Shown here piece by piece: positions 1-64,000 of a DNA stretch of 64,000 nt. The stretch comes from an uncultured Gammaproteobacteria bacterium (lineage in GTDB: Bacteria; Patescibacteriota; Microgenomatia; UBA8517). The stretch is taken from contig CAZYCE010000001.1 in the NCBI GenBank assembly GCA_964645605.1, forward strand, positions 64,063 to 128,062. The letters run 5' to 3'. The translations under genes were made by a program, and so were the position numbers. The notes under the pieces were generated by a model that ran no database searches, was not told where the DNA came from, and worked only from the letters and a program-made list of their open reading frames with translations. Numbering within the stretch: position 1 is the stretch's first letter; every line of letters starts with the position of its first letter.

Positions 1-1
1 C

Positions 2-640
2 GCCAGTTACAAAAAAAGGCCTTATGAGGTAAAAGACATCTTGGATAATTTAAGCCGTAGGCAAAAGCATTTAATTGATTTGATAGTTGATGCAGGAAAG
101 CTTCCTGTAAGGGATCCTTCCACTGTAATTGATACAACTTTGGACGAGCCGGTAACGCTAAGACAGGGTGAAATTAAATTTTCTGACAAGAATGAGGTAT
201 TAAGTACCAGCGAAGAGGCAACACAAAACTTGGCCAAAGAAATTTGGCAAAAAAATGAACCATACTCCGGCAAACGTTCTATCATTTTTGCACTTCAGGG
301 AGAAATGGGCGCAGGAAAAACCCAGTTCACAAAGGGTCTGGCGCGAGCAATGGGAATTACTGAGCTTGTCACCTCCCCAACCTTTGCCATTGAGAACGAA
401 TACAAAACCGGACCAAAGAAGCTGTATCATTTTGACGCTTGGAGATTGGAAAACTCAAATGAGTTGTCTTCTTTGGGAATTGAAGATCTTATTGAACAAA
501 AGTCTGTTATTTCTGTAGAATGGGCAGAGAAAGTTGCCGATATTATTCGTGGGTTTGATGATGAAGCAATAATAATCTGGGTTAAGATAGGCTTTGGAAA
601 TAAGGATAATGAAAGAAAGATCATCTGGGGAAACTTATAG
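2..640 (+). CDS. tsaE: 5'-partial ORF open to the window edge. N-terminal part resembles the C-terminal domain of TsaC/YrdC/Sua5 (…PSTVIDTT…TLRQGEI), fused in frame to a TsaE (YjeE) P-loop domain (GEMGAGKT). TsaC-TsaE fusion protein.
   Basis: No stop codon between position 2 and 640 in this frame. Walker A motif GEMGAGKTQF. YrdC-like C-terminal STVID…LRQG motif upstream of the TsaE domain. The ORF-track start at 41 is only the first internal Met. Confidence 0.6.
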   Translation, partial: ASYKKRPYEVKDILDNLSRRQKHLIDLIVDAGKLPVRDPSTVIDTTLDEPVTLRQGEIKFSDKNEVLSTSEEATQNLAKEIWQKNEPYSGKRSIIFALQGEMGAGKTQFTKGLARAMGITELVTSPTFAIENEYKTGPKKLYHFDAWRLENSNELSSLGIEDLIEQKSVISVEWAEKVADIIRGFDDEAIIIWVKIGFGNKDNERKIIWGNL

Positions 641-1142
641 CAAATCGTATATCGCAATTCCTATCTTGGAAAGTCCTCTGTTCAAATGGGTACAGAGCAT
701 TAACGGAAATAAAAAGTTTTACCATATTACTATACTTTTTCTAGGAGCTTTAAACGACAAAACACTTCCGGAAGTAAAAGATATAATGTCTTATCTTCCG
801 AAAACAGAAAACCACCTGCCAATCATTCCCGAGAAACTTGATTTTATAGGAGCAAATAGAGATACTTTTGTGTTAAAAATTAGAAATACTGATGAGCTCT
901 CAGAAATAAGGGAAATGCTTGAAGAAAGATTGCCAAAAAATGAGTTTAGCGGCCAGCCTTTTGTGCCTCATATAACTATTAAGGCTGCCAAAAGAGGCGA
1001 CTTTTGCAAGTATGAGAGAGATAAACTTTTGGATATAAATGACAGAAGTAAAACCCTGGAATCATTTACGGCGAATACGATTGGTCTTTATTATCGAACT
1101 GAAGAAGGAGCGACTGCCCTCCTTTTTTCGAAAAAAATATGA
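594..1142 (+). CDS. 2H phosphoesterase superfamily protein (LigT/ThpR-like RNA 2',3'-cyclic phosphodiesterase). True start is probably downstream of 594.
   Basis: Two H-x-T-x motifs (HITILFLG and HITIKAAK) spaced as in 2H phosphoesterases. Overlaps the tsaE 3' end, so the start codon is uncertain. Confidence 0.5.
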   Translation: MEIRIMKERSSGETYSKSYIAIPILESPLFKWVQSINGNKKFYHITILFLGALNDKTLPEVKDIMSYLPKTENHLPIIPEKLDFIGANRDTFVLKIRNTDELSEIREMLEERLPKNEFSGQPFVPHITIKAAKRGDFCKYERDKLLDINDRSKTLESFTANTIGLYYRTEEGATALLFSKKI

Positions 1143-2164
1143 AAATACTTGCAATAGATACCAGTTGTGATGAAACCTCGGCAGCAGTAACTGAAGGGGC
1201 GTCTGTCCTTTCCAACATTATCTGGTCTCAGGCTGCCTCTCATGCAAAATTCGGCGGGGTTATGCCCTCATTGGCACGGCGAATGCATGAAGAAAGAATA
1301 GACTGGGTAATTAAGAAAGCAATTAACAATTCACAATTAACAATTAACAATTTGGACGCAATTGCGGTCACGGTAGGACCCGGGCTTTCGATAGCCTTGG
1401 GTGTTGGAATTGATCGGGCCAAGAAATTGTCAATCAGACATAAAAAGCCGTTAATTGCCGTTAACCACCTCGAGGGACACATCTTGAGTTCACTTGTGAA
1501 CTCAGGAATTTCCAATTTCCAATTTTCGAGTCTCAAATTCCCAAGTTTGGGATTGGTGATTTCCGGAGGTAATACCGTGCTCGTTAAGATAAACGGAATT
1601 GGTTCATACGAAACGCTTGCCCAAACAACCGATGACGCTCTTGGGGAGGCACTTGACAAATCAGCCAGAATGCTTGGACTTGGTTATCCTGGCGGGGCAG
1701 TTTTGGAAAAAATGGCCAGGCTCGGAGACGATACCAAATTCACTCTCCCAGTACCCATTGCCGGACAGGAAAAAAGACAAATATTTACCTATTCCGGTTT
1801 AAAAACTGCGATGATGAGAGAAATTGGCAAAGAGGGAAAGCTAACAAGGGAAAATATTTATGATCTTTCCGCAACTTTCCAAAATGTGGCATTTAGGCAC
1901 ATTGAAAGAATTTTGGATTACATTTTCAGGAAATATGATTTTAGAAATACTGTCCTACTTGTCGGGGGCGGTGTTTCCGCAAACGTTGAGATACGAAAAA
2001 GATTGAGAAAAGTTTGCAAAAAATATTCGATTGAACCACTCTTCCCAGGATCCAAGAAACTATATGGGGACAACGCCGCGATGATAGGAGTCGCAGCATA
2101 TCTAAATCAAGATTTTGTAGATCCGACTAAGATAGATCGGGAACCAAACTTAAAACTGGCCTAA
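1139..2164 (+). CDS. tsaD: tRNA N6-adenosine threonylcarbamoyltransferase TsaD (Kae1/Gcp family).
   Basis: N-terminal MKILAIDTSCDETSAAV, VGPGLSIALGVG, NHLEGH and GGGVSAN motifs typical of TsaD. Adjacent to tsaE. Confidence 0.85.
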   Translation: MKILAIDTSCDETSAAVTEGASVLSNIIWSQAASHAKFGGVMPSLARRMHEERIDWVIKKAINNSQLTINNLDAIAVTVGPGLSIALGVGIDRAKKLSIRHKKPLIAVNHLEGHILSSLVNSGISNFQFSSLKFPSLGLVISGGNTVLVKINGIGSYETLAQTTDDALGEALDKSARMLGLGYPGGAVLEKMARLGDDTKFTLPVPIAGQEKRQIFTYSGLKTAMMREIGKEGKLTRENIYDLSATFQNVAFRHIERILDYIFRKYDFRNTVLLVGGGVSANVEIRKRLRKVCKKYSIEPLFPGSKKLYGDNAAMIGVAAYLNQDFVDPTKIDREPNLKLA

Positions 2165-2175
2165 TTCGTGCTACA

Positions 2176-4233
2176 ATGTTAGCCATGGAACCTACTTACG
2201 ATCACAAAAAATTTGAGTCTGCCATTTACCACAAATGGGAAAAATCGGCAGCATTTACCCCCAAGCCCGATAAAAACAAAAAACCTTTTTCTATTCTCAT
2301 GCCTCCCCCAAATGCAAGCGACCCCCTTCATATAGGACATGCCAGATTTGTCGCCATTGAAGACGTTTTGATCCGCTATCACAGAATGAAAGGAGATGCT
2401 ACTCTTTGGTTGCCCGGTGCAGATCATGCCGGAGTAGAAACCCAGTTTGTGTTTGAACGTAAACTTCGTGAAAAAGGCCAGTCCCGCTTTGATTTTGATC
2501 GTGAGACTCTTTACAGGATGATTCGGGAGGATGTCCAAAAAAATAAAGGTATCATGGAGGCTCAAATGCGTAAACTTGGCGCGTCTTGCGATTGGACAAG
2601 GTTCAAATTTACACTAGATGCCGATATTGTAAAAGAGGTCTATTCGACCTTTAAAAAACTTTACGACGAAGGTCTTGTTTACCGAGGCGAAAGAATTGTC
2701 AATTATTGCCCAAGGTGCGGAACCGCATATTCGCAACTTGAAGTGGATTACGTCGAGCGAGATGATAAATTTTATTACCTTGACTATGGAAGCATAACCA
2801 TAGCCACTACCCGCCCGGAAACGATATTTGCCGATGTTGCCGTGGCCGTCAACTCCAAAGACGAAAGATTTAAAAAATTGGTAGGATTAACCGCAAAAAT
2901 ACCGCTCATTAACCGCGAAGTTCCGATTATTGCCGACGGTCTTGTTGATATTGCAACGGGAACTGGAGCTTTAAAAATCACGCCTGCTCATGACCCAGCC
3001 GACTTTGAGATCGGACAAAGGCATAAACTTCCCGCAATATCCGTAATTGATGGGTCAGGCAGAATGATTGGCACTCCGGAGAAATATGTCGGAATGAAGG
3101 TAGAGTCAGCTCGCGAAGAGGTTGTAAAAGACTTGATGAAAGCCGGAAAAATATTAAAAGTTGAGGTAATCCACCATACGGTTGGTACCTGCTATAGGGA
3201 CCATAGCACGATAGAGCCGACAATTTCAAAACAGTGGTTTTTGGAGGTTAAACCGTTAGTCAAAAAGTCTATGGAAGCCGTCAAAAAAGGCGAAGTGAAG
3301 TTTGCAGCCAAAAGATATGAGAAAATTGCCAAAAATTGGTATAAAAATCTTAAAGACTGGAATATAAGCCGACAGATTGTTTGGGGTATTCAAATTCCGG
3401 CGTGGAGGTGCGAGAGGTGTCTTGAATGGACCATCACTGACGGCCAGGTCCCAACCACGTGCGATAATTGTAGGCACAATAAATTAGTTCGGGATACGGA
3501 CACTTTTGATACATGGTTTTCCTCAGGACAATGGCCTTTCGCAACCCTTAAAACAACCAAACCGGGAGATTTCGAATATTTTTATCCCACATCCGTTATG
3601 GAAACCGCTTATGACATTCTCCCCTTCTGGATAATTAGAATGATAATGCTGGGCATCTACGTTACAGGTGAAGTTCCTTTCAAGGTAGTTTTGATACATG
3701 GACTGATACGCGATAAACAGGGTCAAAAGATCAGTAAATCAAAAGGTAATGTAATTGACCCGATCGAAATGGCCGACAAATACGGCGCTGATGCTCTCCG
3801 GATGGGTATTCTTTGGGGAGCCTTGGTGGAAAACGATGTTTCCTTATCAGAGGAAAACATCAATGCCCAAAGAAAATTCTGTAATAAGCTTTGGAACGCT
3901 TCCCGTTTTATTTCGGGATTTTCGGCCAAATCAAAAACGAACGAACCCTTTGATAAACATCTACATGAAGTCGTCAAAGAAACTACAAAATATCTTGAAA
4001 AATACAAATTGAATCAGGCTGCGGAGCTTTTATACTCGGAATTTTGGCACTGGTTTTGCGATGAATGCATCGAAAACTCAAAGAAGGGAGAGATCGGAGC
4101 AAAACAGATGAAAAAAGGTTTAGTAACCTTTCTGAAACTGCTTCATCCTTTCATGCCTTTTATCACAGAGCAAATTTGGGATCAGATTGGGGAAAAAGAA
4201 CTTCTGGTTACCTCCTCCTGGCCTACCCCGTAA
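2176..4233 (+). CDS. valS: Valine--tRNA ligase (class I), C-terminally short at 685 aa. It ends near the start of the usual C-terminal tRNA-binding/coiled-coil extension.
   Basis: PPPNASDPLHIGH (HIGH motif), WLPGADHAGVETQ, KISKSKGN (KMSKS motif), and a CP1-region NYCPRCGTAY zinc knuckle. Overall collinearity with ValRS rather than IleRS/LeuRS. Confidence 0.8.
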   Translation: MLAMEPTYDHKKFESAIYHKWEKSAAFTPKPDKNKKPFSILMPPPNASDPLHIGHARFVAIEDVLIRYHRMKGDATLWLPGADHAGVETQFVFERKLREKGQSRFDFDRETLYRMIREDVQKNKGIMEAQMRKLGASCDWTRFKFTLDADIVKEVYSTFKKLYDEGLVYRGERIVNYCPRCGTAYSQLEVDYVERDDKFYYLDYGSITIATTRPETIFADVAVAVNSKDERFKKLVGLTAKIPLINREVPIIADGLVDIATGTGALKITPAHDPADFEIGQRHKLPAISVIDGSGRMIGTPEKYVGMKVESAREEVVKDLMKAGKILKVEVIHHTVGTCYRDHSTIEPTISKQWFLEVKPLVKKSMEAVKKGEVKFAAKRYEKIAKNWYKNLKDWNISRQIVWGIQIPAWRCERCLEWTITDGQVPTTCDNCRHNKLVRDTDTFDTWFSSGQWPFATLKTTKPGDFEYFYPTSVMETAYDILPFWIIRMIMLGIYVTGEVPFKVVLIHGLIRDKQGQKISKSKGNVIDPIEMADKYGADALRMGILWGALVENDVSLSEENINAQRKFCNKLWNASRFISGFSAKSKTNEPFDKHLHEVVKETTKYLEKYKLNQAAELLYSEFWHWFCDECIENSKKGEIGAKQMKKGLVTFLKLLHPFMPFITEQIWDQIGEKELLVTSSWPTP

Positions 4234-4302
4234 AATCGCTCCTTAAACCGTATTTGAGTAACACTGGAAAAGCGAAAGGAAAGGTTTATCGGGTCCGAAA
4301 AT

Positions 4303-5220
4303 TTAAGGTTTAATTGTTGCAGATGGAGAGCTTGTGGGGCTTGCCTTTGGAATCGCCGTAGATGTAGCCTCAGGAAATTTAAATGTGGAGAGAACCTGAT
4401 CAAATTCGGTTTCTATCTGTAACACTTGCTGATTGTCGTACGAATCAGGATAACTTAATGTCAGCGAATAGGTTTTACCGGAGACCTCGAAAACTCCTAA
4501 GCTATTTTCTAGGGAATTTGTAATTCCGACTATTGTCATTTTAGTGACCGGGTCTTCGGATTTAAATTTATAAAGTTGATAACCATCAACTGTCACTTCT
4601 GTACCTTCATAATCTTTGCCCAGTCCTCCTATTCCAACCATGTTCGCATAAAATGATAAATTCGCTTTGTCTTTATTTAATTTGATTTGGATGTTTTCCT
4701 TCCGGTCGTCGCCGTTCTCGTTGGTCAAATCGATTGTCCATGTGGGGGGGTATTTAAAACTGAATTTTTCTGTGGGATTGGTATATATTTCCCAATTTAC
4801 AGTTGGATTCGGGGTGGTTGTTGGAATTACCTCTGTCACAGGCGTAGGCTCAGGGGTTGGCGATTCCACATTAAAGAATTTTGTCCAAAGTAGATAACCA
4901 CCTGCCACAAGAATGGCAAGAAGCATAAGAATTACCGCTATCATTAAAATCGGCGAATTCTTTTTTGTAGGAGGCTCGACCGGCGTTTGGCTTACGAGAG
5001 GTTCCGGTGGCTGGTCAACGGGAGGATTTGTTATGGTGGGTGGTGTTACAGGCTCAGGTGTGATAGGGGTAGTGGGCTCGACAACTGGCTGCACGGGAGT
5101 TGCCGGTGGAGCCGTAACGGTGGGTGTTTCTTCCAAAGGGGGCGGAATCTGTACCTCAGGTTGCACCGGTTCCACAGGAGTGTAATTTTCCCCTTGCGGG
5201 ACAGTTGCGTTTGGGTCCAT
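4303..5220 (-). CDS. Pro/Thr-rich membrane-anchored (type II) extracellular protein.
   Basis: Long P/T/E/V-rich N-terminal region, then one hydrophobic helix (SPILMIAVILMLLAILVAGGYLLW), then a globular C-terminal domain. Confidence 0.45.
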   Translation of the reverse strand: MDPNATVPQGENYTPVEPVQPEVQIPPPLEETPTVTAPPATPVQPVVEPTTPITPEPVTPPTITNPPVDQPPEPLVSQTPVEPPTKKNSPILMIAVILMLLAILVAGGYLLWTKFFNVESPTPEPTPVTEVIPTTTPNPTVNWEIYTNPTEKFSFKYPPTWTIDLTNENGDDRKENIQIKLNKDKANLSFYANMVGIGGLGKDYEGTEVTVDGYQLYKFKSEDPVTKMTIVGITNSLENSLGVFEVSGKTYSLTLSYPDSYDNQQVLQIETEFDQVLSTFKFPEATSTAIPKASPTSSPSATIKP

Positions 5221-5518
5221 ACTCTAGACTAACACATGTCAACGCCCGAGGTCAATAATAACAATAAACTTCTTCTTTTCGTGATCACTTGCTTCGTCTT
5301 GCTAATGTTGAGTTTTATTAACATTAAAAATTATATGTCGCCAAAGTTTGTTCCGGAAAAGGTATTGGGCGCCGATATACACATTAGTGCAACTGAAGAG
5401 TTCTGGGATAAATTCTTAAGTGAAAATCCCAACTATCTTCCCGGATGGATTGAAATCGGAAGAGAAGACAAGGCCTACGCCCTTGATCCAAACTTCCAGC
5501 CATAATCTCCGATGGGCT

Positions 5519-6214
5519 TTATTTCTGAGGTTCTTCTTTAGGAGTCTCCCCTGAGCCTGCGGGTTGACCTTCGGTCGGGACCTCACCTTCTGCAAGCGTT
5601 TCTCCTTCAGCAGGAGCCTCACCTTCAACCGGCGCCGGAGTCTCAATAACCTCTTCCTTTTGAGGAGGTTCAACTTTAGCAACAATTGCCTCAAGGTCAC
5701 TTTTAATTTCTACTTTCGACTTTTCATATTTAAGATCTTTGACCAAGATAGACTGGTCAACCTCCGTAAGAGTACTTATATCAACCTCAAATCTTTCAGG
5801 TAGATCTGCCGGCAAGGCTTCAACCTTAATCTCGTTAACATATTGGACTACGGTTCCGAATGCTTGTTTTTCTGCAGGAGATTCTCCAGAAAGTTCAACC
5901 GGGATATCGGCCTCGACCTTTTCCTTAAGATCAACCTGCAAAAAGTCTACATGAATAATCTCATCTGTAATTGGGTGGTATTGAAGATTGTGAATTAAGA
6001 CGGGCTTTTCGTCGCTTCCCACGGAAAGCATCAGAAGACCTGTTTCTCCTGTTTCTCTAAATGTCTTTTCGAAATCTTTAAGGTTTACCTGAACCGATTG
6101 AGATTTTATTTTTTTGCCATAAACATTCCCAGGCAAAATTCCTTCTTTTCTGAGATTTTTTACCTTACGGCCCTCAACTGTTCTTTTTTCTGCTTTGAGT
6201 ACCATTTTTGCCAT
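5519..6214 (-). CDS. rplY: Ribosomal protein L25 / general stress protein Ctc, with an acidic Glu/Pro-rich C-terminal extension.
   Basis: N-terminal L25 fold signature (AEKRTVEGRKVKNLRKEGILPGNVYG…). C-terminal 60 aa are E/P/A/G-rich. Confidence 0.7.
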   Translation of the reverse strand: MAKMVLKAEKRTVEGRKVKNLRKEGILPGNVYGKKIKSQSVQVNLKDFEKTFRETGETGLLMLSVGSDEKPVLIHNLQYHPITDEIIHVDFLQVDLKEKVEADIPVELSGESPAEKQAFGTVVQYVNEIKVEALPADLPERFEVDISTLTEVDQSILVKDLKYEKSKVEIKSDLEAIVAKVEPPQKEEVIETPAPVEGEAPAEGETLAEGEVPTEGQPAGSGETPKEEPQK

Positions 6215-8854
6215 TTATAAAGAAAGTTTCGCAAAGAGATCACGAACCAGTGTTGTATTATATAGGTAACCGCCGCCATCGGTCAAGGTAAAAGTTGGGT
6301 TGCTGGCCAAAATCTTTGTTGAAGGGTATAAAGTGATACTTACCGGGTAGCCATCAACTCCCGCCTGCTTTCTAAAATAGAGATTGTATTGCGCTATAGA
6401 CTTGTCGATCTTTCCACTCCAACTAAAAGATATTTTTTTTGTCTCCCCAGCCAACACTTCGATAAGTATTCCTATTTCTTTTCGTCCTTTGGCATCCGTT
6501 ACTTCGGGCGTCAATATTTGCGTATTCTGACCGATACTGCTTTCGACTTCAATGTCGGTAACATCCTGAGGAACAAGTAGTCTGATATAAGATTTATACC
6601 TCCCTGAAATACCAAGCTCTGTGTTTGCGGAATTTTGCAAAGTTAAAATTATATTCCTATTTGCTTGCCCATCTTCAATTTTTACAACTATATCTGCCGA
6701 TCTTTTTATAAAATAATTAGATTTATTACAACCAACGTTTGCCTCCACAATACCCAACAAGTCTGAATAGCATGCCCCGCTGCAAACGGGAATAAATACC
6801 GACCCGTCCCAACCAAGGTTGTTTATGGATCTCTGGAAATCCGAATCGTGCAAAAATATTTGTATATGTCTTTCATTTAAACTTTCGTATGCCAGTCTCA
6901 TTGCAGAAAATTTTTGCGGAGATGACAAGCCTCCAATTTTTTCAAGTGATCCCCTTGAGAGAGCCGTTAAAAAACTTGCCTTTTTGTGGGTACCGGGGAA
7001 AAAACCATCCTGTACTTCAGATTGGACACGTTCATATAAATTGCTTGAGTTAATTTCCATATTATAGTCAGACAAAAATACCGGACCGGAAATATCCAAA
7101 AAATTTTTAATTGGGTAAAGATCTATCGAGACAACTCCATCTACTTCTTTATCCATCTCCTTATTTAAAAACCATTCTGCGCGCTTGGCGGATGTTGGAA
7201 AATCGGGGTCCCAATTTGAATCTCGAAACCACCAGTTTGCTTCATTTAAATAGTTTTTTATGGGTGCCGGTGGTTCCACATGGCCATTAAGTTGGCCGTC
7301 TGCCGAATAGATGTCACTAATTGTAAAATCTGAAAGTCTTCCCTTATCAAAAGTCAGAAGACCATATGAACCAATAAAACCTCCGGTTGGACGAAGCTCC
7401 ATATTGTTTTCAAAAAGAATTAAATATGTTTTACTTTTTTCCTCACCCAAAACCTCCGGAAGCTTCCCTGTCATGACAACCATTTGTGAGGTGAGCTGTC
7501 TATAGGTCCCAATATTGATTTTTGATAAAACAAGTCCCGCTAAAAGCGAGCCTTTGTTTTTACTTTTAATACTTCTCTCTTCAAAATCAGATAGTTCGTT
7601 ATAGATCCTTTGCGTCCCCTCCTGAAAACCAGCTAGGACGGTTGAAACCGAGTATGGGTTTTTACTCAAAACGTTGCTAATTAACTCCTCGCCGGTCCTA
7701 ATAAGCGGAATGCTATTTGCGCCGATAACGGAAACTTTACTAAAAGTATCGGAGGCATATTCTGTCTCCTTGTATACCTGCCCAATAAGCGGAACGTGTT
7801 TTAGATAACTGCTTTCAAGTCGCGAGGGCGCTGAGATAGCTTTTACGATATATAGTAAAGCGTGAGCAACTTGGTCGTGTCCTGATCGAAATTGAAGAAA
7901 AGATAAATAAGATAAGCCGGCCGAGACGATCCCGGCAAAAAGAGGAAATAATAATATTATAAGAATGGTTGTCCACAATATTCTTAACTTACGCCGTGGT
8001 GCTTTGTTTGTGTTTACAAGTTTTTTTGTTTCAACGGTAATCTTTTTGGAGACAACCTTTTGGGTTTCCTGATAATGGCTGGGGTTCTTGCTGATCCATT
8101 TATATGTTTCCGTCAGTAGAAATCCAAGATCCCTATTAATGCGATAATTTTCTATACTTTCCGGTAGTTCAATTTCGGCACAGGAATTAATCGATTTTAT
8201 TTTGATATCACCGATGAGTTTAGCGTTGGCTTGCCAAAATACATTGGCTGATGTGTCAGGTCCTATTAAGGATACTTCCCTTCCATACGGTCCAAATGCA
8301 AAAAGCCACTTCACTATTTGTCGAGCCGCGTCATTAACAAAAATCGGATAAAGTAAGTCCCCCACGGGAACGGTATATGTTCTATTATTTATAATTTCAT
8401 TTAAATAATTGCTTATCTTTAAGTTGCTGTCCAAATCTAGGCGGGGCCCCAATAAATCTCCTACATATATTGTTCCAATGTTGTCTGTTAAATTTAAGCG
8501 TCTACTCGAGAGCGCGCCGTAAGCTTCCCTGGGTACTATCAATAATGTTTTTTTGCCATAGGTGTTTGTATTTTTTAAAAATTTCTCAATGTCAATCCAT
8601 GACTTTGTTTTATCTATAAATCCTGCGCAAGAGATAATATAGTTGCAGGCAATATCTTTTCTTAAAGTCCCGTAAGCGATAATACTAAATCTACTTGTTG
8701 CTGCAATGTTTTTCGTCTTATCCCTCCAACCTTTTATATTTTCAGTGATTACATTGACAAAACAGTTATTAGACAGGAGATTTTCCAAAATGTTCACGGC
8801 AAGAAAGTTTGGATCTGAGTATAGACAGACGAGGGATCTTTCGATTGAATTCAT
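6215..8854 (-). CDS. Large (879 aa) membrane protein. N-terminal Rossmann-like (epimerase-like) cytoplasmic domain, one TM segment, and a large extracytoplasmic domain (DUF4012-like, by recollection of similar Patescibacteria proteins).
   Basis: Single long ORF. Hydrophobic segment ILWTTILIILLFPLFAGIVSAGLSYL near residue 290. No recognisable catalytic motif. Confidence 0.4.
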   Translation of the reverse strand: MNSIERSLVCLYSDPNFLAVNILENLLSNNCFVNVITENIKGWRDKTKNIAATSRFSIIAYGTLRKDIACNYIISCAGFIDKTKSWIDIEKFLKNTNTYGKKTLLIVPREAYGALSSRRLNLTDNIGTIYVGDLLGPRLDLDSNLKISNYLNEIINNRTYTVPVGDLLYPIFVNDAARQIVKWLFAFGPYGREVSLIGPDTSANVFWQANAKLIGDIKIKSINSCAEIELPESIENYRINRDLGFLLTETYKWISKNPSHYQETQKVVSKKITVETKKLVNTNKAPRRKLRILWTTILIILLFPLFAGIVSAGLSYLSFLQFRSGHDQVAHALLYIVKAISAPSRLESSYLKHVPLIGQVYKETEYASDTFSKVSVIGANSIPLIRTGEELISNVLSKNPYSVSTVLAGFQEGTQRIYNELSDFEERSIKSKNKGSLLAGLVLSKINIGTYRQLTSQMVVMTGKLPEVLGEEKSKTYLILFENNMELRPTGGFIGSYGLLTFDKGRLSDFTISDIYSADGQLNGHVEPPAPIKNYLNEANWWFRDSNWDPDFPTSAKRAEWFLNKEMDKEVDGVVSIDLYPIKNFLDISGPVFLSDYNMEINSSNLYERVQSEVQDGFFPGTHKKASFLTALSRGSLEKIGGLSSPQKFSAMRLAYESLNERHIQIFLHDSDFQRSINNLGWDGSVFIPVCSGACYSDLLGIVEANVGCNKSNYFIKRSADIVVKIEDGQANRNIILTLQNSANTELGISGRYKSYIRLLVPQDVTDIEVESSIGQNTQILTPEVTDAKGRKEIGILIEVLAGETKKISFSWSGKIDKSIAQYNLYFRKQAGVDGYPVSITLYPSTKILASNPTFTLTDGGGYLYNTTLVRDLFAKLSL

Positions 8855-8999
8855 GTTACCTAATATTTTACCGCAAGTAATAAATTTTTATTTAATTAAA
8901 ATTTTGCAGGAAAAATAGTTTTCAGGTTGGGTAAATATATACTTAATTTCCGGCGCTACAGGGAACGTGAAATTTTCACAGAATGTTTCCCGAAATTTA

Positions 9000-9419
9000 T
9001 TAATGCCGATCAAGTTCGTTATTAAGCAGAAGGTCGGCAACTATATTTTCCTCTCTGGGGATATTTTTAAAGCTAACTATTTTTCCAATTTCACCTATAA
9101 TTTTTTTAATTAGACAACTTCTCGTATAAAGTTCAACATTTTTAATTTTATAAATTCCGTTTAGCTGCTTTACAACCAACTCAGAGTCTAAAAAAAAATC
9201 GACACTGTCCGTTTCTAAATCCTTAATTTTCTTATATAGCCAATTAAGGGCAAGGATTACTCCTTCGTATTCTGCTATGTTATTGGTAGTTTTACCCAAA
9301 TATTTCGATTGCTTTTTTAAAATTCTATCGCCCTGTTCTGCTATAAAAGCGCACGCCGCCGGTCCTGGGTTCCCTCTAGACCCACCGTCGGTGTGAATTG
9401 TCAAAACATTCTTTTGCAT
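9000..9419 (-). CDS. rnhA: Ribonuclease HI.
   Basis: TDGGSRGNPGPAACAFI…EYEGVILAL motif pattern of the RNase H fold (DEDD catalytic residues context). Confidence 0.8.
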   Translation of the reverse strand: MQKNVLTIHTDGGSRGNPGPAACAFIAEQGDRILKKQSKYLGKTTNNIAEYEGVILALNWLYKKIKDLETDSVDFFLDSELVVKQLNGIYKIKNVELYTRSCLIKKIIGEIGKIVSFKNIPREENIVADLLLNNELDRH

Positions 9420-9443
9420 GCAACTAGTGTAACAGAAAAATTG

Positions 9444-10697
9444 CTATTTTTCTCTAAAGGATAGGCCAGTAATTAATGCCAGAAGAAGCAGGTTTTGTTG
9501 TATTGTAAACCAATAGTGATCAAAAAGACTTGTTACCAAAACAAAAATCATTATTAAAATCCCCCACTTGTTTTTTGTTTTTATGCATCGAATAAATACC
9601 GACATCACCAATAAACATACCAGTGCTATCCCCAACACGCCCGACTCACTGAAAATTAGCAAGTATAAATTGTGGACCGGTTGTAAAAGCCATACTCCAT
9701 TTTCCCTTCCCGAAAAAGCTGTGCCGGTTATGATAAACGTGTTTAATCCACTCCCGGTTATCCAATTCCGGGAAAATATTCTTCCCGAAATATTTGCCAG
9801 TTCCAGCCTTTGAGAAAAACTTTGAGAAAAGCTCACCCGACTTGAAAGAAGCGGTCGGGCGAAAAGCGAAAGACCCAAACTTGCCAAGAACAGCAGTAAT
9901 AATAATAGACTAAATATTTTTTTACGATAAATATTTTTTCTAAGTAAAAAATAAAACGGCAGGCAGATTGAAAGACCGATGTGTGCCGACAAAGAAAAAG
10001 TAAACATAAAGGTTAGGAAAATGATTGTCAAACCAAAAAATTTTATCAACTTATTTTTGAGATTTAAATTAAATAGAAAATAAATTATCGAAGCTCCCAA
10101 AAAACCCGCCAAGGAGTTCGGATGAGGAAATGTTGAATAAACTCTTAGTAAATTTCTGCCGAACATGTTCACAAGTGCAATTCCCGGCGTATAAATTGAG
10201 AAAGACCTTTCTCCAATCAGGTAAAATATATTTCCCGAGGTTCTCCCATTGAAGAGCTGGAGCAGACCAACAAAACAAAAAAATAACAACGAGAAAAATA
10301 TTGTCTTTGCTACGTCTTTAACAGTAAAAACGTCTTTTCTTTCCGCAACATAATAGCCGAAGACAAGTAGTTCGAATACTTTTACCCATTTAATGGCCGA
10401 TACATAAAACGATTGAGAAAAAATCAAATTAATGAAACAAATCATCAAGAGTAAGGCCAAAAGGTATTTATGTTTACCAAAATCCTTTGCTATTTTGCGT
10501 CTTAACTTAAACGCCCACGGGATAACGAGCAGCAAAAACAAAATATCGGTTAAATAAATAGCCGGAGCCAGATAATCAATTCTTATTCCGAAAATAAAAG
10601 CAAAGCTCGGCCAAAAATGTAATGCTAGCTGTGTCGGTATAAGAAAAATAAGAAGAAAGTTTAAAATTCTTTCGAAGATTTTTAGTTTAGAGATCAC
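9444..10697 (-). CDS. Polytopic membrane protein, O-antigen ligase / Wzy-like family.
   Basis: About 10-12 predicted TM helices with a central larger loop. Composition typical of the Wzy_C/O-antigen ligase family. Assignment by architecture only. Confidence 0.4.
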   Translation of the reverse strand: MISKLKIFERILNFLLIFLIPTQLALHFWPSFAFIFGIRIDYLAPAIYLTDILFLLLVIPWAFKLRRKIAKDFGKHKYLLALLLMICFINLIFSQSFYVSAIKWVKVFELLVFGYYVAERKDVFTVKDVAKTIFFSLLFFCFVGLLQLFNGRTSGNIFYLIGERSFSIYTPGIALVNMFGRNLLRVYSTFPHPNSLAGFLGASIIYFLFNLNLKNKLIKFFGLTIIFLTFMFTFSLSAHIGLSICLPFYFLLRKNIYRKKIFSLLLLLLFLASLGLSLFARPLLSSRVSFSQSFSQRLELANISGRIFSRNWITGSGLNTFIITGTAFSGRENGVWLLQPVHNLYLLIFSESGVLGIALVCLLVMSVFIRCIKTKNKWGILIMIFVLVTSLFDHYWFTIQQNLLLLALITGLSFREK

Positions 10698-11155
10698 TTC
10701 TTGGGACTGATTATTAGGTATCTATCCTCCCCTTCTCCTTCGGAGGTTGTGGTTACGTCTTTGTTGTCTGCCAAAAATAAATGAATCACTCGTCTTTGCC
10801 AAGCTTTAAGGCTGTAAAGGTTCTGGGGGCTACCCGTTTCTACTGCCCTCTGGGCGGTATTATCCGCCAAGTTTTTTAAATACTCTTCTTCCTTCTGTCT
10901 ATAATCTCCAACATTAACAATGATTTTTTCCCACTCACCGGTTTTCTGTTTAAAAAGAATCGCCAATACGTTTTGTATGCTTAGAAGTGTTTCACCTCTC
11001 TTACCAATCAATAAGCCCGTAGCATCTCCGGCATCGATATCCACCACAAAGACACCTTCGTCTTCATCATAAGAAGTATTTATTTTGACATCGGTTGTCA
11101 TTAGAGCAAACAGTTTCTCCGCGACTTCTTTGAGTATGTTTATCTTATCTTTCAT
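10694..11155 (-). CDS. jag: Jag/SpoIIIJ-associated KH + R3H domain RNA-binding protein.
   Basis: KH-like LLIGKRGETLLSIQNVL motif. Conserved position immediately downstream of yidC. Confidence 0.7.
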   Translation of the reverse strand: MKDKINILKEVAEKLFALMTTDVKINTSYDEDEGVFVVDIDAGDATGLLIGKRGETLLSIQNVLAILFKQKTGEWEKIIVNVGDYRQKEEEYLKNLADNTAQRAVETGSPQNLYSLKAWQRRVIHLFLADNKDVTTTSEGEGEDRYLIISPKK

Positions 11156-11161
11156 GGTCTG

Positions 11162-11989
11162 CTATTGTGTTTTTAAACCGAGTCTGGATTTTATCAGATT
11201 AACGCCGGGCGTCAAACTTCCCCATCCTGACATCTGAATTTGTTGCCAAACATTAACAATTGAATAAACAAGCCAGTATAGAGCCAGACCGGAGGGAAGC
11301 CGAAGACCAAATATTAAAGTCATCAAAGGCATCATATATGTCATTGATTTTTGCATGGCTACCTGTGTGTTATCGAGATCGCTTTTGGTCTTTTTGGCAA
11401 TCTTTTGTTCTTCCTTTATATACGGACTTGTTATTTTCACGGACAAAAACTGCGCAAGAGTTGCAAGAATTAGGAATAATCCGGGAAGGCCGAATGAAAT
11501 TCCGGGAATCTTGAACGTGTCCGGTTTGGTTATGTCCATGTAGAAAAATTTGGTATTCAGGCTTTGCCCGTCAGTAAACTTAAGGGGAGGGTAAAGAAGT
11601 TGATTCAGTTTTCCCGAAGCCATATCCTGACCCGACAGAGCGGTTGTGAAAACCTGAAAAAGGGCAATTATAACAATAAATTGTAAAATATAGGGAAGGC
11701 ATCCCGCCATTGGATTAATTTTGTTTTGCTTGTAAAGCTCGGCCTGCGCTTGAGACATTTTCAGTTTGTCGCTTCCGAATTTTTTTCTCAGTTTGGCAAG
11801 CTGCGGTTCCATTTCACGAATCTTTTTCATTGACTTTAAATATGGTTGTGTCAAAGGTCTCAAAATAAAAATTAGGAAAATGCTAAAAAGGATAATCGCA
11901 ACTCCCAAATTTTGCCCAAGATATTTATAAAATAAGATAAGACCGTTGGTTAACGGCTGGACTAAAATTGTTGTAAATATGTTTCCCAT
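11162..11989 (-). CDS. yidC: Membrane protein insertase YidC (short Gram-positive/CPR-type).
   Basis: Five TM helices. Conserved rnpA-yidD-yidC-jag gene order. Confidence 0.75.
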   Translation of the reverse strand: MGNIFTTILVQPLTNGLILFYKYLGQNLGVAIILFSIFLIFILRPLTQPYLKSMKKIREMEPQLAKLRKKFGSDKLKMSQAQAELYKQNKINPMAGCLPYILQFIVIIALFQVFTTALSGQDMASGKLNQLLYPPLKFTDGQSLNTKFFYMDITKPDTFKIPGISFGLPGLFLILATLAQFLSVKITSPYIKEEQKIAKKTKSDLDNTQVAMQKSMTYMMPLMTLIFGLRLPSGLALYWLVYSIVNVWQQIQMSGWGSLTPGVNLIKSRLGLKTQ

Positions 11990-12042
11990 AAGTTCCCTTA
12001 ATTTATCTAAAATTGTAATGCACGAGCTCTGCCTATAATATT

Positions 12043-12264
12043 TTATTTGACCGGATCAAATCCGCAACCACCCCAGGGATGGCAATTTCCTACTCTCTTG
12101 ATACCCATTTTTAAGCCTTTCGGAAATCCGTATTTCTTGAGAGCTTCTATTGTATACTCCGAACACGTTGGAGTAAAACGGCAAGCACTTCCGAATATCC
12201 CGGCAAGGGGGACGGAAAAATAATTTTTATAAAGACTTAGGACTGAAATTAAAATGTTTTTCAT
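12043..12264 (-). CDS. yidD: Membrane protein insertion efficiency factor YidD.
   Basis: CRFTPTCSEY…HPWGGCGFDPV matches the YidD/haemolytic-domain signature. Confidence 0.8.
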   Translation of the reverse strand: MKNILISVLSLYKNYFSVPLAGIFGSACRFTPTCSEYTIEALKKYGFPKGLKMGIKRVGNCHPWGGCGFDPVK

Positions 12265-12605
12265 TTTGTGAGGCCTGCGCTTTTAAGTGAACCTCTAACT
12301 TCTTTCATTATGTCCGCCGTGGAAACTCTGGCTATACTTGTTTTTGCCAAAAAAACAACATCGTATCCGGGAAGCAAATTTATGCTATCTATCCTGACTG
12401 CTTCACTCATGGCTCTTTTAAACCTGTTCCTGTCAACGGCATCCTTGGCTATTTTTGTGGAAACAACGAAACCGAACCTGCTTGGATTTTGATCCCCTCT
12501 ATCTATATAGGCAATTCCAAAATTGTCGGACTGAAAAACCTTTCCATTATTTTGAACATTGGAATAATCTTTTGTCCCGGTAAGTTTAAATTTTTTTGCC
12601 AGCAT
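12261..12605 (-). CDS. rnpA: Ribonuclease P protein component.
   Basis: RNR motif region (FGFVVSTKIAKDAVDRNRFKRAMSEAVR). Position between rpmH and yidD. Confidence 0.8.
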   Translation of the reverse strand: MLAKKFKLTGTKDYSNVQNNGKVFQSDNFGIAYIDRGDQNPSRFGFVVSTKIAKDAVDRNRFKRAMSEAVRIDSINLLPGYDVVFLAKTSIARVSTADIMKEVRGSLKSAGLTK

Positions 12606-12614
12606 GTTTGAAGT

Positions 12615-12755
12615 CTAAACAGAAAGGTTCTTTCTACCCTTCATTCTCCTTCTTTTTAAAATGTTTCTACCTGACTTAGTTTTCATTCTGGACATAAAAC
12701 CATGGGTTCTGACCCTTTTTATCTTGCTTGGTTGGTAAGTTCTTTTGGTTGCCAT
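12615..12755 (-). CDS. rpmH: 50S ribosomal protein L34 (46 aa). The ORF-track start at 12803 is an upstream in-frame Met; the true start is [10 protein letters not shown].
   Basis: [46 protein letters not shown] is near-identical to bacterial L34. Confidence 0.85.
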
Positions 12756-12820
12756 GAGGATTATTATACCAGAGAAATCTTTAATTGGTAACCCGAAACA
12801 CAAAATGGGGCTTGACGAAT

Positions 12821-12829
12821 TGTGGATAA
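12821..12829 (-). promoter_or_regulatory. Perfect DnaA box (TTATCCACA on the minus strand) in the rpmH-dnaA intergenic region, overlapping a TTGACG -35-like element upstream of dnaA.
   Basis: The plus-strand sequence tgtggataa is the reverse complement of the consensus DnaA box TTATCCACA. cttgacg is immediately 5'. Confidence 0.6.
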
Positions 12830-12951
12830 CTCATTAAAAGTACATAGTGCAGAGTATCTAGTACTTAGAAAATAAAACTTCCGTTCCTGCCTCAAATTTA
12901 TCTATGTATTGCGTACTCGGTACCAATTCCTATCCCTACGGGTAACATATT

Positions 12952-14313
12952 ATGAATAATGAACAAGTTTGGAAAGATTCTTTAGAAATTATTAAGGTCA
13001 CGGTTTCTCCGGCTATTTTTTCGACGTGGTTTTCCCAAACACACCTTGTTTCGTTAGAGGACTTTCCTGATAAATCAAGTATCGAGGTGGGTTGTCCGAC
13101 TTCGTTTGCAAAAAACACAATTGAAGCCAGGTATTTTGGGTTGGTACAGGATTCCTTGTCAAAAGTATTAGGTAAAAAATGCGATCTAACTTTCATCGTC
13201 AAATCTAATCCTAAAACAATAAAGGGTAGCCAAGTTCCGTCTTCCCCTCTTTTCTCTATCGAAAAAGACGAGAAGAGCTCGCTTGAGGTTTTACAAAAGG
13301 CGAGGATCAGGCCCAGTTTTACTTTTGAAAATTTTGCGGTTTCATCGTCTAACCAAATGGCACATGCGGCTGCAGAAGCAGTATCAAGAGATTTGGGGTC
13401 TGCATATAATCCGCTATTTATTTGGGGTGGGGTGGGGGTTGGTAAAACACATCTTATGGTTTCTGTCGGAAATTACGTATTGAAGAACAGCTCCGACAAA
13501 AAGGTGTTGTTTTGTACTGGAGAGGACTTTACCAACGATATAGTTGAGGGAATCAGAAATAAAACAACGCAGGCATTCAGAAACAAATACAGGAAACTGG
13601 ATTTACTGTTAATAGACGACATTCAATTCATTGCCGGAAAAGACACTGTCCAGGAAGAGTTTTTCCACACATTTAATGCGGTGACCTCGGTAGGGGGACA
13701 GATTATCTTGACATCGGACAGGCCTCCCTCGGAAATATCAAGACTTGAAGAGCGCCTAAGAAGCCGTTTCGAGGCGGGCTTGATTGTAGATATTGCGCCA
13801 CCGGATTTTGAGCTAAGATGTGCCATTACACAAATAAAGGCTAAGGAAAAGGGAATTGACCTAAGTTCCGAGCAAGTCCAGATGATTGCCGCAAATTCGG
13901 AGTCGGCCAGAAAAATCGAGGGGATTTTAACGAAAATTTTGACCGAAATTCATATCAAAAACATCGTAGTCACAAACGAGTTAATTGAAAGCATGTTCTC
14001 AAGAAGCTTAGAAAATATGGGCAATGTAACGAGAAGCACTCCGGATGAAGTGATCGACGCTGTTTCAAAATATTTCCAAATAGGAAAAAGGTTGCTTTTG
14101 GGAGAATCCCGTGCCAGATCAATTGCCAGACCAAGGCAGATATTAATGTATCTTCTAAGAACACATCTTGGGGAACCTCTTGAGGAAGTGGGAAGAGTAA
14201 CCGGGGGAAGAGATCATACGACTGTTATGCACGCTGTGGAAAAGATAACCCAACTAGCCACAAACGATGTGCAAATCCGTGAGGATATTTTGAAGATAAA
14301 ACAAGTCATTTGA
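12952..14313 (+). CDS. dnaA: Chromosomal replication initiator protein DnaA.
   Basis: AAA+ Walker A GGVGVGKTHLM, Walker B LLLIDDIQF, and a C-terminal DNA-binding helix-turn-helix region. Flanked by rpmH and dnaN. Confidence 0.95.
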   Translation: MNNEQVWKDSLEIIKVTVSPAIFSTWFSQTHLVSLEDFPDKSSIEVGCPTSFAKNTIEARYFGLVQDSLSKVLGKKCDLTFIVKSNPKTIKGSQVPSSPLFSIEKDEKSSLEVLQKARIRPSFTFENFAVSSSNQMAHAAAEAVSRDLGSAYNPLFIWGGVGVGKTHLMVSVGNYVLKNSSDKKVLFCTGEDFTNDIVEGIRNKTTQAFRNKYRKLDLLLIDDIQFIAGKDTVQEEFFHTFNAVTSVGGQIILTSDRPPSEISRLEERLRSRFEAGLIVDIAPPDFELRCAITQIKAKEKGIDLSSEQVQMIAANSESARKIEGILTKILTEIHIKNIVVTNELIESMFSRSLENMGNVTRSTPDEVIDAVSKYFQIGKRLLLGESRARSIARPRQILMYLLRTHLGEPLEEVGRVTGGRDHTTVMHAVEKITQLATNDVQIREDILKIKQVI

Positions 14314-14329
14314 GGATTGTTTTTAGGTT

Positions 14330-14460
14330 TAGCGAATTTATCAACAACAAGATTACACTTATCCACAAAACTGTACACAAATATCTATGCGTATCATCAA
14401 CACAAACACATCCCGAAAAGTAAATTTATTTTTAAAAAGTTTTCAACTTATCAACCCTTA
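14330..14460. promoter_or_regulatory. Probable oriC. AT-rich dnaA-dnaN intergenic region with clustered DnaA boxes.
   Basis: Perfect TTATCCACA at 14359-14367. One-mismatch TTATCAACA at 14334-14342. Two-mismatch TTATCAACC near 14446-14454. A/T-rich stretch (aaatttatttttaaaaagtttt) suitable as a DNA unwinding element. Confidence 0.65.
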
Positions 14461-14527
14461 CTACTACTAGAACTACTAGTTAATATATGATATTAACAAA
14501 GAAAGGAAAAATCACTTAAAACAATAA

Positions 14528-15640
14528 ATGAAACTACAAATTCTTCAGGAAAATCTAGAAAAAGCGGTTAATATAACCACAAGGTTTGCAAGCACCAGAG
14601 CACAACTTCCGATACTTGGGAACATACTTATTTCGGCCAGAAAAAATAAAATTTACGTCTCCTCAACTAATTTGGAAATTTCTGCAAGTGTTCAGGTTGG
14701 GGCAAAAGTAGAAAGAGAAGGGGAAATAAGTATTCCGGCCAAGGTCATAACGGATTTGATTTCCAATCTACCCAAGGAAACAATAAATCTTGAGGCGGAA
14801 AAAGAACAGTTAAAAATTACAACAAGTGGTTTTTCTTCGATGGTTTTGGGAATGAATTCGAGTGATTTTCCCAAAGTTCCCAATTCATTATCCGAGAAAA
14901 ATACAATCACCTTTTTGAGAACAGAAATTTCGGAGAGTTTGAATAAGGTCATCTTTTCAACCTCGACAGATGAGACAAGACCTGTACTAACAGGTGTTTT
15001 ATTTATTTTATCGGGTAAATTCTTGTCTTTAGTATCTACGGATGGCTTTAGACTTTCCAGAAAGACAATCCTCTTAAAATACAATGTAAAAGAAAAGAAA
15101 TCGGTTGTTATTCCAAAGGGCGTACTGGCGGAAATCGGCAGGGGAGTTTTTGATGTGGATGAAATCCTTTTTGATCTCGATGAGTCGGAAAAACAAGTAA
15201 TTTTCGGGCTGGGGGACACTGTTTTGACGTCACGGCTTTTGGAAGGGGAGTATCCCGATTTTGAAAAAATTATTCCTAAAAGTTCATTTGTTAAAATTAC
15301 TTTAGATAAAGAAGAATTTTTGAGAGCTGTAAAGCTGGCATCTATTTTTGCGAGAGAATCCGCAAATATAGTAAAAATAAAGGTACTAAAAGATTTGATT
15401 AAGGTATCTGCGGAAAGCGGGGCAGCGGGAAGTCAGGAAACAAAAGTTGATGCTAAAGTTGAAAAAGAGGGTGGTGACGAATTCGAAATCGCCTTTAACT
15501 ATAGATTTTTGGAGGACTTCCTGCATTCGGTGGCAGGGGAGGAAATTCGAATGGAGTTTACCAACCCTACTTCGGCGGGTGTTTTTAGAGACACCGGTGA
15601 TCCCGAATATCTTCATTTAATCATGCCGGTTAAATTATAA
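14528..15640 (+). CDS. dnaN: DNA polymerase III beta sliding clamp.
   Basis: 370 aa, three-domain clamp length. Position immediately after dnaA/oriC. Typical N-terminal MKLQILQENL…. Confidence 0.85.
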   Translation: MKLQILQENLEKAVNITTRFASTRAQLPILGNILISARKNKIYVSSTNLEISASVQVGAKVEREGEISIPAKVITDLISNLPKETINLEAEKEQLKITTSGFSSMVLGMNSSDFPKVPNSLSEKNTITFLRTEISESLNKVIFSTSTDETRPVLTGVLFILSGKFLSLVSTDGFRLSRKTILLKYNVKEKKSVVIPKGVLAEIGRGVFDVDEILFDLDESEKQVIFGLGDTVLTSRLLEGEYPDFEKIIPKSSFVKITLDKEEFLRAVKLASIFARESANIVKIKVLKDLIKVSAESGAAGSQETKVDAKVEKEGGDEFEIAFNYRFLEDFLHSVAGEEIRMEFTNPTSAGVFRDTGDPEYLHLIMPVKL

Positions 15641-15645
15641 AAGAA

Positions 15646-16677
15646 TTAGTTTTTAAAGGCGGGCAAATACATCAGAATATTGACAGAATTGCCGATGTTA
15701 TTAACTGAAGCGGTTCCTTCACTAAGGAAAACCGGTTGAAGGTTTGCCCCACTCTGATTGTCTAAAAGATATACAACCGAAACTTTATTAATCTTTATGT
15801 TGGAGACATCACCTATTTTTAAATCCGGTAAGTTAACGTTGTTGTTATTTAAACTTACAATTATGCTTTGAGGGACCATTTGCAGGAACTCCTCATAATT
15901 CAAAATTGGATATCTTTCAGTTGACTCCTGAAAAACGTATCCGATATTACCTTTAAAGTTAAAAGGGGTACCGTCTTTTAACATCTGTACATACAACTGT
16001 GGCTCATCGGGGTTAACAGTAAATATTGGATAAACGGAAGGGCTTTGAGAATAATTTACCTGCACGATATCAGCATTTTCTTTTGTTGTTTTTAAAAGAT
16101 TCTCGATATTATCCGAAACTTTGTAATAGGTAAAATTGATAAATTTTAAATTGGTGTTATCAAGCCCAACCTTGTTTACCAGAAATTGTGACGCTATTGC
16201 CCGGTATTCGTTTTCGGTTACTTGCTTGTTAACAGTGTTTTTAATAAGTGTGCGAATACCCTTATTCGAAGAATAAAAAATATTGTTTGTTTTTAATATA
16301 ATTGTTAATGAATAATTATCATTATTCCATATCATTATTGTTCCGCTTTGTGCATCGTTCGCCACTATTGGTTTTAATGTAAAACCCATTCTCGCAGCAA
16401 TTTCGTTTGCCATAGATTCGCTAATAACACCGGGCGATATTGGTTTTAGAAAAGGCAGGTTTGGAGGAAAGCTAAAGTCTGATTTATTAATGTGACTTTC
16501 TATTGACAAACTACCTTCTTTAAAATAGTTTGTGATATTTAAAGGTTGACGAACGCCGTTTTGGTTTTCTTCCGTGTTGTTTTTTGCTTTTTTTAACGCC
16601 AAAAATATAAACAACAAAGACGCCACAGACATTATTGCTAAAATTAATATAATTAGCTTTTTATTTATTTTAAACAT
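15646..16677 (-). CDS. Secreted/membrane-anchored hypothetical protein (343 aa), first gene of the accessory island downstream of dnaN.
   Basis: N-terminal signal/anchor KLIILILAIMSVASLLFIFLAL. No known motif. Confidence 0.4.
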   Translation of the reverse strand: MFKINKKLIILILAIMSVASLLFIFLALKKAKNNTEENQNGVRQPLNITNYFKEGSLSIESHINKSDFSFPPNLPFLKPISPGVISESMANEIAARMGFTLKPIVANDAQSGTIMIWNNDNYSLTIILKTNNIFYSSNKGIRTLIKNTVNKQVTENEYRAIASQFLVNKVGLDNTNLKFINFTYYKVSDNIENLLKTTKENADIVQVNYSQSPSVYPIFTVNPDEPQLYVQMLKDGTPFNFKGNIGYVFQESTERYPILNYEEFLQMVPQSIIVSLNNNNVNLPDLKIGDVSNIKINKVSVVYLLDNQSGANLQPVFLSEGTASVNNIGNSVNILMYLPAFKN

Positions 16678-16682
16678 CTTTT

Positions 16683-19427
16683 TTACGGTATGTAACCACA
16701 GTAATTGAATTCATCTGAACAGTTTCTTTTAATATTTTTAGGTATATACGGTGGCTCCATGATTATTCCTCCTATAAATTCATAATGCAAATGAGGTCCC
16801 GTTCCTTGGGTTCCTGAAAGTCCTATTGGTTGTCCAAAGCCGATTTCTCCGTCTTTGGCGAAAACAACAGAAAGATGTGCATACCTTACGGTTACCTGTT
16901 TTCCTCCACAATCGGAAGAAACGTCAACATAATTTGGCCCGTAGGCGGCAACTCCCCTAACAACATTTGCTACGCCGGTAGAAGTTGATTGGACGTGTGT
17001 TCCTACGGGTACGGCAATATCAATAGCCTCATATCCTCGATGACTATAACCACCGTTTGGTGTCTGTGTAATCGGATAACTACCCAATATCGGCCAACCG
17101 GCAGGACACGTATCTGGGGGGTTTCCGATTTTGATTGATGTCGTTGCGGCCGTTTCCTGTTGACCACCATCGGCCGTGTTGGCGCTCACAGTGACAGTAT
17201 TTATTACAAGAGAGTCTTTATACTCACCGCCTGAATAATTTGACTCGTATGAGTAGGAGTATGGACCACTGGTTACAATTTCACCGGGAATATCTGAGGC
17301 AGACGGGGTGTTTGAAGGACATTTCTTGTTTCCCGCAGCAGAAATTATTTGACAATCATCTTTTATTGAGATGTTTGTCAAAGTGCTCTTTTTTGCATTG
17401 ACGGTAACATTATAGGAAACTTTAAGAGGGAGACTTGAATTTTGAAACGGTCCGGAAGGACTGACGTCTTTTTGTACATGTATATAAGGATTCGTGCTCG
17501 TTCCCGCGGTGGCAGTAGGTGGTACTATGTACGCTCCTGAGTTGATAATAAAAAGTATAAAAGCCACAAGAATTGGAGTAACCAATACAGTGATAAATAT
17601 AGGCATAAAGATGGGTGCGATAGCCAATTTACCCAAGGTAACAAAGAAACCTCCAATGCTTGTGCCAACAGCCCCTAAACTAACACTTCCTGCTGACACA
17701 GCAGCAGAAACTCCAAAAGCCCCAAGTCCGGCAATAATTCCCACAACAGGCCCTGCAATCAAAAAGGCTCCAAGACCTATGACGGCACCAATTATGTAGT
17801 CTGCATTCTTTTTAATCCATGGCCCCACCTTTTCCAGAATTTTTCCAAAAACTGCTCCGATAATTAATCCCGCAATTGTGCCGATAACGGGAATTATTCC
17901 AGTTCCAACCGTTGCCCCAACTTTTGCGGCCGCCGCTTGCATACCAAGTTTACTAAGTAAAGAAGACGCACCTCTAGCGATAGCGTTTCCCAGTGTGATA
18001 TTCAAACTTTTTCCTGCGACTGCTTTGGCAACGGCCCCTTCAGTTATTCCCTCCGCAACAACGGCACTCTCGGCAACAATCGCACCTTCCGTGGCAATCA
18101 TCTCGGTTGCAACCGGGGCGACAGCCTGAATGCCTACATTTATACCTAATCGCCCGGCGATATTTGTTATTAATGGGGCATAACCAGGGAAAGCTGTGGT
18201 GATAAGTTTTCCAAAAGAACTGGTACCAACATATTCAAAGTTGGTTTGTAAACCCAAAAACGGGGCTATGCTGTCAAATGCTTGAGAATTGGCAAAACCG
18301 GAGATTTTTCCAAGTGATCCAGTTGTAGTCAAAGATTTTGTTTTTGACAATGCCAACACCTTAAGCTTTGATTCGGCAATCCCCTTTACACTCTCAGTTA
18401 CCGGAGAATTAAAACCGTCGGAGATATCTCCTTCCTGGAAAGAAAAGGAATTATTCTGAAGTTGACCCAGTTTAATTGTAAAAGCTCCGTCAGATTTTTC
18501 AGTGGATAAAATATACTGCTGCTCGACCGGACCCAACACCGTGTTTGTAATATTTTCGCCGAGGGTTCTTAGGAGAACTGTTCTGTAAAGGTTGTCATTA
18601 CTTTCTGAAAACACCGTGAGCATGGATGTTGTTTTTACCAACTCTCTTTGTGCTACGGAACTTAGATCGGGTATCAGTTCAGGAGCCTTTGCGGTCGCAG
18701 CAAAAACTCCCACGGGGACAGGTTTTTGGGCCGGATTAATAAGAGCTTGGGTAGTATCTACCGCAATAATTTGGGACAAGGGTTCTAATATTTCTTTCGG
18801 AATATCCGGATTTTTCTGAGATATGAGTTGCGAAAGTTTTTGAGAAAAGAGCTGAGAATCATTCTTGGCAATATCCACTAGTTTTTGTTCGTTTTCAGAA
18901 AAAATAATATCCGGAACTTTTGTAGCGGGTACAGCATACAAGGTTTTGTCGCCAATCTCTGTCAATACATTCTTTTGGATATCTTTGGGGGCGGCTTGAA
19001 TAATTTTGGCGCGCGATTCATATATCTCCTGCTGTTTATTTATAGATTTTCTTACAGCTTCTTCAGCTTTTGTTTTTGTTTCAAGACTTTCTGTCTCACG
19101 TTTCCGTCTTTCGAGTTCCTGCAACGCGCGTGCTTCCTTGTCCGGCACGTTTGCTTCAACCGGCTTTTCCTCGTTTTCGGATTCTCCCACAAGTTTCTCT
19201 ACAGCAAGTTCTGCCTTTTTAATATTTTCAATATCTTTATCGGACTTTATGCGGATGCCGGTTAGCCTGTAAACAAAATCTATGAAATCGCTTCTGTTTT
19301 TCCAATTAAATTCTCCAGAAACATATGGCTTATCAGAAGAATATATAGCGTCTTCAGGGAAGAAATGGGCAAAGGCAAACCTTAGATAATTTACATTTTC
19401 GGAGGTCAAGCTGATCTTATTTGCCAT
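16683..19427 (-). CDS. Giant (914 aa) membrane protein. Cytoplasmic coiled-coil N-terminus, Gly/Ala-rich multi-helix membrane region, and a C-terminal extracellular M23 (LytM-type) metallopeptidase domain. Candidate cell-wall-remodelling component of the secretion/pilus apparatus.
   Basis: C-terminal GYSHRGYEAIDIAVPVGT… and GPHLHYEF (HxH) motifs are characteristic of M23 peptidases. A glycine-zipper-like hydrophobic block spans residues ~430-620. Directly adjacent to the VirB4-like ATPase. Confidence 0.6.
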   Translation of the reverse strand: MANKISLTSENVNYLRFAFAHFFPEDAIYSSDKPYVSGEFNWKNRSDFIDFVYRLTGIRIKSDKDIENIKKAELAVEKLVGESENEEKPVEANVPDKEARALQELERRKRETESLETKTKAEEAVRKSINKQQEIYESRAKIIQAAPKDIQKNVLTEIGDKTLYAVPATKVPDIIFSENEQKLVDIAKNDSQLFSQKLSQLISQKNPDIPKEILEPLSQIIAVDTTQALINPAQKPVPVGVFAATAKAPELIPDLSSVAQRELVKTTSMLTVFSESNDNLYRTVLLRTLGENITNTVLGPVEQQYILSTEKSDGAFTIKLGQLQNNSFSFQEGDISDGFNSPVTESVKGIAESKLKVLALSKTKSLTTTGSLGKISGFANSQAFDSIAPFLGLQTNFEYVGTSSFGKLITTAFPGYAPLITNIAGRLGINVGIQAVAPVATEMIATEGAIVAESAVVAEGITEGAVAKAVAGKSLNITLGNAIARGASSLLSKLGMQAAAAKVGATVGTGIIPVIGTIAGLIIGAVFGKILEKVGPWIKKNADYIIGAVIGLGAFLIAGPVVGIIAGLGAFGVSAAVSAGSVSLGAVGTSIGGFFVTLGKLAIAPIFMPIFITVLVTPILVAFILFIINSGAYIVPPTATAGTSTNPYIHVQKDVSPSGPFQNSSLPLKVSYNVTVNAKKSTLTNISIKDDCQIISAAGNKKCPSNTPSASDIPGEIVTSGPYSYSYESNYSGGEYKDSLVINTVTVSANTADGGQQETAATTSIKIGNPPDTCPAGWPILGSYPITQTPNGGYSHRGYEAIDIAVPVGTHVQSTSTGVANVVRGVAAYGPNYVDVSSDCGGKQVTVRYAHLSVVFAKDGEIGFGQPIGLSGTQGTGPHLHYEFIGGIIMEPPYIPKNIKRNCSDEFNYCGYIP

Positions 19428-19429
19428 CT

Positions 19430-21295
19430 TTATTTATCTCTATATGGACTGGTATTGATTTTTACTACATCTTGTGGTTTGGTAGTAATTAATTTGTTTT
19501 CGCTTTCTGAGGCAACAACCCTGATTGGGGCATGGTGGGGGCCTGCAAAAAAGATTCCCTCTCCCACATTGGCTGCCAAAAGAAGGCGCTTTTCGCCCTG
19601 GGACAAATAAAACACTTCTCCTATTTTGTCGATTGCTGCCGGAGATTGTTTAAAAAGTACCTGCATGGAGCTATTTGTAACGATCGCCTTACCTATATCC
19701 TGTCCCAAAAAGTCCTCGACGTCCTGAGTGATAGTGGTAAGGCCAAGATAATATTTTCGGGCTCTTTTTACAACACTCCACAAAAACTGGGCAGTATCGG
19801 GATATTTCATCATTTGCCAGGCCTCATCAACAAGCAAGACCCTCTTTTTTAAATCCTTTTTGATTCTGTTCCAAATGTAGTCAAGGATGACAAACATGGC
19901 AATCGGCCGAAGGACGTCTTGAAGGTCTTTGACGGAGAATACCGTGAAGGGGTTTACAATATTTATATTAGTTTGTTGGTCGAAAATTCCGACAAAGCTT
20001 CCTTTAACGAATTTTTCTATACGTGCGGCCAAATCAAGAGCATCGGCAACCTCCATGCCAATCAGGGTTTTATAAAGATCTTCCATTAAAGGGGGTTCTT
20101 TTCCCTGAGTATCGGGATCCATTGTTATTCCTTTTGCCCGGTAGGTCATAATTAGAGCTCTATCAAGAAGTGCCTCCTGGGTTGGAGTAATGGCTCCCAT
20201 GATCACTTTCATTAACGAGTGCAGAGACAAGATCTTAAGACCCAATTGGTTTTCCCCCTCCTCTCTTATTTGGGACAGATCAAATGGGTTAATTTTCGCG
20301 CTGGAATTAAACGAAAAAGCTATATACTCTCCGCCCACAGCTTCAGCTATGCTTTTATATTCACTTTCGGGATCGATAACTATAGTCTCTATCCCAACCA
20401 TAAGAGATCTTAATGCCTCTAATTTTACAAAATATGATTTTCCTGCTCCGGATGTTGCAAAAATTGTCATGTTGGCATTGGGAAGGGTGAATCTATCGAA
20501 AATAATAAAAGATTCGTTTTGGGAATTCATGCCGTACAAAACCCCCCTATCGCTTGAAAGCTCTGTTGAAGTTAGGGGAAATGTGGTGGCAACGGACGTA
20601 GTATCCATGTTCCTGGTTATATTAAGCCTATCTATTCCAAAAGGAGCGGTTGCCAAAAACCCTTCAGCCATATCAAGCGTTGCGTGTTTGCTGAGAACCA
20701 TTAAGGAACCAAGCTGAGATTCAACTTGTTTAGTTACTTGGTTAAGTTCTTCTACGGAGTTGGCGGGAATAGTTATGTAAAAAGCGAATTCATAAAATCT
20801 CTCAATTCCTTTTACAAGTTGTTCTTGAAGGGCCTGTGCATCTTCGAGTTTTGCTTGAGTAACAGGGTCCACTATCTTTCCGCGTTCGATGTCGGTATTC
20901 ATTTCCGCTTCCATTTCAGCAATTTTGCGCCTGAGATCGTCAAGTACGGTTTTACCGTCAACTGGATAAATGTAAAAAGATATATCAAGAGATGTGTCAA
21001 TATTAACAACCGGTTCAAGCCAGCCCGGGGTAACAAACCTTGGGTATCCTCCCACAAAAATTGTCCTGAAATAGACGTCGTTAACTTTTATATAATCAAA
21101 ATCAACCTCGACTGATTGTGGCGAGATGACATCAAGCAAATTATTTTTCTGGGCAATTACAGAATATGCGGGCGAGAGAACAGGAGGCTTTATCTCCGGT
21201 TTGGGGACGGCTGTTTGAGGGCTATTGGTTCTTGTTTGAGTTTCTTGTTTTTTGTCCATATTTTTAAACTTTGGGTGCAACTTCTCTATCTTCAA
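19430..21295 (-). CDS. virB4: VirB4/TraE/TrbE-family conjugative type IV secretion ATPase (Gram-positive PrgJ/TcpF-like).
   Basis: Walker A FATSGAGKSYFVK and Walker B VLLVDEAWQMM. N-terminal FRT…GYP…WL region typical of VirB4/TraE. Length 621 aa. Confidence 0.85.
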   Translation of the reverse strand: MKIEKLHPKFKNMDKKQETQTRTNSPQTAVPKPEIKPPVLSPAYSVIAQKNNLLDVISPQSVEVDFDYIKVNDVYFRTIFVGGYPRFVTPGWLEPVVNIDTSLDISFYIYPVDGKTVLDDLRRKIAEMEAEMNTDIERGKIVDPVTQAKLEDAQALQEQLVKGIERFYEFAFYITIPANSVEELNQVTKQVESQLGSLMVLSKHATLDMAEGFLATAPFGIDRLNITRNMDTTSVATTFPLTSTELSSDRGVLYGMNSQNESFIIFDRFTLPNANMTIFATSGAGKSYFVKLEALRSLMVGIETIVIDPESEYKSIAEAVGGEYIAFSFNSSAKINPFDLSQIREEGENQLGLKILSLHSLMKVIMGAITPTQEALLDRALIMTYRAKGITMDPDTQGKEPPLMEDLYKTLIGMEVADALDLAARIEKFVKGSFVGIFDQQTNINIVNPFTVFSVKDLQDVLRPIAMFVILDYIWNRIKKDLKKRVLLVDEAWQMMKYPDTAQFLWSVVKRARKYYLGLTTITQDVEDFLGQDIGKAIVTNSSMQVLFKQSPAAIDKIGEVFYLSQGEKRLLLAANVGEGIFFAGPHHAPIRVVASESENKLITTKPQDVVKINTSPYRDK

Positions 21296-21980
21296 TTACC
21301 TCTGGTTCCTTTTTGACTGTAGGTTTCTCGGGATTATAAATTGAGTAAAAAAGATTAATAAGCTCGGGGGTTGTAAGTTGTTTAAATTTAATTCCAAGCC
21401 GGCCGGCCTGGCGAATTAGATGATCGCGTCTTGGATAAAGAACAATTTTGGCTTTTTTAATGACATACGATTCCGAAAAAGGAAGGGTTTCTCCCCGTTT
21501 TGTCAAAGCCGCAACAGATTTAGCCACCCCCAGTTCAAGGGGGGAAAGATAAAGAACTACGAAAAACCTTTTGCCCAAAACATTTTTCTTCTTAACGGAT
21601 TCAGAAATGAAGTTTTGATAATCTTGCATAAGTTTGGAAAGAAGGGGTTGCGTAATCTTTTGAGACTGGTCTTTTAGAAAATTTAAATACGACGAGATAT
21701 CCTTCTTCTGAGTTAGAACGACAATCTGTATTGAAAAACTGAGGGAATTTATCATTGCGGCATAGGCTGCGATGACCGCTTCTTGTTCCTTTTCGGATAA
21801 AAGACCGAAGTTAAGGGATGTTGATTCCATAACAAGTGCGGCTCCACCATCTTTGTAAAGAGCCATATCATTTGTGATGTCCGCCACAGGTACAAAATTT
21901 TGTGTAGTTGAATTAAGAGGAGCATCGGGTAATGTTAAAAAAGGAACCCTTAACTTTAATTTTGGTATTATTTTTGCCAT
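21264..21980 (-). CDS. Hypothetical cytoplasmic protein (238 aa) within the T4SS-like island.
   Basis: ORF only. Its 3' end overlaps the virB4 start, suggesting translational coupling. Confidence 0.35.
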   Translation of the reverse strand: MAKIIPKLKLRVPFLTLPDAPLNSTTQNFVPVADITNDMALYKDGGAALVMESTSLNFGLLSEKEQEAVIAAYAAMINSLSFSIQIVVLTQKKDISSYLNFLKDQSQKITQPLLSKLMQDYQNFISESVKKKNVLGKRFFVVLYLSPLELGVAKSVAALTKRGETLPFSESYVIKKAKIVLYPRRDHLIRQAGRLGIKFKQLTTPELINLFYSIYNPEKPTVKKEPEVIEDREVAPKV

Positions 21981-23048
21981 TTAATTATAAATTGTCTGAC
22001 CATTTACGTTTACAGGAACTTGCTGTGTTGTTGATTGTATAAGCCTTCGACCCTCGACAAGTATGGGAGGAACAATTTCTCCCTTGGCCTCAAAATTTAC
22101 AGGCATGAACTGATAACCCTCCTTATCGCTGATGATGCTGTATTTTCCATTATCAAGTGGGGTAACGGCAATAAAATGCCCTAGCTTATTACTTCTGAGG
22201 GCTCTTATCGGACGGCCATATTCATCTCTAATTTCAATGATTGCTCCTTCGACAATTCTTCTTGCCTCATCAACTACTTGGCCAACAATTACGTTTGGAT
22301 TTGTGGGGGGGTTTGGGGGGGCAGCGTCAATCGAGAAAATGGCTTCCTTGGTGGAAACAATTTCTTCGCCGACAATAGTCGGATTAACATTCTGCGTTTT
22401 AATTTGTACTGTCTGGGAAACCGGTTGGGGTTTTTCTTCAACCACCAGGTGTGTCGGTTGTTGTGGCTGGCTGATTTTAACAGGCATGGTAGTTGGAATT
22501 TCCAGCTTTTTGGGTTGGGGAGGGGTGGTTGGGGCAGTTGCCACCTGAGGGGCTGCCGGCGTTGCCGCAATCCTTATCCCTGTAAGCATGTCGGATAGTT
22601 TTGTCAAGAAACCCTGTTCAGCTCCCTCCAGCTTTGCAAGAGGCCCTGGAGGGGCTTTAGTGGCGTTAAGGTAACTTTTGAGAGCCGCTTCCTGACTCTG
22701 TGTCTGTGTGTTTGGTATATTGGTGGTTGGTGTATCATCTGCAAAAAATTTGGGAACTTCTGTAGTTTTTTTCCATCGGAAAATGGTGGGGGAATATATT
22801 GCTCCGAAAAATGCCAAGATCCATTGTTCGAGAGGACGTTCTTGAAGTGGAACAAAAGCCATGGCAGCTCCCAAAATTACAGATACGATTACAAATGGCC
22901 ATTTTATTATTCCGATAAGGGGGGAGGAGTAAAAAACAAGTCCCACCAATACCCCTCCGGCAAGTTCAAAAAATTGCTTCAGGGTCATGTCTCCCACAAG
23001 TTTGAACTGGTATGAACTAACGTTTTGCGGTATCGGATGTTGTTCCAT
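21981..23048 (-). CDS. Membrane protein (355 aa) with two N-terminal TM helices, a Pro/Thr-rich linker and a C-terminal extracytoplasmic domain. Possible VirB3/VirB8-like scaffold of the island.
   Basis: Hydrophobic helices at residues ~30-50 and ~52-72. PTTPPQP-type linker. Functional call is inference from position only. Confidence 0.35.
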   Translation of the reverse strand: MEQHPIPQNVSSYQFKLVGDMTLKQFFELAGGVLVGLVFYSSPLIGIIKWPFVIVSVILGAAMAFVPLQERPLEQWILAFFGAIYSPTIFRWKKTTEVPKFFADDTPTTNIPNTQTQSQEAALKSYLNATKAPPGPLAKLEGAEQGFLTKLSDMLTGIRIAATPAAPQVATAPTTPPQPKKLEIPTTMPVKISQPQQPTHLVVEEKPQPVSQTVQIKTQNVNPTIVGEEIVSTKEAIFSIDAAPPNPPTNPNVIVGQVVDEARRIVEGAIIEIRDEYGRPIRALRSNKLGHFIAVTPLDNGKYSIISDKEGYQFMPVNFEAKGEIVPPILVEGRRLIQSTTQQVPVNVNGQTIYN

Positions 23049-23192
23049 AAAGACAGTAAAAGCAGAAAGCTCTACTCTAGGTTAAGATTAGCGCGTGAAG
23101 TATTCTGTGCAAGAAGTATCGTTTTTCACAGTTTTAATTTTCTTTTATCTCTTGCCTTTCATCTTTTATCTGTGATGTTATATAATTTGCAT

Positions 23193-25817
23193 ATGCCCGA
23201 CAGTATGTCATCAGAGAATAGACCAATTACACCAGATTTTCATATAGGAGCTCCGGCAAAACTTCCGGCGAATGAGACTTCGATGCAGGCTGCACAAAAC
23301 GAGTTTAAACCTGAGTGGAAATCTAGCATGTCTGATATAAGGATGCAGCTTGGAAATGGAGGAAAGGATGATGGGGAAGGGCTTAATATTATGGATTTGA
23401 TTAGGGCAATGTCTGGTAGGGCGGCTACTTCTGGTTTGGAAAAGTTTAGTAATGGTTTGCAGGGCATAGCTGAGACAAAAGAGAGGATGGGTGATATAGA
23501 GAATGGATTGGGGAGCAATAAATATATCGGGGACGAAAAAGATAAAAAAGAAGAGGAGCAATTGATGCTCAAGGAAAAACTAGAAAACTTGCATAATTCG
23601 CTTAAGAAAAAATACAGCACCATGCAAGAACAGTCCATTTCTGTAGTAAACGATTTATTTGTTGTCTCTGTTGACCAAAAAAAGAATGCCTATCCTTATG
23701 ACCACAGAACAGCTGAACTGACAATCAAAACAATATTGGAGACGGCACAAACCCTACAAGAAGAAGAATGGGCTGACGATCCGGAACTTTCTCTTTGGTT
23801 GAAGAGAATGGAAAGAGATGCTACATGGATGGCGGGACTTTTGCAGGTTTCTGTTGGGCAATCCGCCTCAGCACCATATTTTTTTGATGTCGTGATGCAG
23901 ATGCAAGTATTAAAGGAAAGATATAAAGCTTTTATAACTTCGGAAGATTTAAAAAATATGCACGCAAAAGAACTTCCTGGTTTGGAATTCAGTAGTGACG
24001 AAAAAGCCAAAATGGATGAAAAGGGCATTGGTCTAAAAGTTGATGATGAATATAGAACTTTAGTAGAAAATACCCCTCCGGAAAAAAGATTATTGTTCAA
24101 TAAAGAGGAAAGTGTTGGTCTAAGAGAATTGGGGGTTAAAATGATTGATTCTAGCTTTGCTATGAGAATGCGAATTGCTGCTGTCTCGCAGTCCGATTTG
24201 GCAGCACCAAACGGAGACAAAAATACTTTTATGGGTGATTATTTAAAACCTGAAGAGATTGCTTTTTTTAGAGACCTTTTATTAAGAAGAAACCCAAAGG
24301 GAGAATATTACATATTGTCTCCCCACATGGCCTCAATGGATAAAGACAAAAGAGACGCGACAGCTTATCTAGAGGCCTTACTTTTGACCAACGCGGAAGA
24401 AAGACTAAATAGCATCATTGCTAATGACTCGGTGAACAAGGAGAACTTGATTTCTGAATTAGTCGAAGATGTTAAAGAGAAAGCTACCTATAGAATTACG
24501 AACTGGAAATCAAGAGACAATGGAGATATTGTTTCTCAACTGGCCTCTTTAGTAACAAAACAGGGTTTATATGAAGATTACGCATTTTTAAACGCCTATA
24601 AATATTGTTGGGAATATACTTGGGCGATCGGCTCGGACGGCAAGTTTAAGAAAGTTGGGGTTGAGACAGCAGGCATTTATTCATATTCAGGAGATATTTA
24701 CAGTTTGTATTACATGAGAAGGGCAGCTCAGTACGATAGAAGTTCGAATTCTAGGACTCAGCTTCTTCTTCCGACGAGCAAAGCAGGCAGAAAAGAACTG
24801 GACCTAATGCCCTATGACAAAATGCCTGAATATAAACCAGGCATGCCTGGTGACCAAGATCGTTTTTTGGCCGACCAGTGGGATTTTGTTTTTGGTACTG
24901 ACCCTAAATCTAAAAAGGCTAGAGAAACCATGGGATACGTCGATATTCCGCAGCAGGTTGCTGATAAGCTTAAAAGTTGGGCCGTGTCTTGGAAAACTCC
25001 ATACAATAGTAAATATGTGGAGAATGACACTAGTTACGAATTGGTTGTTCCACATTTAATGCCACCAGGGCTAGATATAGCCTGCTTTTTAGATGCGATA
25101 CCTAGCAGTGAAACAAAATTAAACGCAGGGGGAAAGAGTGTTTGGCAGAGCATGGTTGAAGGAAAAAGGTTCTCAGAAGTAAATTGGGATATACAGGAAA
25201 ATTTACCAGTAGACAGGTGGTATGTTGATTTGGATATGGCCTCAAGGTATATGAATGTTCTGATCGGAGTTTTTGACAAAGAGAAGGATCCAATAATGGG
25301 TCTTATCAACGAAGGTCCGTCTACTCTTGCACCCAAAGAGTTTGCTAAAAGGTTAAGGCTGTCCTTCCGCGATAGCCCGAAGGGGTACCCAGAGGAATAT
25401 GAAGTTGCTTTTATCCCATTTATAGTTACACTTTCTAGTATTCAAAAATATGACCTCACCTCTGCTAGCGCGTGGCATGATGTTGATAAAAGCAATATGA
25501 CCTCCGTAGAACACTTTCTTTTGGAAATTTCTAAGTGGCAGAGAGCATTCAAATGGTTACCTTCTGATAGACCAAATCCCGCACTACTCTCACGTGATTC
25601 TGAAGGTAACGTCTTGGAATGGGATTACGGAAACACAATGGCTCTTTTGATGGAATTTTATACAGGGGTGCTTCTTCGTGTAGCTAAAAGCTCTGCCGAA
25701 GAGTCTGCCCGTATGGCATCTAAGAATTATCAAAACACCATTAGTCGTCTGAACGAAATGCCCTTCATTGGAAACGGTCTTTTGGATAGAAAGCCAAGCA
25801 AGAATTTGATACCGTAA
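23193..25817 (+). CDS. Large (~874 aa) soluble hypothetical protein, the only plus-strand gene inside the island. Possible secreted substrate/effector or regulator. The ORF-track start at 23025 is probably an upstream extension.
   Basis: Long uninterrupted ORF with normal composition. TATAAT at 23181-23186 sits 6 nt before the in-frame ATG at 23193, suggesting a leaderless transcript. No TM segments. Confidence 0.45.
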   Translation: MPDSMSSENRPITPDFHIGAPAKLPANETSMQAAQNEFKPEWKSSMSDIRMQLGNGGKDDGEGLNIMDLIRAMSGRAATSGLEKFSNGLQGIAETKERMGDIENGLGSNKYIGDEKDKKEEEQLMLKEKLENLHNSLKKKYSTMQEQSISVVNDLFVVSVDQKKNAYPYDHRTAELTIKTILETAQTLQEEEWADDPELSLWLKRMERDATWMAGLLQVSVGQSASAPYFFDVVMQMQVLKERYKAFITSEDLKNMHAKELPGLEFSSDEKAKMDEKGIGLKVDDEYRTLVENTPPEKRLLFNKEESVGLRELGVKMIDSSFAMRMRIAAVSQSDLAAPNGDKNTFMGDYLKPEEIAFFRDLLLRRNPKGEYYILSPHMASMDKDKRDATAYLEALLLTNAEERLNSIIANDSVNKENLISELVEDVKEKATYRITNWKSRDNGDIVSQLASLVTKQGLYEDYAFLNAYKYCWEYTWAIGSDGKFKKVGVETAGIYSYSGDIYSLYYMRRAAQYDRSSNSRTQLLLPTSKAGRKELDLMPYDKMPEYKPGMPGDQDRFLADQWDFVFGTDPKSKKARETMGYVDIPQQVADKLKSWAVSWKTPYNSKYVENDTSYELVVPHLMPPGLDIACFLDAIPSSETKLNAGGKSVWQSMVEGKRFSEVNWDIQENLPVDRWYVDLDMASRYMNVLIGVFDKEKDPIMGLINEGPSTLAPKEFAKRLRLSFRDSPKGYPEEYEVAFIPFIVTLSSIQKYDLTSASAWHDVDKSNMTSVEHFLLEISKWQRAFKWLPSDRPNPALLSRDSEGNVLEWDYGNTMALLMEFYTGVLLRVAKSSAEESARMASKNYQNTISRLNEMPFIGNGLLDRKPSKNLIP

Positions 25818-26068
25818 CTTTCAACCGAACAGCTTCCTTCAGAGGAGATTTTGGACAATCACAATTTACTTTTTATTTAAACGACCGTCCTTGCTCATTT
25901 GCGAAATGTAATCTTTTATCCAGTTTGGTAATACCCTCGAGACCCAAACTCGATTAGCACTCTCGGGTGACAATTTTTTATTCAGACCAGTGTAAACTTT
26001 TCTGCTTACGATTTCGTTGAGATCGGTTTTTATATTTTCTACCCCCATTTTTGTTATTATGATATTTA

Positions 26069-27685
26069 TTATTTGGGATTAGTCCTATTGGGATTAGCCC
26101 TATTATTTACATAATCTTTAAACCATTGCGGAGCCTTTGAGGATTTGCCACTGATCGCTTCCGGATTTATCCTTTTATTTAAGTTTCTATAGAAATTCTG
26201 AGCGCCAACTTCTCCTCCATATTTTCTAATTGCCGCGATCTGAGGACCCATTGTTTGCCCATAGACCCCCTTAATGGTTCCTGTGGCTTCACCAATTGCA
26301 CTTCCATAGTCAAACGGTTTGCCGGAGAAGAATGATTGGACAATCTCGGCAGCTTTTGTGATCTGACTGAATATGAAAAAACTTACAAACACCCATATCA
26401 ATTGACCCCCATTATGCTCCGCATTGGTACCTACCCCAAATGGGGGATTCCATGTGTCGGAGCCAATCATGTTAACAACCGGCCTGAAAGGAGTGGAATA
26501 GGCTTCCCTTTCGGCTTCGATGGTCATACCTTGTTTCAGGAAGAAAAAAGAAAAGAAAATCATCACAACCATGACCGGGTATATAGCCAGGTAGGACGCA
26601 ATTCGTTTTAGCCAGCTTCCAAAACCGATTTTGGAAGACACCGCACCCATCATTATTTCAAGAGGTCCTGTTGCAATGGAAATCATAAGCATGGCGAAGT
26701 TTTTGATCATCACAAATATGATTTTTAGTGACCACCAGAGTATTGGAAAGATAGAAAAAACTGAAACAAGCAGAAGCAAAATACCAGCCCACCACATGTT
26801 TCCGCTGTTGACAATTGCAAGAAACGAATTCATTACAAAGTGAACCCAGTAAGTGTACATAAGACCAAACCCGTCAAATGTATAAAGAAACTCATCAAAT
26901 AATTTTGAAGGGGCAAGAGCGCTCAGTCCGCCGGTACTGATAATGGTTGAGATAAGTCCAATAACCAAGTACATCAAATCAATTAAAAATCCGGCGATAG
27001 CATAAGAAAAGGTGATCAGAACCATAGACACGATCAATTTCGGAAGGGCAGACTGGACAGTAATTACAGTTTGAGGGTTAATTTTTACTCTAAACATAAT
27101 CATAAAAGCGATGACAATGACGGCAACCACAAGGAGACTGAAACTCAAATTTCTAAATACTCTCCAAAGGCCAACCATGGATTGTCCTACGTTAAAACCA
27201 ATTCCATTATCGGCCGCTTTGACGCTTGAGACGGGTGAAAGTTTTTGGAATAAATTATTAAAGTATCCGACACCGGAAAGCGGGCTTTTAGAAACAGTTT
27301 CTAAATAGCTTGAAGCTAAACTTTGGTTGTCGTTTGCCGTGGCTTGGGAATTAACAATTTCATCAAATTTACCCAAACAATTGTCAAAATTTATACTGCC
27401 TCCGACCATACACAAAAATAAGTCCGGATTTCCCGGGAGAAGATTGAGAAGTGTTGACGGCAAACTATAAAGAATCCATTGAACTTGGGCTGCGGTATAG
27501 CGCTCTCCAAAAATTTCACTTGATGGAGAAACGGATTCGTCATAGACTTTTCCATACCAGTCAAGAAAATTCTGGTTGTACCATGTGTTTTGTTCGGCTT
27601 TAGCTTGGAAAAGGGTAGCGGATGAAAAAAGGAGAACAATACCGATAAATGTTGAAAAAACTATTTTTTTGAGCAGGGTAGACAT
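26069..27685 (-). CDS. Polytopic membrane protein (538 aa). N-terminal signal peptide and large extracytoplasmic loop followed by ≥6 TM helices. VirB6/TrbL-like channel candidate.
   Basis: Signal-like N-terminus (IVFSTFIGIVLLFSSATLFQAKA). Multiple long hydrophobic helices in the C-terminal two thirds. VirB6 assignment is by architecture and context only. Confidence 0.45.
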   Translation of the reverse strand: MSTLLKKIVFSTFIGIVLLFSSATLFQAKAEQNTWYNQNFLDWYGKVYDESVSPSSEIFGERYTAAQVQWILYSLPSTLLNLLPGNPDLFLCMVGGSINFDNCLGKFDEIVNSQATANDNQSLASSYLETVSKSPLSGVGYFNNLFQKLSPVSSVKAADNGIGFNVGQSMVGLWRVFRNLSFSLLVVAVIVIAFMIMFRVKINPQTVITVQSALPKLIVSMVLITFSYAIAGFLIDLMYLVIGLISTIISTGGLSALAPSKLFDEFLYTFDGFGLMYTYWVHFVMNSFLAIVNSGNMWWAGILLLLVSVFSIFPILWWSLKIIFVMIKNFAMLMISIATGPLEIMMGAVSSKIGFGSWLKRIASYLAIYPVMVVMIFFSFFFLKQGMTIEAEREAYSTPFRPVVNMIGSDTWNPPFGVGTNAEHNGGQLIWVFVSFFIFSQITKAAEIVQSFFSGKPFDYGSAIGEATGTIKGVYGQTMGPQIAAIRKYGGEVGAQNFYRNLNKRINPEAISGKSSKAPQWFKDYVNNRANPNRTNPK

Positions 27686-27725
27686 ATATTTATTCTAGAC
27701 TGTTATATTAAAAAATCAAAGAGTC

Positions 27726-28334
27726 CTAAAGTAAACCATAGGTTCTTATCCAAAGGTCAGCTGTTTCTTGAATGAAAGTTCTTTGACCAAAGATAAAATA
27801 AATATTATGTATATCCACCCCTTTTGTGGCAAGCAATTTTTTAATCTGTTCAAACGAATCAATAAAAGCGACAACATTTGGATTGGTTTCTTTCGATGGA
27901 TCCTGGTTCCTAAAATTAATTCCATAAATTTCTACATGGACAAGATACTCCGGGTCGCTTGGAATGGTATAGACATTTAAGGTGGTTAACATTCCGTTAG
28001 AGTTTTTAAAACTTTCAATGTAAATTGGCAGGCTGCCTTTTAACTTATTTTTGCTTTCAATGGCGGTAATTACTTTGTCGGATGTCATATCAACCTGCCC
28101 CGCGATATTTTCGGGAGGTTTTGAGTATGAAGGTTCTACAAAATTACCGGAAACAGGAGTTGCGGAAATTGATATTGAATTTTGTTCAGCTTGACCGGCG
28201 GGCTGTGCTGAAGATTGGAGGGCTTCCCCGCTCTGATTTTTGGTGGATAATTGAATAAAGACGAGTATCAAAATTGCCACAATGGATAGAATTATGTAAA
28301 TTTTGTATTTTGAAATAAAATTTCTCATTCTCAA
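27726..28334 (-). CDS. Membrane-anchored hypothetical protein (202 aa).
   Basis: Single N-terminal TM (IYIILSIVAILILVFIQL) followed by an extracytoplasmic domain. Confidence 0.35.
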   Translation of the reverse strand: MRMRNFISKYKIYIILSIVAILILVFIQLSTKNQSGEALQSSAQPAGQAEQNSISISATPVSGNFVEPSYSKPPENIAGQVDMTSDKVITAIESKNKLKGSLPIYIESFKNSNGMLTTLNVYTIPSDPEYLVHVEIYGINFRNQDPSKETNPNVVAFIDSFEQIKKLLATKGVDIHNIYFIFGQRTFIQETADLWIRTYGLL

Positions 28335-30920
28335 TTAATGATTATATAACTCTGTTGCCACAGTTAAGGCCCCCGGTCTACCGTCGATTGGGTAAGGCAG
28401 GGGACATTTTGTGTAATCCCAGCAATAGATGATATTCATCTTAAGGTGGCTGTAGTCTATCCAGTTTACGGTATAATTATGGTCAATGCCCTCCGGCGGA
28501 GGGCAGGGACCAGAGTAAATTGAGTTAGTATCAGAACAATTACTGTTACCAGGCCCATTGTACCGCATAAGCGCTGTAATAAGCTCATTCCAAGAGTCAA
28601 TGGTACCTCCAACGGCACCCGCAAGCTGCCATCCTGCCGTTTCCGCCGATTCCAAAAGACAACCCTGTATTGGACCTCCGTTCTGAAGAGACTGGTTGGG
28701 GTTATTGCTTCCTTCGCGAAAATGGATTCCGGCCAAGACTTCGCAGGGAACACCGGTTCTTCTCTCAGCCTCTTTATAAACAGCTAAAAGATCGGAAGAA
28801 AGATAGGGAAAAATATATGTTTCAAAATAATTTTTACCCGATGCGGTTGTTTTTGGCGGCGGATTATATTTACTAAACACGCTTCCGTCGCACGTTCCGG
28901 GTGGAACTTCTTCATTAGAGCACTCCGTCGGTAGGCCTATTTCTGGAAGAGATGAAGAATTAGCAAAAGCGATAGGATCTCCATACCCTTTTGGCCTTAA
29001 GGCGGTTTGAATGCCCTTTAAAAAATACTCGGAAATTCCACCCAGGTGGGGAAGCTTTAAATCTGTATTGGCGCTTGATACGTCTATATTGGTTCCAGAA
29101 TAGGTAACGTTTATGGACCCGGGAATGTCCATTATTTGCCCGACGCTTCCTTCTGTGTTGGTTTTGGGAAAAATTCTTTTAAATATTGACATGGGGCCTG
29201 CCACCAAACGTGACCATATATTATCAACCAAAGGAATTTTGGTTTGTGTGGACATTCCGATATAAATATCTTTAGTACATTTTTGGATTTGAGAAACACA
29301 ATTATTGCCGCAAGTTGTTCCGGTTGGACAATCTTGTTGACCAAATGTGTTGGCACAAATCCAACCGGTTGGGGCACACCTTCCGCCAACAGCGTAACAA
29401 GCATTAGAAGTAGATGTGGCAGGAGATGCTTCGTATTCGCAGGTAAACTGGGCGGTATAACCTAAATTTCCTCTTATCTGACTGGCAAAAAGGTCGTCTC
29501 CGGGGTTTGAACGGACTTCTACCGAAGAGCAGGCTGAGCTTTTTGCCACTTGAGTAGGATCCCCCAATTTTCCTTCGCTCGTTGCAACAAAAGTGCTTTG
29601 GAGTAGACCACCAAGTTGATCTACCTCTCCCATGTGAGATAGGTATATTTTAGATGTTGATGAAGATTCAAAAGTTATGTCTTTAACAACGGTTCCGTTC
29701 GAGGAAGGAATTAAGGTCAAAGATTGATTGTCCATCTTAATTTCTCCCTCGACATCCTCCGTGGTGGAAAGAGGCACATAGGGAAAAAGATCCGAATACA
29801 TATTGGGAATTATTAAGTTCTCAACACATACAAGATGTTTCACTAAGGGGACAATTACACAAGTTTTACCGTGCCATTCATAATAAGCCTTGCGGTAAAG
29901 AAGTTCGCTGGCAAAAGGCTTCGCTGGCTCCCCTGGATCTGCTGTGCCATCATCCCATGGAAGTGGGGGGGTGGCCTTGTTCCATGCGGAAGATAAAGAT
30001 GTATCAATATTCCCTTGAATCATCTCCGTTACCATAGATTCGGGGAACAACTTAAGCAAACTTTCTAGGACAAATTTTATTCCGTCGGGGAAAGCGTTTG
30101 CTATAGATCTGGCCCAAGAGATCTTGTCGTCCCAGCCGTAAGCGTTACGATCAATTGATTCTGCTTTTAATCTAAAAATTTCGCCTTGCGTCTCAGCTCC
30201 ACCTCCTTTATAGCATTCAATTGGCTTAACGTATCCAACATTCAAGAGATTTCTGATTGGACCGCCGCGTGTGGCACAGGCAACAATTTGATTGTGATTT
30301 GTTTCTCTGGCATTTTCGATTGTCTTAATTCTTTGGGCGTTTAGAATGGCATCGGGCAGGAGTTTTTGCAGAGGTCCCGAAAGATTAACTGTACTATAGT
30401 CATCACTTTTTGAGCTGCCATATTCGGCTTGATTTATAACCCCATTTAAATACCAACTGGCATAGCTATTCATTTTTTCCTGATCACTAAGATTATCTGC
30501 CGCGTTTGTTGAATTCGTCACATCTTCGGTATTGCCCATAATTGGAAGTTCTGCACCGTTTAAATTAATACCAATAGGTTTATTAACCTCTACAGTGTAA
30601 TCACAATATATTTTGTTGCCGGTGGTTGTGCAGCTGTCGGTCTGGTCTCCCGGATATTGAACTTCGACAGTGTCTTTTATTGTTAGGTCGTTTCCGCAAA
30701 AGGTAGCCGTGTTTGTATCATATGTTACGCAAGGTCTTGCCCTGTATGGTCTTAAAGAGTTAAATTCAGGATTTATTACCTCGTTACAGCTGACTATAGC
30801 TGGTAGAGGAGTTTGTGCGCAGATATTCCTTGGGGATATGAGATTATAACCAAGAACCGAAAATACGAATAAACAAGAAATAAGTAAAGTACTTTTTCTC
30901 GGACAGTGCATAATAATCAC
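28335..30920 (-). CDS. Large (861 aa) secreted Cys-rich protein. Possible cell-wall hydrolase or adhesin associated with the secretion/pilus apparatus.
   Basis: N-terminal signal peptide (LLISCLFVFSVLGYNLISP). Many Cys residues in CxxC/CxC clusters. The C-terminal region (…GVPCEVLAGIHFREGSNNPNQ…) is globular. No confident family match from memory. Confidence 0.4.
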   Translation of the reverse strand: MIIMHCPRKSTLLISCLFVFSVLGYNLISPRNICAQTPLPAIVSCNEVINPEFNSLRPYRARPCVTYDTNTATFCGNDLTIKDTVEVQYPGDQTDSCTTTGNKIYCDYTVEVNKPIGINLNGAELPIMGNTEDVTNSTNAADNLSDQEKMNSYASWYLNGVINQAEYGSSKSDDYSTVNLSGPLQKLLPDAILNAQRIKTIENARETNHNQIVACATRGGPIRNLLNVGYVKPIECYKGGGAETQGEIFRLKAESIDRNAYGWDDKISWARSIANAFPDGIKFVLESLLKLFPESMVTEMIQGNIDTSLSSAWNKATPPLPWDDGTADPGEPAKPFASELLYRKAYYEWHGKTCVIVPLVKHLVCVENLIIPNMYSDLFPYVPLSTTEDVEGEIKMDNQSLTLIPSSNGTVVKDITFESSSTSKIYLSHMGEVDQLGGLLQSTFVATSEGKLGDPTQVAKSSACSSVEVRSNPGDDLFASQIRGNLGYTAQFTCEYEASPATSTSNACYAVGGRCAPTGWICANTFGQQDCPTGTTCGNNCVSQIQKCTKDIYIGMSTQTKIPLVDNIWSRLVAGPMSIFKRIFPKTNTEGSVGQIMDIPGSINVTYSGTNIDVSSANTDLKLPHLGGISEYFLKGIQTALRPKGYGDPIAFANSSSLPEIGLPTECSNEEVPPGTCDGSVFSKYNPPPKTTASGKNYFETYIFPYLSSDLLAVYKEAERRTGVPCEVLAGIHFREGSNNPNQSLQNGGPIQGCLLESAETAGWQLAGAVGGTIDSWNELITALMRYNGPGNSNCSDTNSIYSGPCPPPEGIDHNYTVNWIDYSHLKMNIIYCWDYTKCPLPYPIDGRPGALTVATELYNH

Positions 30921-30937
30921 ATTATATCAGCTTGGAC

Positions 30938-31222
30938 TTATGGAGAAATCATTAGATTAAACTGTGTGACATCAACACCTGTAATGTTACTTATAATTAC
31001 AAGGATTATATAAGAAACCAAAATTACAATAAGGCCTATTACCGCGGAAGTAATTGTTTTTTTTGCTCCCTCTGCCGCTTTTGGATCGCCACCCGAAGTG
31101 ATAAACCCGAAACCTCCTATTAAAAGAAGGATGAAGAAAACTATTCCGGCAAGTCCTAATGCATAACCAATCACTCTTTGTAGGATACCGCCCAAATCAG
31201 ATATTTTTGCTACATCATCCAC
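30938..31222 (-). CDS. Pilin-like two-TM small protein (TrbC/VirB2-like, T4SS pilin family), paralog 8 of the tandem array.
   Basis: 94 aa. Helix, then loop ITSGGDPKAAEGAKKTITSAVIGLIVIL, then a second helix. The motif is shared with seven neighbouring genes. Confidence 0.55.
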   Translation of the reverse strand: MDDVAKISDLGGILQRVIGYALGLAGIVFFILLLIGGFGFITSGGDPKAAEGAKKTITSAVIGLIVILVSYIILVIISNITGVDVTQFNLMISP

Positions 31223-31260
31223 GAAAACATTCTAACCTAAACAATTATTTTGAGCAATTA

Positions 31261-31602
31261 TCAAAGATTAATAGTCGGGATCGCGAGGTTGAAGATGTCT
31301 ACGTGGAAGATAGTGTTTATAAGGGCAACTATGGCCCAAGCCGCAAAGACTATAACAAGGCCAACCAAAGCCGCCGTAATCTGATTCCTAGCAGCCTCTG
31401 TTTTGGCCTTATCACCGCCGGAGGCGATCCAGCGAATCCCACCGATAACCAAAATAAAGAAAAATATTATAGCGGCAACAATCACAACAAGCCTTATCCC
31501 TACAGAGATAATGCTTGGAATAGTTAAATTGCCCAATGCGCTAAACTGAGAATCGGAAGACGGTTGAAGGTTGATAGTGTCCTCCGCAAGTAATTTCAAC
31601 AT
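31261..31602 (-). CDS. Pilin-like two-TM small protein (TrbC/VirB2-like), paralog 7.
   Basis: 113 aa. IASGGDKAKTEAARNQITAALVGLVIVF motif between two hydrophobic helices. Confidence 0.55.
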   Translation of the reverse strand: MLKLLAEDTINLQPSSDSQFSALGNLTIPSIISVGIRLVVIVAAIIFFFILVIGGIRWIASGGDKAKTEAARNQITAALVGLVIVFAAWAIVALINTIFHVDIFNLAIPTINL

Positions 31603-31623
31603 ATTTATATTATATACGTATTA

Positions 31624-31983
31624 TTAAATAATTAGCTTACCGATGTCAATACTCAGAATGGAAACGTGGAAAATGTCTTGTATAAGTCCGATTATTGCAA
31701 AAACAGCAAAGAGAATAACAAGACCCACCAACGCGCTGGTAATCCTACTCCTTGCTTTTCCGACTGCCTCTTTATCTCCTCCTGAGGAAATCCACTGAAT
31801 TGCCCCCACCACTAAGTTGAAAAAGAAAACAATCGCACCGACTATCAAAATCAAGGTAACTGCCATCGGAAGAAATTTCTGAAGGAAGCCAATAGAGTTG
31901 GGGTCTTGTCCCAAGGTTGACGGAAGCACGGGGTTTACAATTGAACCCTGAGCCAAATTTTGAGCGATTAAATTATTTAACAT
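31624..31983 (-). CDS. Pilin-like two-TM small protein (TrbC/VirB2-like), paralog 6.
   Basis: 119 aa. ISSGGDKEAVGKARSRITSALVGLVILF motif. Confidence 0.55.
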   Translation of the reverse strand: MLNNLIAQNLAQGSIVNPVLPSTLGQDPNSIGFLQKFLPMAVTLILIVGAIVFFFNLVVGAIQWISSGGDKEAVGKARSRITSALVGLVILFAVFAIIGLIQDIFHVSILSIDIGKLII

Positions 31984-32357
31984 TATTGGCTGTTCGTGAT
32001 TACCCCGAAAAGTGCACCGATATTAAGAATATTTGGAATCCCGATAATTTTGCCTATTAAGTTGATTATAACCAGGGCCAAAATTACAACAATCAAACCG
32101 ATGGCCCCCGTTGTGATTTTTTTCCTGGCGCTTTCCAAGGCTTGCTTATCTCCTCCGGAACCAATGATACTTATCGCCCCGGTTATAAAAGTGAACACAA
32201 ACCAAATAATTGCAACAATTGTCATAACTCCGATTGCCATAGAAATTATTGAAGAAAGTTTTGAGACACCTTGCCCTTCTTCCGTTATGTTGCCAAGCGG
32301 ACCAAGACCTTTAAAGCCTCCCTCGGGTGCAATTGAAATGTCGGTTAGTAATCTCAT
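31983..32357 (-). CDS. Pilin-like two-TM small protein (TrbC/VirB2-like), paralog 5.
   Basis: 124 aa. IGSGGDKQALESARKKITTGAIGLIVVIL motif. The overlapping plus-strand ORF 31996-32376 is judged spurious. Confidence 0.55.
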   Translation of the reverse strand: MRLLTDISIAPEGGFKGLGPLGNITEEGQGVSKLSSIISMAIGVMTIVAIIWFVFTFITGAISIIGSGGDKQALESARKKITTGAIGLIVVILALVIINLIGKIIGIPNILNIGALFGVITNSQ

Positions 32358-32370
32358 GCTTTCAATTTCA

Positions 32371-32883
32371 TTATAAAGTCGGAATCGTCGGGTTGAGTAT
32401 AAAGTCCCACCTTCCGAATATCAACTGTCCGAAAATAGCTGCTAGAACAAATGCCGCCGCTGCAACCACAAGCCCGAGAGCCGTTTGCCAAATTTTGGCC
32501 CACGCACCGGCAACCTTTTTAGGGTCGTCTCCGGCAGAAAGAAAGGCATACCCGGCAAGAATAAAATTGAAAAGGGCATAGATGCCCGCCCCAATAATTA
32601 AAACCCAGATTATTCTTTGAATTAAATTCCCTATCCCAGTTCCCGGGTCTCCCGAAACTGCCACAGGGGGATTAATAGTTCCGAAAGGGTTATTGTTGGG
32701 CGCCGCATTCGAACCCGGTTTACAACAGTGTGCCACACAACGTTCCCCCATGCCGCACTCGGTATCAAGGGTGCATTCAGGAGGATCACACGCAGCAATT
32801 ACACTATTGACATGTAATATCAAACCGATAAAAACCCCTAAGGAAATGTAGAATATTTTCCTAATTTGCATTTTTTTAGACAA
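32371..32883 (-). CDS. Pilin-like module fused to an N-terminal secreted Cys-rich domain (170 aa), paralog 4.
   Basis: Signal peptide, then CDPPECTLDTECGMGERCVAHCCKPG, then C-terminal LSAGDDPKKVAGAWAKIWQTALGLVVAAAAFVL two-helix pilin module. Confidence 0.5.
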   Translation of the reverse strand: MSKKMQIRKIFYISLGVFIGLILHVNSVIAACDPPECTLDTECGMGERCVAHCCKPGSNAAPNNNPFGTINPPVAVSGDPGTGIGNLIQRIIWVLIIGAGIYALFNFILAGYAFLSAGDDPKKVAGAWAKIWQTALGLVVAAAAFVLAAIFGQLIFGRWDFILNPTIPTL

Positions 32884-33196
32884 CCCCAGGAATCCCCAGC
32901 AATTGTCCTATTAATTTTACTATCCAATAGGATGCAAATACAATAACAAAACCAACTACGGCTGATGTAATGGTTTTTTTGGACTTCTCTGCACTTTGAG
33001 GATCGTTTTTGCCGGCCGAACTAATGAGTCCAATTCCTCCCAGAATAAAAAAGAAAAGAAGGGTAATTCCTGCAAGGACAAAGGCGGCATTTAAGAAAAC
33101 TGAAACAATACTGCTTATTCCGGTGGGGCTTTGTAAAGCGCCGGGTCCCGAATTGCCAAAAAAAGCTTCGCCTATAGAAAAAGCAAGTTCATTCAC
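32876..33196 (-). CDS. Pilin-like two-TM small protein (TrbC/VirB2-like), paralog 3.
   Basis: 106 aa. ISSAGKNDPQSAEKSKKTITSAVVGFVIVF motif. Confidence 0.55.
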   Translation of the reverse strand: MNELAFSIGEAFFGNSGPGALQSPTGISSIVSVFLNAAFVLAGITLLFFFILGGIGLISSAGKNDPQSAEKSKKTITSAVVGFVIVFASYWIVKLIGQLLGIPGVV

Positions 33197-33242
33197 AACA
33201 CCATTTTAGTATAGAGTTTTACTTAAGACAAGTGAGTGGATT

Positions 33243-33575
33243 TTATTTTACACCGAAGATTTGACCAAAAAGTGTGGATTCGAGGCCAAAAAGCTGTCCG
33301 AATAGCTGGACAATTGTGAAAGCCACTATTACGATAACAAATCCTATTACCGCATTAGTAATTTTTGCTTGTGCTGCCTGAGCAGCTTTAGGATCCCCTC
33401 TGGAAAGCATAAATTGGAAACCTCCAATAATGAGGTAAATTAAAAGAGCGATTCCGGCAGCACCGAAAATATAGGGCAATACAGTTCCGATTATTTCCCC
33501 AAGAGTAGTATTTGTTCCAAAATTTGCATTTGGGAATGCTCCTTTTTGTATGGATTCAAGATTTTGCGCAAGCAT
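33243..33575 (-). CDS. Pilin-like two-TM small protein (TrbC/VirB2-like), paralog 2.
   Basis: 110 aa. LSRGDPKAAQAAQAKITNAVIGFVIVIV motif. Confidence 0.55.
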   Translation of the reverse strand: MLAQNLESIQKGAFPNANFGTNTTLGEIIGTVLPYIFGAAGIALLIYLIIGGFQFMLSRGDPKAAQAAQAKITNAVIGFVIVIVAFTIVQLFGQLFGLESTLFGQIFGVK

Positions 33576-33577
33576 TT

Positions 33578-34423
33578 TTATTTATTGAAACCAAATTGGT
33601 CTAATCCAAGTATATCAACTCCGATAAAGTTAAGTATAAATATTGAGAATATAAGAAGTATTAACCCTGCAATCGCTGATGTTAAGAGTTCTTGTCCGGC
33701 CTTCATTCGTTCCGGATTGCCGGATGCCGTCATAATCATAAATCCTGCATAAAGCATCAAAGCGAATGCAATACCACTCCCGATACCGACGGCCCACTTG
33801 AGAAGTGCGCCTAAAAAATCATTTGTGGAGCCAAAAACAGGGAAACAGCCAATTGCAGTTTTTATTCCTTGTCCGGAAGTGCCACATGTAATATCGAGTT
33901 TATTTTTTAAATCTACACAAATACCCTCGTCGTTTAGCGAGGAACCGGCACAACAAGTTTGACCAGGACCTGGCTTACCTTTCGATACACAGTTGTGATA
34001 TGGGTCAGTGCCATTCTTTATACACATCAGACCTGATCCGTAATTAAACTCAAAAGTTCCGGTACAACACGGTTTACTTGATGTTGGAACACCACCCTCT
34101 TTTGTGCATCCTCCGGAATTTGATTCTATGCAGTCACAAGTTACAGAAAGATCATAAAGAGAACTACCAGACACGTGACATACGGGTGTAAAGTCTTCGG
34201 AAGGGCAATTGTCAGAGATAACTATTGGATCCGGGTTGGTAAAGCTTCGAATAGTACAAACACATTCAGGGTCCTCGGCAAGTATGGGTTTCGGAGTTAA
34301 GAACAAAAAACTAAAAACAAAAGCACAAACAATAGAAACGGCCTGCAAATATTTTCTCATTCCATTTATTCTAAAACAAAAGGGGTAAAAGTAAAAGAAC
34401 AGTGCTGGTATAATAAATGGCAA
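33578..34423 (-). CDS. Secreted Cys-rich extracellular domain (about 20 Cys) fused to a C-terminal pilin-like two-helix module (281 aa). Candidate pilus tip/adhesin subunit. First gene of the pilin array.
   Basis: N-terminal signal. CVCTIRSF…CPSEDFTPVCHV…CDCIESNSGGCTKEGG…CCTG…CIKNG…CVSKG…CCAG…CVD…CGTSGQG. C-terminus …GSGIAFALMLYAGFMIMTASGNPERMKAGQELLTSAIAGLILLIFSIFIL matches the array motif. Confidence 0.5.
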   Translation of the reverse strand: MPFIIPALFFYFYPFCFRINGMRKYLQAVSIVCAFVFSFLFLTPKPILAEDPECVCTIRSFTNPDPIVISDNCPSEDFTPVCHVSGSSLYDLSVTCDCIESNSGGCTKEGGVPTSSKPCCTGTFEFNYGSGLMCIKNGTDPYHNCVSKGKPGPGQTCCAGSSLNDEGICVDLKNKLDITCGTSGQGIKTAIGCFPVFGSTNDFLGALLKWAVGIGSGIAFALMLYAGFMIMTASGNPERMKAGQELLTSAIAGLILLIFSIFILNFIGVDILGLDQFGFNK

Positions 34424-36102
34424 TGGTCATAAAATTCAATATTTGCCAATTCGGCCTGCGGCTTAGTCTTTCGATGGTTCTTCTGGCTATCGTGTTTTCT
34501 TTTTTAACCTTCACTACGATCAACGCGCAAGATTGCGGAACGGATCTTGATTGTCAGATAGCCCAAATTCAAAGGGATATTGATGCACTTTCTCCGGCTC
34601 AAGAAAAAAACAAACAGGATTTGGCGTCTCTTAACAAGCAAATAGCCGATTTGAATTTTAAAATTGCAAAACTTTCCTCACAACTTAAAACCCTTGAAGA
34701 CCAGATTTCTGCCCGAGAAGAAGACTTATCCTACACAAGGGCAATATTTGAAGAAAAAGCCAGTAGTCACTATACGTTTTTACGACTTTACGATCCGATT
34801 ACTCCGTTTATTTTTTCGGATAGTGCTTCTCAGGCATTCCAGGAGATTATTCTGAGACAAAAAGCGGCTGATGCCGACAGAAATACAATGGAGAAGTACG
34901 CTTCTGATTTGATATCACTTAACGAAGATAAAGTAAATCTAGTTAAAAACAAAGCAAGTATTTCGTCTTTGCAGTCTCAGCTTGCGGAAAAACAGAAATT
35001 TTTAGTGGCAGAAGTGGCAAAAGTAGATACATATCTTTCCTCACTTTCCGCAAAGCAACAAGAACTTTTAGCTGCCAAAAGCGGCAATTTTATCGCAAGT
35101 GTAGGTGACAGCGAGCTTGCAGATGATTATAAGGCTTCAATAAAAGGATTCAGAGAAGCTGCTCCGTCCGGCTCATTCGCTGTTTTTTCTTTTGGTGCCT
35201 ATACCCACAGGAAAGGAATGAGTCAATATGGTGCAAGAGGCAGGGCTCAAAACGGAAAAAAATATGAAGAGATACTAAAGGCATATTACGGAAAGGAAAC
35301 CGTGAAAAAGGATACTGGTGGAACGATTAGTGTTGCAGGATTGGGAAATGTAAATTTTGAAGATTACTATTTGATGGGTATTGCGGAGATGCCGTCAAGC
35401 TGGCACCCGGAAGCATTAAAAGCTCAGGCTGTGGCCGCCCGAACATATGCTTATAGATATAAAATAGCGGGCACACAAATTTGTACAACGGAGGCTTGTC
35501 AGGTATTTAGAAAATCGAAAGCGGACAACCCCCCAGCCGAATGGAAAAAGGCCGTAGAAGATACCCGCGGCCAAGTTTTAGAAGATGTTGTGACATATTA
35601 CTCATCGACGTCGGGTGGGTATTTGACCACTTCAGGTTGGGATACAACCGATGGGGGTGGAGGTGCAAATTTCTTTGACAAAAGTTATGAAAAAATCGGG
35701 GGTTCGCCTTGGGCATATAAGGCCTGGTACAGGCAAGGCTATACTGCGAGCGGAGCAACCTGTGGACAAGATGACCCATGGCTTAATAATGAAGAGTTTA
35801 CTGACATTGTAAACGCAGCGATTGTTCTTAAAAATGGTTCCGACGACAGGGTAACTTCCACATCTACTTCGTGTTGGGGTGGCAATCCATATAGCTATGC
35901 AGAGCTTAGGTCAAAAGGCGGAGTTGGTACAGTAACTAGCGTCTCGGTAATTCAGGGGAATGGTACAACCAATGAAGTTGTAATTAATGGTTCAATTCAC
36001 TTAACAGGGGCGGAATTCAAACAAGCATTTAATTTAAGAGCTCCAGGCTACATTATGATTCCTCAAAAAGGCTTCGCGTTTTTTAATATCGAGAAGAAAT
36101 AG
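34417..36102 (+). CDS. Secreted SpoIID/LytB-domain peptidoglycan-remodelling protein with an N-terminal coiled-coil region (561 aa).
   Basis: GMSQYGARGRAQNGKKYEEILKAYYG matches the SpoIID/LytB signature (GMSQ.GA). N-terminal signal/TM, then a heptad-rich Q/L/K region. Confidence 0.6.
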   Translation: MAMVIKFNICQFGLRLSLSMVLLAIVFSFLTFTTINAQDCGTDLDCQIAQIQRDIDALSPAQEKNKQDLASLNKQIADLNFKIAKLSSQLKTLEDQISAREEDLSYTRAIFEEKASSHYTFLRLYDPITPFIFSDSASQAFQEIILRQKAADADRNTMEKYASDLISLNEDKVNLVKNKASISSLQSQLAEKQKFLVAEVAKVDTYLSSLSAKQQELLAAKSGNFIASVGDSELADDYKASIKGFREAAPSGSFAVFSFGAYTHRKGMSQYGARGRAQNGKKYEEILKAYYGKETVKKDTGGTISVAGLGNVNFEDYYLMGIAEMPSSWHPEALKAQAVAARTYAYRYKIAGTQICTTEACQVFRKSKADNPPAEWKKAVEDTRGQVLEDVVTYYSSTSGGYLTTSGWDTTDGGGGANFFDKSYEKIGGSPWAYKAWYRQGYTASGATCGQDDPWLNNEEFTDIVNAAIVLKNGSDDRVTSTSTSCWGGNPYSYAELRSKGGVGTVTSVSVIQGNGTTNEVVINGSIHLTGAEFKQAFNLRAPGYIMIPQKGFAFFNIEKK

Positions 36103-36117
36103 TATAATTAGTTTAGG

Positions 36118-36729
36118 ATGCCGGATGTATTTGTTTCATCAAAGCACAACAATCAAAACTCCAAGAAGAGAATCAAAGGCTTTTCCGAAAGCGAAAGAAG
36201 GGGGCTTTTTTCTGCTTTTAACCCTTACCCTCAAAATATAAATTTTGAAACAAGAGAAAGCGATGAAAAAATAGTTTTAATGCTTCGACAGCACCCAATA
36301 CTGAACGTCAAATGGATTTTTATAGGGATAATTCTTTTCCTTTTACCGTTTTTTATTGGCAAAACCGGAATCTTAGATCTTCTTCCCAAGGGATACCCGT
36401 TAGTTGTTGTTATGACATGGTATTTGGTCTCTTTTGCATACGTCATTGAGGGGTTTTTCAAGTGGTATTTTAACGTGTTTTTTATAACCACAAGGAGAGT
36501 TATAGATGTAGACTTTTTTAATTTAATTGACAGGAGGGTATCCGATGCCGAAATAGAAAAAATTCAGGATGTTACCTATTCGACAGGTGGAGCCATCGGG
36601 ACAACCTTGAATTACGGAGACGTTTTGATTCAAACAGCTAGCGAAATCCAGCAAATTAGCTTTGAGAAGGTTCCCAATCCCGAAAAAGTTGCCGATATAT
36701 TGGATGATTTAAGAATTGCTGCTCATTAG
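36118..36729 (+). CDS. Membrane protein with two TM helices and a bacterial PH (bPH_2/YdbS-like) domain.
   Basis: TM hairpin (WIFIGIILFLLPFFIGKTGIL…VVVMTWYLVSFAYVIEGFF) followed by a …DVDFFNLIDRRVS…IQDVTYSTGGAIGTTLNYGDVLIQTAS β-rich domain typical of bPH_2. Confidence 0.45.
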   Translation: MPDVFVSSKHNNQNSKKRIKGFSESERRGLFSAFNPYPQNINFETRESDEKIVLMLRQHPILNVKWIFIGIILFLLPFFIGKTGILDLLPKGYPLVVVMTWYLVSFAYVIEGFFKWYFNVFFITTRRVIDVDFFNLIDRRVSDAEIEKIQDVTYSTGGAIGTTLNYGDVLIQTASEIQQISFEKVPNPEKVADILDDLRIAAH

Positions 36730-36739
36730 ATTTTGAAAG

Positions 36740-36961
36740 ATGGAAACTATAATAACCGATTTTAATATTTGGATAATAGTCAAGATTTTGCTAGCCATCG
36801 TCTTGGGGATGTATGTATTTTTTGCTTTTGTAATCACAAGACAGGTAAGAGTCATGACAAATACCTTGACTTTGGGTTTTGAATCAGTGGCTAAATTCTT
36901 GGCATTTATACATTTGTTGTTTGCAATTTTCGTTTTTATAACGGCAATAACAGTTCTTTAG
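36740..36961 (+). CDS. Small (73 aa) two-TM membrane protein.
   Basis: Two hydrophobic helices. Tightly packed between neighbouring genes on the same strand. Confidence 0.3.
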   Translation: METIITDFNIWIIVKILLAIVLGMYVFFAFVITRQVRVMTNTLTLGFESVAKFLAFIHLLFAIFVFITAITVL

Positions 36962-36962
36962 G

Positions 36963-38834
36963 ATGCTAAGAATACAAAGTGCCAAAGTTACGGCTTCCCC
37001 CGGAGGTACCGGTTGGGTGCAAATTCACGGATTTTCGCCTGCAGAATCTGATCAGGTAAAAACCAGAGGACAGCTTTTTATTGTGATTGCCTCTCGAAAC
37101 GGAAACGAGGGTATTGAAGCCATTTCTTTTGAAAGGAAAATTGTCGGAGAAATAAGAGAGAGTTATTATAATTCAGGCGATGCGAAGGCTTTTGATGCTC
37201 TTTCGGGAGCCGTCCGAAAGGTAGCCGTAGAGACTAAAACTGCAGGGGAGGATGTTGAAATTGCCGGCTGCGCTTTTGCCGACGGAGTTTTATATTCCTC
37301 GGCTTTTGGCGGCAGTAGTGTGATTGTCAGTCGGGACGGATCTTTTGCATCAATTTTGGAAAGTGAATCGGATGTTATTGCCGCATCGGGTTTCCCGAAA
37401 GAGGGAGATGTGGTTATTGTTGGGACAAAGGCTTTTTTTGAAAAAGTAACGCTCGGGGATCTTAAAAAAGCCCTGATAAGTAAAAATCCGGAAGCGGCTG
37501 TTGAGGAGCTGACACCGCTTGTTTACGGCGGGGTTGAAATAGGAACTTCAGGGGCGGTAATTATTAAGTTCGAAGAAACTCCGGAAATTCGTCAACCAGC
37601 GCAAGTTACCATTCCGGCAGAGAAAGTTGCGGAACCGAAAATCGATTTGGCAAAAAAGTTTTCCGGTTTTTGGAGCGGAATAGTAAAAAAAGTTCCCAGG
37701 AGAAATATATATATAAAACCGGAAATGGAGGATCAGGCGACTTCCCAAAGCAAAAAACTAACTCTTTCTGTGGGAGTTATCCTCCTTCTCATATTGGCGG
37801 TAAGCGTAGGCTTTGGTATCAGACAAAAAAGATTAAATGATGTTAAAAAAGAATATCAGGGACTATTAACTCAAGCCACAAACGAAGTGGATCAAGCAAT
37901 TAGTCTGGCCAGCTCGAACCCCGAGGAGTCAAGGCAACTTTTTCTAGACAGTGAACAAAAGTTGGTACAAATACAAGCCTTGAAAGTCAAGGATGTAAAA
38001 ATTGAAGAACTACAGAAAAAAATTGAGGACAGTCGGGCTGCGGTTTTGGGTGAATATAGCGTGAATCCTGAGCTTTTCTTGGATCTTGGCCTCCTTTCCT
38101 CAGGATTTAAAGGTGATGCGATCTCTTCATCGGGCGGAAGCCTTTACGTTCTTGATAAAACCGGATCCAGGGTTGTTGGTATCGCCCTTGATACCAAAAA
38201 GAGCAAGGTGGTTTCCGGCCCCACAGTGATCGATAGCCCTCAGGATCTGGCATCATATGAAGACAGCGTTTTTGTTCTGCTATCCGACGGAATTTATTTG
38301 ACAGAGTCCACCAAAACGAAAGTTATCGATAAAACTTGGGGCGGGGAAGCTTTGATATGCGCTTTTGGAGGAAACCTTTACGTTCTTGATAAAACCGGAA
38401 ATGCCATTTATAGATACGCGGGGAGCTCCGGAAACACTTTTGGGACTCAGCAACCCTGGCTTTCAAGCTCGACTCAGGCGAATTTCTCAAACGCAGTTTC
38501 CTGGGGAATAAATGGGGCAGTATATGTTCTTTATCCCAACTCCAAAATCTTGAAATACAGTCTCGGTTCTCCTCAAAGTTTCTCTTTGTCGGGGGTAACG
38601 CCGGAAATAGGAAACGTAGACGCAATCTATGCGGATCCTGATAATACCTACGTTTATTTACTTGATAAAGCAGGTAATCGTATAGTGGTGATTGACAAAA
38701 ACGGAAAATATAGGGCTCAATACATCAGTGACCAGATTTCATCCGCTACTAGGATAGTTGCCTCCGAAGCTGAAAAGAAAATTATTTTTCTCACAGGGGA
38801 GAAGCTTCTTTCAATCGAGATAAAACATCTTTAA
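36963..38834 (+). CDS. Bitopic membrane protein (623 aa). Cytoplasmic N-domain, central TM helix, and C-terminal extracytoplasmic β-propeller-like repeats.
   Basis: TM LTLSVGVILLLILAVSVGFGI near residue 265. Repeated …G(G/N)SLYVLDKTGxxVxxI… units in the C-terminal half. Confidence 0.45.
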   Translation: MLRIQSAKVTASPGGTGWVQIHGFSPAESDQVKTRGQLFIVIASRNGNEGIEAISFERKIVGEIRESYYNSGDAKAFDALSGAVRKVAVETKTAGEDVEIAGCAFADGVLYSSAFGGSSVIVSRDGSFASILESESDVIAASGFPKEGDVVIVGTKAFFEKVTLGDLKKALISKNPEAAVEELTPLVYGGVEIGTSGAVIIKFEETPEIRQPAQVTIPAEKVAEPKIDLAKKFSGFWSGIVKKVPRRNIYIKPEMEDQATSQSKKLTLSVGVILLLILAVSVGFGIRQKRLNDVKKEYQGLLTQATNEVDQAISLASSNPEESRQLFLDSEQKLVQIQALKVKDVKIEELQKKIEDSRAAVLGEYSVNPELFLDLGLLSSGFKGDAISSSGGSLYVLDKTGSRVVGIALDTKKSKVVSGPTVIDSPQDLASYEDSVFVLLSDGIYLTESTKTKVIDKTWGGEALICAFGGNLYVLDKTGNAIYRYAGSSGNTFGTQQPWLSSSTQANFSNAVSWGINGAVYVLYPNSKILKYSLGSPQSFSLSGVTPEIGNVDAIYADPDNTYVYLLDKAGNRIVVIDKNGKYRAQYISDQISSATRIVASEAEKKIIFLTGEKLLSIEIKHL

Positions 38835-38870
38835 AAAAGACGTCCGGTCTTCATGTTAAAATAGGCTGAT

Positions 38871-39305
38871 ATGAATATCGCGAATAAAAGAGCCAGGTTT
38901 GAATATGAATTAACGGGCGAGGGGGTCGAAGCCGGAATCTCTCTTTTGGGGGCTGAGGCCAAATCGGTACGGGAGGGAAGGGTCGATATAAGTCAAGCCG
39001 CAGTCAGGATTTTGAACGACGAAATGTATCTGATCAATGCCAATATTCCCGTTTCTGGCATGCAAAAATACAGTTCGACCAGAATAAGAAAACTCCTTCT
39101 CCATAGGGGGGAAATTTTGTCGCTTATTACAAAAATGAAGCAAAAAAGATTGCAAATTGTGCCTATCAGGGTGTATAATAAAGGCCGCTTAATTAAGATT
39201 TACCTTGAGCTTGGTAAGAGCAAGCATAGGTTTGAGAAAAAGGAGGCAATTAAGCGCCACGACATAAACCGAGACATCGAGAAGGAATTTAAAGGTTCGA
39301 TTTAA
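38871..39305 (+). CDS. smpB: SsrA-binding protein SmpB.
   Basis: MNIANKRARFEY…GAEAKSVREGRVDISQA…LLLHRGEI motifs. Followed immediately by tmRNA. Confidence 0.85.
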   Translation: MNIANKRARFEYELTGEGVEAGISLLGAEAKSVREGRVDISQAAVRILNDEMYLINANIPVSGMQKYSSTRIRKLLLHRGEILSLITKMKQKRLQIVPIRVYNKGRLIKIYLELGKSKHRFEKKEAIKRHDINRDIEKEFKGSI

Positions 39306-39308
39306 GTC

Positions 39309-39675
39309 GGGGACGATCGGTCTCGACGGAATGCTCTTTACAATACTGCAAGCCAAGTTTGATCGACACTTGTCAAAAGAGATCAAAAAATAAAAGCTAG
39401 GAATTCATTCCAAGCCCAACCTAACTACGCAGTAGCGTACGCTTAAGTTGCATCCTTAGATTTGATTCTCGGTTGAATCAAAAGGGTGTAAACCAATCCG
39501 AGATGCTTTTTAAAACTTAATGATTTAGAGTTTTGAAATTAAGCCTAAATAAATCTTACGTTCAGCAGCTGTAAGTTTGCTTAAACTGAACGAAAATTTA
39601 AAAAATTTACTAAGCTTGTAGAGGTTTTGTAGAAAGTTTTTTCGGACGCGGGTTCGATTCCCGCCGTCTCCACAG
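39309..39675 (+). ncRNA. ssrA: Transfer-messenger RNA (tmRNA, ssrA). Predicted tag reading frame ends …AQPNYAVAYA-stop.
   Basis: 5' GGGGACGATCGGTCTCGACGG matches the tmRNA acceptor/D-analog consensus. 3' GGACGCGGGTTCGATTCCCGCCGTCTCCA is the tRNA-like T-arm/acceptor. The internal ORF GCC CAA CCT AAC TAC GCA GTA GCG TAC GCT TAA (39414-39446) resembles ANDENYALAA-type tags. Location just after smpB. Confidence 0.8.
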
Positions 39676-39676
39676 A

Positions 39677-39706
39677 CAAAAAACCGCTATGCCGGCGGGT
39701 TTTTTG
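39677..39706 (+). terminator. Rho-independent terminator after tmRNA (A-tract / stem / T-tract, potentially bidirectional).
   Basis: AAAAAACCGCtatgccGGCGGGTTTTTT. Confidence 0.5.
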
Positions 39707-39720
39707 GTGGAAAAATATGA

Positions 39721-40395
39721 TTGATGGGCATTCTTGACCTTGTTTTTCCGAAAACGTGTCTTGGGTGCGGACGCGGCGGAAGATACTTATGCCAAGCCTG
39801 TATCGATAAAACTCCGAAGGCTGATGCAATCCGCCCGTATTGTAAACACCCCTCCATTGACTGAACTACACACGTAAATTGTCAAAAGAAGTTCGGGATA
39901 GACGGCTTGACCACAATCTGGGGTTATGAGGGAGTTATCAGGAAGGCGATACTGTCGTTAAAATATAAATATGCCACGGAAGTGGCGAATGAAATTTCTG
40001 ATTACTTAATTATTTCACTGGTGAGCAGGGTGATGCCTTCTGTTCAATGTTTAGCTCCGGTTCCGATCCATTGGCATAGACAAAATACAAGGGGATTTAA
40101 TCAATCGGCTGAAATCGGTAAGCTCGTAGTAGCCTCAATAGGGTGTAAATTTACTCAGGATTTATTGATAAAAACCGTTTCAACGGCTTCTCAAACCGAA
40201 CTGGGCAGAAAAGACCGCCGCCGAATTTACGGGGTGTTTTTTCCGTTAATTCCATATATAAATCATCTTTGGTAAATCTGAAATCCGTTATTATTTTTGA
40301 TGATGTTTTACTATCGGTTCAACACTAATGGAGGTGGAAAAAGTTTTAAAAAGAGGGGGCGTGGAAAAAGTTTGGGGACTGACGATTGCAAGATA
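39721..40395 (+). pseudogene. comFC: comFC (ComF family phosphoribosyltransferase-like competence protein) disrupted by one in-frame TGA and two frameshifts.
   Basis: Frame 1, 39721-39861: LMGILDLVFPKTCLGCG…YLCQACID (ComF zinc-finger N-terminus), then TGA at 39862-39864. Same frame resumes at 39907-40275: IWGYEGVIRKAILSLKYKY…LAPVPIHWHRQNTRGFNQSAEI… -1 frame, ~40224-40325: NLRGVF…KSVIIFDDVL. Third frame to 40395: TIGSTLMEVEKVLKRGGVEKVWGLTIAR-stop. The shifts coincide with a CCGCCGCCG repeat and a T-homopolymer. Confidence 0.6.
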
Positions 40396-40401
40396 ACCGT
40401 G

Positions 40402-40483
40402 CGGTAGGTACAGGGGTCGAACCTGTTAGAGCTTGCGCTCACGAGTTTTCAAGACTCGCGCGTTACCGTCCCGCCCACCTACC
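40402..40483 (-). tRNA. tRNA-Ser (anticodon TGA, reads UCA/UCN), long variable arm.
   Basis: Minus-strand sequence GGTAGGTGG…CGAGT-CTTGAAA-ACTCG…long extra arm…ACAGGTTCGACCCCTGT-ACCTACC-G. Anticodon loop CT-TGA-AA. Confidence 0.8.
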
Positions 40484-40489
40484 ACTGAG

Positions 40490-40575
40490 CGGAGGGGGTG
40501 AGATTTGAACTCACGCGAGCCTTGCGGCTCAGAGGTTTAGCGAACCTCCGCAATGGACCGCTATGCGACCCCTCC
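40490..40575 (-). tRNA. tRNA-Ser (anticodon GCT, reads AGY), long variable arm. Only 6 nt from the preceding tRNA-Ser.
   Basis: Minus-strand GGAGGGGTCGCATAGCGGTCCATTGCG-GAGGT-TCGCTAA-ACCTC-TGAGCCGCAAGGCTCGC-GTGAGTTCAAATCTCAC-CCCCTCC-G. Anticodon GCT. Confidence 0.75.
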
Positions 40576-41562
40576 ATATTTGTATTTATTTAGCCTCTGA
40601 TTACTACTACCAACAATATTGAGATATTTTTCTATCTCATGGCTATTATACAGCCAAACCTTCTTATTCACTACGTTCTTGATAATTTTCGGGTGAAACT
40701 TTAATTCTTTGAGTGTTTCGTAAACAAAGGTCAAAAGAGGAACGGAATAGTTGGTGAAGTTGGCTTTTGGGTATATGTATATTTTCCCATTTACTTTATA
40801 CCTGTGGATGAAGATTCCACCATCAGTATCCATCAAACCACGCAAACAGCGAATTTTATATTTTTGGTTCGATTTTATCCAATCTGGTACGTCCACTTGG
40901 TTTTTAACCTTATTACCCGGGACTAATCCAAGTTTTGTTAGAAGTTTGGTTAAGTTGGCTCCGTTATAATAAATTTCCAATGCATTGGCATTATTTCTTT
41001 TCCTGACTTTGGGCTCGTGTCCAAACAAAGATTTGCATAGTTTTACTACATAGTGCGAATAATCCAAATCCTTAATACTGTTTAATGTTATGCGTATTTG
41101 TAATCTTCCCATGCTCCCATCACCAAGCATAATCCCCATGAACTCAGCAAGGTTCGAAGAGCGTTTCGGTGTGTAAAATGTAGCGATTGGTGATATTGAC
41201 CCTGATTTTCTGAGGATTTCTAGAGTTTTTAATCCTCCTTTTTGTCTACCTTCTTTTGTACCTGGATTTCCATATTTTTGTTTGTAGGCAATCCCACCTC
41301 GTTTTCCAATCCGCGATCTATTCGTTTTCCATCTGTTTTCCAATACCCCAACCTTTTCAGGTAAAATGACATTAAACTTGCTGCCTAATATAAGTACGGC
41401 ATTTTTTGAAATTGACATCTTTTCATTTTTCCAATCAGTAAAACTTCTAGGGGAAACACTTACCAAATTAGCCAATTTATTGGTGCCTAAACCGCTTTTT
41501 TGAATCACTGTTTTGAGGAATATCTTTTGATGGTTGGGCAAGAATTTTAGGTGATTTTCCAT
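40561..41562 (-). CDS. Free-standing LAGLIDADG-family homing endonuclease (two LAGLIDADG-like motifs) with an N-terminal HTH-like region. Its 3' end overlaps tRNA-Ser(GCT) by ~15 nt.
   Basis: FMGIMLGDGSMGRLQIRITL and LRGLMDTDGGIFIH motifs are separated by ~100 aa, as in double-motif LAGLIDADG enzymes. The TAG stop lies inside the tRNA 5' end. Confidence 0.65.
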   Translation of the reverse strand: MENHLKFLPNHQKIFLKTVIQKSGLGTNKLANLVSVSPRSFTDWKNEKMSISKNAVLILGSKFNVILPEKVGVLENRWKTNRSRIGKRGGIAYKQKYGNPGTKEGRQKGGLKTLEILRKSGSISPIATFYTPKRSSNLAEFMGIMLGDGSMGRLQIRITLNSIKDLDYSHYVVKLCKSLFGHEPKVRKRNNANALEIYYNGANLTKLLTKLGLVPGNKVKNQVDVPDWIKSNQKYKIRCLRGLMDTDGGIFIHRYKVNGKIYIYPKANFTNYSVPLLTFVYETLKELKFHPKIIKNVVNKKVWLYNSHEIEKYLNIVGSSNQRLNKYKYGGVA

Positions 41563-41623
41563 ATCCGCTAGACGACACCTCCATGATATACTTTTCCAGA
41601 TATAAAATGTATACTACGCATGT

Positions 41624-42160
41624 ATGGAATCTGCCAATAGCACATTAAATGTTGAGCCACAGGCGGTGGTTGTCAGGCGTGAACCTGAACGCGATTTGGT
41701 TACCTGGACGGCGCCAGCGCGGCCATTTAAAAGGTACGGCAGAAAGTTTTATGTAACTATTTTTTCATTTGTAGGAATAATCAGCATAATTCTTTTTATA
41801 GCCGAAGGTGCCATACCGGTAGTGCTCTTAGTTTCACTTATCTTTTTGTTTTATGTTCTTTCTACGGTTTCACCGGAGAATATTGAGTATAAAATAACCA
41901 ATAAGGGAGTCAAAATCGCAGGCAAGGAAACACCCTGGCAAAATATAATCAGGTTTTGTTTTTTGTCAAAAACAGGAGGCGAAGTTTTGGTTTTTGATGC
42001 GGCAACGTTTCCCGGAAGAATAGAGCTTGTCATAAATCCCGAGGACAAAGATAGATTGAAAAAAGAAATTTCTGCATACACTCCTTATGAAGAAATTAAG
42101 CCTTCTTTTTTGGATAAGATTGTGGACTGGGTTGTTAAAAAGCTGCCGGAGAGTGAGTAG
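41624..42160 (+). CDS. Membrane hypothetical protein (178 aa, two TM helices).
   Basis: Hydrophobic hairpin FYVTIFSFVGIISIILFIAEGAIPVVLLVSLIFLFYVL. Confidence 0.4.
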   Translation: MESANSTLNVEPQAVVVRREPERDLVTWTAPARPFKRYGRKFYVTIFSFVGIISIILFIAEGAIPVVLLVSLIFLFYVLSTVSPENIEYKITNKGVKIAGKETPWQNIIRFCFLSKTGGEVLVFDAATFPGRIELVINPEDKDRLKKEISAYTPYEEIKPSFLDKIVDWVVKKLPESE

Positions 42161-42182
42161 GCACAACTCCGAATAAGCATCT

Positions 42183-42255
42183 GCACCCGTAGCTTAACGG
42201 ATAGAGTAGGAGCTTGCGGAGCTCTTGGTCCCAGTCCGATTCTGGGCGGGTGCAC
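42183..42255 (+). tRNA. tRNA-like gene, best read as tRNA-Arg (anticodon GCG). The T-loop (TCCGATT) is non-canonical.
   Basis: GCACCCG-TA-GCTT-AACGGATA-GAGT-A-GGAGC-TTGCGGA-GCTCT-TGGT-CCCAG-TCCGATT-CTGGG-CGGGTGC-A-CC. Seven-bp acceptor, anticodon loop TT-GCG-GA. Confidence 0.45.
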
Positions 42256-42259
42256 CTAA

Positions 42260-42341
42260 GGAGGATGGGCAGGACGGTAATGCGTTGGTTTCGAAAACCA
42301 ATTCTCGTAAGGGATAGCAGGTTCGACTCCTGCATCCTCCG
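42260..42341 (+). tRNA. tRNA-Ser (anticodon CGA, reads UCG), long variable arm.
   Basis: GGAGGAT…TTGGT-TTCGAAA-ACCAA…GCAGGTTCGACTCCTGC-ATCCTCC-G. Anticodon loop TT-CGA-AA. Confidence 0.75.
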
Positions 42342-42461
42342 CTCGTCGGAACTAAACATTGCTGGTCGTTTTTCAAAACTGAGAGTTTTGAAAAAGATTG
42401 CAAGTTTGTTCCTTCTCTCGGAATTGTTGTACAATTTCGGTTGGAAACATAGATACAAGAG

Positions 42462-42908
42462 ATGGATACAAAAATAAATCAACAAATATTTATAGGAGGC
42501 GCAGTGGTTTTCAAAGATAACCGTGGCAAGCGCCAGTATTTGCTGGTTAAAACGAAAATAGATAGTAACTGGGAAATTCCCAAAGTAACGGTGAGAAGGG
42601 GAGAATCCTCTGTGCGTGCCGTGATTAGACTTACGGGAGAGCAGGGGGGGATTACGGCCAGAATTTTGGAAGAAGCGGGTAGATATTCGGTAACCACGAT
42701 AATAAACGGCAATACCATTCCCCAGAAATATTATTATTACTTGATGCTTCAAAAAGGAGGCCCTGGAGAAATGATCGGATTTCAAGATTACAAATGGATG
42801 GAATTTCCAAATGCCTTGAAAAAGATTGATTCCGAGAAAGAGAAAGAGATGCTCAAAAGTGCAAAAAAGGTATTGAAGGAGTGGGAATCCACACATAGGG
42901 TTAAATAA
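42462..42908 (+). CDS. Nudix hydrolase family protein.
   Basis: Nudix-box-like RGESSVRAVIRLTGEQGGI (GX5EX7REUXEEXGU pattern). Confidence 0.55.
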   Translation: MDTKINQQIFIGGAVVFKDNRGKRQYLLVKTKIDSNWEIPKVTVRRGESSVRAVIRLTGEQGGITARILEEAGRYSVTTIINGNTIPQKYYYYLMLQKGGPGEMIGFQDYKWMEFPNALKKIDSEKEKEMLKSAKKVLKEWESTHRVK

Positions 42909-42913
42909 AGCCA

Positions 42914-43390
42914 ATGTTGCGCGAGTTTTCTTCTGGCGGAGTAGTCTACAAGAAAGAAAAAGGAGAGGTTCTGTGGGTAGTAAGGATGACTGCTGCCAGT
43001 AAACTTTTTCCCAAAACACACTGGATGCTTCCAAAGGGTTGGTTGGATGATGCGGGAGATGGTGTCCCCGGGCCAATGGCCTCGGGCACGTTAAAGGCTG
43101 ACGAAAAAACGCTTCAGGCAACTGCGGTCCGTGAAGTTGTGGAAGAAACGGGAGTTAAGGCTGAAATTATTAAAAAAATTGGGACGCTTAAATATGTTTA
43201 TACCCATCCTGAAAGGGGTAAAACTTTAAAATTTGTCACTTACTTCCTAATGGAGTGGAAATCCGACCTACCAGGAGGTTTTGACGGAGAAACCTCAGAA
43301 ATTGCCTGGCTTCCGTATGGGGAAGCTTATAAAAGACTTTCTTTTGGTAAAGAGAAGGAAGTGCTGAAAAAAGCAAACGCTCTTCTTTGA
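42914..43390 (+). CDS. Nudix hydrolase family protein (second, tandem).
   Basis: Nudix box …EKTLQATAVREVVEETGV…. Confidence 0.6.
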   Translation: MLREFSSGGVVYKKEKGEVLWVVRMTAASKLFPKTHWMLPKGWLDDAGDGVPGPMASGTLKADEKTLQATAVREVVEETGVKAEIIKKIGTLKYVYTHPERGKTLKFVTYFLMEWKSDLPGGFDGETSEIAWLPYGEAYKRLSFGKEKEVLKKANALL

Positions 43391-43407
43391 TATAATACAA
43401 GTTCAAT

Positions 43408-43492
43408 GGAGGAGTCGCCTAGTGGCCTATGGCACGGGTTTGGAAAACCCGGACCCGAAAGGGTCTCGTGAGTTCGAATCTCACCTCCTCCG
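43408..43492 (+). tRNA. tRNA-Ser (anticodon GGA, reads UCC/UCU), long variable arm.
   Basis: GGAGGAGTCGCCTAGTGGCCTATGGCA-CGGGT-TTGGAAA-ACCCG-GACCCGAAAGGGTCTC-GTGAGTTCGAATCTCAC-CTCCTCC-G. Confidence 0.8.
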
Positions 43493-43533
43493 CATTTTGT
43501 AATGATGACAATATATAAATGATATAATCGCCT

Positions 43534-45048
43534 ATGTCTATTAAAAAAATTTCTCCAATCGCAATTGCCACCCTGGTCGTAATTTTGGTTGTCGGTTTTT
43601 TATTTTTGAAAAGAGAAAAAAACTCCTCTTTTGATCAGGTGGTTTACGAAGAAGCACTGTCTATTTCCAAAAAATATGCCTTGCTTAGATACCAAACTGA
43701 GAATGTTTTGGAAAAAGCTAAAGAATATGGAGACTATGACAAGTGGAATCAGGAAATGACACTAATTATTGAAGGTTGGAAAAGTATGGAAAGTGAAGCC
43801 TTAATGCTCGAAGAAAAGGCCGATAATCTAGCCAGTGAAAAAACAGCACCTAATTTAGTTAAAGATGTTTATGCTTATGACTCAGTTGAAGTTCAACAAG
43901 TCATTAAAAATGCCCCTGCGGGTAAACAAATTAGAACTTTAGCTAAACATCTCGGAGTTGATGCCAAAACGGCTCAACTGATTTTAAATCAAACCCAAGA
44001 TCAGATTACCCGAGAAGCCTATGGAGAAGAAGGAGATGTGTTTGAAACCTGTGAACAAAATTCCATGAGAATTAAAAATGGAGCCAAAGTAACGATGTTT
44101 GTTGGAGGAATAGCACTGACAGGGGGCGCTTCGGCGGTCGCTACCAGTGGAGTGGTAGCAAAAACAGCCTTGGTTGTTGGAGGAGCCGATTTAGTGCTCG
44201 AAGTAACCGATGATGAGGCTAAAATTGCCTTGGGAGATAGAAATAAAGTGTCAGAAATGGTGGGCAAAGTCAGAACGGTGACGGAACCAACGGCTAGTAT
44301 TTTAACTATAGTTAATATTCCGGGAAATATAACTAAAGCTATGGATAAAATAAGTGCCCTTTCTTTTACTGGAGATCAGATTAGATCAGTAGCCCAAGAT
44401 GAAAAAATCTTGGGAATTAGTATTAAAACTAATGAAAAAGGTGAAGTAAAAGCCGTCGTCAGCGGTCTAACTGAAATTGAATTAACTGAGTGGAAAAAAG
44501 AAAATAATATCGTCACTTCGATTCAGTCGATTGAAGAGATGATAAAGCAAATTGAAGAAGAAAGTGCAAAAGAAAAAGAAATTGTCCAAGAAAAACAGAA
44601 TAGGGTTGAAGAAAAAAAAGAGACATCTGCATCTGAAATTAATTTAGAAAATATTCCAAATCAGATCTACGAAGTGAAAAATGTAAGTGGATCGTCTTTT
44701 ATGATGGATGTCTGTCTTAATCCAACTTGTTGGGATGATCTAGCGGCTAACCCAGCAGAAGATAGGGATGTGGGTGGCATTTATACGATGGGAAAAGTTT
44801 ACGGTCCTGGAGAAAGTTTTAAAAGTGGTTTTCGTCCATCAGATCTAAAAAGCAACAGCCAAATAGCGGAGATGTTACCAGATGGTTATAGAATAACGGT
44901 TTATTTCGCCATAGCTCCTTTTGAAGGCCCCAAACATAAAACAATTGATTATGGAACTTGGCAAAACCATTCTGTGGAAATACAAGCGAAATATGGCGAT
45001 GAACCGGTGATCGAATGGGACGGAGGTAGCTTAAAACAAGTTAAGTAA
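43534..45048 (+). CDS. Membrane-anchored hypothetical protein (504 aa) with a coiled-coil/acidic middle region.
   Basis: N-terminal TM ISPIAIATLVVILVVGFLFL. No known motif. Confidence 0.4.
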   Translation: MSIKKISPIAIATLVVILVVGFLFLKREKNSSFDQVVYEEALSISKKYALLRYQTENVLEKAKEYGDYDKWNQEMTLIIEGWKSMESEALMLEEKADNLASEKTAPNLVKDVYAYDSVEVQQVIKNAPAGKQIRTLAKHLGVDAKTAQLILNQTQDQITREAYGEEGDVFETCEQNSMRIKNGAKVTMFVGGIALTGGASAVATSGVVAKTALVVGGADLVLEVTDDEAKIALGDRNKVSEMVGKVRTVTEPTASILTIVNIPGNITKAMDKISALSFTGDQIRSVAQDEKILGISIKTNEKGEVKAVVSGLTEIELTEWKKENNIVTSIQSIEEMIKQIEEESAKEKEIVQEKQNRVEEKKETSASEINLENIPNQIYEVKNVSGSSFMMDVCLNPTCWDDLAANPAEDRDVGGIYTMGKVYGPGESFKSGFRPSDLKSNSQIAEMLPDGYRITVYFAIAPFEGPKHKTIDYGTWQNHSVEIQAKYGDEPVIEWDGGSLKQVK

Positions 45049-45198
45049 ATAAAGCTTGGACAAATAAGCGATATTACCATTACCTAATTTAGATACGATG
45101 GTTGGGAGAATAAGATAAGGGTTGGTACTTAGGGGTTCCAGACCCTCTAGTTCCGCTTGCATGTGTTCGTGTAGGAGTTTGCGATTCGGTACCACTCG

Positions 45199-45993
45199 AT
45201 GGTTATGTACGGCGAATCTCGCCTCCCCCGCACGGCGGAACAAAACGTCTTTATGAGAATAATATTCTTTAACATCTGGCATGGACAAGCCTGGAACGGC
45301 TTAAAAAGTTTTTTGCAGGAGAATATCGCAAGAACAGATATTTTTTGTTTATTGGAGGTAGACCCGGATGTGCAAAATAAACTCGAGAAATTGTTTAACA
45401 ATTTTGATGCTATTTACGACTGGGGAATCGCAACTGAGTATATGGGCGGAATAACCGAAGGGAGGAGTATTTTTGTCAATAAGAACCTAAAAATTGTAAA
45501 TAGAGGCAAATTGCAGCCTTTCAAAGTTACCCCGAAAGATGCGGGCGGTTTTCAATATATAAGGTTGGAGATTGAAGGTAAAAAACTTTTTGTTGGTGAA
45601 GTTCACGGAAAGACGCACCCTGGAAACAAACTGGATACGCCGGAGCGTTTAGGTCAGTCGGAAATGATAATAAATTTTTTGAAAAATATACAAGGGGCAA
45701 AGATTGTGGGAGGGGATTTCAATTTGATGCCCGAAACTGAAAGTATTAGACTCCTTGAGTCGGCCGGTTATAAAAATCTAATTAAAGAGTTTGATATTAA
45801 ATCGACCAGAAATAAAGTGAGTTGGGAAGAGTTCAAAAACCAACCCGGATTTGTTAAACAGCGTTTTGCCGATTACGTTTTTGTTTCTCCTGAGGTAAAG
45901 GTGAAAAGTTTTGAAGTGCCCTATTTAGAAGTTTCGGATCACTTGCCGTTGATTTTAGAATTTGATCTGCCTGCCGGTGGGGCAAGAATCTAA
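45199..45993 (+). CDS. Endonuclease/exonuclease/phosphatase (EEP) family protein. True start is probably the internal Met at 45253 (MRIIFFNIWHG…).
   Basis: N-terminal …NIWHG… and C-terminal SDHLPLILEFDL motifs of the EEP fold. Confidence 0.55.
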   Translation: MVMYGESRLPRTAEQNVFMRIIFFNIWHGQAWNGLKSFLQENIARTDIFCLLEVDPDVQNKLEKLFNNFDAIYDWGIATEYMGGITEGRSIFVNKNLKIVNRGKLQPFKVTPKDAGGFQYIRLEIEGKKLFVGEVHGKTHPGNKLDTPERLGQSEMIINFLKNIQGAKIVGGDFNLMPETESIRLLESAGYKNLIKEFDIKSTRNKVSWEEFKNQPGFVKQRFADYVFVSPEVKVKSFEVPYLEVSDHLPLILEFDLPAGGARI

Positions 45994-46034
45994 TTTCATG
46001 TTATTTTCGGGTTATATGCTACAATCGGAATAAG

Positions 46035-47834
46035 ATGCCTGAAAATCAAATTGAAGAGGTAAAATCAAGAACTGATATGGTCTCCATCATCGGGGAAAGG
46101 ATCGAGCTTAAAAAAGCAGGCAGAAATTATAAAGCGCTTTGTCCGTTCCACGGTGAAAAAACACCTTCTTTTATGGTTTCCCCCGAACTTCAAATTTTTA
46201 AATGTTTTGGTTGCGGAGAAGCGGGGGATATATTTGCGTTCCTGGAAAAATACGAGGGTATGGAGTTTGCCGAAGCTATGAAATATCTTGCCGACAGAGC
46301 CGGAGTCAAATTGCAAAAATTTCAGGGAGGTGCCTCATCCGAAAAAGAAAGGCTTATGGAGGTAAATAGACAGGCCATGCGGTTTTATAACTATCTTTTA
46401 TTGGAACACCCTATCGGTAGGAAAGCATTGGGTTACCTGATTGAAAACCGGGGACTTACAACCGCGACAATTAAGGAATTTCAGCTTGGATATTCTCCGG
46501 AAAGTTCTTATTCCCTCAAGAAATACCTGATTGATAAAAGCAAGTTTACTTTAACCGAAATAGAACGTGCAGGTATTGGGATAGTAAGAGGGCAAAGTCT
46601 TTATGATAGGTTCAACGGAAGGATTATTTTTCCTCTTTTTGACCATCGAGGTAATCCGATCGGCTTTTCAGGCAGGATTTTGCCTTGGGATAAGCGTGAA
46701 ACCGGAAAATATATCAACTCTCCCGAGACGCCCCTTTATCATAAAAGCAATGTCCTTTTCGGTTTGAATTTGACCAGAAGCTTTATCAAGAAGAAAAAAA
46801 CCGCAATTGTTGTTGAGGGTGAACTGGATCTCATTTCCTCGTGGCAGGCAGGAATTAAAAATGTTGTAGCCATAAAAGGTTCAGCACTTACCGAAGAGCA
46901 GGTTAGGCTTTTGTCCCGTTTTGCCCAGAAGTTTATATTGGCACTGGATAGTGATATGGCCGGGGATGCTGCCACCAGGCGTGGAATAAAAGTGGCCAGC
47001 GATATGGGAGTCGAAATTAAAGTTGCTGAAATTACGGGAGGCTACAAAGACCCTGACGAGGCAGCCAGGGGAAATATTGAAAGTTATAAAAAGAATCTTA
47101 TCGGTGCAAAAGTAATTTGGGACTTTCTGATAGATTCAGTTTTTGCGCGCAATAATGCCGAAACGGGATCGGGAAAAGCAAAGATCTCAAAAGAAATCAT
47201 CCCTATTCTTTCAGAAATAAGCGATAATATTGTTCGGGCTCATTATGTGAATGTTGTTGCAAAAAAACTCGGAGTTCCCCTGGACGCCGTAACCGAGGAA
47301 ATTTCAAAAGTTGAAAAGGGAGGGGTCACACATGCTGTCCCAGAAGAGAAGCGGGAGGAAAGAACAAAAAGAGAAATACTTGAAGAAAACTTTTTAAAGC
47401 TGGCATTTACGGGGAATCCTAAGGCCCTTCTTATGAATGACGTTTCCAAGCTTGTGAAGTTGCCGCTTAATGTCAAATTGATTGAGGAGTACAAAAAAAA
47501 GCCTCAGGGTAAGACTTTTGAAATATCCGAATTTGGGAAAAATTTGCCCAAAGAGCTATTTGAAGGATTTTCAAAAATGGTTCTTGGTGAGGAGCGTAAT
47601 TTAGATGAGAACGCCGAGGAGTTGCAAAAGGAGTTGGAATTAGTTAAAAAAGAGCTTAAAATACTAGCTGTAAAAGAAAAGTTAGAAATTTTACAATCTC
47701 AAATACGTGAGATGGAAGATAAGGGCGATAAGAAAAAGCTTCTTGAAGCTCAAAACAAATTCAATAGACTCGCCAAAATACGCTCCACTTACGAAAAAGA
47801 TGAAGTAAGCGGTATAATACTAAATGAACCCTAG
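46035..47834 (+). CDS. dnaG: DNA primase DnaG.
   Basis: Zinc-binding CPFHGEKTPSFMV…FKCFGCGEAGD. TOPRIM region VVEGELDLIS…LDSDMAGDAA. Followed by rpoD. Confidence 0.85.
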   Translation: MPENQIEEVKSRTDMVSIIGERIELKKAGRNYKALCPFHGEKTPSFMVSPELQIFKCFGCGEAGDIFAFLEKYEGMEFAEAMKYLADRAGVKLQKFQGGASSEKERLMEVNRQAMRFYNYLLLEHPIGRKALGYLIENRGLTTATIKEFQLGYSPESSYSLKKYLIDKSKFTLTEIERAGIGIVRGQSLYDRFNGRIIFPLFDHRGNPIGFSGRILPWDKRETGKYINSPETPLYHKSNVLFGLNLTRSFIKKKKTAIVVEGELDLISSWQAGIKNVVAIKGSALTEEQVRLLSRFAQKFILALDSDMAGDAATRRGIKVASDMGVEIKVAEITGGYKDPDEAARGNIESYKKNLIGAKVIWDFLIDSVFARNNAETGSGKAKISKEIIPILSEISDNIVRAHYVNVVAKKLGVPLDAVTEEISKVEKGGVTHAVPEEKREERTKREILEENFLKLAFTGNPKALLMNDVSKLVKLPLNVKLIEEYKKKPQGKTFEISEFGKNLPKELFEGFSKMVLGEERNLDENAEELQKELELVKKELKILAVKEKLEILQSQIREMEDKGDKKKLLEAQNKFNRLAKIRSTYEKDEVSGIILNEP

Positions 47835-47944
47835 CGATAGGGTATTGTTGTGTTCAAGTGTGTGATTGTTGACTCATATCTCGCCGACACTCTTCGCAGT
47901 GTCAATTCATGAGGTTATGACGAAAACAGTCGTTTGCAAAGCAA

Positions 47945-49024
47945 ATGATACGAAAACCAGTACTCGATTTAATTAAAAAAGGACGTGATCAGGGGTTTGT
48001 GACCCAGGAAGAGATCATGGACGTCTTTCCTGACGCGGAAGAAAGAGTGGTGGAACTTGATGATCTGTATGAGAAACTTCTTGCGGAAGGAATTGATGTT
48101 TTTGAGTCTGTTACTCCGGGTGAGATTGAATCCGATGAAAAAGCTAAAGAAAAGCTAGACCGTGAAATTGAGCTTCTTACAAAACTTGAGGGGATTGAGT
48201 CGACAGATCCCGTCAGACAATATTTAAGGGAAATCGGCAGGGTCCCTCTTCTTTTGGCAGAGGATGAAGTTGAGCTTGCGAAAAGATATGAAAAAGCCGA
48301 CAAAAGGGCTAAGGACAAACTTACGGAGAGTAACCTCAGGCTTGTTGTATCAATTGCCAAAAAGTACATAGGACGCGGGCTTTCACTATTGGATCTTATC
48401 CAGGAAGGAAACCAGGGACTTATCCGCGCTGTCGAAAAATATGATTGGAGAAAGGGTTTTAAGTTCTCAACTTACGCAACCTGGTGGATAAGACAGGCCA
48501 TTACTCGCGCAATTGCCGACCAGGCCAGAACCATCAGAATTCCTGTCCACATGGTTGAAACAATAAATAAAATTTATAGAACCAGCAGGAGGCTCATGCA
48601 GGAACTTGGCCGTGAGCCTACTCCTGAGGAAATCGGGGAAGAGCTGGAAATGGAGGGAGATCGCATCCGCGAGATATTCAAAATTGCCCAGGAAACGACC
48701 TCATTAGAGGCTCCCGTGGGTGAGGATCAGGAAAGCTTCCTCGGAGATTTTATTCCCGATGAAACAACCCTTTCCCCGGTTGACCAGGCCAGCAAGCAGC
48801 TTTTGAAAGATCATCTTGAAGAAGTTTTAGGCACTCTTTCGGAAAGAGAGGCAAAAGTACTAAAACTGAGATTTGGTCTTGAGGGCAGCAAAGCCATGAC
48901 TCTTGAGGAAGTCGGAAAAGTTTTCGGAGTTACCCGTGAGCGTATCCGTCAGATTGAGGCCAAGGCATTAAGAAAATTGAAGCACCCTTCAAGGAGAAAG
49001 AAATTGCAGGATTATCTCGACTAA
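47945..49024 (+). CDS. rpoD: RNA polymerase sigma-70 factor RpoD.
   Basis: Region 2 (…[41 protein letters not shown]) and region 4 ([15 protein letters not shown]…[27 protein letters not shown]) signatures. Confidence 0.9.
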
Positions 49025-49034
49025 TTCTCAATTT

Positions 49035-49988
49035 CTAATTACTAATTCCTAATTTTTTCTTTAATCCCTCAATCATTACCTCGGTCATTTTTGTTAGATC
49101 AAATGAAGGTTCCCATCCCCAATCACGCCTTGCATCGGAGTCGTCAATTGATTCAGGCCAGGATTCGGCAATGGCCTGTTTGGTGGGGTCAGGATTGTAA
49201 GTACAGACAAAACTTGGATAAAGTTTTTTGATTTCGGCCACCAATTCTTCGGGGGTAAAGTTAATTGCGCCAAAATTATAACTTGTTCTAACACTTATTT
49301 TTTCGGCAGGAGCTTCCATAAGATCAATTGTTCCCTTTACCGCGTCGTCAATGTACATCATGGGAAGCCTGGTGCCTTCTTTTAGAAAACAGCTATATTT
49401 ACCCTCATTTAAAAGGCCGTAAAAAATGTGGACCGAGTATTCGGTCGTTCCGTCGCCCGGTGGTGCTTTGTAGCCGGTTAAACCAGGGTATCTTAGGCTT
49501 CTGGCATCAACTCCCCAGCGTTTCCAGTAGTATTGACATATGAGCTCCCCGGCAACCTTCCCGACTCCGTATATAGTTGTCGGTTCAAGGCTGGTGTGTT
49601 GAGGTGTGTTTTTCCTGGGAGTGGTGGGGCCAAAAGCCGCGATAGAACTCGGGAAAAACACTTTAAATTTGTAAGTTTTTGCCAAATCCAATACATTTTT
49701 TAACCCCCCAAAGTTTACTTTCCAGGCTAGGTCCGGATCCTTTTCACTTCCTACGGACAAGATTCCGGCTAGATGATAGACCTCGGTAACTCCGTTTTCT
49801 TTGATGATGTTTTCGAGCGAAGAAATGTCCGTTACGTCCCCTCTGACCAAGTTTCCGTCAAAATCAGGAGGAATTGTTTTATTGCCCATGGCAAAAATGT
49901 TTTCCTTACCGAATTGTGTCTGAAGTTCAGGTACAAGATCGCTTCCCACAAGTCCGAATGCGCCCGTAACAAGAATTTTCTTTATCAT
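49035..49988 (-). CDS. tdh: NAD-dependent epimerase/dehydratase-fold enzyme, most likely the short-chain (UDP-galactose-4-epimerase-like) L-threonine 3-dehydrogenase.
   Basis: N-terminal [14 protein letters not shown] Rossmann motif. The catalytic Tyr-x3-Lys region is present, read as YGVGK-type spacing. Co-directional and overlapping by 4 nt with the KBL gene. Confidence 0.55.
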
Positions 49989-51157
49989 ATAACGGCCATT
50001 TTTTTGCCAACCTTCTCAAAAATTTGAAGCGCTCCATCCAATTGCCCCTTTGAATGTCCGGCGGAGTTCATAATTCTAATTCTGGCTTTTCCCTGAGGAA
50101 CTGTAGGGTAGACTATTGCTTTGGCAAAAAGACCCTCGTTGAAAAGTTCCCTGCTCATGTCCTGAGCGAGCTTGGCGTCCCCAAGCATCAGGGGAATAAT
50201 GGGAGAGATGGAGGTCCCGGTATCAAATCCGAGCTTTTTTAAACCGGCTCTAAGGTAATCTGCGTTTTCCCAAAGTTTTTTAACCAAATCTCCCGATTTT
50301 TCCAAAAGTTCCACGGCTGCAATACAGGCTGCAACATCGGGAATGGTCATCGCCGAGCTAAACAGGAACGGTCGGCCGCGCTGTGAAAGCCATTCAATTA
50401 TTTCCTTTTTCCCTGCAACAATTCCGCCGACAACTCCGAAGGCTTTGCTCATAGTTCCTACCTCAATATCTACTTTTCCGTGGAGATGAAAATGGTCAAC
50501 TATGCCCCTGCCCGATTCTCCCAAAACTCCCTCTCCGTGGGCATCATCAACCATAAGCATTGCGTCATATTTCGAGGTAATTTCATACAGTTTGTCCAAA
50601 GGTGCAATGTCACCATCCATAGAGAATACGCCGTCGGTTATAACCAGCTTTTTAGCCTCTTTGGGTGCGGCTTTCAGTTTTTCTTCCAAATCGGCAGGGT
50701 TTGCATGGGCAAACCGGATTACCTCCGCTTTACTCAGACGGCAGCCATCAATAATACTGGCATGGTTAAGCTCGTCTGAAAAAATGAGATCTCCCTCACC
50801 GGTGAGAGCGGGGATAACCGCCAGATTTGCGATAAAGCCCGATTGAAATGTGATTACAGCTTCTGCTTTTTTAAACTCGGCAAGTTTTTCCTCAAGTTTT
50901 TTATGGAGTGTTGTGGTTCCTGCTATTGTTCTTACGGCAGCCGGGCCAATCCCGTATTTATCAATCGCGGCTTTTGCAGCCTCCTTCATTTCAGGATTGT
51001 TGGCCAATCCCAAATAGTTATTGGAACAGAAGTTTAGAAGCTTTTTGCCGTTAATTTGAATTTCGGGCCCGATTGCGCTTTCTATTGTCAGGATGTTGTT
51101 GTAGAGATTTTGCTCCTTGAGATCACTAACCTGTTTTTTGATCCAGTCCGTGGCCAT
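49985..51157 (-). CDS. kbl: 2-amino-3-ketobutyrate CoA ligase (glycine C-acetyltransferase), PLP-dependent AONS family.
   Basis: AONS-family fold length (390 aa). PLP-lysine region …[12 protein letters not shown]…. [12 protein letters not shown] motif. Coupled to the tdh-like gene. Confidence 0.65.
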
Positions 51158-51311
51158 GAGAAGAGTATACCACTAAAGTAATTAATAATTAATAATTTAT
51201 AATTTACAACTTATAAGTTTTAAAAGCGCGAAAACTAGGTTATAATAGCTTCAGAGAATAGTAATTATTACTTGTAAATTATTGATTATAAATTCTCTTG
51301 TTCTTTTATAT

Positions 51312-51578
51312 TCCCCTGTAGCTCAATGGTAGAGCGAGATCCTGTCTGGTTTGGCAGCTCTTGACAGTAATGTCGGGATGAAAATCAGGCTAATTCGGGG
51401 AACCCCTCCTTCGTATAAAACTACGGAAGGGTAATCCCGAGCTAAATCACAAAAGTGTAAATGTGTAGAGACTATATACCTGACACCCTTTGGGGTGATA
51501 AGATAGTCCGATCCTTTTGGTAACAGAAGGGCTATTGTAAGATCGAGGTTGGAGGTTCGAGTCCTCCCGGGGGAGCCA
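51312..51578 (+). tRNA. tRNA-Asn (anticodon GTT) interrupted in the anticodon loop by a ~192-nt group I intron. Exons are 51312-51345 and 51538-51575(+CCA to 51578).
   Basis: 5' exon TCCCCTG-TA-GCTC-AATGGTA-GAGC-G-AGATC-CTGT. 3' exon TAA-GATCG-AGGTT-GGAGG-TTCGAGT-CCTCC-CGGGGGA-G-CCA. Reconstituted loop CTGTTAA matches the E. coli tRNA-Asn loop. G73 discriminator and acceptor resemble bacterial tRNA-Asn. Confidence 0.7.
51346..51537 (+). ncRNA. Group I self-splicing intron (catalytic core R/S elements present) inserted between anticodon positions 35 and 36 of tRNA-Asn.
   Basis: GTGTAGAGACTATA (R-like, cf. UCAGAGACUA) and AAGATAGTCCG (S-like, cf. AAGAUAUAGUCC) form P7 (GACTA/TAGTC). The intron ends with G (omega-G) right before exon TAA. 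The 5' exon ends in T (U•G in P1). Confidence 0.7.
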
Positions 51579-51948
51579 AGATTGACGAGAGGCGTAAAAA
51601 GCTATCTTGTCAAAGGGATTTGTCCAGTCGTATCGGGCTTTTTTGCCATTTAGTTCTAAGTTCTGAAGTGTCATCTTCAAAAGTAGCCGTTTTTCGTGAA
51701 CTTCAGAACTTTCAAACAGTTTGCCTGCGTTAAAAGCCAGTTTTAGCGGGTATCCTGTTGGAATTCTTATTAATTCCAACAGGAAAGTTGGGTATTCCTG
51801 CCAATAAGTGCCATGGTGCATTAAGTTAAAATCCAAAGGATTTTGGATTTGCCATTTTGGCCTATCCAACAATTCTTTGGGTTCTTTTATTGGAAAAATG
51901 CCTTAAATGGATGTTTAAGCCGAAATTTTGTAGAATGGCGGAAACAAT

Positions 51949-52494
51949 ATGTATAACCAACTGTTTTCAAACCAATGGGTTTTTGATAGATGTGTGGAAG
52001 GCGAAGGTGTTTTCATCCCCTTGGTTGTTGCCGTTTCGATACCGGTTCTGGTTTTTCTTTATCGTTACTTGGGAGTGCGAAAAGTTCTCTTTGTAATTAC
52101 CCTCTTTTTAATCCCTCCGCTAGTGTTTATTAGTGGCTCGCTTTTGGGATTTTCCGCTTGCAGCGCGGGCTTATTTTGGAAAGGAATAAGACCAGCACTT
52201 GAACTTAACAATGAAGTGAAAAGAATGTGCGCGGATAATGAGTGCCCTAAGTCAGAAGATGAATTATCCAGGCTAGATACCGATCTTTATCATCAGATAT
52301 CTTCCAATGCAAAGACTAAATATAATTATAGTCAGTCTACCGGAGAATATGTTTGGTACGTTCGGCCAAGTAGATATTATGTAGGCATATTTCAAGAGGG
52401 TACGTTCAGTCTTTATAAAATTCCTTCATTCTTACTGATAAGACACTGGAACAATGTTCCCGTCTATAATGGCAAGATTGAGACGCTTCCTTAG
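51949..52494 (+). CDS. Membrane hypothetical protein (181 aa).
   Basis: Two N-terminal TM helices followed by a Cys-containing soluble domain. Confidence 0.3.
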   Translation: MYNQLFSNQWVFDRCVEGEGVFIPLVVAVSIPVLVFLYRYLGVRKVLFVITLFLIPPLVFISGSLLGFSACSAGLFWKGIRPALELNNEVKRMCADNECPKSEDELSRLDTDLYHQISSNAKTKYNYSQSTGEYVWYVRPSRYYVGIFQEGTFSLYKIPSFLLIRHWNNVPVYNGKIETLP

Positions 52495-52638
52495 TTCCGG
52501 TAGTGTTTATTAAACTAGAATTATTTATAATACTGTTTGAGATATATCTCATAGCGTAGTTATTAGAGGAAACTTTCACTTAAAAAACAACACCACTGTG
52601 CCATCCAAAGTGGTAAGTTAGTATAATATAATTATCAG

Positions 52639-52944
52639 ATGTCTAAAAATCCTATCATTAATGCTCTTAGCACTTTAGCGTACATCATCCTTGTCGTCAC
52701 TGTTATGAACTTTGTTACGCAACCTTTAAAGAATAAGCCTGATACTTTTTTCGCTCCAGTCACATTTTTATCAGTACTTACTCTTTCTGTTGCCGTAATG
52801 GCCTTCTTGTTTTTTTATCAACCACTCCAGCTTTTTATTGAAGGAGAGAAAAAAGAGGCGGTAAATTTATTTACCAAAACCGTTAGTATATTCAGCGTCA
52901 TAACGATCGTGGCCTTAATACTTCTTTCTTCGGGTTTGATTTAA
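52639..52944 (+). CDS. Small (101 aa) three-TM membrane protein.
   Basis: ORF with three hydrophobic helices. Standalone with its own upstream spacer. Confidence 0.3.
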   Translation: MSKNPIINALSTLAYIILVVTVMNFVTQPLKNKPDTFFAPVTFLSVLTLSVAVMAFLFFYQPLQLFIEGEKKEAVNLFTKTVSIFSVITIVALILLSSGLI

Positions 52945-53244
52945 ATTTTGACTGTTTCAGCGATGTGGTGGGGACACTTGGAGATGGTAGGGCTTTGCCG
53001 ATTTTAAAGTCTTACTATGCAGGGAATATTCCGGAAAAAGAACTCTTCAATGAAGTTTTTGGTCAGTGCAAATTCTAAAAAGCCATTAATTTAACAAGTG
53101 GGGGAATTAGTCTAACGGCTGTCTTTCGGTGTTATGGCTTAAAATAAACATAGTTGCTATAATGGGGCAATGCTAACCAAACATCATGTTTTGGTGAAGC
53201 AGTTTTTTACAATTGCGTTTGTTTTGGGTATACTCATATAGATT

Positions 53245-53769
53245 ATGTCTAAACCAAAATCTAAAAAAGTAATAGTTAAAAGGAAAGAATCCGAGCAGAC
53301 TTTGGGGGGAAAAATTGGAAAAGCATTATTAACTTACCTAACTACCCAGTTTGTTTTAATGATCTTGGTTGGGCTTGCTACTTGGGGTATTTTATCTTTA
53401 CTTCATGTTGGATATCCGATTCTTCTGGCAGTCATGACAGGAGTTTTGTCCGGAGTTCCGGGCTTTGGAATGACTGTTTCAACAATTATTATCGCCCTGG
53501 TTGCAATTTTGGACAATACTAATATGTGGACGAACTCTCCGTCATGGCTTGAAGCATTAATAATTTTAGTTTTGTTTTTTGTATTCAATAAATTTATTGA
53601 TCTGATCATTGGTCCGATTTTCTTAGGCAAAACCAATAAAGTAAATCCTTTTGTTGTTGTTATTTTGGTAGTCTTAGGAACCGTCTTTATGGGGATTCCT
53701 GGGGCAATTTTGGCCATGCCGATTTATTTGGTTATTAAAACAACACTTGAACACTTCGAAGGGAAATAA
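53245..53769 (+). CDS. Short (174 aa) membrane protein resembling the C-terminal half of AI-2E/UPF0118 family transporters. Possibly truncated.
   Basis: Four TM helices. …LLAVMTGVLSGVPGFGMTVSTIIIALVAIL… resembles the conserved AI-2E C-terminal region. Confidence 0.35.
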   Translation: MSKPKSKKVIVKRKESEQTLGGKIGKALLTYLTTQFVLMILVGLATWGILSLLHVGYPILLAVMTGVLSGVPGFGMTVSTIIIALVAILDNTNMWTNSPSWLEALIILVLFFVFNKFIDLIIGPIFLGKTNKVNPFVVVILVVLGTVFMGIPGAILAMPIYLVIKTTLEHFEGK

Positions 53770-53772
53770 AAA

Positions 53773-53808
53773 CCCCGCCGTTTGAGGCGGGGAAAAGTCT
53801 TTTTTTAA
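53773..53808. terminator. Bidirectional rho-independent terminator between convergent genes.
   Basis: CCCCGCC-gtttga-GGCGGGG followed by aaaagtcTTTTTTT, and preceded by AAAAA on the other strand. Confidence 0.65.
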
Positions 53809-53814
53809 AACTTT

Positions 53815-54255
53815 TTATTTAATTTGCTTTGCTTTAACAGCAATTTTCTTGGGCTTTGCGGTTTCCGCAATAGGAGCTTTTATAGTAACCACTCCGTCAT
53901 TCACCTCAGCTGAAATTTTGGACCCGTCAACTGCCCTTGGCAGATTAGTAGTGTAATCAAAATAGCTCACCTTTTGCTGTTTATAGACCACTTTCTTTTT
54001 CTTTTTTTCCTCCTCTGTCTCGGTAGTCTCAGCCTTGATTCTCAGTACCCCATCCTCAAAAGTAACGTCGACTTTATCGGCGGGAATTCCAGGAACAGCC
54101 GCTTTAACAACAACATCTGTGTCCGTTTCATACACATCAAGGCCTTCGGTTACTTTAATCATCGGCCAGTTTTCGTCTTCCTCAAAAGGGGTTAAGAAAC
54201 GATCACTTAGCCACGGCGCAAAAGGATTGAATTTAACAATTGCCATATATTTCAC
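53815..54255 (-). CDS. Hsp20/alpha-crystallin family small heat-shock protein. Start is likely at MAIVKF (54246).
   Basis: …VYETDTDVVVKAAVPGIPADKVDVTFEDGVLRIKAE… and C-terminal …DGVVTIKAPI match the ACD fold plus I-x-I/V-like tail. Confidence 0.8.
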   Translation of the reverse strand: MKYMAIVKFNPFAPWLSDRFLTPFEEDENWPMIKVTEGLDVYETDTDVVVKAAVPGIPADKVDVTFEDGVLRIKAETTETEEEKKKKKVVYKQQKVSYFDYTTNLPRAVDGSKISAEVNDGVVTIKAPIAETAKPKKIAVKAKQIK

Positions 54256-54322
54256 CTCCTTTCAAATCAGTTAGCAGTCTAATACACTGAGTGCTAGTTT
54301 GTCAAGAGGGTTTTTACGGGGG

Positions 54323-54811
54323 TTATTTTGTCTTTTTTGAAGATGCCTTCTTGATTACCTTCTTTGCTTTCTCAGGTTTAATTTCCTTTGTCTCGCCGGA
54401 GTCTTTAACGGAGGCAGGCTCAATCTTTTCCTCGACAACTGTCGGGGTAGGAGTTGGGGCTAAAATATTAAGAATTCTATCAAGTTTGGTATCCATTGCA
54501 TCAAACCGAGCTTTATTTTGATCAAAAGAGGGAACCTGGGGCTTAGATTCAGATCTTCGGGAGTCTCTTCCGCCGTTCATTTTTTCAAAACACTCACTGC
54601 AATAAACCGGTTTTCCATTTGAAGGCTTAAAAGGTACCTGACAATCTTTTCCGCAGTTGCTGCAGACGGCGCTGAACATCTCGCGGTGTCCGGCGTCTCT
54701 GTCAAAACCTCCACCAAAACCACCACGTCCGCCTCGGTTGCCGCCGAAATCGCGCCTACCGAAGTCTCTACCTCCACCGCCACCTCTCCTGTCTCTTCCA
54801 AAATTTCCCAT
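54323..54811 (-). CDS. RGG/Gly-Arg-rich protein with a C4 zinc-ribbon (CxxC-x16-CxxC) and a lysine-rich C-terminal tail. Putative nucleic-acid-binding protein.
   Basis: N-terminal MGNFGRDRRGGGGGRDFGRRDFGGNRGGRGGFGGGFDRD. CSNCGKDC…CSECF. C-terminal KPEKAKKVIKKASSKKTK. Confidence 0.45.
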   Translation of the reverse strand: MGNFGRDRRGGGGGRDFGRRDFGGNRGGRGGFGGGFDRDAGHREMFSAVCSNCGKDCQVPFKPSNGKPVYCSECFEKMNGGRDSRRSESKPQVPSFDQNKARFDAMDTKLDRILNILAPTPTPTVVEEKIEPASVKDSGETKEIKPEKAKKVIKKASSKKTK

Positions 54812-54868
54812 AGAGTGTCATTGTATCATGCTTATCTAAATTAACCTAATGAATGTATAATATCTACC

Positions 54869-55849
54869 ATGAAAACCTGGCAGAAAATCAAAATCGACCC
54901 GGCACTTTTGGAAAAATTTTTGGTCAGAGAGAAAGTAGTAGATTCGATCAGATTCTTTCTTAAAGATCGAGGTTTCCGTGAAGTTTTTACACCAATTCTT
55001 GTTCCTGTTCCGTCAATTGAGCCTAATTTGGAGGTTTTTGAGACAGAACTCAGGACCTCGAAGGGTGTAAAAAGAGACGGATATTTGATAATGAGCCCCG
55101 AATTTTCGATTAAAAAACTTCTTGCGGCAGGAGTCGGAAATTGTTTTGAAATTACCAGGTGCTTCAGAAATGAGGAAGAGGTAAGTACACTTCACAATCC
55201 GGAATTTACAATGCTTGAATGGTATAGGGTGGGGGCAAACTATTTTGATGTGATGGACGATTTTGAAAATTTATTTATCGAGATAGTCAAAAAAATAAAT
55301 CCCAAAACAGATCTCAAAAAATGGGAATATCAGGAAAAATCATTTGATTTAACCGTGCCTTGGCCGAGGGTGAGAATTCCCGATGCCTTCAAAAAATATG
55401 CCAAAAAAGATGTTCTGAAAATAACCGACGCGGATTTTTACAAGATTTATTTTAATGAAATTGAGCCAGAGCTTAAGAAGCTCGGCAAGCCTTATTTTAT
55501 TTATGATTATCCGATTTCTCAGGCATCACTCTCAAAACCTACCCCTGACCCGCGTTTTGCGGAAAGATTTGAAGTATTTTTGGATGGGATTGAACTCGGA
55601 AACTGCTTTTCGGAATTGATTGATGCTAAGGAGCAGAAAAAGAGATTTGAAGCAGAAAAAGTTCTTCGGCAAGCTCAGGGTAAAACAAAATATCCCATCG
55701 ATGAAGATCTGATAAAGGCTTTAGAGGTGGGGTTGCCTGAAGTTTCAGGGATTGCGGTTGGTGTAGATCGTTTAGTTATGCTTGCCGCAAATACTTCTTC
55801 AATTTCTGAAACGCTCTTTTTCCCCGGAAAAGAGTTATTTGACCTCTAA
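54869..55849 (+). CDS. epmA: Elongation factor P--(R)-beta-lysine ligase EpmA (PoxA/GenX), a truncated class II LysRS paralog.
   Basis: Class II aaRS motifs (…FREVFTPILVP… motif 1, FEITRCFRNEE motif 2, GIAVGVDRLVML motif 3). 326 aa with no anticodon-binding domain. Adjacent to efp. Confidence 0.75.
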   Translation: MKTWQKIKIDPALLEKFLVREKVVDSIRFFLKDRGFREVFTPILVPVPSIEPNLEVFETELRTSKGVKRDGYLIMSPEFSIKKLLAAGVGNCFEITRCFRNEEEVSTLHNPEFTMLEWYRVGANYFDVMDDFENLFIEIVKKINPKTDLKKWEYQEKSFDLTVPWPRVRIPDAFKKYAKKDVLKITDADFYKIYFNEIEPELKKLGKPYFIYDYPISQASLSKPTPDPRFAERFEVFLDGIELGNCFSELIDAKEQKKRFEAEKVLRQAQGKTKYPIDEDLIKALEVGLPEVSGIAVGVDRLVMLAANTSSISETLFFPGKELFDL

Positions 55850-55875
55850 CTAGCTTCGGGATTACAATACACGGT

Positions 55876-56445
55876 ATGGCAAATACAATTAATGCCGGTA
55901 ACATTACCAAAGGCAGCTTCATTATTTTCAAGGGAGCGCCTGTTTTTATAACAAAAGCGGAGTTTATGTCTCCGGGAAAAGGGTCTCCCGTAATGAGAAT
56001 TAAGTTTAGAAACGTACAGACGGGAACCGCAGGGGAGTTTACTTATAAAACCGGCGAAAGTGTTGAGACCGCCGAAATTGAAAAGAAAGAAATGGAATAT
56101 CTTTACCGCGACGGAGACGAACTTGTTTTTATGGATCCCAAAAGCTATGACCAGGTAAATATTCCTCTTGCTCTCATTGATGAACAGTTTGGGTATCTCA
56201 CACCGAATCTTAGGTGCTGGATCGTCTGGTACAAGGGAAATCCTATAGGAGTCAATTTGCCCTCTCACGTGACATTGCGAGTAACCGACTCTCCGGATGA
56301 AGTCGCCGGCAATAGGATTAATGCTCCCAAAAAAACCGTTAAACTTGAAACCGGAATCGAAGCTCAGGTCCCTTTGTTTATTAAGGTTGGAGAAAAAGTG
56401 CAGCTCGATACGGGAACAGGAGAATACCTAGGGAGAGTCAAGTAA
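55876..56445 (+). CDS. efp: Translation elongation factor P, with the conserved modifiable Lys in the SPGKGS loop.
   Basis: MANTINAGNITKGSFIIFKGAPVFITKAEFMSPGKGSPVMRIKFRN… KOW/OB-domain pattern, 189 aa. Confidence 0.9.
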   Translation: MANTINAGNITKGSFIIFKGAPVFITKAEFMSPGKGSPVMRIKFRNVQTGTAGEFTYKTGESVETAEIEKKEMEYLYRDGDELVFMDPKSYDQVNIPLALIDEQFGYLTPNLRCWIVWYKGNPIGVNLPSHVTLRVTDSPDEVAGNRINAPKKTVKLETGIEAQVPLFIKVGEKVQLDTGTGEYLGRVK

Positions 56446-56490
56446 ACCTGGTCTTCAGGCGGACCTCATTTTGAGTTATTATTATTTCTA

Positions 56491-57990
56491 ATGACTCTTT
56501 TGTCTACTTTTCTTGCAACTGCTCCCTTTTTATTGTTTTTGATACTTCTCATTTGGAAAAAATTACCTCTTATTTGGATTTCTTTGATTACCTTGGTCTT
56601 GGTAACGCTACTGGCGGCTCTTTTTTGGCAGGTTTATCCCGCATATATTGTGGGCTCTGTTGCAAAAGGCTTTTTTGTGGCCCTTGACATATTTTTCATT
56701 ATTTTCGGGGCAATATTTTTCCTGGAAATTATGAAGGAGATTAAAATAATTGAAAATATCGGCTACTATCTGGAATCCGTTTCCAAAGATCTTCGGGTTC
56801 AGGTAATATTTTTAGCTTGGTTTTTTGAGAATTTTTTGGAGGGAACTGCAGGATTCGGAACTCCGGCGGCGGTTGTCGCCCCGCTCCTGGTAGGCCTGGG
56901 AATTACCCCGATCAATGCCGTGATAATTGCCCTTTTAGGCAACAGTGCCTCGGGAGTTTTTGGTGCCGCGGGAACCCCGATCAAAATTGGATTTGGCTCT
57001 CTTGCCGGGGCGGGTGTTCCTCTTACAGCCTCAATTATAAATTTAATCGGGATCTTAGTACCTGTCTTTATGCTTTGGTTTTTAACTAAGGGTAAAGAAA
57101 ACGGAAGGAAAGAATTTACCGAGGCTCTGCCTTTTGCACTTTGGGCAGGAGCTGCTTTTGCTATTTCCTCGATATTAACTGTATTTTTAGGTCAAGAGTT
57201 TCCGTCGATCTTAGGATCGGTAATCGGTCTTTTGCTGGTACTTATTACCACTAAACTCGGAATTTTTATCCCAAAAAAGGAAAAGGAACTCATAGACAGG
57301 CCTCACCCGGCCAGGCTTCCATTGGTCGAGGTACTCACTCCTTATTTACTGTTGATCATAATTCTGGTTGCGGGAAAGTTCCTGCTCGGATCATCCGGTA
57401 TTCAAATTCCGATTTTTATTAAACACACGTTTGCATTCTTTAACCCCGGTTTCGTTTTCATAATTGCCGGAACAATAACGTTATTACTGCACAAAAAGGG
57501 TACAAAATTTTTTGCCAATTCCGCAAAAACTGCATTAAAGGGATCCTTGATACCTTTTTTAGTAATTGTTTTTATGTCTTCAGTTGCACAAATTATGGTT
57601 AATTCCGTACATAATGCAATCTCACTGCCATCGATGATAGATTTATTGGCAACCAATGTTAAAAATGTTCTCCTTCCGCTGTGGGCACCTTTCGTGGGCG
57701 CATTCGGAAGTTTTCTTACAGGGAGTGTTACAATTTCGAATTTAATGTTTGGAAATTTTTTGGCAGTCGCTGCGAAAGATCTGGGCTTTGCTGTTGATAA
57801 AATACTGGCACTTGCACTCGTCGGGGGAGCGGCGGGGAACATGATTGCACTAGCGGATATAATGGCTGCGGAAGCCGTGGTGGGACTAAAAAATGAGGAG
57901 AGAAAAGTAATAAGAGGAGTTATAATTCCCTGTATAATTTATATCGGTTTGGCAGGTTTGATTGGAATGTTTGTTCTACGGCCTTTGTAG
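56491..57990 (+). CDS. Polytopic permease (499 aa, ≥12 TM), possibly LctP (lactate permease)-like. Family uncertain.
   Basis: Hydropathy only: dense Gly/Ala-rich TM helices throughout. Confidence 0.35.
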   Translation: MTLLSTFLATAPFLLFLILLIWKKLPLIWISLITLVLVTLLAALFWQVYPAYIVGSVAKGFFVALDIFFIIFGAIFFLEIMKEIKIIENIGYYLESVSKDLRVQVIFLAWFFENFLEGTAGFGTPAAVVAPLLVGLGITPINAVIIALLGNSASGVFGAAGTPIKIGFGSLAGAGVPLTASIINLIGILVPVFMLWFLTKGKENGRKEFTEALPFALWAGAAFAISSILTVFLGQEFPSILGSVIGLLLVLITTKLGIFIPKKEKELIDRPHPARLPLVEVLTPYLLLIIILVAGKFLLGSSGIQIPIFIKHTFAFFNPGFVFIIAGTITLLLHKKGTKFFANSAKTALKGSLIPFLVIVFMSSVAQIMVNSVHNAISLPSMIDLLATNVKNVLLPLWAPFVGAFGSFLTGSVTISNLMFGNFLAVAAKDLGFAVDKILALALVGGAAGNMIALADIMAAEAVVGLKNEERKVIRGVIIPCIIYIGLAGLIGMFVLRPL

Positions 57991-58128
57991 AGTAATATAT
58001 CCAGTATGTCGCTGCATAATACGGAAACTGACTTTTTTGGTAAGCAGGATGGAGAAAAAATTCTTTATGTAATTAAACCCCACCCTCTTTCGCTCTCATT
58101 TAAGATTGTCAAAATATAGGTAATTTCA

Positions 58129-58620
58129 TTGGCGGTATTTTTTGCATTCACAATGCTTGGATCCCAGTTGGTTCTTCATACGGCGTTTGTGATGGCGGGA
58201 CTTATTGTGGCGATTTTGATCGCACTGGTCGGAACAAAAATAGTTACTGATTGTCAAAAAAGAGAGATAGCGTATATCACAGATAGACGCCTGATCCGTT
58301 TTGAGCCGACGACTCTCTTTGCTACAAATCCGAGGTCTTTAAGCTGGGACGAAGTTGTTAAGGTTAAAACTTACCCCAAAAACGCTCTCTGGAAACAAAT
58401 GGCTATAGGAAATGTTGTGGTTCATGCCAGAACTCCGGCAAGATCTAAAGAAAATACCCCCGGAATGGTGGACGCCGATGATATTGAATTAAAAGATGTT
58501 TATTATTACAAAGATTTAGGAAATTACATCGATAAAATTCTTTTTACATACAAACAGAGGCCGAAAGAAATGGATGAAATAAGGCCTTTTATCCTAAAAC
58601 CAAAATGGGAAAGATACTGA
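58129..58620 (+). CDS. Membrane protein with TM hairpin + bacterial PH (bPH_2) domain.
   Basis: TM hairpin, then ITDRRLIRFEPTTLFATNPRSLSWDEVVKVKTYPKNALWKQMAIGNVVVHA… as in YdbS/YdbT-like bPH_2 proteins. Same architecture as 36118-36729. Confidence 0.4.
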   Translation: MAVFFAFTMLGSQLVLHTAFVMAGLIVAILIALVGTKIVTDCQKREIAYITDRRLIRFEPTTLFATNPRSLSWDEVVKVKTYPKNALWKQMAIGNVVVHARTPARSKENTPGMVDADDIELKDVYYYKDLGNYIDKILFTYKQRPKEMDEIRPFILKPKWERY

Positions 58621-58639
58621 TCAATTAACAATTGGCAAT

Positions 58640-59191
58640 TTACAATTCACGGTTGAGGCGGATTGCAGGGGATAGGATAAACCTTTTGGCCAGTTCGTAA
58701 GCTCCGAAGAATACTCCTGTATAGAAAAAGTCTCCCAAAATAGTGTTGCGGAAAAATGGTATGGCCAAGGTAAAACACTCAACAAGCCCGAAAATGTTTT
58801 TGGCATACATCGTCCCGAAGGCCCAGACGGCAAAATTGGTAATGATAAAAAATAGAACCGAAGACGCGATTGGGGCAAGCAAAATATTTTTAAGGTCTTT
58901 ATGCTTTTTGAGCCGGAAACCGATCAAGACGGTTATTAAAAAGCTTCCGTAAACAGCAATTCTTACAGGTATGTTGTCGAAACCGATCAGAAAATCCGAG
59001 ACTATCATTGCCAAAAGCGGGATAATGAGAGCTTGTTTTTTTGACATATACACCCCCCCGAAGAGGGCCATTGCGGCAATCGGTGCAAAATTGGCCGGAT
59101 GCGGAATAATCCGCGAAAAGGCCCCGATGACAATAAAGGCGGTGGGCTGGGATATCTTAGTAATTAGCGACTTTCCATTTAATTTCATCAT
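58640..59191 (-). CDS. Six-TM small membrane protein resembling an ECF-transporter substrate-specific (S) component.
   Basis: 183 aa, six hydrophobic helices. Architecture only. Confidence 0.35.
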   Translation of the reverse strand: MMKLNGKSLITKISQPTAFIVIGAFSRIIPHPANFAPIAAMALFGGVYMSKKQALIIPLLAMIVSDFLIGFDNIPVRIAVYGSFLITVLIGFRLKKHKDLKNILLAPIASSVLFFIITNFAVWAFGTMYAKNIFGLVECFTLAIPFFRNTILGDFFYTGVFFGAYELAKRFILSPAIRLNREL

Positions 59192-59546
59192 GGTTTTTGA
59201 TTATATAGCTTCCTGCGCCGATCGGTGCCTCGACTCCGTTGACATCAAATTCCCAAAACTCACGCTTAAGAGTATTTGCCGATCGCCCTCCGATTGATGT
59301 TATAAAAGCATTGGCTCCGGTTCCGTTTGTTGTAATGCTAATTTTAGCCTCCGTTGCCTCCAGAGCAGTTTTGCCGACATAGTCGGAAATATCATAGGCC
59401 TGACCCTCGATTTTTAGAGTAGCGTAGTTTGTTTCCCGGGAAACTGCAGGCAAAGTACGGGGTGATTTAAATTTAAATATAAGAAAACCCGCTACCACTA
59501 CGAGGATCAAAACTGCCGGAAGTAATAATTTTTTAAAGTTTTTCAT
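59157..59546 (-). CDS. Secreted/anchored small protein (129 aa), DUF4430-like by recollection. Overlaps the downstream S-component-like gene, suggesting co-translation.
   Basis: Signal/anchor LLLPAVLILVVVAGFLIF. Domain …FITSIGGRSANTLKREFWEFDVNGVEAPIGAGSYIIKNHDEIKWKV. Confidence 0.3.
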   Translation of the reverse strand: MKNFKKLLLPAVLILVVVAGFLIFKFKSPRTLPAVSRETNYATLKIEGQAYDISDYVGKTALEATEAKISITTNGTGANAFITSIGGRSANTLKREFWEFDVNGVEAPIGAGSYIIKNHDEIKWKVANY

Positions 59547-59961
59547 TTCCTACTCGGGTTTTAATTTGTCCTTCGATTTATCTCAGGACTTCGGCTTTTA
59601 GCCTCAGGGTTCCGGGTATACGGTAGCGGTACTCCCACAGACTTACACTGTGATTCACCAACAATCACAATGTAGTTTGAAAAATTATATTGGTCAAGTG
59701 GTATATTTATATTGGAAGGGGGTGAGTCGGGTGAAAATTATCGGCAAAAACAAAAAGTTAGCCTCCAGGGTTTTGTTTTATGGATCAGTTGTCGCGGTTT
59801 TATTTTCAGTTTTTAGCTGGATAGGGGTTGATATTTGGCTTGCATCAACCCAGTGGCTTCTGGTGGCTGCAGTTTTGGCACTTTTCAGTATTTATTTGAA
59901 ATAAACTGAGCCCTGCGGTAATAGCGCGTTAAATTTGCGGAAATTATGAAATCCCTTTTGC

Positions 59962-59990
59962 TTGACTTTATAGAGAAGTAGTGCTAAGTT
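59962..59990 (+). promoter_or_regulatory. Sigma-70-like promoter candidate (TTGACT -17 nt- TAAGTT) upstream of the 60000 gene.
   Basis: cTTGACTttatagagaagtagtgcTAAGTTtcg with 17-nt spacing. Confidence 0.35.
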
Positions 59991-59999
59991 TCGCTCAGA

Positions 60000-60440
60000 A
60001 TGAACACAAAGAAAGTTATACTCATCTTTGTAGCCTTAATTGCATTAATTGTTGTCTTCTTTTTTGTTTTTCCAAAGTTTAATAAAAAGCCCTCAACAAC
60101 TCTTCCCGTCGGTACCCCCTCGGTAGAACAACAGTTGGAGCAAAAACTCAACGGCCTCACAATACCCAACGATGTGGAGAAGATTGAGCTTAAAAATGTA
60201 TCGGGCGGGGAGGAAATGGGGATTGCCACGAGAACAGAAGTTGTGGCGGATTTACCGGAGCCGCCCGCAGGGAAAAGTTATCAGGTATACCTGGGTAACG
60301 GAACAAAAACGGTTCTTTTGGGGACGATGCATCAGGCGAAGGGCGGATGGATTCTCGAGTATAATTCTTCGAAATATCCGGGATATGACCAAATTACGGT
60401 CGTAAGAGGATCGGAACATATACTCGAGGGCTCATTTTAA
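60000..60440 (+). CDS. Membrane-anchored extracytoplasmic hypothetical protein (146 aa).
   Basis: N-terminal anchor KVILIFVALIALIVVFFFVF. Confidence 0.35.
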   Translation: MNTKKVILIFVALIALIVVFFFVFPKFNKKPSTTLPVGTPSVEQQLEQKLNGLTIPNDVEKIELKNVSGGEEMGIATRTEVVADLPEPPAGKSYQVYLGNGTKTVLLGTMHQAKGGWILEYNSSKYPGYDQITVVRGSEHILEGSF

Positions 60441-60490
60441 CATCTTAAGTAGACTAAGCGCTGCCTTTTGAGCTAATATAAGGTTAGCGT

Positions 60491-60745
60491 ATGCAATTTA
60501 CAATTTACTCCACATCGGCCTGTCCTTATTGCAAAATGCTTAAGGATTATTTGGAAGAGAAGGGGGTTGCTTATACTGAAAAAATGGTGGATTTGGATGA
60601 GGCGGCGAAGGCGGAGATGTCGGAACTTTCCGGTGGCTTTTTCGGAGTACCTTTTACGCTGGCAACTTTTGATGATGGGAGGCGTGAAACGGTAATAGGT
60701 TTTGATAGAGGAAAGATCGATTCACTTTTAAATTCTCAAGGATGA
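60491..60745 (+). CDS. Glutaredoxin-like protein (NrdH/Grx fold).
   Basis: CPYC active site in MQFTIYSTSACPYCKMLKDYLEEKGV… and a GVPFT-type cis-Pro loop region. Confidence 0.65.
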   Translation: MQFTIYSTSACPYCKMLKDYLEEKGVAYTEKMVDLDEAAKAEMSELSGGFFGVPFTLATFDDGRRETVIGFDRGKIDSLLNSQG

Positions 60746-61401
60746 TATTTGTAAACTACAAAACTTTTGAAGAAGGCTCGGGTGAGGCTGCAATATCCCT
60801 GACAAATGCTCTGGAAGAAGCGGCTCGCAAATCGCAAGTAAAAATAATCCCGGTGGTTCAGGTAATTGATGCTGAGAAAATTATTGCCTCAACTACTCTG
60901 GAGGTTTGGATACAGCATGTTGACCCGGTAAGCTACGGGCCGCACACGGGTTGGATCCTGCCCGAAGAAGCGGCAAGTATAGGAGTTTCGGGGGTATTTT
61001 TAAACCACTCGGAGCACAAATTTAACGATTTTGAAGCTCTTCGTATGGCAAACGAGAAAGCCCTTGAGGTTAATCTCAAAACCCTGATTTTTGCAGGGAG
61101 TCTTGAGGAACTTAAAAACATTGTTACACTCAAACCCACATATGTTTCCTATGAACCTGTAGCCCTAATCGGTTCTACTACAAATTCGGTTGCTAGGGCG
61201 CAACCGGAAATTATTTCTCAGGCGTATGATATTGCCCGGGAGGGTGGAGAACCTTTAATAGTGGGAGCAGGGGTAAATTCGATGGAAGATATCAAAAAAA
61301 GTTTGGAGCTGGGAGCCACCGGGGTTGCTATTGCGACTGCCGTTGTCAAGGCTCCGGACCCAAAAGCAAAACTGTTAGAATTAACGGAGGGATTTAAATG
61401 A
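60742..61401 (+). CDS. tpiA: Triosephosphate isomerase, short archaeal-type (219 aa).
   Basis: …LNHSEHK… (catalytic His region) and …VSYEPVALIGS… (catalytic Glu, E-P-V-W-A-I-G-like) in a ~220-aa protein. Confidence 0.65.
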   Translation: MIFVNYKTFEEGSGEAAISLTNALEEAARKSQVKIIPVVQVIDAEKIIASTTLEVWIQHVDPVSYGPHTGWILPEEAASIGVSGVFLNHSEHKFNDFEALRMANEKALEVNLKTLIFAGSLEELKNIVTLKPTYVSYEPVALIGSTTNSVARAQPEIISQAYDIAREGGEPLIVGAGVNSMEDIKKSLELGATGVAIATAVVKAPDPKAKLLELTEGFK

Positions 61402-61847
61402 AAATTTTTCTCGGCGCTGATCATAGAGGCTATGAATTAAAGGAAAAAATTGCCAAGTGGCTTTTTGAAATGGAGTACCCGTATCAGGATTTGGGTGCAT
61501 ATCACTTTAATCCTCACGATGACTATACAAAATATGCCGAACAAGTTGCCTCTCTTGTTGCCACTACCGAAAACGCACGCGGGGTACTTCTTTGCGGAAG
61601 CGGAGTAGGTGTGGACGTGATGGCTAATAAATTCGACGGGATTAGGGCATCAATAGGAAAGGACGTTTTTCAAGTTGAAGCGGGAAGAAATGATGATGAT
61701 ATGAACGTATTGGTAATTGCGGCAGACTTTACAGAAGAAAAAGACGCCAAAGCGATGCTTATTGCCTTCCTGGAAACAAAATACTCAGGTAAGGCCAAGT
61801 ATGAACGAAGGCTTCAGGAAATTGCTGAGATAGAGGCCAATAACTGA
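61398..61847 (+). CDS. rpiB: Ribose-5-phosphate isomerase B (RpiB/LacAB family).
   Basis: MKIFLGADHRGYELK… and …LLCGSGVGVDVMANKF… signatures. Confidence 0.8.
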   Translation: MKIFLGADHRGYELKEKIAKWLFEMEYPYQDLGAYHFNPHDDYTKYAEQVASLVATTENARGVLLCGSGVGVDVMANKFDGIRASIGKDVFQVEAGRNDDDMNVLVIAADFTEEKDAKAMLIAFLETKYSGKAKYERRLQEIAEIEANN

Positions 61848-61850
61848 CTT

Positions 61851-62813
61851 ATGAACTTGCCCAAACCGATTGACTTTGATGTTGCCGGAAAAAGAGTGCT
61901 TTTAAGGTTGGATCTTGATACAAACCCCGATAAGGATGATTTAAGAATCAAGGCCTCAGAAGAGTCACTGAACTTTTTAAAAGAAAAAGGTGCTTCGAAA
62001 ATTGTAATTATTGGTCACAAAGGCAGACCCAATGGCAAACCGGATGAAACTCTGAGTTTGAAGCCTTTTGAACAGATTTTTTCATATTGGGGAGCTGAAG
62101 TTAAGGAAAATTTGCGTTTTGACAAGGGTGAGGAAACAAATGACGAATTGTTCGTAAAAGAAATTGCCTCTTGGGGAGATGTTTACATCAACGATGCTTT
62201 TGCCTCAAGCCATAGAGCACATGCCTCAATTGTAGGCTTGCCAAAACTTTTGCCCCACGCGGCTGGATTCAGATTTGAAAAAGAGGTAGAAAACTTAAGT
62301 AAAGTTCTCGAAAATCCCCAAAGACCCCTGGTTTTTATGATTAGCGGAGTGAAGGAAGACAAACTTTCCTATATTTCCGAATTTGAAAAAAATGCCGACA
62401 AAGTTTTGGTGGGGGGAAGGCTCCCGTATTTTTTGGGTGATAAAAGGCTTGAGAGCGTGAGAACCCAAAACGGGAAAGTAGTGATTGGGAATTTAGTTAT
62501 GGATAAAGAGGATATAACACTAAATACAATTCAGAGATTTGAGAAGGAAATTAGGGAAGCAAAGACGATCATAGTTTCGGGTCCTCTGGGAAGATTCGAA
62601 GATGCAGGTCATAGACAGGGAACGGAGAGAGTCCTGAGGTCTGTGACAGAGAATAAAAATGCTTACAAAATTGCAGGTGGTGGAGATACCGAGGCGGCGA
62701 TAAGTCTTTTTAGTCTTTCGGATAAATTTGATTGGATTTCGGTTGGGGGTGGAGCAATGCTTGAATTTTTATCTAAAAAGACTCTTCCAGGAATTGAGGC
62801 TCTTCTTAAATAA
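61851..62813 (+). CDS. pgk: Phosphoglycerate kinase-like protein, unusually short (320 aa).
   Basis: N-terminal …DVAGKRVLLRLDLD… (cf. PGK L-x-GKRVL-x-RVDFNVP) and C-terminal …KIAGGGDTEAAISLF… (cf. GGGDTAAA). About 70 aa shorter than typical PGK. Confidence 0.55.
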   Translation: MNLPKPIDFDVAGKRVLLRLDLDTNPDKDDLRIKASEESLNFLKEKGASKIVIIGHKGRPNGKPDETLSLKPFEQIFSYWGAEVKENLRFDKGEETNDELFVKEIASWGDVYINDAFASSHRAHASIVGLPKLLPHAAGFRFEKEVENLSKVLENPQRPLVFMISGVKEDKLSYISEFEKNADKVLVGGRLPYFLGDKRLESVRTQNGKVVIGNLVMDKEDITLNTIQRFEKEIREAKTIIVSGPLGRFEDAGHRQGTERVLRSVTENKNAYKIAGGGDTEAAISLFSLSDKFDWISVGGGAMLEFLSKKTLPGIEALLK

Positions 62814-63632
62814 TTTCATTGATTTACTATCAACTGTGTTGCCTTGGAATAAGATCGAAATGAAATTTCTCAACTTAATATTTCTTTTATCACCCCTTTT
62901 GTAAAAAGAACCGCCTTTCATTGGGTAAAGAAGTAATGTATCTTTTTTGGTTAGTTTGCCGCCCTTAAGCATTTTTAGAATTTCCATTTGAGACATTTCT
63001 TGCAGCATTTTAAATGTACCTATTTTTTTAAGTCTTCTGAATGAATATGTATATTTAGGGGTTTTAACAAACTCAAACTTCATACTTAATTTGCGTGCTC
63101 TTTTAAGAAGATCTTCGCCTTCACGCCAATTTATATCTACATCAAATCCTTTCAGGATATCGAAGGATTTTTTCTTAATGACCATCATAGATTCCATAAC
63201 GTAAGGAGTGGAAGAATTTTTATTTATATCCATAAAAACATTCATAACTGTGGCTGTAAATTTATCCTGCTTATTGTCCGTATCGGGTTTGAGCCATGTG
63301 GACAGAATATCGGGGTTAAGTGTTTCTATTTGGTGTTTTAAGCCAGTGAGAAAATTTTTGGGAATTCTATTATCTGCATCCATGAACACAATCCAGGGAG
63401 AATTACTGCTTTTTGCTCCGAGATTTCTCTGGTATGAAACATTTTTCTCGCTGCTGCTAATGATTTTAGCTTTGTATTTTTTGGCAATTACAGTGGTTTT
63501 ATCTTTTGAATTTGCGTCAACTACAATTACTTTAAAATCCTTGAATGTTTGTTTTGAAAGGTCATCAAGGAGATTAGGGAGGTGTTTTTCCTCGTTTAGG
63601 GTAGGAATGACAATTGTAAAATACACATTCAT
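62769..63632 (-). CDS. Family 2 glycosyltransferase.
   Basis: N-terminal FTIVIPTLNEEKHLPNLLDDLSKQTFKDFKVIVVDANSKDKT, and a DAD-like (MDAD) motif. Confidence 0.65.
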   Translation of the reverse strand: MNVYFTIVIPTLNEEKHLPNLLDDLSKQTFKDFKVIVVDANSKDKTTVIAKKYKAKIISSSEKNVSYQRNLGAKSSNSPWIVFMDADNRIPKNFLTGLKHQIETLNPDILSTWLKPDTDNKQDKFTATVMNVFMDINKNSSTPYVMESMMVIKKKSFDILKGFDVDINWREGEDLLKRARKLSMKFEFVKTPKYTYSFRRLKKIGTFKMLQEMSQMEILKMLKGGKLTKKDTLLLYPMKGGSFYKRGDKRNIKLRNFISILFQGNTVDSKSMKLFKKSLNSWKSLFR

Positions 63633-63701
63633 TCTTGTAATTATATCTCAAGATTTAGGGTATGGCTTGTTCTTCAGGGATGTTATAATTAGTATACTGT
63701 C

Positions 63702-64000
63702 ATGGTCAAAGTAGGAATAAACGGGTTCGGAAGAATAGGAAGAATTGCCTTCAGAATAGGTGTATTAAAACATCTTGATGAAATTGAATTTGCTGCAATA
63801 AATACCTCAGGGAGTATGCCGGTGTCTGGTTGGGCCCACCTCACAAACTATGACACGATGTATCGGGCTTTTCAGTACAAAGTTCTGGGACGTGATTTAA
63901 AGGACCCGAAGGACGCAACCGATGAAGACTCGCTGATAGGGGAGATTGCAATTCCTGAAAGAAATGTTAAAGTTCCGATTCTTGCTCAGAAAGACCCTGC
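63702..64000 (+). CDS. gap: Glyceraldehyde-3-phosphate dehydrogenase, 3'-partial (runs off the window).
   Basis: MVKVGINGFGRIGRIAFR NAD-binding N-terminus. The ORF-track entry 63208-63714 is in a different frame and judged spurious. Confidence 0.8.
   Translation, partial: MVKVGINGFGRIGRIAFRIGVLKHLDEIEFAAINTSGSMPVSGWAHLTNYDTMYRAFQYKVLGRDLKDPKDATDEDSLIGEIAIPERNVKVPILAQKDP

Follow-up and report, generated by a model that had tools for sequence, protein, structure and literature searches.

A LAGLIDADG endonuclease family lying directly 5' of tRNA-Ser genes apparently behaves as a selfish homing element outside introns and inteins

Homing endonucleases normally spare their host by residing in self-splicing introns or inteins. 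In the window, as we call the whole 64,000-nucleotide (64-kb) stretch of DNA that was analysed, a 333-aa open reading frame (ORF) with two LAGLIDADG motifs lies in neither, and runs instead into the 5' end of a tRNA-Ser(gct) gene. This locus raises the question of what kind of gene ends inside a tRNA, and of how such a gene could persist there. The explanation we prefer, to which we give a probability of about 65%, is that the ORF encodes a functional LAGLIDADG homing endonuclease, that this free-standing gene uses tRNA-Ser genes as its homing sites, and that it carries a replacement tRNA. The locus comprises the following parts, given in window coordinates:

40401-40483, minus strand: tRNA-Ser(tga), a host-type flank that forms the 3' boundary of the insert (ARAGORN and Rfam)
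40487..41608, minus strand: the whole inserted or replaced segment, ~1.12 kb (comparison with the empty site of L145)
40489-40575, minus strand: tRNA-Ser(gct), the ORF-linked 'class B' allele (ARAGORN and Rfam, 48.7 bits)
40561..40575, minus strand: 15-nt overlap of ORF and tRNA (read directly from the sequence)
40561..41562, minus strand: HTH-LAGLIDADG endonuclease ORF, 333 aa, ATG start, TAG stop
40816..40848, minus strand: second LAGLIDADG motif, CLRGLMDTDGG, with catalytic D247 at 40822-40824
41113..41151, minus strand: first LAGLIDADG motif, LAEFMGIMLGDGS, with catalytic D148 at 41119-41121
41377..41532, minus strand: N-terminal helix-turn-helix (HTH) region, aa 11-62 (AlphaFold model and HTH matches of homologues)
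41563..41582, minus strand: 20-nt leader GGAGGTGTCGTCTAGCGGAT, a relic (about nt 1-20) of a tRNA-Ser 5' end, directly before the ATG
41583..41595, minus strand: -10-like box AAAAGTATATCAT, directly 5' of the relic
41624..42160, plus strand: divergent 178-aa membrane-protein gene, a host-type flank that forms the 5' boundary and tracks SmpB (host) identity, not endonuclease identity

The earlier note on this DNA had described the ORF as a monomeric type of LAGLIDADG protein with two motifs. Both motifs that it quoted are real, and Pfam and the predicted fold agree. LAGLIDADG_2 (PF03161; 25.9 bits, cut-off 25) and LAGLIDADG_3 (PF14528; 25.9 bits, cut-off 22.5) both passed on the ORF, marginally, and an NCBIfam search of the protein matched intein endonuclease domains. 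Because a sequence search against solved structures gave no match, fold comparison was needed. The AlphaFold model (pLDDT 88) has the double alpha-beta-beta-alpha-beta-beta-alpha fold, with the first motif forming the C-terminal end of helix 136-148 and the second that of helix 233-246. Foldseek of the model against solved structures gave I-Tsp061I as the best match (E 1.5e-10), with further matches to intein endonuclease domains, I-AniI, I-DmoI, I-OnuI-type enzymes, the bI3 maturase and WhiA. The catalytic acidic residues of the two motifs, D148 and D247, are intact and were invariant in both alignments examined (30/30 and 66/66 relatives). G143, G147, D148 and G149 of the first motif were unchanged in 66/66 relatives, as were R241, G242, L243, T246, D247 and G248 of the second.

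At the N-terminus, the model shows an HTH region of four short helices, with a weak PezA/XRE-type match over aa 16-72; homologues have precomputed HTH_3, HTH_19 and HTH_28 matches, and the N-terminal HTH is conserved among them. The 333-aa ORF is a two-domain, two-motif monomeric LAGLIDADG protein with an added N-terminal HTH. Its predicted activity would be metal-dependent, site-specific DNA cleavage. PADLOC defence-system models did not match the ORF, and no paralogue of the endonuclease was found within the 64-kb window.

The gene stands on its own, as the earlier note had proposed: it has its own start and stop codons, it fills the space between the 20-nt leader and the tRNA, and an Rfam search over 40400-41700 returned neither an intron nor a ribozyme. 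Its GC content is 36%, against 40.5% for the window. That the ORF ends inside tRNA-Ser(GCT) was also borne out, as its last four codons and TAG stop are nt 1-15 of the tRNA, the TAG being nt 13-15. tRNA-Ser(tga) follows directly 3' of tRNA-Ser(gct). In the segment, a promoter-like -10 box is thus followed by the 20-nt tRNA-Ser 5' relic, then by the endonuclease ORF and finally by a divergent allele of tRNA-Ser(gct), and the 1.12-kb insert contains only the ORF and the tRNA, with no integrase and no room for one. The -10-like box is the probable promoter of the ORF, and is conserved as AAAAGTATATAAT in L017, L001 and L069, whose host backgrounds differ; a two-hexamer promoter consensus scan made no call at this box. 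Within the last codons of the ORF, a consensus scan found no internal promoter for the tRNA, and the A/T-rich -10-like strings of some homologues were unconvincing.

The arrangement recurs throughout a large protein family. Full-length homologues of the ORF number 462, and 75 non-redundant homologue loci (32-77% identity) were surveyed. A tRNA-Ser gene lies on the same strand within 120 nt downstream in 64 of these 75 loci and slightly further in two more; at several of the other loci, a tRNA-Ser in convergent orientation, or a fragment of one, lies close by. Because the junction recurs in 64-66/75 loci, the association of ORF and tRNA-Ser is far beyond chance. Family members adjoin the gct, tga, gga, cga and act isoacceptors, to which the clades of the protein correspond. 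Homologues differ in the position of the stop codon, the extremes being 52 nt into the tRNA and 37 nt before its start. In the window, the endonuclease gene is intergenic, between the host membrane-protein gene and tRNA-Ser(gct), and across the family it likewise lies next to tRNA-Ser. Apparently, this is a large, undescribed family located directly 5' of tRNA-Ser genes that behaves as a selfish homing element. A partial coverage of the literature on LAGLIDADG proteins with tRNA-Ser, CPR or Patescibacteria, and on intronless homing, yielded rRNA-intron endonucleases of CPR bacteria and phage T4 SegB, and the family is undescribed there.

The earlier note had missed the tRNA-Ser fragment upstream of the ORF. 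The 20-nt leader matches the tRNA-Ser 5' end at 17/20 positions (shuffle maximum, 15), and the relic and the 5' end of tRNA-Ser(gct) together form an imperfect direct repeat (15/22). At 14 loci, a leader homologous to this one directly precedes the ATG, and longer relics of 24-26 nt, each with its own upstream promoter, are found at L082, L083, L116, L097, L109 and L123. Since a fragment of the tRNA-Ser 5' end lies just 5' of the ORF, the endonuclease gene marks an interrupted tRNA gene.

Comparison with related genomes showed host-like flanks around the unit, at whose precise position close relatives carry nothing but a different tRNA-Ser(gct), the class A allele, with its promoter. Homology to L145, the closest empty site, is exact to 40486 and restarts at 41609, and the right breakpoint is identical against L010. 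The L145 counterpart of the 1.12-kb segment measures ~140 nt and consists of the class A tRNA-Ser(gct) and promoter; class A loci of the L145/L010 type contain GGAGGATATGCCGAGCGGCTAAGGCAAAGGTTTGC. The insertion was clean against L010, L012, L015 and L019, and against the closer L145, L146 and L148. Even at L145, flanking DNA still differs by ~19%, the 178-aa gene having 81% nucleotide identity, and a search for exact copies of the neighbouring 178-aa protein returned two contigs, both occupied, and no strain-level empty site. Samples that contain this organism include SRR13007709 and SRR12983650. In a presence/absence survey anchored on SmpB, the endonuclease gene was present in 1 of 55 related species representatives, and 33 had tRNA-Ser(gct) at the same locus without the gene. 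The gct site is empty in L084 (SmpB 78% identical to that of the window), and its gga site is occupied by a gga-clade member.

The tRNA-Ser(gct) allele linked to the ORF is not that of the host lineage. It shares 63-75% identity with the alleles of 12 endonuclease-less close relatives, versus 83-91% with those of the endonuclease-bearing L017, L001 and L004. When the tRNAs of the window were compared with those of L145, tga was 100% identical (74 nt available) and gga 97%, but gct only about 71-75%; tRNA-Ser(tga) was also 93% identical to its counterparts in L009, L010 and L016. Among close relatives, the class B allele was present at 3/3 endonuclease-bearing versus 1/17 endonuclease-less loci. 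The endonuclease gene seems to have brought its own tRNA copy with it into the window.

Neighbouring tRNAs that lack an endonuclease are also mosaic, with two-allele patterns at cga, gga and Arg-gcg of the cluster in relatives without the gene. Therefore, allele replacement needs no endonuclease gene today. The class B association is kept only locally, at the gct site and among close relatives. We also considered whether linked tRNAs carry, as a general rule, a special 'resistant' D-arm of the GTCGCATAG type, and rejected this (23/64 linked versus 64/222 unlinked tRNAs, p = 0.28).

Sporadic occurrence, site specificity and purifying selection characterize the endonuclease family. Its dN/dS of 0.09-0.19 was obtained from closer pairs elsewhere in the family, because the window's own pairs are saturated at synonymous sites. 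The history of the endonuclease gene appears discordant with that of host genes, a modest signal from few taxa: L017 and L001 share 70% identity in the endonuclease versus 63% in SmpB, and the window and L004 share 55% versus 70%. A 5'-truncated remnant of the endonuclease is found beside tRNA-Ser(gct) in L134. No near-identical endonuclease copies were seen in differing host backgrounds, and since, in addition, the L145 flanks are ~19% different, the invasion in the window is old.

Taken together, these results are best explained by a mobile unit of ~1.1 kb, composed of a short promoter, the ~20-nt tRNA-Ser 5' relic, the ORF and, from the end of the conserved protein onwards, a complete tRNA-Ser(GCU). 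The enzyme would cut both strands of a tRNA-Ser gene that is still unoccupied, within its D-arm region, a target site suggested solely by the relic end-points, at tRNA nt ~19-25. The break would be repaired with an occupied copy as template, probably following DNA uptake, and homology for the repair may come from the adjacent tRNA-Ser(tga) and the gene upstream. In this process, the endonuclease gene would be copied in together with the tRNA allele of the donor, which would preserve the essential tRNA function and is presumably uncut. The ORF and the tRNA are probably co-transcribed and then separated by RNase P. Tentatively, the unit might go further and constitute a natural 'cleave-and-rescue' element, in which the essential resident tRNA-Ser is cut in its D-arm and the linked, diverged and cleavage-resistant tRNA-Ser takes over, an extension that is possible and that we regard with some doubt. 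If it is true, homing would need neither an intron nor an intein, and successive rounds of invasion and loss would be the force behind the mosaic allele turnover in the Ser/Arg tRNA cluster of these bacteria.

Several other explanations have to be weighed against homing. The earlier note had suggested that the endonuclease might be domesticated, and a WhiA-like LAGLIDADG/HTH protein could indeed bind the tRNA-Ser gene or its promoter so as to control or protect it, and pass vertically alongside the tRNA. Such a host-beneficial DNA-binding role would also fit purifying selection (dN/dS 0.1-0.2) and the conserved N-terminal HTH; the position is fixed beside one kind of gene, WhiA is among the fold matches, and synteny is kept in L001, L004 and L006. 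However, the gene is missing from the closest relatives and from 54 of the 55 representatives that retain the tRNA cluster, its tree conflicts with host genes, and a truncated remnant exists. Furthermore, both catalytic Asp residues are invariant in the 66 relatives, unlike in WhiA, the HTH lies at the opposite end of the protein, and the WhiA-type Pfam model (PF14527) reached only 19.4 bits on the 333-aa protein, below its cut-off of 23.2. Domestication is therefore unlikely. A different possibility is that the ORF has no role in its own spread and is passive cargo of a tRNA cluster that is a recombination hot spot, where alleles are exchanged by homologous recombination after DNA uptake. Mosaic alleles at all five cluster tRNAs without an endonuclease nearby, a ComF-like competence gene adjoining the cluster and the fact that no recent transfer is documented all fit passive carriage. 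It is nonetheless quite improbable, as it leaves unexplained the intact active site and low dN/dS of hundreds of diverged members, their constant placement 5' of tRNA-Ser genes rather than of other tRNA genes, the tracking of isoacceptors by protein clades, and the tRNA-Ser 5' relic ahead of the ORF.

Integrative elements commonly split and then restore tRNA genes, and the tRNA 5' fragment upstream of the ORF could likewise have been left by a former intron or integrative element in the tRNA-Ser gene, with the ORF stranded and decaying. The decayed intron envisaged in the earlier note found no support, given that Rfam detected no ribozyme and that the downstream tRNA is complete, not merely a 3' exon. 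With an insert of 1.12 kb that has neither an integrase nor space for one, and an ORF that is intact and under purifying selection, a remnant of either kind is highly improbable. The same note had proposed a functional link to the group I intron in tRNA-Asn, 9.7 kb away (51232-51530; Rfam, 66 bits), for which the protein would serve in trans as a maturase or homing enzyme. There are maturases among the LAGLIDADG proteins, this intron has no ORF of its own, and the fold matches include I-AniI and the bI3 maturase. Yet the same intron-bearing tRNA, 89% identical, is present in L010, whose tRNA-Ser locus is endonuclease-less. Among the family loci, no member was found beside tRNA-Asn or a group I intron, the family being tied to tRNA-Ser genes without introns, and the proposed link is hardly tenable.

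Homing into tRNA-Ser genes would apparently represent a third solution to the problem that introns and inteins solve: the tRNA gene is interrupted and a full replacement copy is brought along, specifically at serine tRNA genes. The family is spread over hundreds of lineages of uncultivated bacteria with small genomes, and over some GC-rich bacteria. If the enzyme does cleave as proposed, tRNA-Ser genes would constitute a new class of homing site and the unit a new persistence strategy, providing a mechanism for the horizontal replacement of essential tRNA genes and evidence of DNA exchange among CPR bacteria. The family would then also offer many natural HTH-LAGLIDADG scaffolds with predictable tRNA-Ser targets, useful in meganuclease work. 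For annotation, the finding accounts for such ORFs running into tRNA genes, and it calls for caution, as tRNA-Ser alleles in these genomes may depart from the species tree.

Among known systems, SegB of phage T4, a homing endonuclease of the GIY-YIG type, is encoded by a free-standing gene within the T4 cluster of tRNA genes. The SegB recognition site includes a conserved tRNA-gene motif, T-psi-C, common to many tRNAs, and SegB homing carries neighbouring tRNA genes along and displaces markers of the recipient tRNA region (PMC2330249). The window endonuclease is likewise free-standing and located among tRNA genes. Unlike SegB, it is a LAGLIDADG and not a GIY-YIG protein, it resides in a cellular chromosome and not in a phage, and its family keeps to tRNA-Ser, where the D-arm appears to be the point of insertion; a 5' tRNA relic or an ORF-tRNA fusion, as seen in the window family, is not described for SegB. 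With the archaeal and CPR rRNA-intron enzymes, such as I-Tsp061I and I-DmoI, the protein shares its fold, its two-motif monomeric form and a target in a highly conserved structural-RNA gene, and with the CPR rRNA insertion endonucleases it shares the host group, CPR/Patescibacteria. The paper on CPR rRNA insertion sequences nowhere mentions tRNA (PMC11270868). Whereas the rRNA-intron enzymes lie inside self-splicing introns and the RNA is restored by splicing, the window locus has no intron and its function is restored by the complete tRNA gene that follows the ORF; nor is an N-terminal HTH a feature of the rRNA-intron LAGLIDADG enzymes.

Like WhiA, the window protein is a bacterial free-standing protein that combines a LAGLIDADG scaffold with an HTH. 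WhiA has a C-terminal HTH and a degenerate active site without catalytic Asp, and is encoded by a conserved core gene, whereas the window protein has an N-terminal HTH and invariant catalytic Asp residues, and its gene is sporadic. As in integrative elements that use tRNA genes, the resident tRNA is interrupted, a full-length tRNA is supplied, and a fragment is left at the other end. However, such elements encode integrases, usually use the tRNA 3' end and span many kb, whereas the window insert is 1.1 kb long without a recombinase, leaves the 5' end of the tRNA as the fragment, and replaces the whole tRNA. Synthetic 'cleave and rescue' drives, engineered with Cas9 in insects, employ a nuclease that cuts an essential gene and is linked to a resistant functional copy of it. 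If our inference is right, the window unit would resemble them in logic, with a putatively cut resident tRNA and a putatively resistant linked tRNA.

The endonuclease gene overlaps the first of two adjacent serine tRNA genes; these and the other features discussed here are as follows (L numbers denote loci or contigs of homologues or relatives).

40401-40483, minus strand: tRNA-Ser(tga), ARAGORN and Rfam
40487-41608, gene direction minus: inserted or replaced segment, ~1.12 kb, from comparison with L145
40489-40575, minus strand: tRNA-Ser(gct), ARAGORN and Rfam
40561-41562, minus strand: endonuclease ORF, 333 aa, in the window sequence
51232-51530: group I intron (tRNA at ~51305-51577), Rfam, 66 bits

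Pfam, the model fold and the conserved motifs confirmed that the 333-aa protein is a LAGLIDADG enzyme. A Pfam HMM search, of the kind proposed in an earlier note, placed it narrowly above the cut-offs of LAGLIDADG_2 and LAGLIDADG_3, and a WhiA-type Pfam model scored under its cut-off. Both motifs quoted in that note proved genuine, and their acidic residues, D148 and D247, were invariant (30/30 and 66/66 relatives). An AlphaFold model built on an alignment of 30 homologues (pLDDT 88) matched the archaeal intron enzyme I-Tsp061I best among solved structures (E 1.5e-10), with further matches to intein endonuclease domains, I-AniI, I-DmoI and WhiA; sequence search against solved structures gave no match. 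In the model, residues 11-62 form a four-helix HTH, a region that weakly matched XRE/PezA-type models and for which homologues carry precomputed HTH matches. The description of the gene as free-standing and outside an intron also held, with no Rfam ribozyme overlapping it, as did its end inside tRNA-Ser(gct), where the final four codons and the TAG stop are tRNA nt 1-15. The ORF has 36% GC (window, 40.5%). No match to defence-system models and no paralogues within the window were found, and a promoter scan at the locus was uninformative.

A word-indexed search returned 462 full-length relatives, and exhaustive searching gave 318, 1053 and 2045 clusters at 50% identity (E<1e-30, E<1e-10 and E<1e-3, respectively). 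In the first three homologue contexts (66, 55 and 51% identity), the gene abuts a same-strand tRNA-Ser(gct), overlapping it by 15, 0 and 9 nt. Scanning metagenomes with an alignment of the family added 80 loci at 32-66% identity. Among 75 non-redundant loci with sufficient downstream DNA, tRNA-Ser lay no more than 120 nt from where protein homology ends in 64 and slightly beyond that in two more; in many loci the final conserved residue falls exactly at tRNA +1. Two others have tRNA-Arg(gcg) after the ORF, with the end of a tRNA-Ser 25 nt before the ORF. This is the arrangement of L088/L089, an exception to the tRNA-Ser rule (L088 ORF 2524-3519), with tRNA-Arg(gcg) 37 nt downstream and the tRNA-Ser 3' end ~25 nt upstream. 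The other seven include three with a convergent tRNA-Ser 100-200 nt off and one with a tRNA-Ser 5' fragment. The adjoining isoacceptors are gct, gga, tga, cga and act, and neighbour joining on the catalytic core gave clades that follow the isoacceptor. Short forms that lack the HTH obey the same rule. Members on GC-rich contigs (L110, L119, L126 and L139/L140; 59-63% GC) still adjoin tRNA-Ser, so the family extends beyond AT-rich CPR genomes.

Some loci carry further signals. A conserved TTGAC-N17-TTAGnAT element (core TTCGGGTTTTRTTAG), ending 5-8 nt before the ATG, lies ~10-50 nt upstream of the ORF in L004, L066, L071, L074, L075, L077, L080, L085, L091, L107 and L133, which suggests that in this sub-clade the gene has a promoter of its own and an almost leaderless mRNA in place of the tRNA-like leader. 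In L006, two small GIY-YIG-domain ORFs (2372-2617 and 8501-8788; 81 and 95 aa) in the SmpB/tRNA neighbourhood of the LAGLIDADG gene may represent another type of gene resembling homing endonucleases at this locus.

Occupancy was sampled without bias towards carriers by anchoring on SmpB, 1.3 kb from the endonuclease in the window, with one genome per species. Only one of 55 anchored loci (L017) contained any family member, and 33 had tRNA-Ser(gct) in the neighbourhood without an endonuclease. Against L010, from Woesebacteria UBA8517 (SmpB 84%), window positions 38001-40547 and 41609-42345 align with a ~1 kb gap between them; a five-way alignment gave the same gap against L012, L015 and L019. 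Closer relatives, reached through homologues of the neighbouring 178-aa membrane protein, were all empty: L145 (85% aa), L146 and L147 (82%), and L148 and L149 (79%). L145 is identical to the window through tRNA-Ser(tga) to 40486, and homology resumes at 41609, with ~140 nt in place of 40487-41608. Exact look-up of the neighbour protein found no strain-level empty site. Sites within one tRNA cluster can be occupied independently; L084 (SmpB 78% to the window) has an empty gct site and a gga-clade member before tRNA-Ser(gga), and L093 has a member between its gct and tga tRNAs. The closest relative by SmpB, L009, has a 72.8-kb contig that stops exactly at the 5' end of tRNA-Ser(gct) (11608-11695), the position of insertion in the window; this could be an assembly break from population heterogeneity.

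In gene direction, the segment comprises 13 nt, a box AAAAGTATATCAT, a 20-nt leader GGAGGTGTCGTCTAGCGGAT, the ORF and a complete tRNA-Ser(gct). This tRNA shares 63-75% identity with the uniform class A allele (GGAGGATATGCCGAGCGGCTAAGGCA...) of 12 endonuclease-less relatives and 83-91% with the endonuclease-linked tRNAs of L017, L001 and L004, a divergent class B. The tga and gga tRNAs are 100% and 97% identical to those of L145. Identities of the neighbouring protein genes follow those of SmpB and not those of the endonuclease, which argues that the endonuclease gene and its tRNA-Ser(gct) allele entered together. Two caveats apply: a class-B-like tRNA-Ser(gct) without endonuclease occurs in more distant lineages, and other tRNAs of the cluster are mosaics of two alleles among relatives without the endonuclease, so that allele exchange is general here, whatever its driver.

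This mosaic pattern was seen at every tRNA of the Ser/Arg cluster (40401-43493) in comparison with L145, L146, L148, L010 and L014-L021. The cga tRNA is 100% identical to L148 and 71% to L145, the gga tRNA 97% to L145 and 73% to L010, and the Arg-gcg tRNA 100% to L146 and 79% to L145. No endonuclease was present at the mosaic sites of these relatives, and the alleles may be the footprint of past conversions or anticodon switching. Class A tRNA-Ser(gct) (L010 11631-11718, L145 81-166 and others; ARAGORN limits) has A at position 8, not the near-universal U (GGAGGAT-A-T-GCC...), and scores 37-43 bits in Rfam versus 48.7 for the window's class B. A special "resistant" D-arm in endonuclease-linked tRNAs was not supported when tested. 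Nearby, a ComF-like gene (zinc ribbon plus phosphoribosyltransferase; 39721-40275) is interrupted by an in-frame stop following codon 47 and is intact in L003, L146 and L148 (~224 aa); the window copy is a pseudogene, or else the stop is a sequencing error.

The 20-nt leader itself resembles tRNA-Ser nt 1-20; 17/20 of its positions agree with the 5' end of an actual tRNA-Ser (shuffles reached at most 15). In 14 gct-clade loci, a homologous leader lies immediately before the ATG and just after a TATAAT box; that of L072 (GGAGGATATGCCAAGCAGAT) matches class A at 17/20. Other clades have longer, cleaner relics. L082 has, in this order, an ordinary tRNA promoter, a spacer, the relic GGAGGAGTCGCATAGCTGGTCTATTG, a second promoter and the ORF; this relic matches a tRNA-Ser elsewhere in the data set at 20/20 and differs from the ORF-linked tRNA. 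L083, L116, L097, L109 and L123 are similarly arranged. The relics stop around nt 19-25 of the tRNA, within the D-loop or on the D-stem's 3' side, and are generally nearer another tRNA-Ser allele than the tRNA downstream of the ORF. These end-points and mismatches are as expected had the unit inserted, where the relics stop, into a tRNA-Ser gene already present, bringing a whole new tRNA downstream. On the opposite strand, ~45 nt upstream of its 5' relic, L072 also has the 3'-terminal 25 nt of a class-A-type tRNA-Ser (3283-3307). Upstream of the HTH-less ORFs of L131 (~3935-3990), L128, L130 and L135, a D-arm relic GGTCTAGTGCA recurs in inverted orientation after 12-20 nt, a potential hairpin or palindromic binding site.

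The earlier note had offered other readings of the gene. A functional link to the tRNA-Asn group I intron, which splits a tRNA in the loop that holds its GTT anticodon, fails: L010 retains the orthologous intron-bearing gene (18790-19090, 89% identical) and its tRNA-Ser locus has no endonuclease. A decayed intron was not supported, although the ORF does sit at an interrupted tRNA gene. Domestication is unlikely because distribution is sporadic and the active site invariant. Estimates of dN/dS were 0.09-0.19 in the six pairs with estimable synonymous divergence, which is near saturation. Endonuclease identities disagree with those of host genes: L017 and L001 share 70% in the endonuclease, 63% in SmpB and 57% in the neighbour protein, and the window and L004 share 55, 70 and 66%, respectively. 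L134 retains only the second LAGLIDADG domain, beside tRNA-Ser(gct), and L125 and L142 appear truncated or frameshifted. As judged from sequence, selection, discordance, remnants, GC and sporadic occupancy form the pattern of invasion, maintenance and decay expected of homing endonuclease genes.

Taken together, an intact LAGLIDADG gene occupies a fixed position 5' of tRNA-Ser, sporadically, within an insert that carries a foreign tRNA allele and a 5' relic. We consider it probable (about 0.65) that this is an active, free-standing homing endonuclease, with cleavage inferred, of a large tRNA-Ser-specialised family. The enzyme would cut unoccupied tRNA-Ser genes near nt 19-25 in a recipient that DNA enters by uptake. 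The break would be repaired from the occupied copy, with homology provided by the neighbouring tRNA-Ser(tga) and by the gene upstream, and the donor tRNA, itself presumably no substrate, would travel with the endonuclease gene. ORF and tRNA would share one transcript, separated by RNase P; in the window, where the stop codon falls within the tRNA, this would strip it from the endonuclease mRNA.

The literature searched, whose coverage was incomplete, yielded no description of a tRNA-Ser-linked LAGLIDADG family, and tRNA goes unmentioned in a survey of CPR rRNA-gene insertions with LAGLIDADG enzymes (PMC11270868). In structure, the endonuclease is closest to intron-encoded LAGLIDADG enzymes, those in CPR rRNA genes among them. 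WhiA has the scaffold-plus-HTH idea in common with the endonuclease, but its defining features are absent here. The nearest functional analogue is phage T4 SegB, a free-standing GIY-YIG endonuclease within a tRNA gene cluster, whose site includes a conserved tRNA motif and whose homing carries neighbouring tRNA genes with it (PMC2330249).

What the first reader, a model, noticed from the sequence alone, without database searches (positions are those of the whole stretch)
51312..51578. tRNA-Asn(GUU) interrupted by a group I intron in the anticodon loop
The sequence begins and ends as a canonical tRNA (7-bp acceptor, GCTC/GAGC D-stem, GGAGG-TTCGAGT-CCTCC T-arm, G73, encoded CCA). It contains 192 nt between anticodon-loop positions 35 and 36. 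Joining the flanks gives the loop CTGTTAA, which is the tRNA-Asn loop. The insert has group I hallmarks. It follows an exon U and ends with G before the 3' exon. It has R-like GTGTAGAGACTATA and S-like AAGATAGTCC elements that can form P7. From memory, bacterial tRNA group I introns are best known in tRNA-Leu(UAA), tRNA-fMet, tRNA-Ile and tRNA-Arg. An intron in tRNA-Asn, and at position 35/36 rather than 34/35, would be unusual. The intron has no ORF, so it is not mobile via a homing endonuclease.
Basis: seen in the sequence. Interest (0 to 1): 0.8.

Follow-up and report, generated by a model that had tools for sequence, protein, structure and literature searches.

The report
Self-splicing intron inside tRNA-Asn gene
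The asparagine tRNA gene of this small-genome (Patescibacteria) bacterium is split in its anticodon by a 192-base self-splicing RNA intron; the reading is correct, but this kind of intron at this position was published in 2020-2026 and is common in this group, so it is ordinary.

Summary
Window 51312-51578 (+) is a tRNA-Asn(GUU) gene split between anticodon positions 35 and 36 by a 192-nt group I intron (51346-51537) with no ORF. Rfam Intron_gpI scores 66.3 bits against a gathering score of 50. In-silico splicing gives a clean 75-nt tRNA-Asn. Uninterrupted tRNA-Asn genes 74/75 identical to it exist in metagenomes. A P1-P9.0 structure is supported by covariation in 84 relatives (94.9% of cells paired, 33-48% for slid controls). 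P1 has an invariant U35.G wobble, and a covarying P9.0 sits directly before the terminal G, so both splice sites are fixed. ARAGORN's rival call, tRNA-Thr(UGU) with the intron at 33/34, is a known two-base artefact.

The class is not new. Williams (bioRxiv 2020, "Asn.4Ug") and Nakagawa et al. [quoted passage not shown] The window's intron is collinear with one spliced intron (tRNA-Asp, CP011214). A truncated GTDB scan found this compact lineage in 73 other tRNA-Asn genes, 11 tRNA-Asp and 6 tRNA-Met, mostly in Microgenomatia. The neighbouring RpoD is about 97% identical to Woesebacteria MAGs. Verdict: a real, functional-looking new member of a known kind; low interest.

The parts
51312..51578 (+). 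Complete interrupted tRNA-Asn(GUU) gene: exon 1, intron and exon 2, including the encoded CCA
   Evidence: The spliced product is a 75-nt tRNA-Asn(gtt) by ARAGORN. Default ARAGORN misses the gene.
51312..51345 (+). 5' exon, tRNA positions 1-35, ending C32 U33 G34 U35
   Evidence: Intron-less alleles L135 and L123 match across the junction.
51346..51537 (+). Group I intron, 192 nt, no ORF
   Evidence: Rfam RF00028, 66.3 bits. Covariation in alignment A1. Collinear with the in vitro-spliced tRNA-Asp intron L026.
51538..51578 (+). 3' exon, tRNA positions 36-76: U36 A37 A38 ... G73 (51575), CCA (51576-51578)
51342..51357 (+). P1. Exon CUGU (51342-51345) plus intron C1 (51346) pair with the internal guide sequence GGCAG (51353-51357). 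The U35.G wobble is 51345 with 51354. Loop L1 is 51347-51352.
   Evidence: CUGU/GCAG is invariant in 83/83 distinct rows, including U.G. The +1:IGS pair covaries (CG 44, AU 7, GC 4, UG 3, UA 2). GCAG is present in 85/85 introns.
51360..51377 (+). P2 hairpin (51360-51366 with 51371-51377) with a GNRA loop, GUAA, at 51367-51370
   Evidence: All 7 pairs show compensatory changes. Recovered by the single-sequence fold.
51385..51389 (+). P3 5' strand (UCAGG), pairs with 51479-51483
   Evidence: 3 of 5 pairs covary, 99.5% of cells paired.
51395..51440 (+). P4 (51395-51400 with 51435-51440) enclosing P5 (51404-51407 with 51428-51431) and P5a (51410-51415 with 51422-51427)
   Evidence: P4 is invariant and 99.2% paired. 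P5 has 3 of 4 pairs covarying. P5a is seen in the window fold; its length varies among relatives.
51441..51464 (+). P6 (51441-51442 with 51463-51464) and P6a (51448-51450 with 51455-51457)
   Evidence: P6a: 3 of 3 pairs covary, 98.4% paired. The outer G.U and C-G pairs are invariant.
51468..51475 (+). P7 5' strand (G, bulged A at 51469, then GACUAU). This is the guanosine-binding helix and pairs with 51503-51509.
   Evidence: 99.7% paired and invariant. The invariance is partly forced by the search pattern. Recovered in the centroid fold.
51479..51483 (+). P3 3' strand (CCUGA)
51484..51497 (+). P8 hairpin (51484-51488 with 51493-51497)
   Evidence: 5 of 5 pairs covary. Recovered by the fold.
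51503..51509 (+). P7 3' strand (AUAGUCC)
51510..51536 (+). P9.0 (51510-51512 with 51534-51536) enclosing P9 (51513-51519 with 51524-51530), whose GNRA loop GUAA is at 51520-51523
   Evidence: P9.0: 2 of 3 pairs covary (AU 40, GC 25, CG 12 at the middle pair). P9: 7 of 7 pairs covary.
51537..51537 (+). Terminal guanosine (omega-G), the last intron base, directly after P9.0
   Evidence: Sequence. The position is fixed by the covarying P9.0. In the homologous introns an omega-G to C change blocks exon ligation (PMC13011429).
51219..51246 (+). Sigma-70-like promoter match (TTTAAA-16-TATAAT), about 66 nt upstream of the tRNA. A possible promoter; consensus match only.
   Evidence: 10 of 12 hexamer positions match; 3 sites found in the region against 1.8 expected. 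Weak evidence.

Best explanation
This is a functional tRNA-Asn(GUU) gene of a Microgenomatia (Woesebacteria-like) Patescibacterium, interrupted between anticodon nucleotides U35 and U36 by a compact, ORF-less, self-splicing group I intron. The proposed mechanism has five steps. (1) The pre-tRNA is transcribed with the intron. (2) The intron folds into the P3-P8 and P4-P6 core. Its internal guide sequence GGCAG pairs with exon C32-U35 plus intron C1 to form P1, which puts U35 in a U.G wobble. (3) A free guanosine bound in the P7 pocket attacks the bond after U35. (4) P9.0 places the terminal G (51537) in the same pocket, and the freed 3'-OH of U35 attacks the bond after that G. In this copy a 4-bp P10 (UAAG with UUUG) may also help. 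(5) The exons are ligated into the loop CUGUUAA, giving mature tRNA-Asn, and the intron is released. What is shown here: the sequence, the family membership, the structure with covariation, both junctions, and the existence of intron-less alleles. What is inferred: catalysis by this particular copy. That rests on a collinear homologue (the tRNA-Asp intron of CP011214/GCA_001029755.1) and on a tRNA-Asn intron at the same site (GCA_016700035.1), both shown to self-splice precisely in vitro.
For: Rfam Intron_gpI scores 66.3 bits against a gathering score of 50. The in-silico spliced product is tRNA-Asn(gtt), and 51345/51538 is the junction in the scanned range that gives U-1, a terminal G and a 75-nt tRNA with a 3-nt anticodon. 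21 metagenome contigs carry uninterrupted tRNA-Asn genes containing the exact predicted 27-nt junction; the best are 74/75 and 73/75 identical over the whole tRNA. In 84 aligned relatives, 94.9% of cells pair against 33-48% for slid partners, 31 of 54 pairs show compensatory changes, and 0 of 500 shuffles reach the observed score. P1's U.G wobble is invariant and the adjacent pair covaries. P9.0 covaries directly before the terminal G. The thermodynamic fold of the window intron alone recovers P2, P4, P5, P8 and P9 (z -2.68). The intron is collinear with the experimentally spliced L026 intron (PMC13011429). U1-A72 and G73 fit the known tRNA-Asn identity set; this is established knowledge, not tested here.
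Against: There is no direct evidence that this copy splices: no RNA data and no assay. The sequences used for covariation were chosen with a U-1/terminal-G filter and an exact core pattern, so the invariance of P4, P6 and P7 is partly by construction. P10 is not conserved in the lineage. The anticodon stem has an A27.G43 mismatch, although intron-less alleles share it. The window cannot show whether this is the only tRNA-Asn gene in the genome.
Confidence: 0.93

Rival explanations
1. The gene is tRNA-Thr(UGU) with the same 192-nt insert placed two bases upstream, between positions 33 and 34 (intron 51344-51535). This is what ARAGORN's intron mode calls.
For: ARAGORN -i reports tRNA-Thr(tgt) i(33,192). 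The shifted junction also follows a U (U33), and the product is also a 75-nt cloverleaf. In the window, exon AUCCU could pair with intron GGGAU (51375-51379) with a U33.G wobble.
Against: The shifted intron would end in U, not G. The conserved P1 puts the U.G wobble at U35 in 83/83 distinct rows, and P9.0 abuts G51537. The GGGAU segment is the 3' strand of P2, which covaries with its own partner. Intron-less alleles read CTGTTAA. U1-A72 and G73 are tRNA-Asn features, not tRNA-Thr features (established knowledge). Nakagawa et al. document this exact two-base ARAGORN/tFind miscall and sequenced the ligated exons of a tRNA-Asn intron at the same site to show 35/36. My own alt-P1 count was too permissive to discriminate between the junctions.
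Confidence: 0.02
2. The intron is a decayed relic that no longer splices, so the locus is a tRNA pseudogene and another gene supplies tRNA-Asn.
For: There is no expression or splicing data for this copy. Only 64 kb of the genome is visible. There is no homing endonuclease to maintain the intron.
Against: Every core helix is intact in the window copy, and every column that is invariant in the 84-sequence alignment carries that same residue in the window, which is row 1 of that alignment. The exons are 74/75 identical to intron-less functional-looking genes. The closest relatives keep the same architecture, 9-14% divergent on well-aligned intron columns, with compensatory changes, which indicates purifying selection on structure. 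The paper reports that an intron-containing copy and an intron-less copy for the same anticodon rarely coexist in one genome.
Confidence: 0.04
3. The region holds two unrelated elements: a truncated tRNA fragment beside an independent structured RNA.
For: Default tRNA finders see no tRNA here. The Rfam hit coordinates do not coincide with the tRNA borders.
Against: The two flanks together reconstitute a complete tRNA-Asn that exists uninterrupted elsewhere. P1 pairs exon with intron. The same exon-intron-exon arrangement recurs in at least 73 other genomes at the orthologous locus next to rpoD.
Confidence: 0.01

Closest known systems
tRNA-Asp(GUC) 35/36 group I intron of Candidatus Woesebacteria GW2011_GWF1_31_35 (CP011214 / GCA_001029755.1; locus L026), self-splicing in vitro in Nakagawa et al. 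2026 (PMC13011429)
   Same: Same insertion site (after U35 of a CUGU loop) and the same IGS, GGCAG. The core sequence is the same: GGCTAATTCGGGGAA, GGTAATCCCGAGCTAAATC, TAAATGTGTAGAGACTATATACCT, GATAAGATAGTCC and a terminal ATTG. The architecture is the same compact one: P1, P2 with a GNRA loop, P3-P9 with a GNRA loop on P9, and no hairpin between P7 and P3'. Length is similar (196 against 192 nt), and neither has an ORF.
   Different: The host tRNA differs (Asp, not Asn), so the 3' exon begins CAC rather than UAA. P5 is shorter, and P6 and P8 are longer. About 25% of well-aligned intron columns differ.
Patescibacteria tRNA-Asn(GUU) 35/36 introns listed by Nakagawa et al. 2026 (for example GCA_016700035.1, spliced in vitro); 'Asn.4Ug' of Williams 2020
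   Same: Same host tRNA, same insertion site, same U-1 and terminal G, same phylum, and the same ARAGORN/tFind miscall as tRNA-Thr(UGU) 33/34.
   Different: The Asn introns whose full sequence is visible in Table S3 are 205-262 nt, excluding the truncated homing-endonuclease-bearing ones. Most show extra sequence between the P7 5' strand and P3', which looks P7.1/P7.2-like, and most have the core GGTTCAGAGACTAG and GCAGCCAAGCC instead of GTGTAGAGACTATA and GAGCTAAATC. In the stored supplement the window's core signature occurs only in Microgenomatia tRNA-Asp rows.
Classical bacterial tRNA group I introns, subgroup IC3: tRNA-Leu(UAA) of cyanobacteria and plastids, tRNA-fMet, tRNA-Ile(CAU) of Azoarcus, tRNA-Arg(CCU)
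   Same: These are also small, mostly ORF-less self-splicing introns in the anticodon loop, with GNRA loops on P2 and P9. They share the J6/7-P7 motif GTGTAGAGACTA (IC3 rows in Table S5).
   Different: Their insertion sites are 33/34, 34/35 and 36/37, not 35/36. Their P4'-P6 junction reads CCGAGCCAAGC rather than CCGAGCTAAAT. The paper classes none of the Patescibacteria tRNA introns as IC.
Phage T4 td intron (subgroup IA2); resemblance recalled from memory, not tested
   Same: As I recall the td sequence, its P4-J4/5 and P4'-P6 core (CGGGGAAC ... AAUCCCGUGCUAAAU) resembles the window's UCGGGGAAC ... AAUCCCGAGCUAAAU. That would fit the paper's IA assignment.
   Different: td sits in a protein-coding gene, carries an endonuclease ORF and has P7.1/P7.2. 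The window intron has none of these features.

Membership tests
Group I catalytic intron (Rfam RF00028) | Covariance-model score at or above the curated gathering score | tested here: met
   66.3 bits against 50, E 1.3e-14.
Group I catalytic intron (Rfam RF00028) | P1 helix between the 5' exon and an internal guide sequence, with U-1 in a U.G wobble at the 5' splice site | tested here: met
   CUGU|C pairs with GGCAG. The U.G wobble is present in 83/83 distinct rows and the neighbouring pair covaries.
Group I catalytic intron (Rfam RF00028) | [quoted passage not shown] | tested here: met
   G at 51537, positioned by the covarying P9.0.
Group I catalytic intron (Rfam RF00028) | Conserved core: the P4-P6 and P3-P8 domains, with P7 forming a pseudoknot with P3 | tested here: met
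   All helices are present. 94.9% of cells pair and 31 of 54 pairs show compensatory changes.
Group I catalytic intron (Rfam RF00028) | Guanosine-dependent self-splicing | not testable with these tools
   Shown in vitro for the collinear homologue L026 and for a tRNA-Asn intron at the same site (PMC13011429). Not shown for this copy.
Patescibacteria tRNA-Asn/Asp 35/36 introns (Williams 2020 'Asn.4Ug'; Nakagawa et al. 2026) | The host gene is tRNA-Asn(GUU) or tRNA-Asp(GUC) | tested here: met
   The spliced product is tRNA-Asn(gtt). Intron-less tRNA-Asn genes are 74/75 identical to it.
Patescibacteria tRNA-Asn/Asp 35/36 introns (Williams 2020 'Asn.4Ug'; Nakagawa et al. 2026) | Insertion between anticodon positions 35 and 36 | tested here: met
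Patescibacteria tRNA-Asn/Asp 35/36 introns (Williams 2020 'Asn.4Ug'; Nakagawa et al. 2026) | The host organism belongs to Patescibacteria | tested here: met
   The neighbouring RpoD is about 97% identical to Woesebacteria MAGs (L051, L106), and Kbl is 85-87% identical. The closest introns are in Woesebacteria GW2011_GWA1_44_23 and UBA8517. The source contig itself is an unnamed Logan assembly.
Patescibacteria tRNA-Asn/Asp 35/36 introns (Williams 2020 'Asn.4Ug'; Nakagawa et al. 2026) | Structural subgroup IA, as assigned in the paper with subgroup covariance models | not tested
   No subgroup models are available here. The window intron has no hairpin between P7 and P3' (no P7.1/P7.2), but its P4-P6 sequence is not IC3-like. 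The Table S5 rows for the Microgenomatia introns are cut off in the stored supplement.
Classical IC3 bacterial tRNA introns (Leu-UAA, fMet, Ile-CAU, Arg-CCU) | Insertion at 33/34, 34/35 or 36/37 in those host tRNAs | tested here: not met
   The host is tRNA-Asn and the site is 35/36.

The most novel reading that the evidence does not exclude
This compact lineage, which has no P7.1/P7.2 hairpin and no endonuclease, may be a distinct Microgenomatia-centred sub-lineage that colonised three tRNA genes. It could reach tRNA-Asn and tRNA-Asp because one guide sequence, GCAG, recognises the CUGU shared by all GUN-anticodon loops. It could reach tRNA-Met by retargeting the guide to GGCC. It is present or absent at the orthologous tRNA-Asn locus next to rpoD. 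That pattern could mean RNA-level mobility (reverse splicing) or repeated precise loss, without a homing endonuclease. The published survey of 95 complete genomes shows this lineage only in tRNA-Asp (and possibly tRNA-Met), so its dominance in tRNA-Asn of Microgenomatia would be a small addition.
Probability: 0.25. Interest if true: 0.35.

Novelty: new member of a known kind. Interest (0 to 1): 0.2.

Why it matters
The practical point is annotation. Default tRNA finders miss this gene, and ARAGORN's intron mode mislabels it as tRNA-Thr(UGU). The genome would then seem to lack tRNA-Asn, which lowers completeness estimates for Patescibacteria MAGs. Nakagawa et al. 2026 already make this point. 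Biologically, the locus adds one more example of ribozyme introns persisting in essential genes of extremely reduced genomes. The comparative data gathered here add three modest observations to the published picture: at least 73 further tRNA-Asn hosts of one compact lineage, strong covariation for both splice-site helices, and intron-plus and intron-minus alleles at one syntenic locus. None of this opens a new question.

Tried and rejected
1. ARAGORN intron mode across the 118 related loci gave inconsistent isotypes and junctions, because it often took P9's GGTAAC as the anticodon-stem partner. I replaced it with a junction mapper anchored on the T loop.
2. A brute-force junction search timed out.
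3. Requiring 5 of 5 anticodon-stem pairs excluded the window itself, which has an A27.G43 mismatch. I relaxed the rule to at least 4 of 5. 28 loci still stayed unresolved, because of contig ends or variant tRNAs.
4. I tested whether the rival U33 junction has its own P1. The 5-mer search was too permissive (5/5 matches in 35 of 74 Asn introns and 10 of 11 Asp introns), so the test is uninformative and I did not use it.
5. P10 is not conserved in the lineage: 55 of 74 Asn introns have 0 or 1 pair. I do not claim it as a general feature.
6. Recent hopping between tRNA-Asn and tRNA-Asp within one genome is not supported. Same-genome copies are not nearest neighbours.
7. A literature search for 'tRNA-Asn' with 'group I intron' returned only organelle papers. 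The relevant papers came up with broader terms.
8. The antisense ORF at 51447-51872 has no Pfam match and was not among the genes called on the Logan contig, so I treat it as spurious.
9. A permissive Rfam scan found no second group I intron in the window.
10. The paper's subgroup assignment for the Microgenomatia introns could not be read, because the stored Table S5 is truncated.

Full report
OBSERVATION. The region 51312-51578 (+) reads as the first-stage reader described. The acceptor stem is TCCCCTG/CGGGGGA, with one G.U pair. The D stem is GCTC/GAGC and the T arm is GGAGG-TTCGAGT-CCTCC. G73 lies at 51575 and an encoded CCA at 51576-51578. There are 192 nt (51346-51537) between T35 and T36. 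Default ARAGORN does not report a tRNA here. Rfam finds one Intron_gpI match in the window, at 66.3 bits against a gathering score of 50 (E 1.3e-14). A permissive scan adds no second copy. The printed Rfam range, 51232-51530, is not the true extent of the intron. Its P1-P2 part is misaligned into AT-rich upstream DNA, and the model ends before the terminal G.

JUNCTION. I spliced the sequence in silico at every combination of exon ends near the anticodon loop. Joining 51345 to 51538 gives a 75-nt cloverleaf that ARAGORN calls tRNA-Asn(gtt). This junction combines a U before the intron, a G as the last intron base and a 3-nt anticodon in a 75-nt product. ARAGORN's own intron mode instead calls tRNA-Thr(tgt), with the same 192-nt insert shifted two bases upstream. 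Four lines of evidence decide for Asn at 35/36.

(i) The shifted intron would end in U rather than G.

(ii) In 84 aligned relatives, P1 pairs exon CUGU with intron GCAG, and U35 sits in a U.G wobble in 83 of 83 distinct rows. The next pair, intron +1 with the guide sequence, covaries (CG 44, AU 7, GC 4, UG 3, UA 2). A 3-bp P9.0 directly before the terminal G also covaries (AU 40, GC 25, CG 12 at its middle pair).

(iii) A metagenome scan for the predicted 27-nt ligated junction found 21 contigs with uninterrupted tRNA-Asn genes. The best are 74/75 (L135) and 73/75 (L123) identical to the predicted mature tRNA.

(iv) U1-A72 and G73 belong to the established tRNA-Asn identity set. This is background knowledge, not something tested here.

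STRUCTURE. In intron numbering, where position 1 is window 51346, the helices are as follows.
- P1: exon positions -4 to -1 plus intron position 1, paired with positions 8-12.
- P2: 15-21 with 26-32, loop GUAA.
- P3: 40-44 with 134-138.
- P4: 50-55 with 90-95.
- P5 and P5a: 59-62 with 83-86, and 65-70 with 77-82.
- P6 and P6a: 96-97 with 118-119, and 103-105 with 110-112.
- P7: 123 and 125-130 with 158-164, with A124 bulged.
- P8: 139-143 with 148-152.
- P9.0: 165-167 with 189-191.
- P9: 168-174 with 179-185, loop GUAA.
- Terminal G: 192.

On alignment A1 (84 introns), 94.9% of cells form standard pairs, against 33-48% when the 3' partners are slid by 1-3 columns. 31 of 54 pairs show changes on both sides. 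The covariation score is 0.447 against at most 0.114 for the slid versions, and 0 of 500 shuffles reach the observed score. P2, P5, P6a, P8, P9 and P9.0 covary, as do three of the five P3 pairs. P4 and P7 are invariant, which is partly a consequence of the exact-match pattern used to collect the sequences. I state that caveat, along with the U-1/terminal-G filter used in my junction mapper. Folding the window intron on its own recovers P2, P4, P5/P5a, P8 and P9, and P7 appears in the centroid structure (z -2.68). There is no hairpin between P7 and P3' (no P7.1/P7.2), no P2.1 and no P5abc. The window has a possible 4-bp P10 (exon UAAG with intron UUUG), but P10 is not conserved in the lineage.

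RELATIVES AND HOST. By record title they are almost all Patescibacteria MAGs, chiefly Microgenomatia: Woese-, Gottesman-, Davies-, Levy-, Roizman-, Ames- and Curtissbacteria. My junction mapper assigned 73 of them to tRNA-Asn(GUU) 35/36, 11 to tRNA-Asp(GUC) 35/36 and 6 to tRNA-Met(CAU) 33/34. 28 stayed unresolved. Asn introns are 178-288 nt long, with a median of 193. The window's nearest relatives are in Woesebacteria UBA8517 (L091) and GW2011_GWA1_44_23 (L051). Their introns are 82-83% identical overall to the window's and 9-14% divergent on well-aligned columns, and their mature tRNAs are 96-97% identical. The neighbouring RpoD is about 97% identical to that of L051, L087, L099 and L106, and Kbl is 85-87% identical. 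The window therefore comes from a Woesebacteria-like organism. Its own contig is known only from a Logan assembly of SRR13007709. RpoD lies next to tRNA-Asn both in intron-containing loci and in intron-less ones (L122, L126, L128, L134, L136, L138), so the same orthologous locus exists with and without the intron. Asn- and Asp-hosted introns mostly cluster by host: the nearest neighbour has the same host for 71 of 73 Asn introns and 8 of 11 Asp introns. Copies in the same genome are not each other's closest relatives, so there is no sign of recent movement between the two tRNAs.

WHAT IS KNOWN. Williams (bioRxiv 10.1101/2020.01.27.920355) expanded bacterial tRNA group I intron settings from the four classical ones to 21. 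The later paper cites its category 'Asn.4Ug' and notes the Thr.2Ug confusion. Nakagawa, Amikura, Omae and Suzuki (mSystems 2026, PMC13011429; preprint 2025) found 15 tRNA-Asn and 3 tRNA-Asp genes with group I introns at 35/36 in 95 complete Patescibacteria genomes. They documented the two-base ARAGORN/tFind miscall as Thr(UGU) 33/34. They showed precise self-splicing in vitro for one tRNA-Asn intron (GCA_016700035.1) and one tRNA-Asp intron (GCA_001029755.1), and showed that changing the terminal G to C blocks exon ligation. They reported that 19 of the 28 introns at 35/36 in 4,934 complete genomes are from Patescibacteria, that most tRNA introns lack endonuclease genes, and that Patescibacteria tRNA introns fall in subgroup IA. 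Locus L026 of my scan is exactly that spliced tRNA-Asp intron (CP011214, around 698.7 kb). The window intron is collinear with it and shares the guide sequence and all core junctions. The paper's listed tRNA-Asn introns are a longer form. In the stored supplement, the window's core signature occurs only in the Microgenomatia tRNA-Asp rows. The window therefore shows that compact lineage in tRNA-Asn. My scan shows this is in fact its commonest host.

MECHANISM. This is standard group I splicing. P1 presents U35 in a U.G wobble. An exogenous guanosine bound in P7 cleaves after U35. P9.0 then delivers the terminal G to the same site, and the exons are ligated into the loop CUGUUAA. The structure and both junctions are shown here. 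Catalysis by this copy is inferred from the experimentally validated homologues.

RIVALS. The tRNA-Thr(UGU) 33/34 reading is rejected on the evidence above (confidence 0.02). A dead intron in a pseudogene is unlikely, because the core is intact, structure is under purifying selection and the exons are near-identical to intron-less genes; it is not excluded without RNA data (0.04). Two unrelated adjacent elements is refuted (0.01).

VERDICT. The observation and interpretation are correct, and it was a good catch from raw sequence. The class is published, experimentally validated and abundant in this phylum. I classify it as a new member of a known kind, with interest 0.2.

Noticed in passing
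window 39309-39673 (+): tmRNA gene (Rfam 143.6 bits). ARAGORN predicts the tag peptide ARNSFQAQPNYAVAYA, which ends in YA rather than the common LAA or VAA type.
   Followed up: no
window 40401-43493: A cluster of five tRNA genes within about 3 kb: four tRNA-Ser isoacceptors (UGA, GCU, CGA, GGA) and tRNA-Arg(GCG).
   Followed up: no
L003, L004, L005, L007, L018, L021 and many other loci titled 'uncultured Gammaproteobacteria' or 'Pseudomonadales': Many GTDB record titles say Gammaproteobacteria, but the contigs carry the Patescibacteria-type tRNA-Asn or tRNA-Asp intron. Where testable they also carry an RpoD close to the window's: L099 is 97% identical and L047 is 94% identical (Woesebacteria L051 is also about 97% identical to the window). 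One such record is a 615-kb 'chromosome' (L062). The organism names in these record titles look wrong.
   Followed up: partly
L045, L071, L082, L100, L109, L112: The same compact intron core also sits in tRNA-Met(CAU) at 33/34. There the intron start reads ...ATGGGCC, which would pair with exon GGCU. This suggests a guide sequence retargeted from GCAG to GGCC.
   Followed up: partly
L081+L087 (DAITMO01), L005+L024 (CAYSAY01), L003+L047 (CAZTGB01); probably also L067+L091 (UBA8517) and L080+L106 (DeMMO6_57): Single genomes carry the compact intron in both tRNA-Asp and tRNA-Asn. The two copies are 25-29% divergent and are not each other's nearest relatives. In the last two pairs, L067 and L080 were not resolved by the strict mapper and look Asp-like only from ARAGORN and their GGGGTC acceptor ends.
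   Followed up: partly
window 47945-51578; L122, L126, L128, L134, L136, L138 and others: rpoD lies next to tRNA-Asn across Microgenomatia-like contigs, both with and without the intron. In the window and its closest relatives, kbl and a tdh-like gene are inserted between the two.
   Followed up: partly
window 51338 and 51545 (tRNA positions 27 and 43): There is an A27.G43 mismatch at the top of the anticodon stem. The closest intron-containing relatives and all 21 intron-less alleles share it, although the search pattern forces this for the latter.
   Followed up: no
window 54323-54811 (-): A 162-aa ORF with an N-terminal RGG/Gly-rich region and a CxxC...CxxC motif; function not examined.
   Followed up: no
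window 51447-51872 (-): A 141-aa antisense ORF overlaps the intron and the 3' exon. It has no Pfam match and was not among the genes called on the Logan contig, so it is probably spurious.
   Followed up: yes
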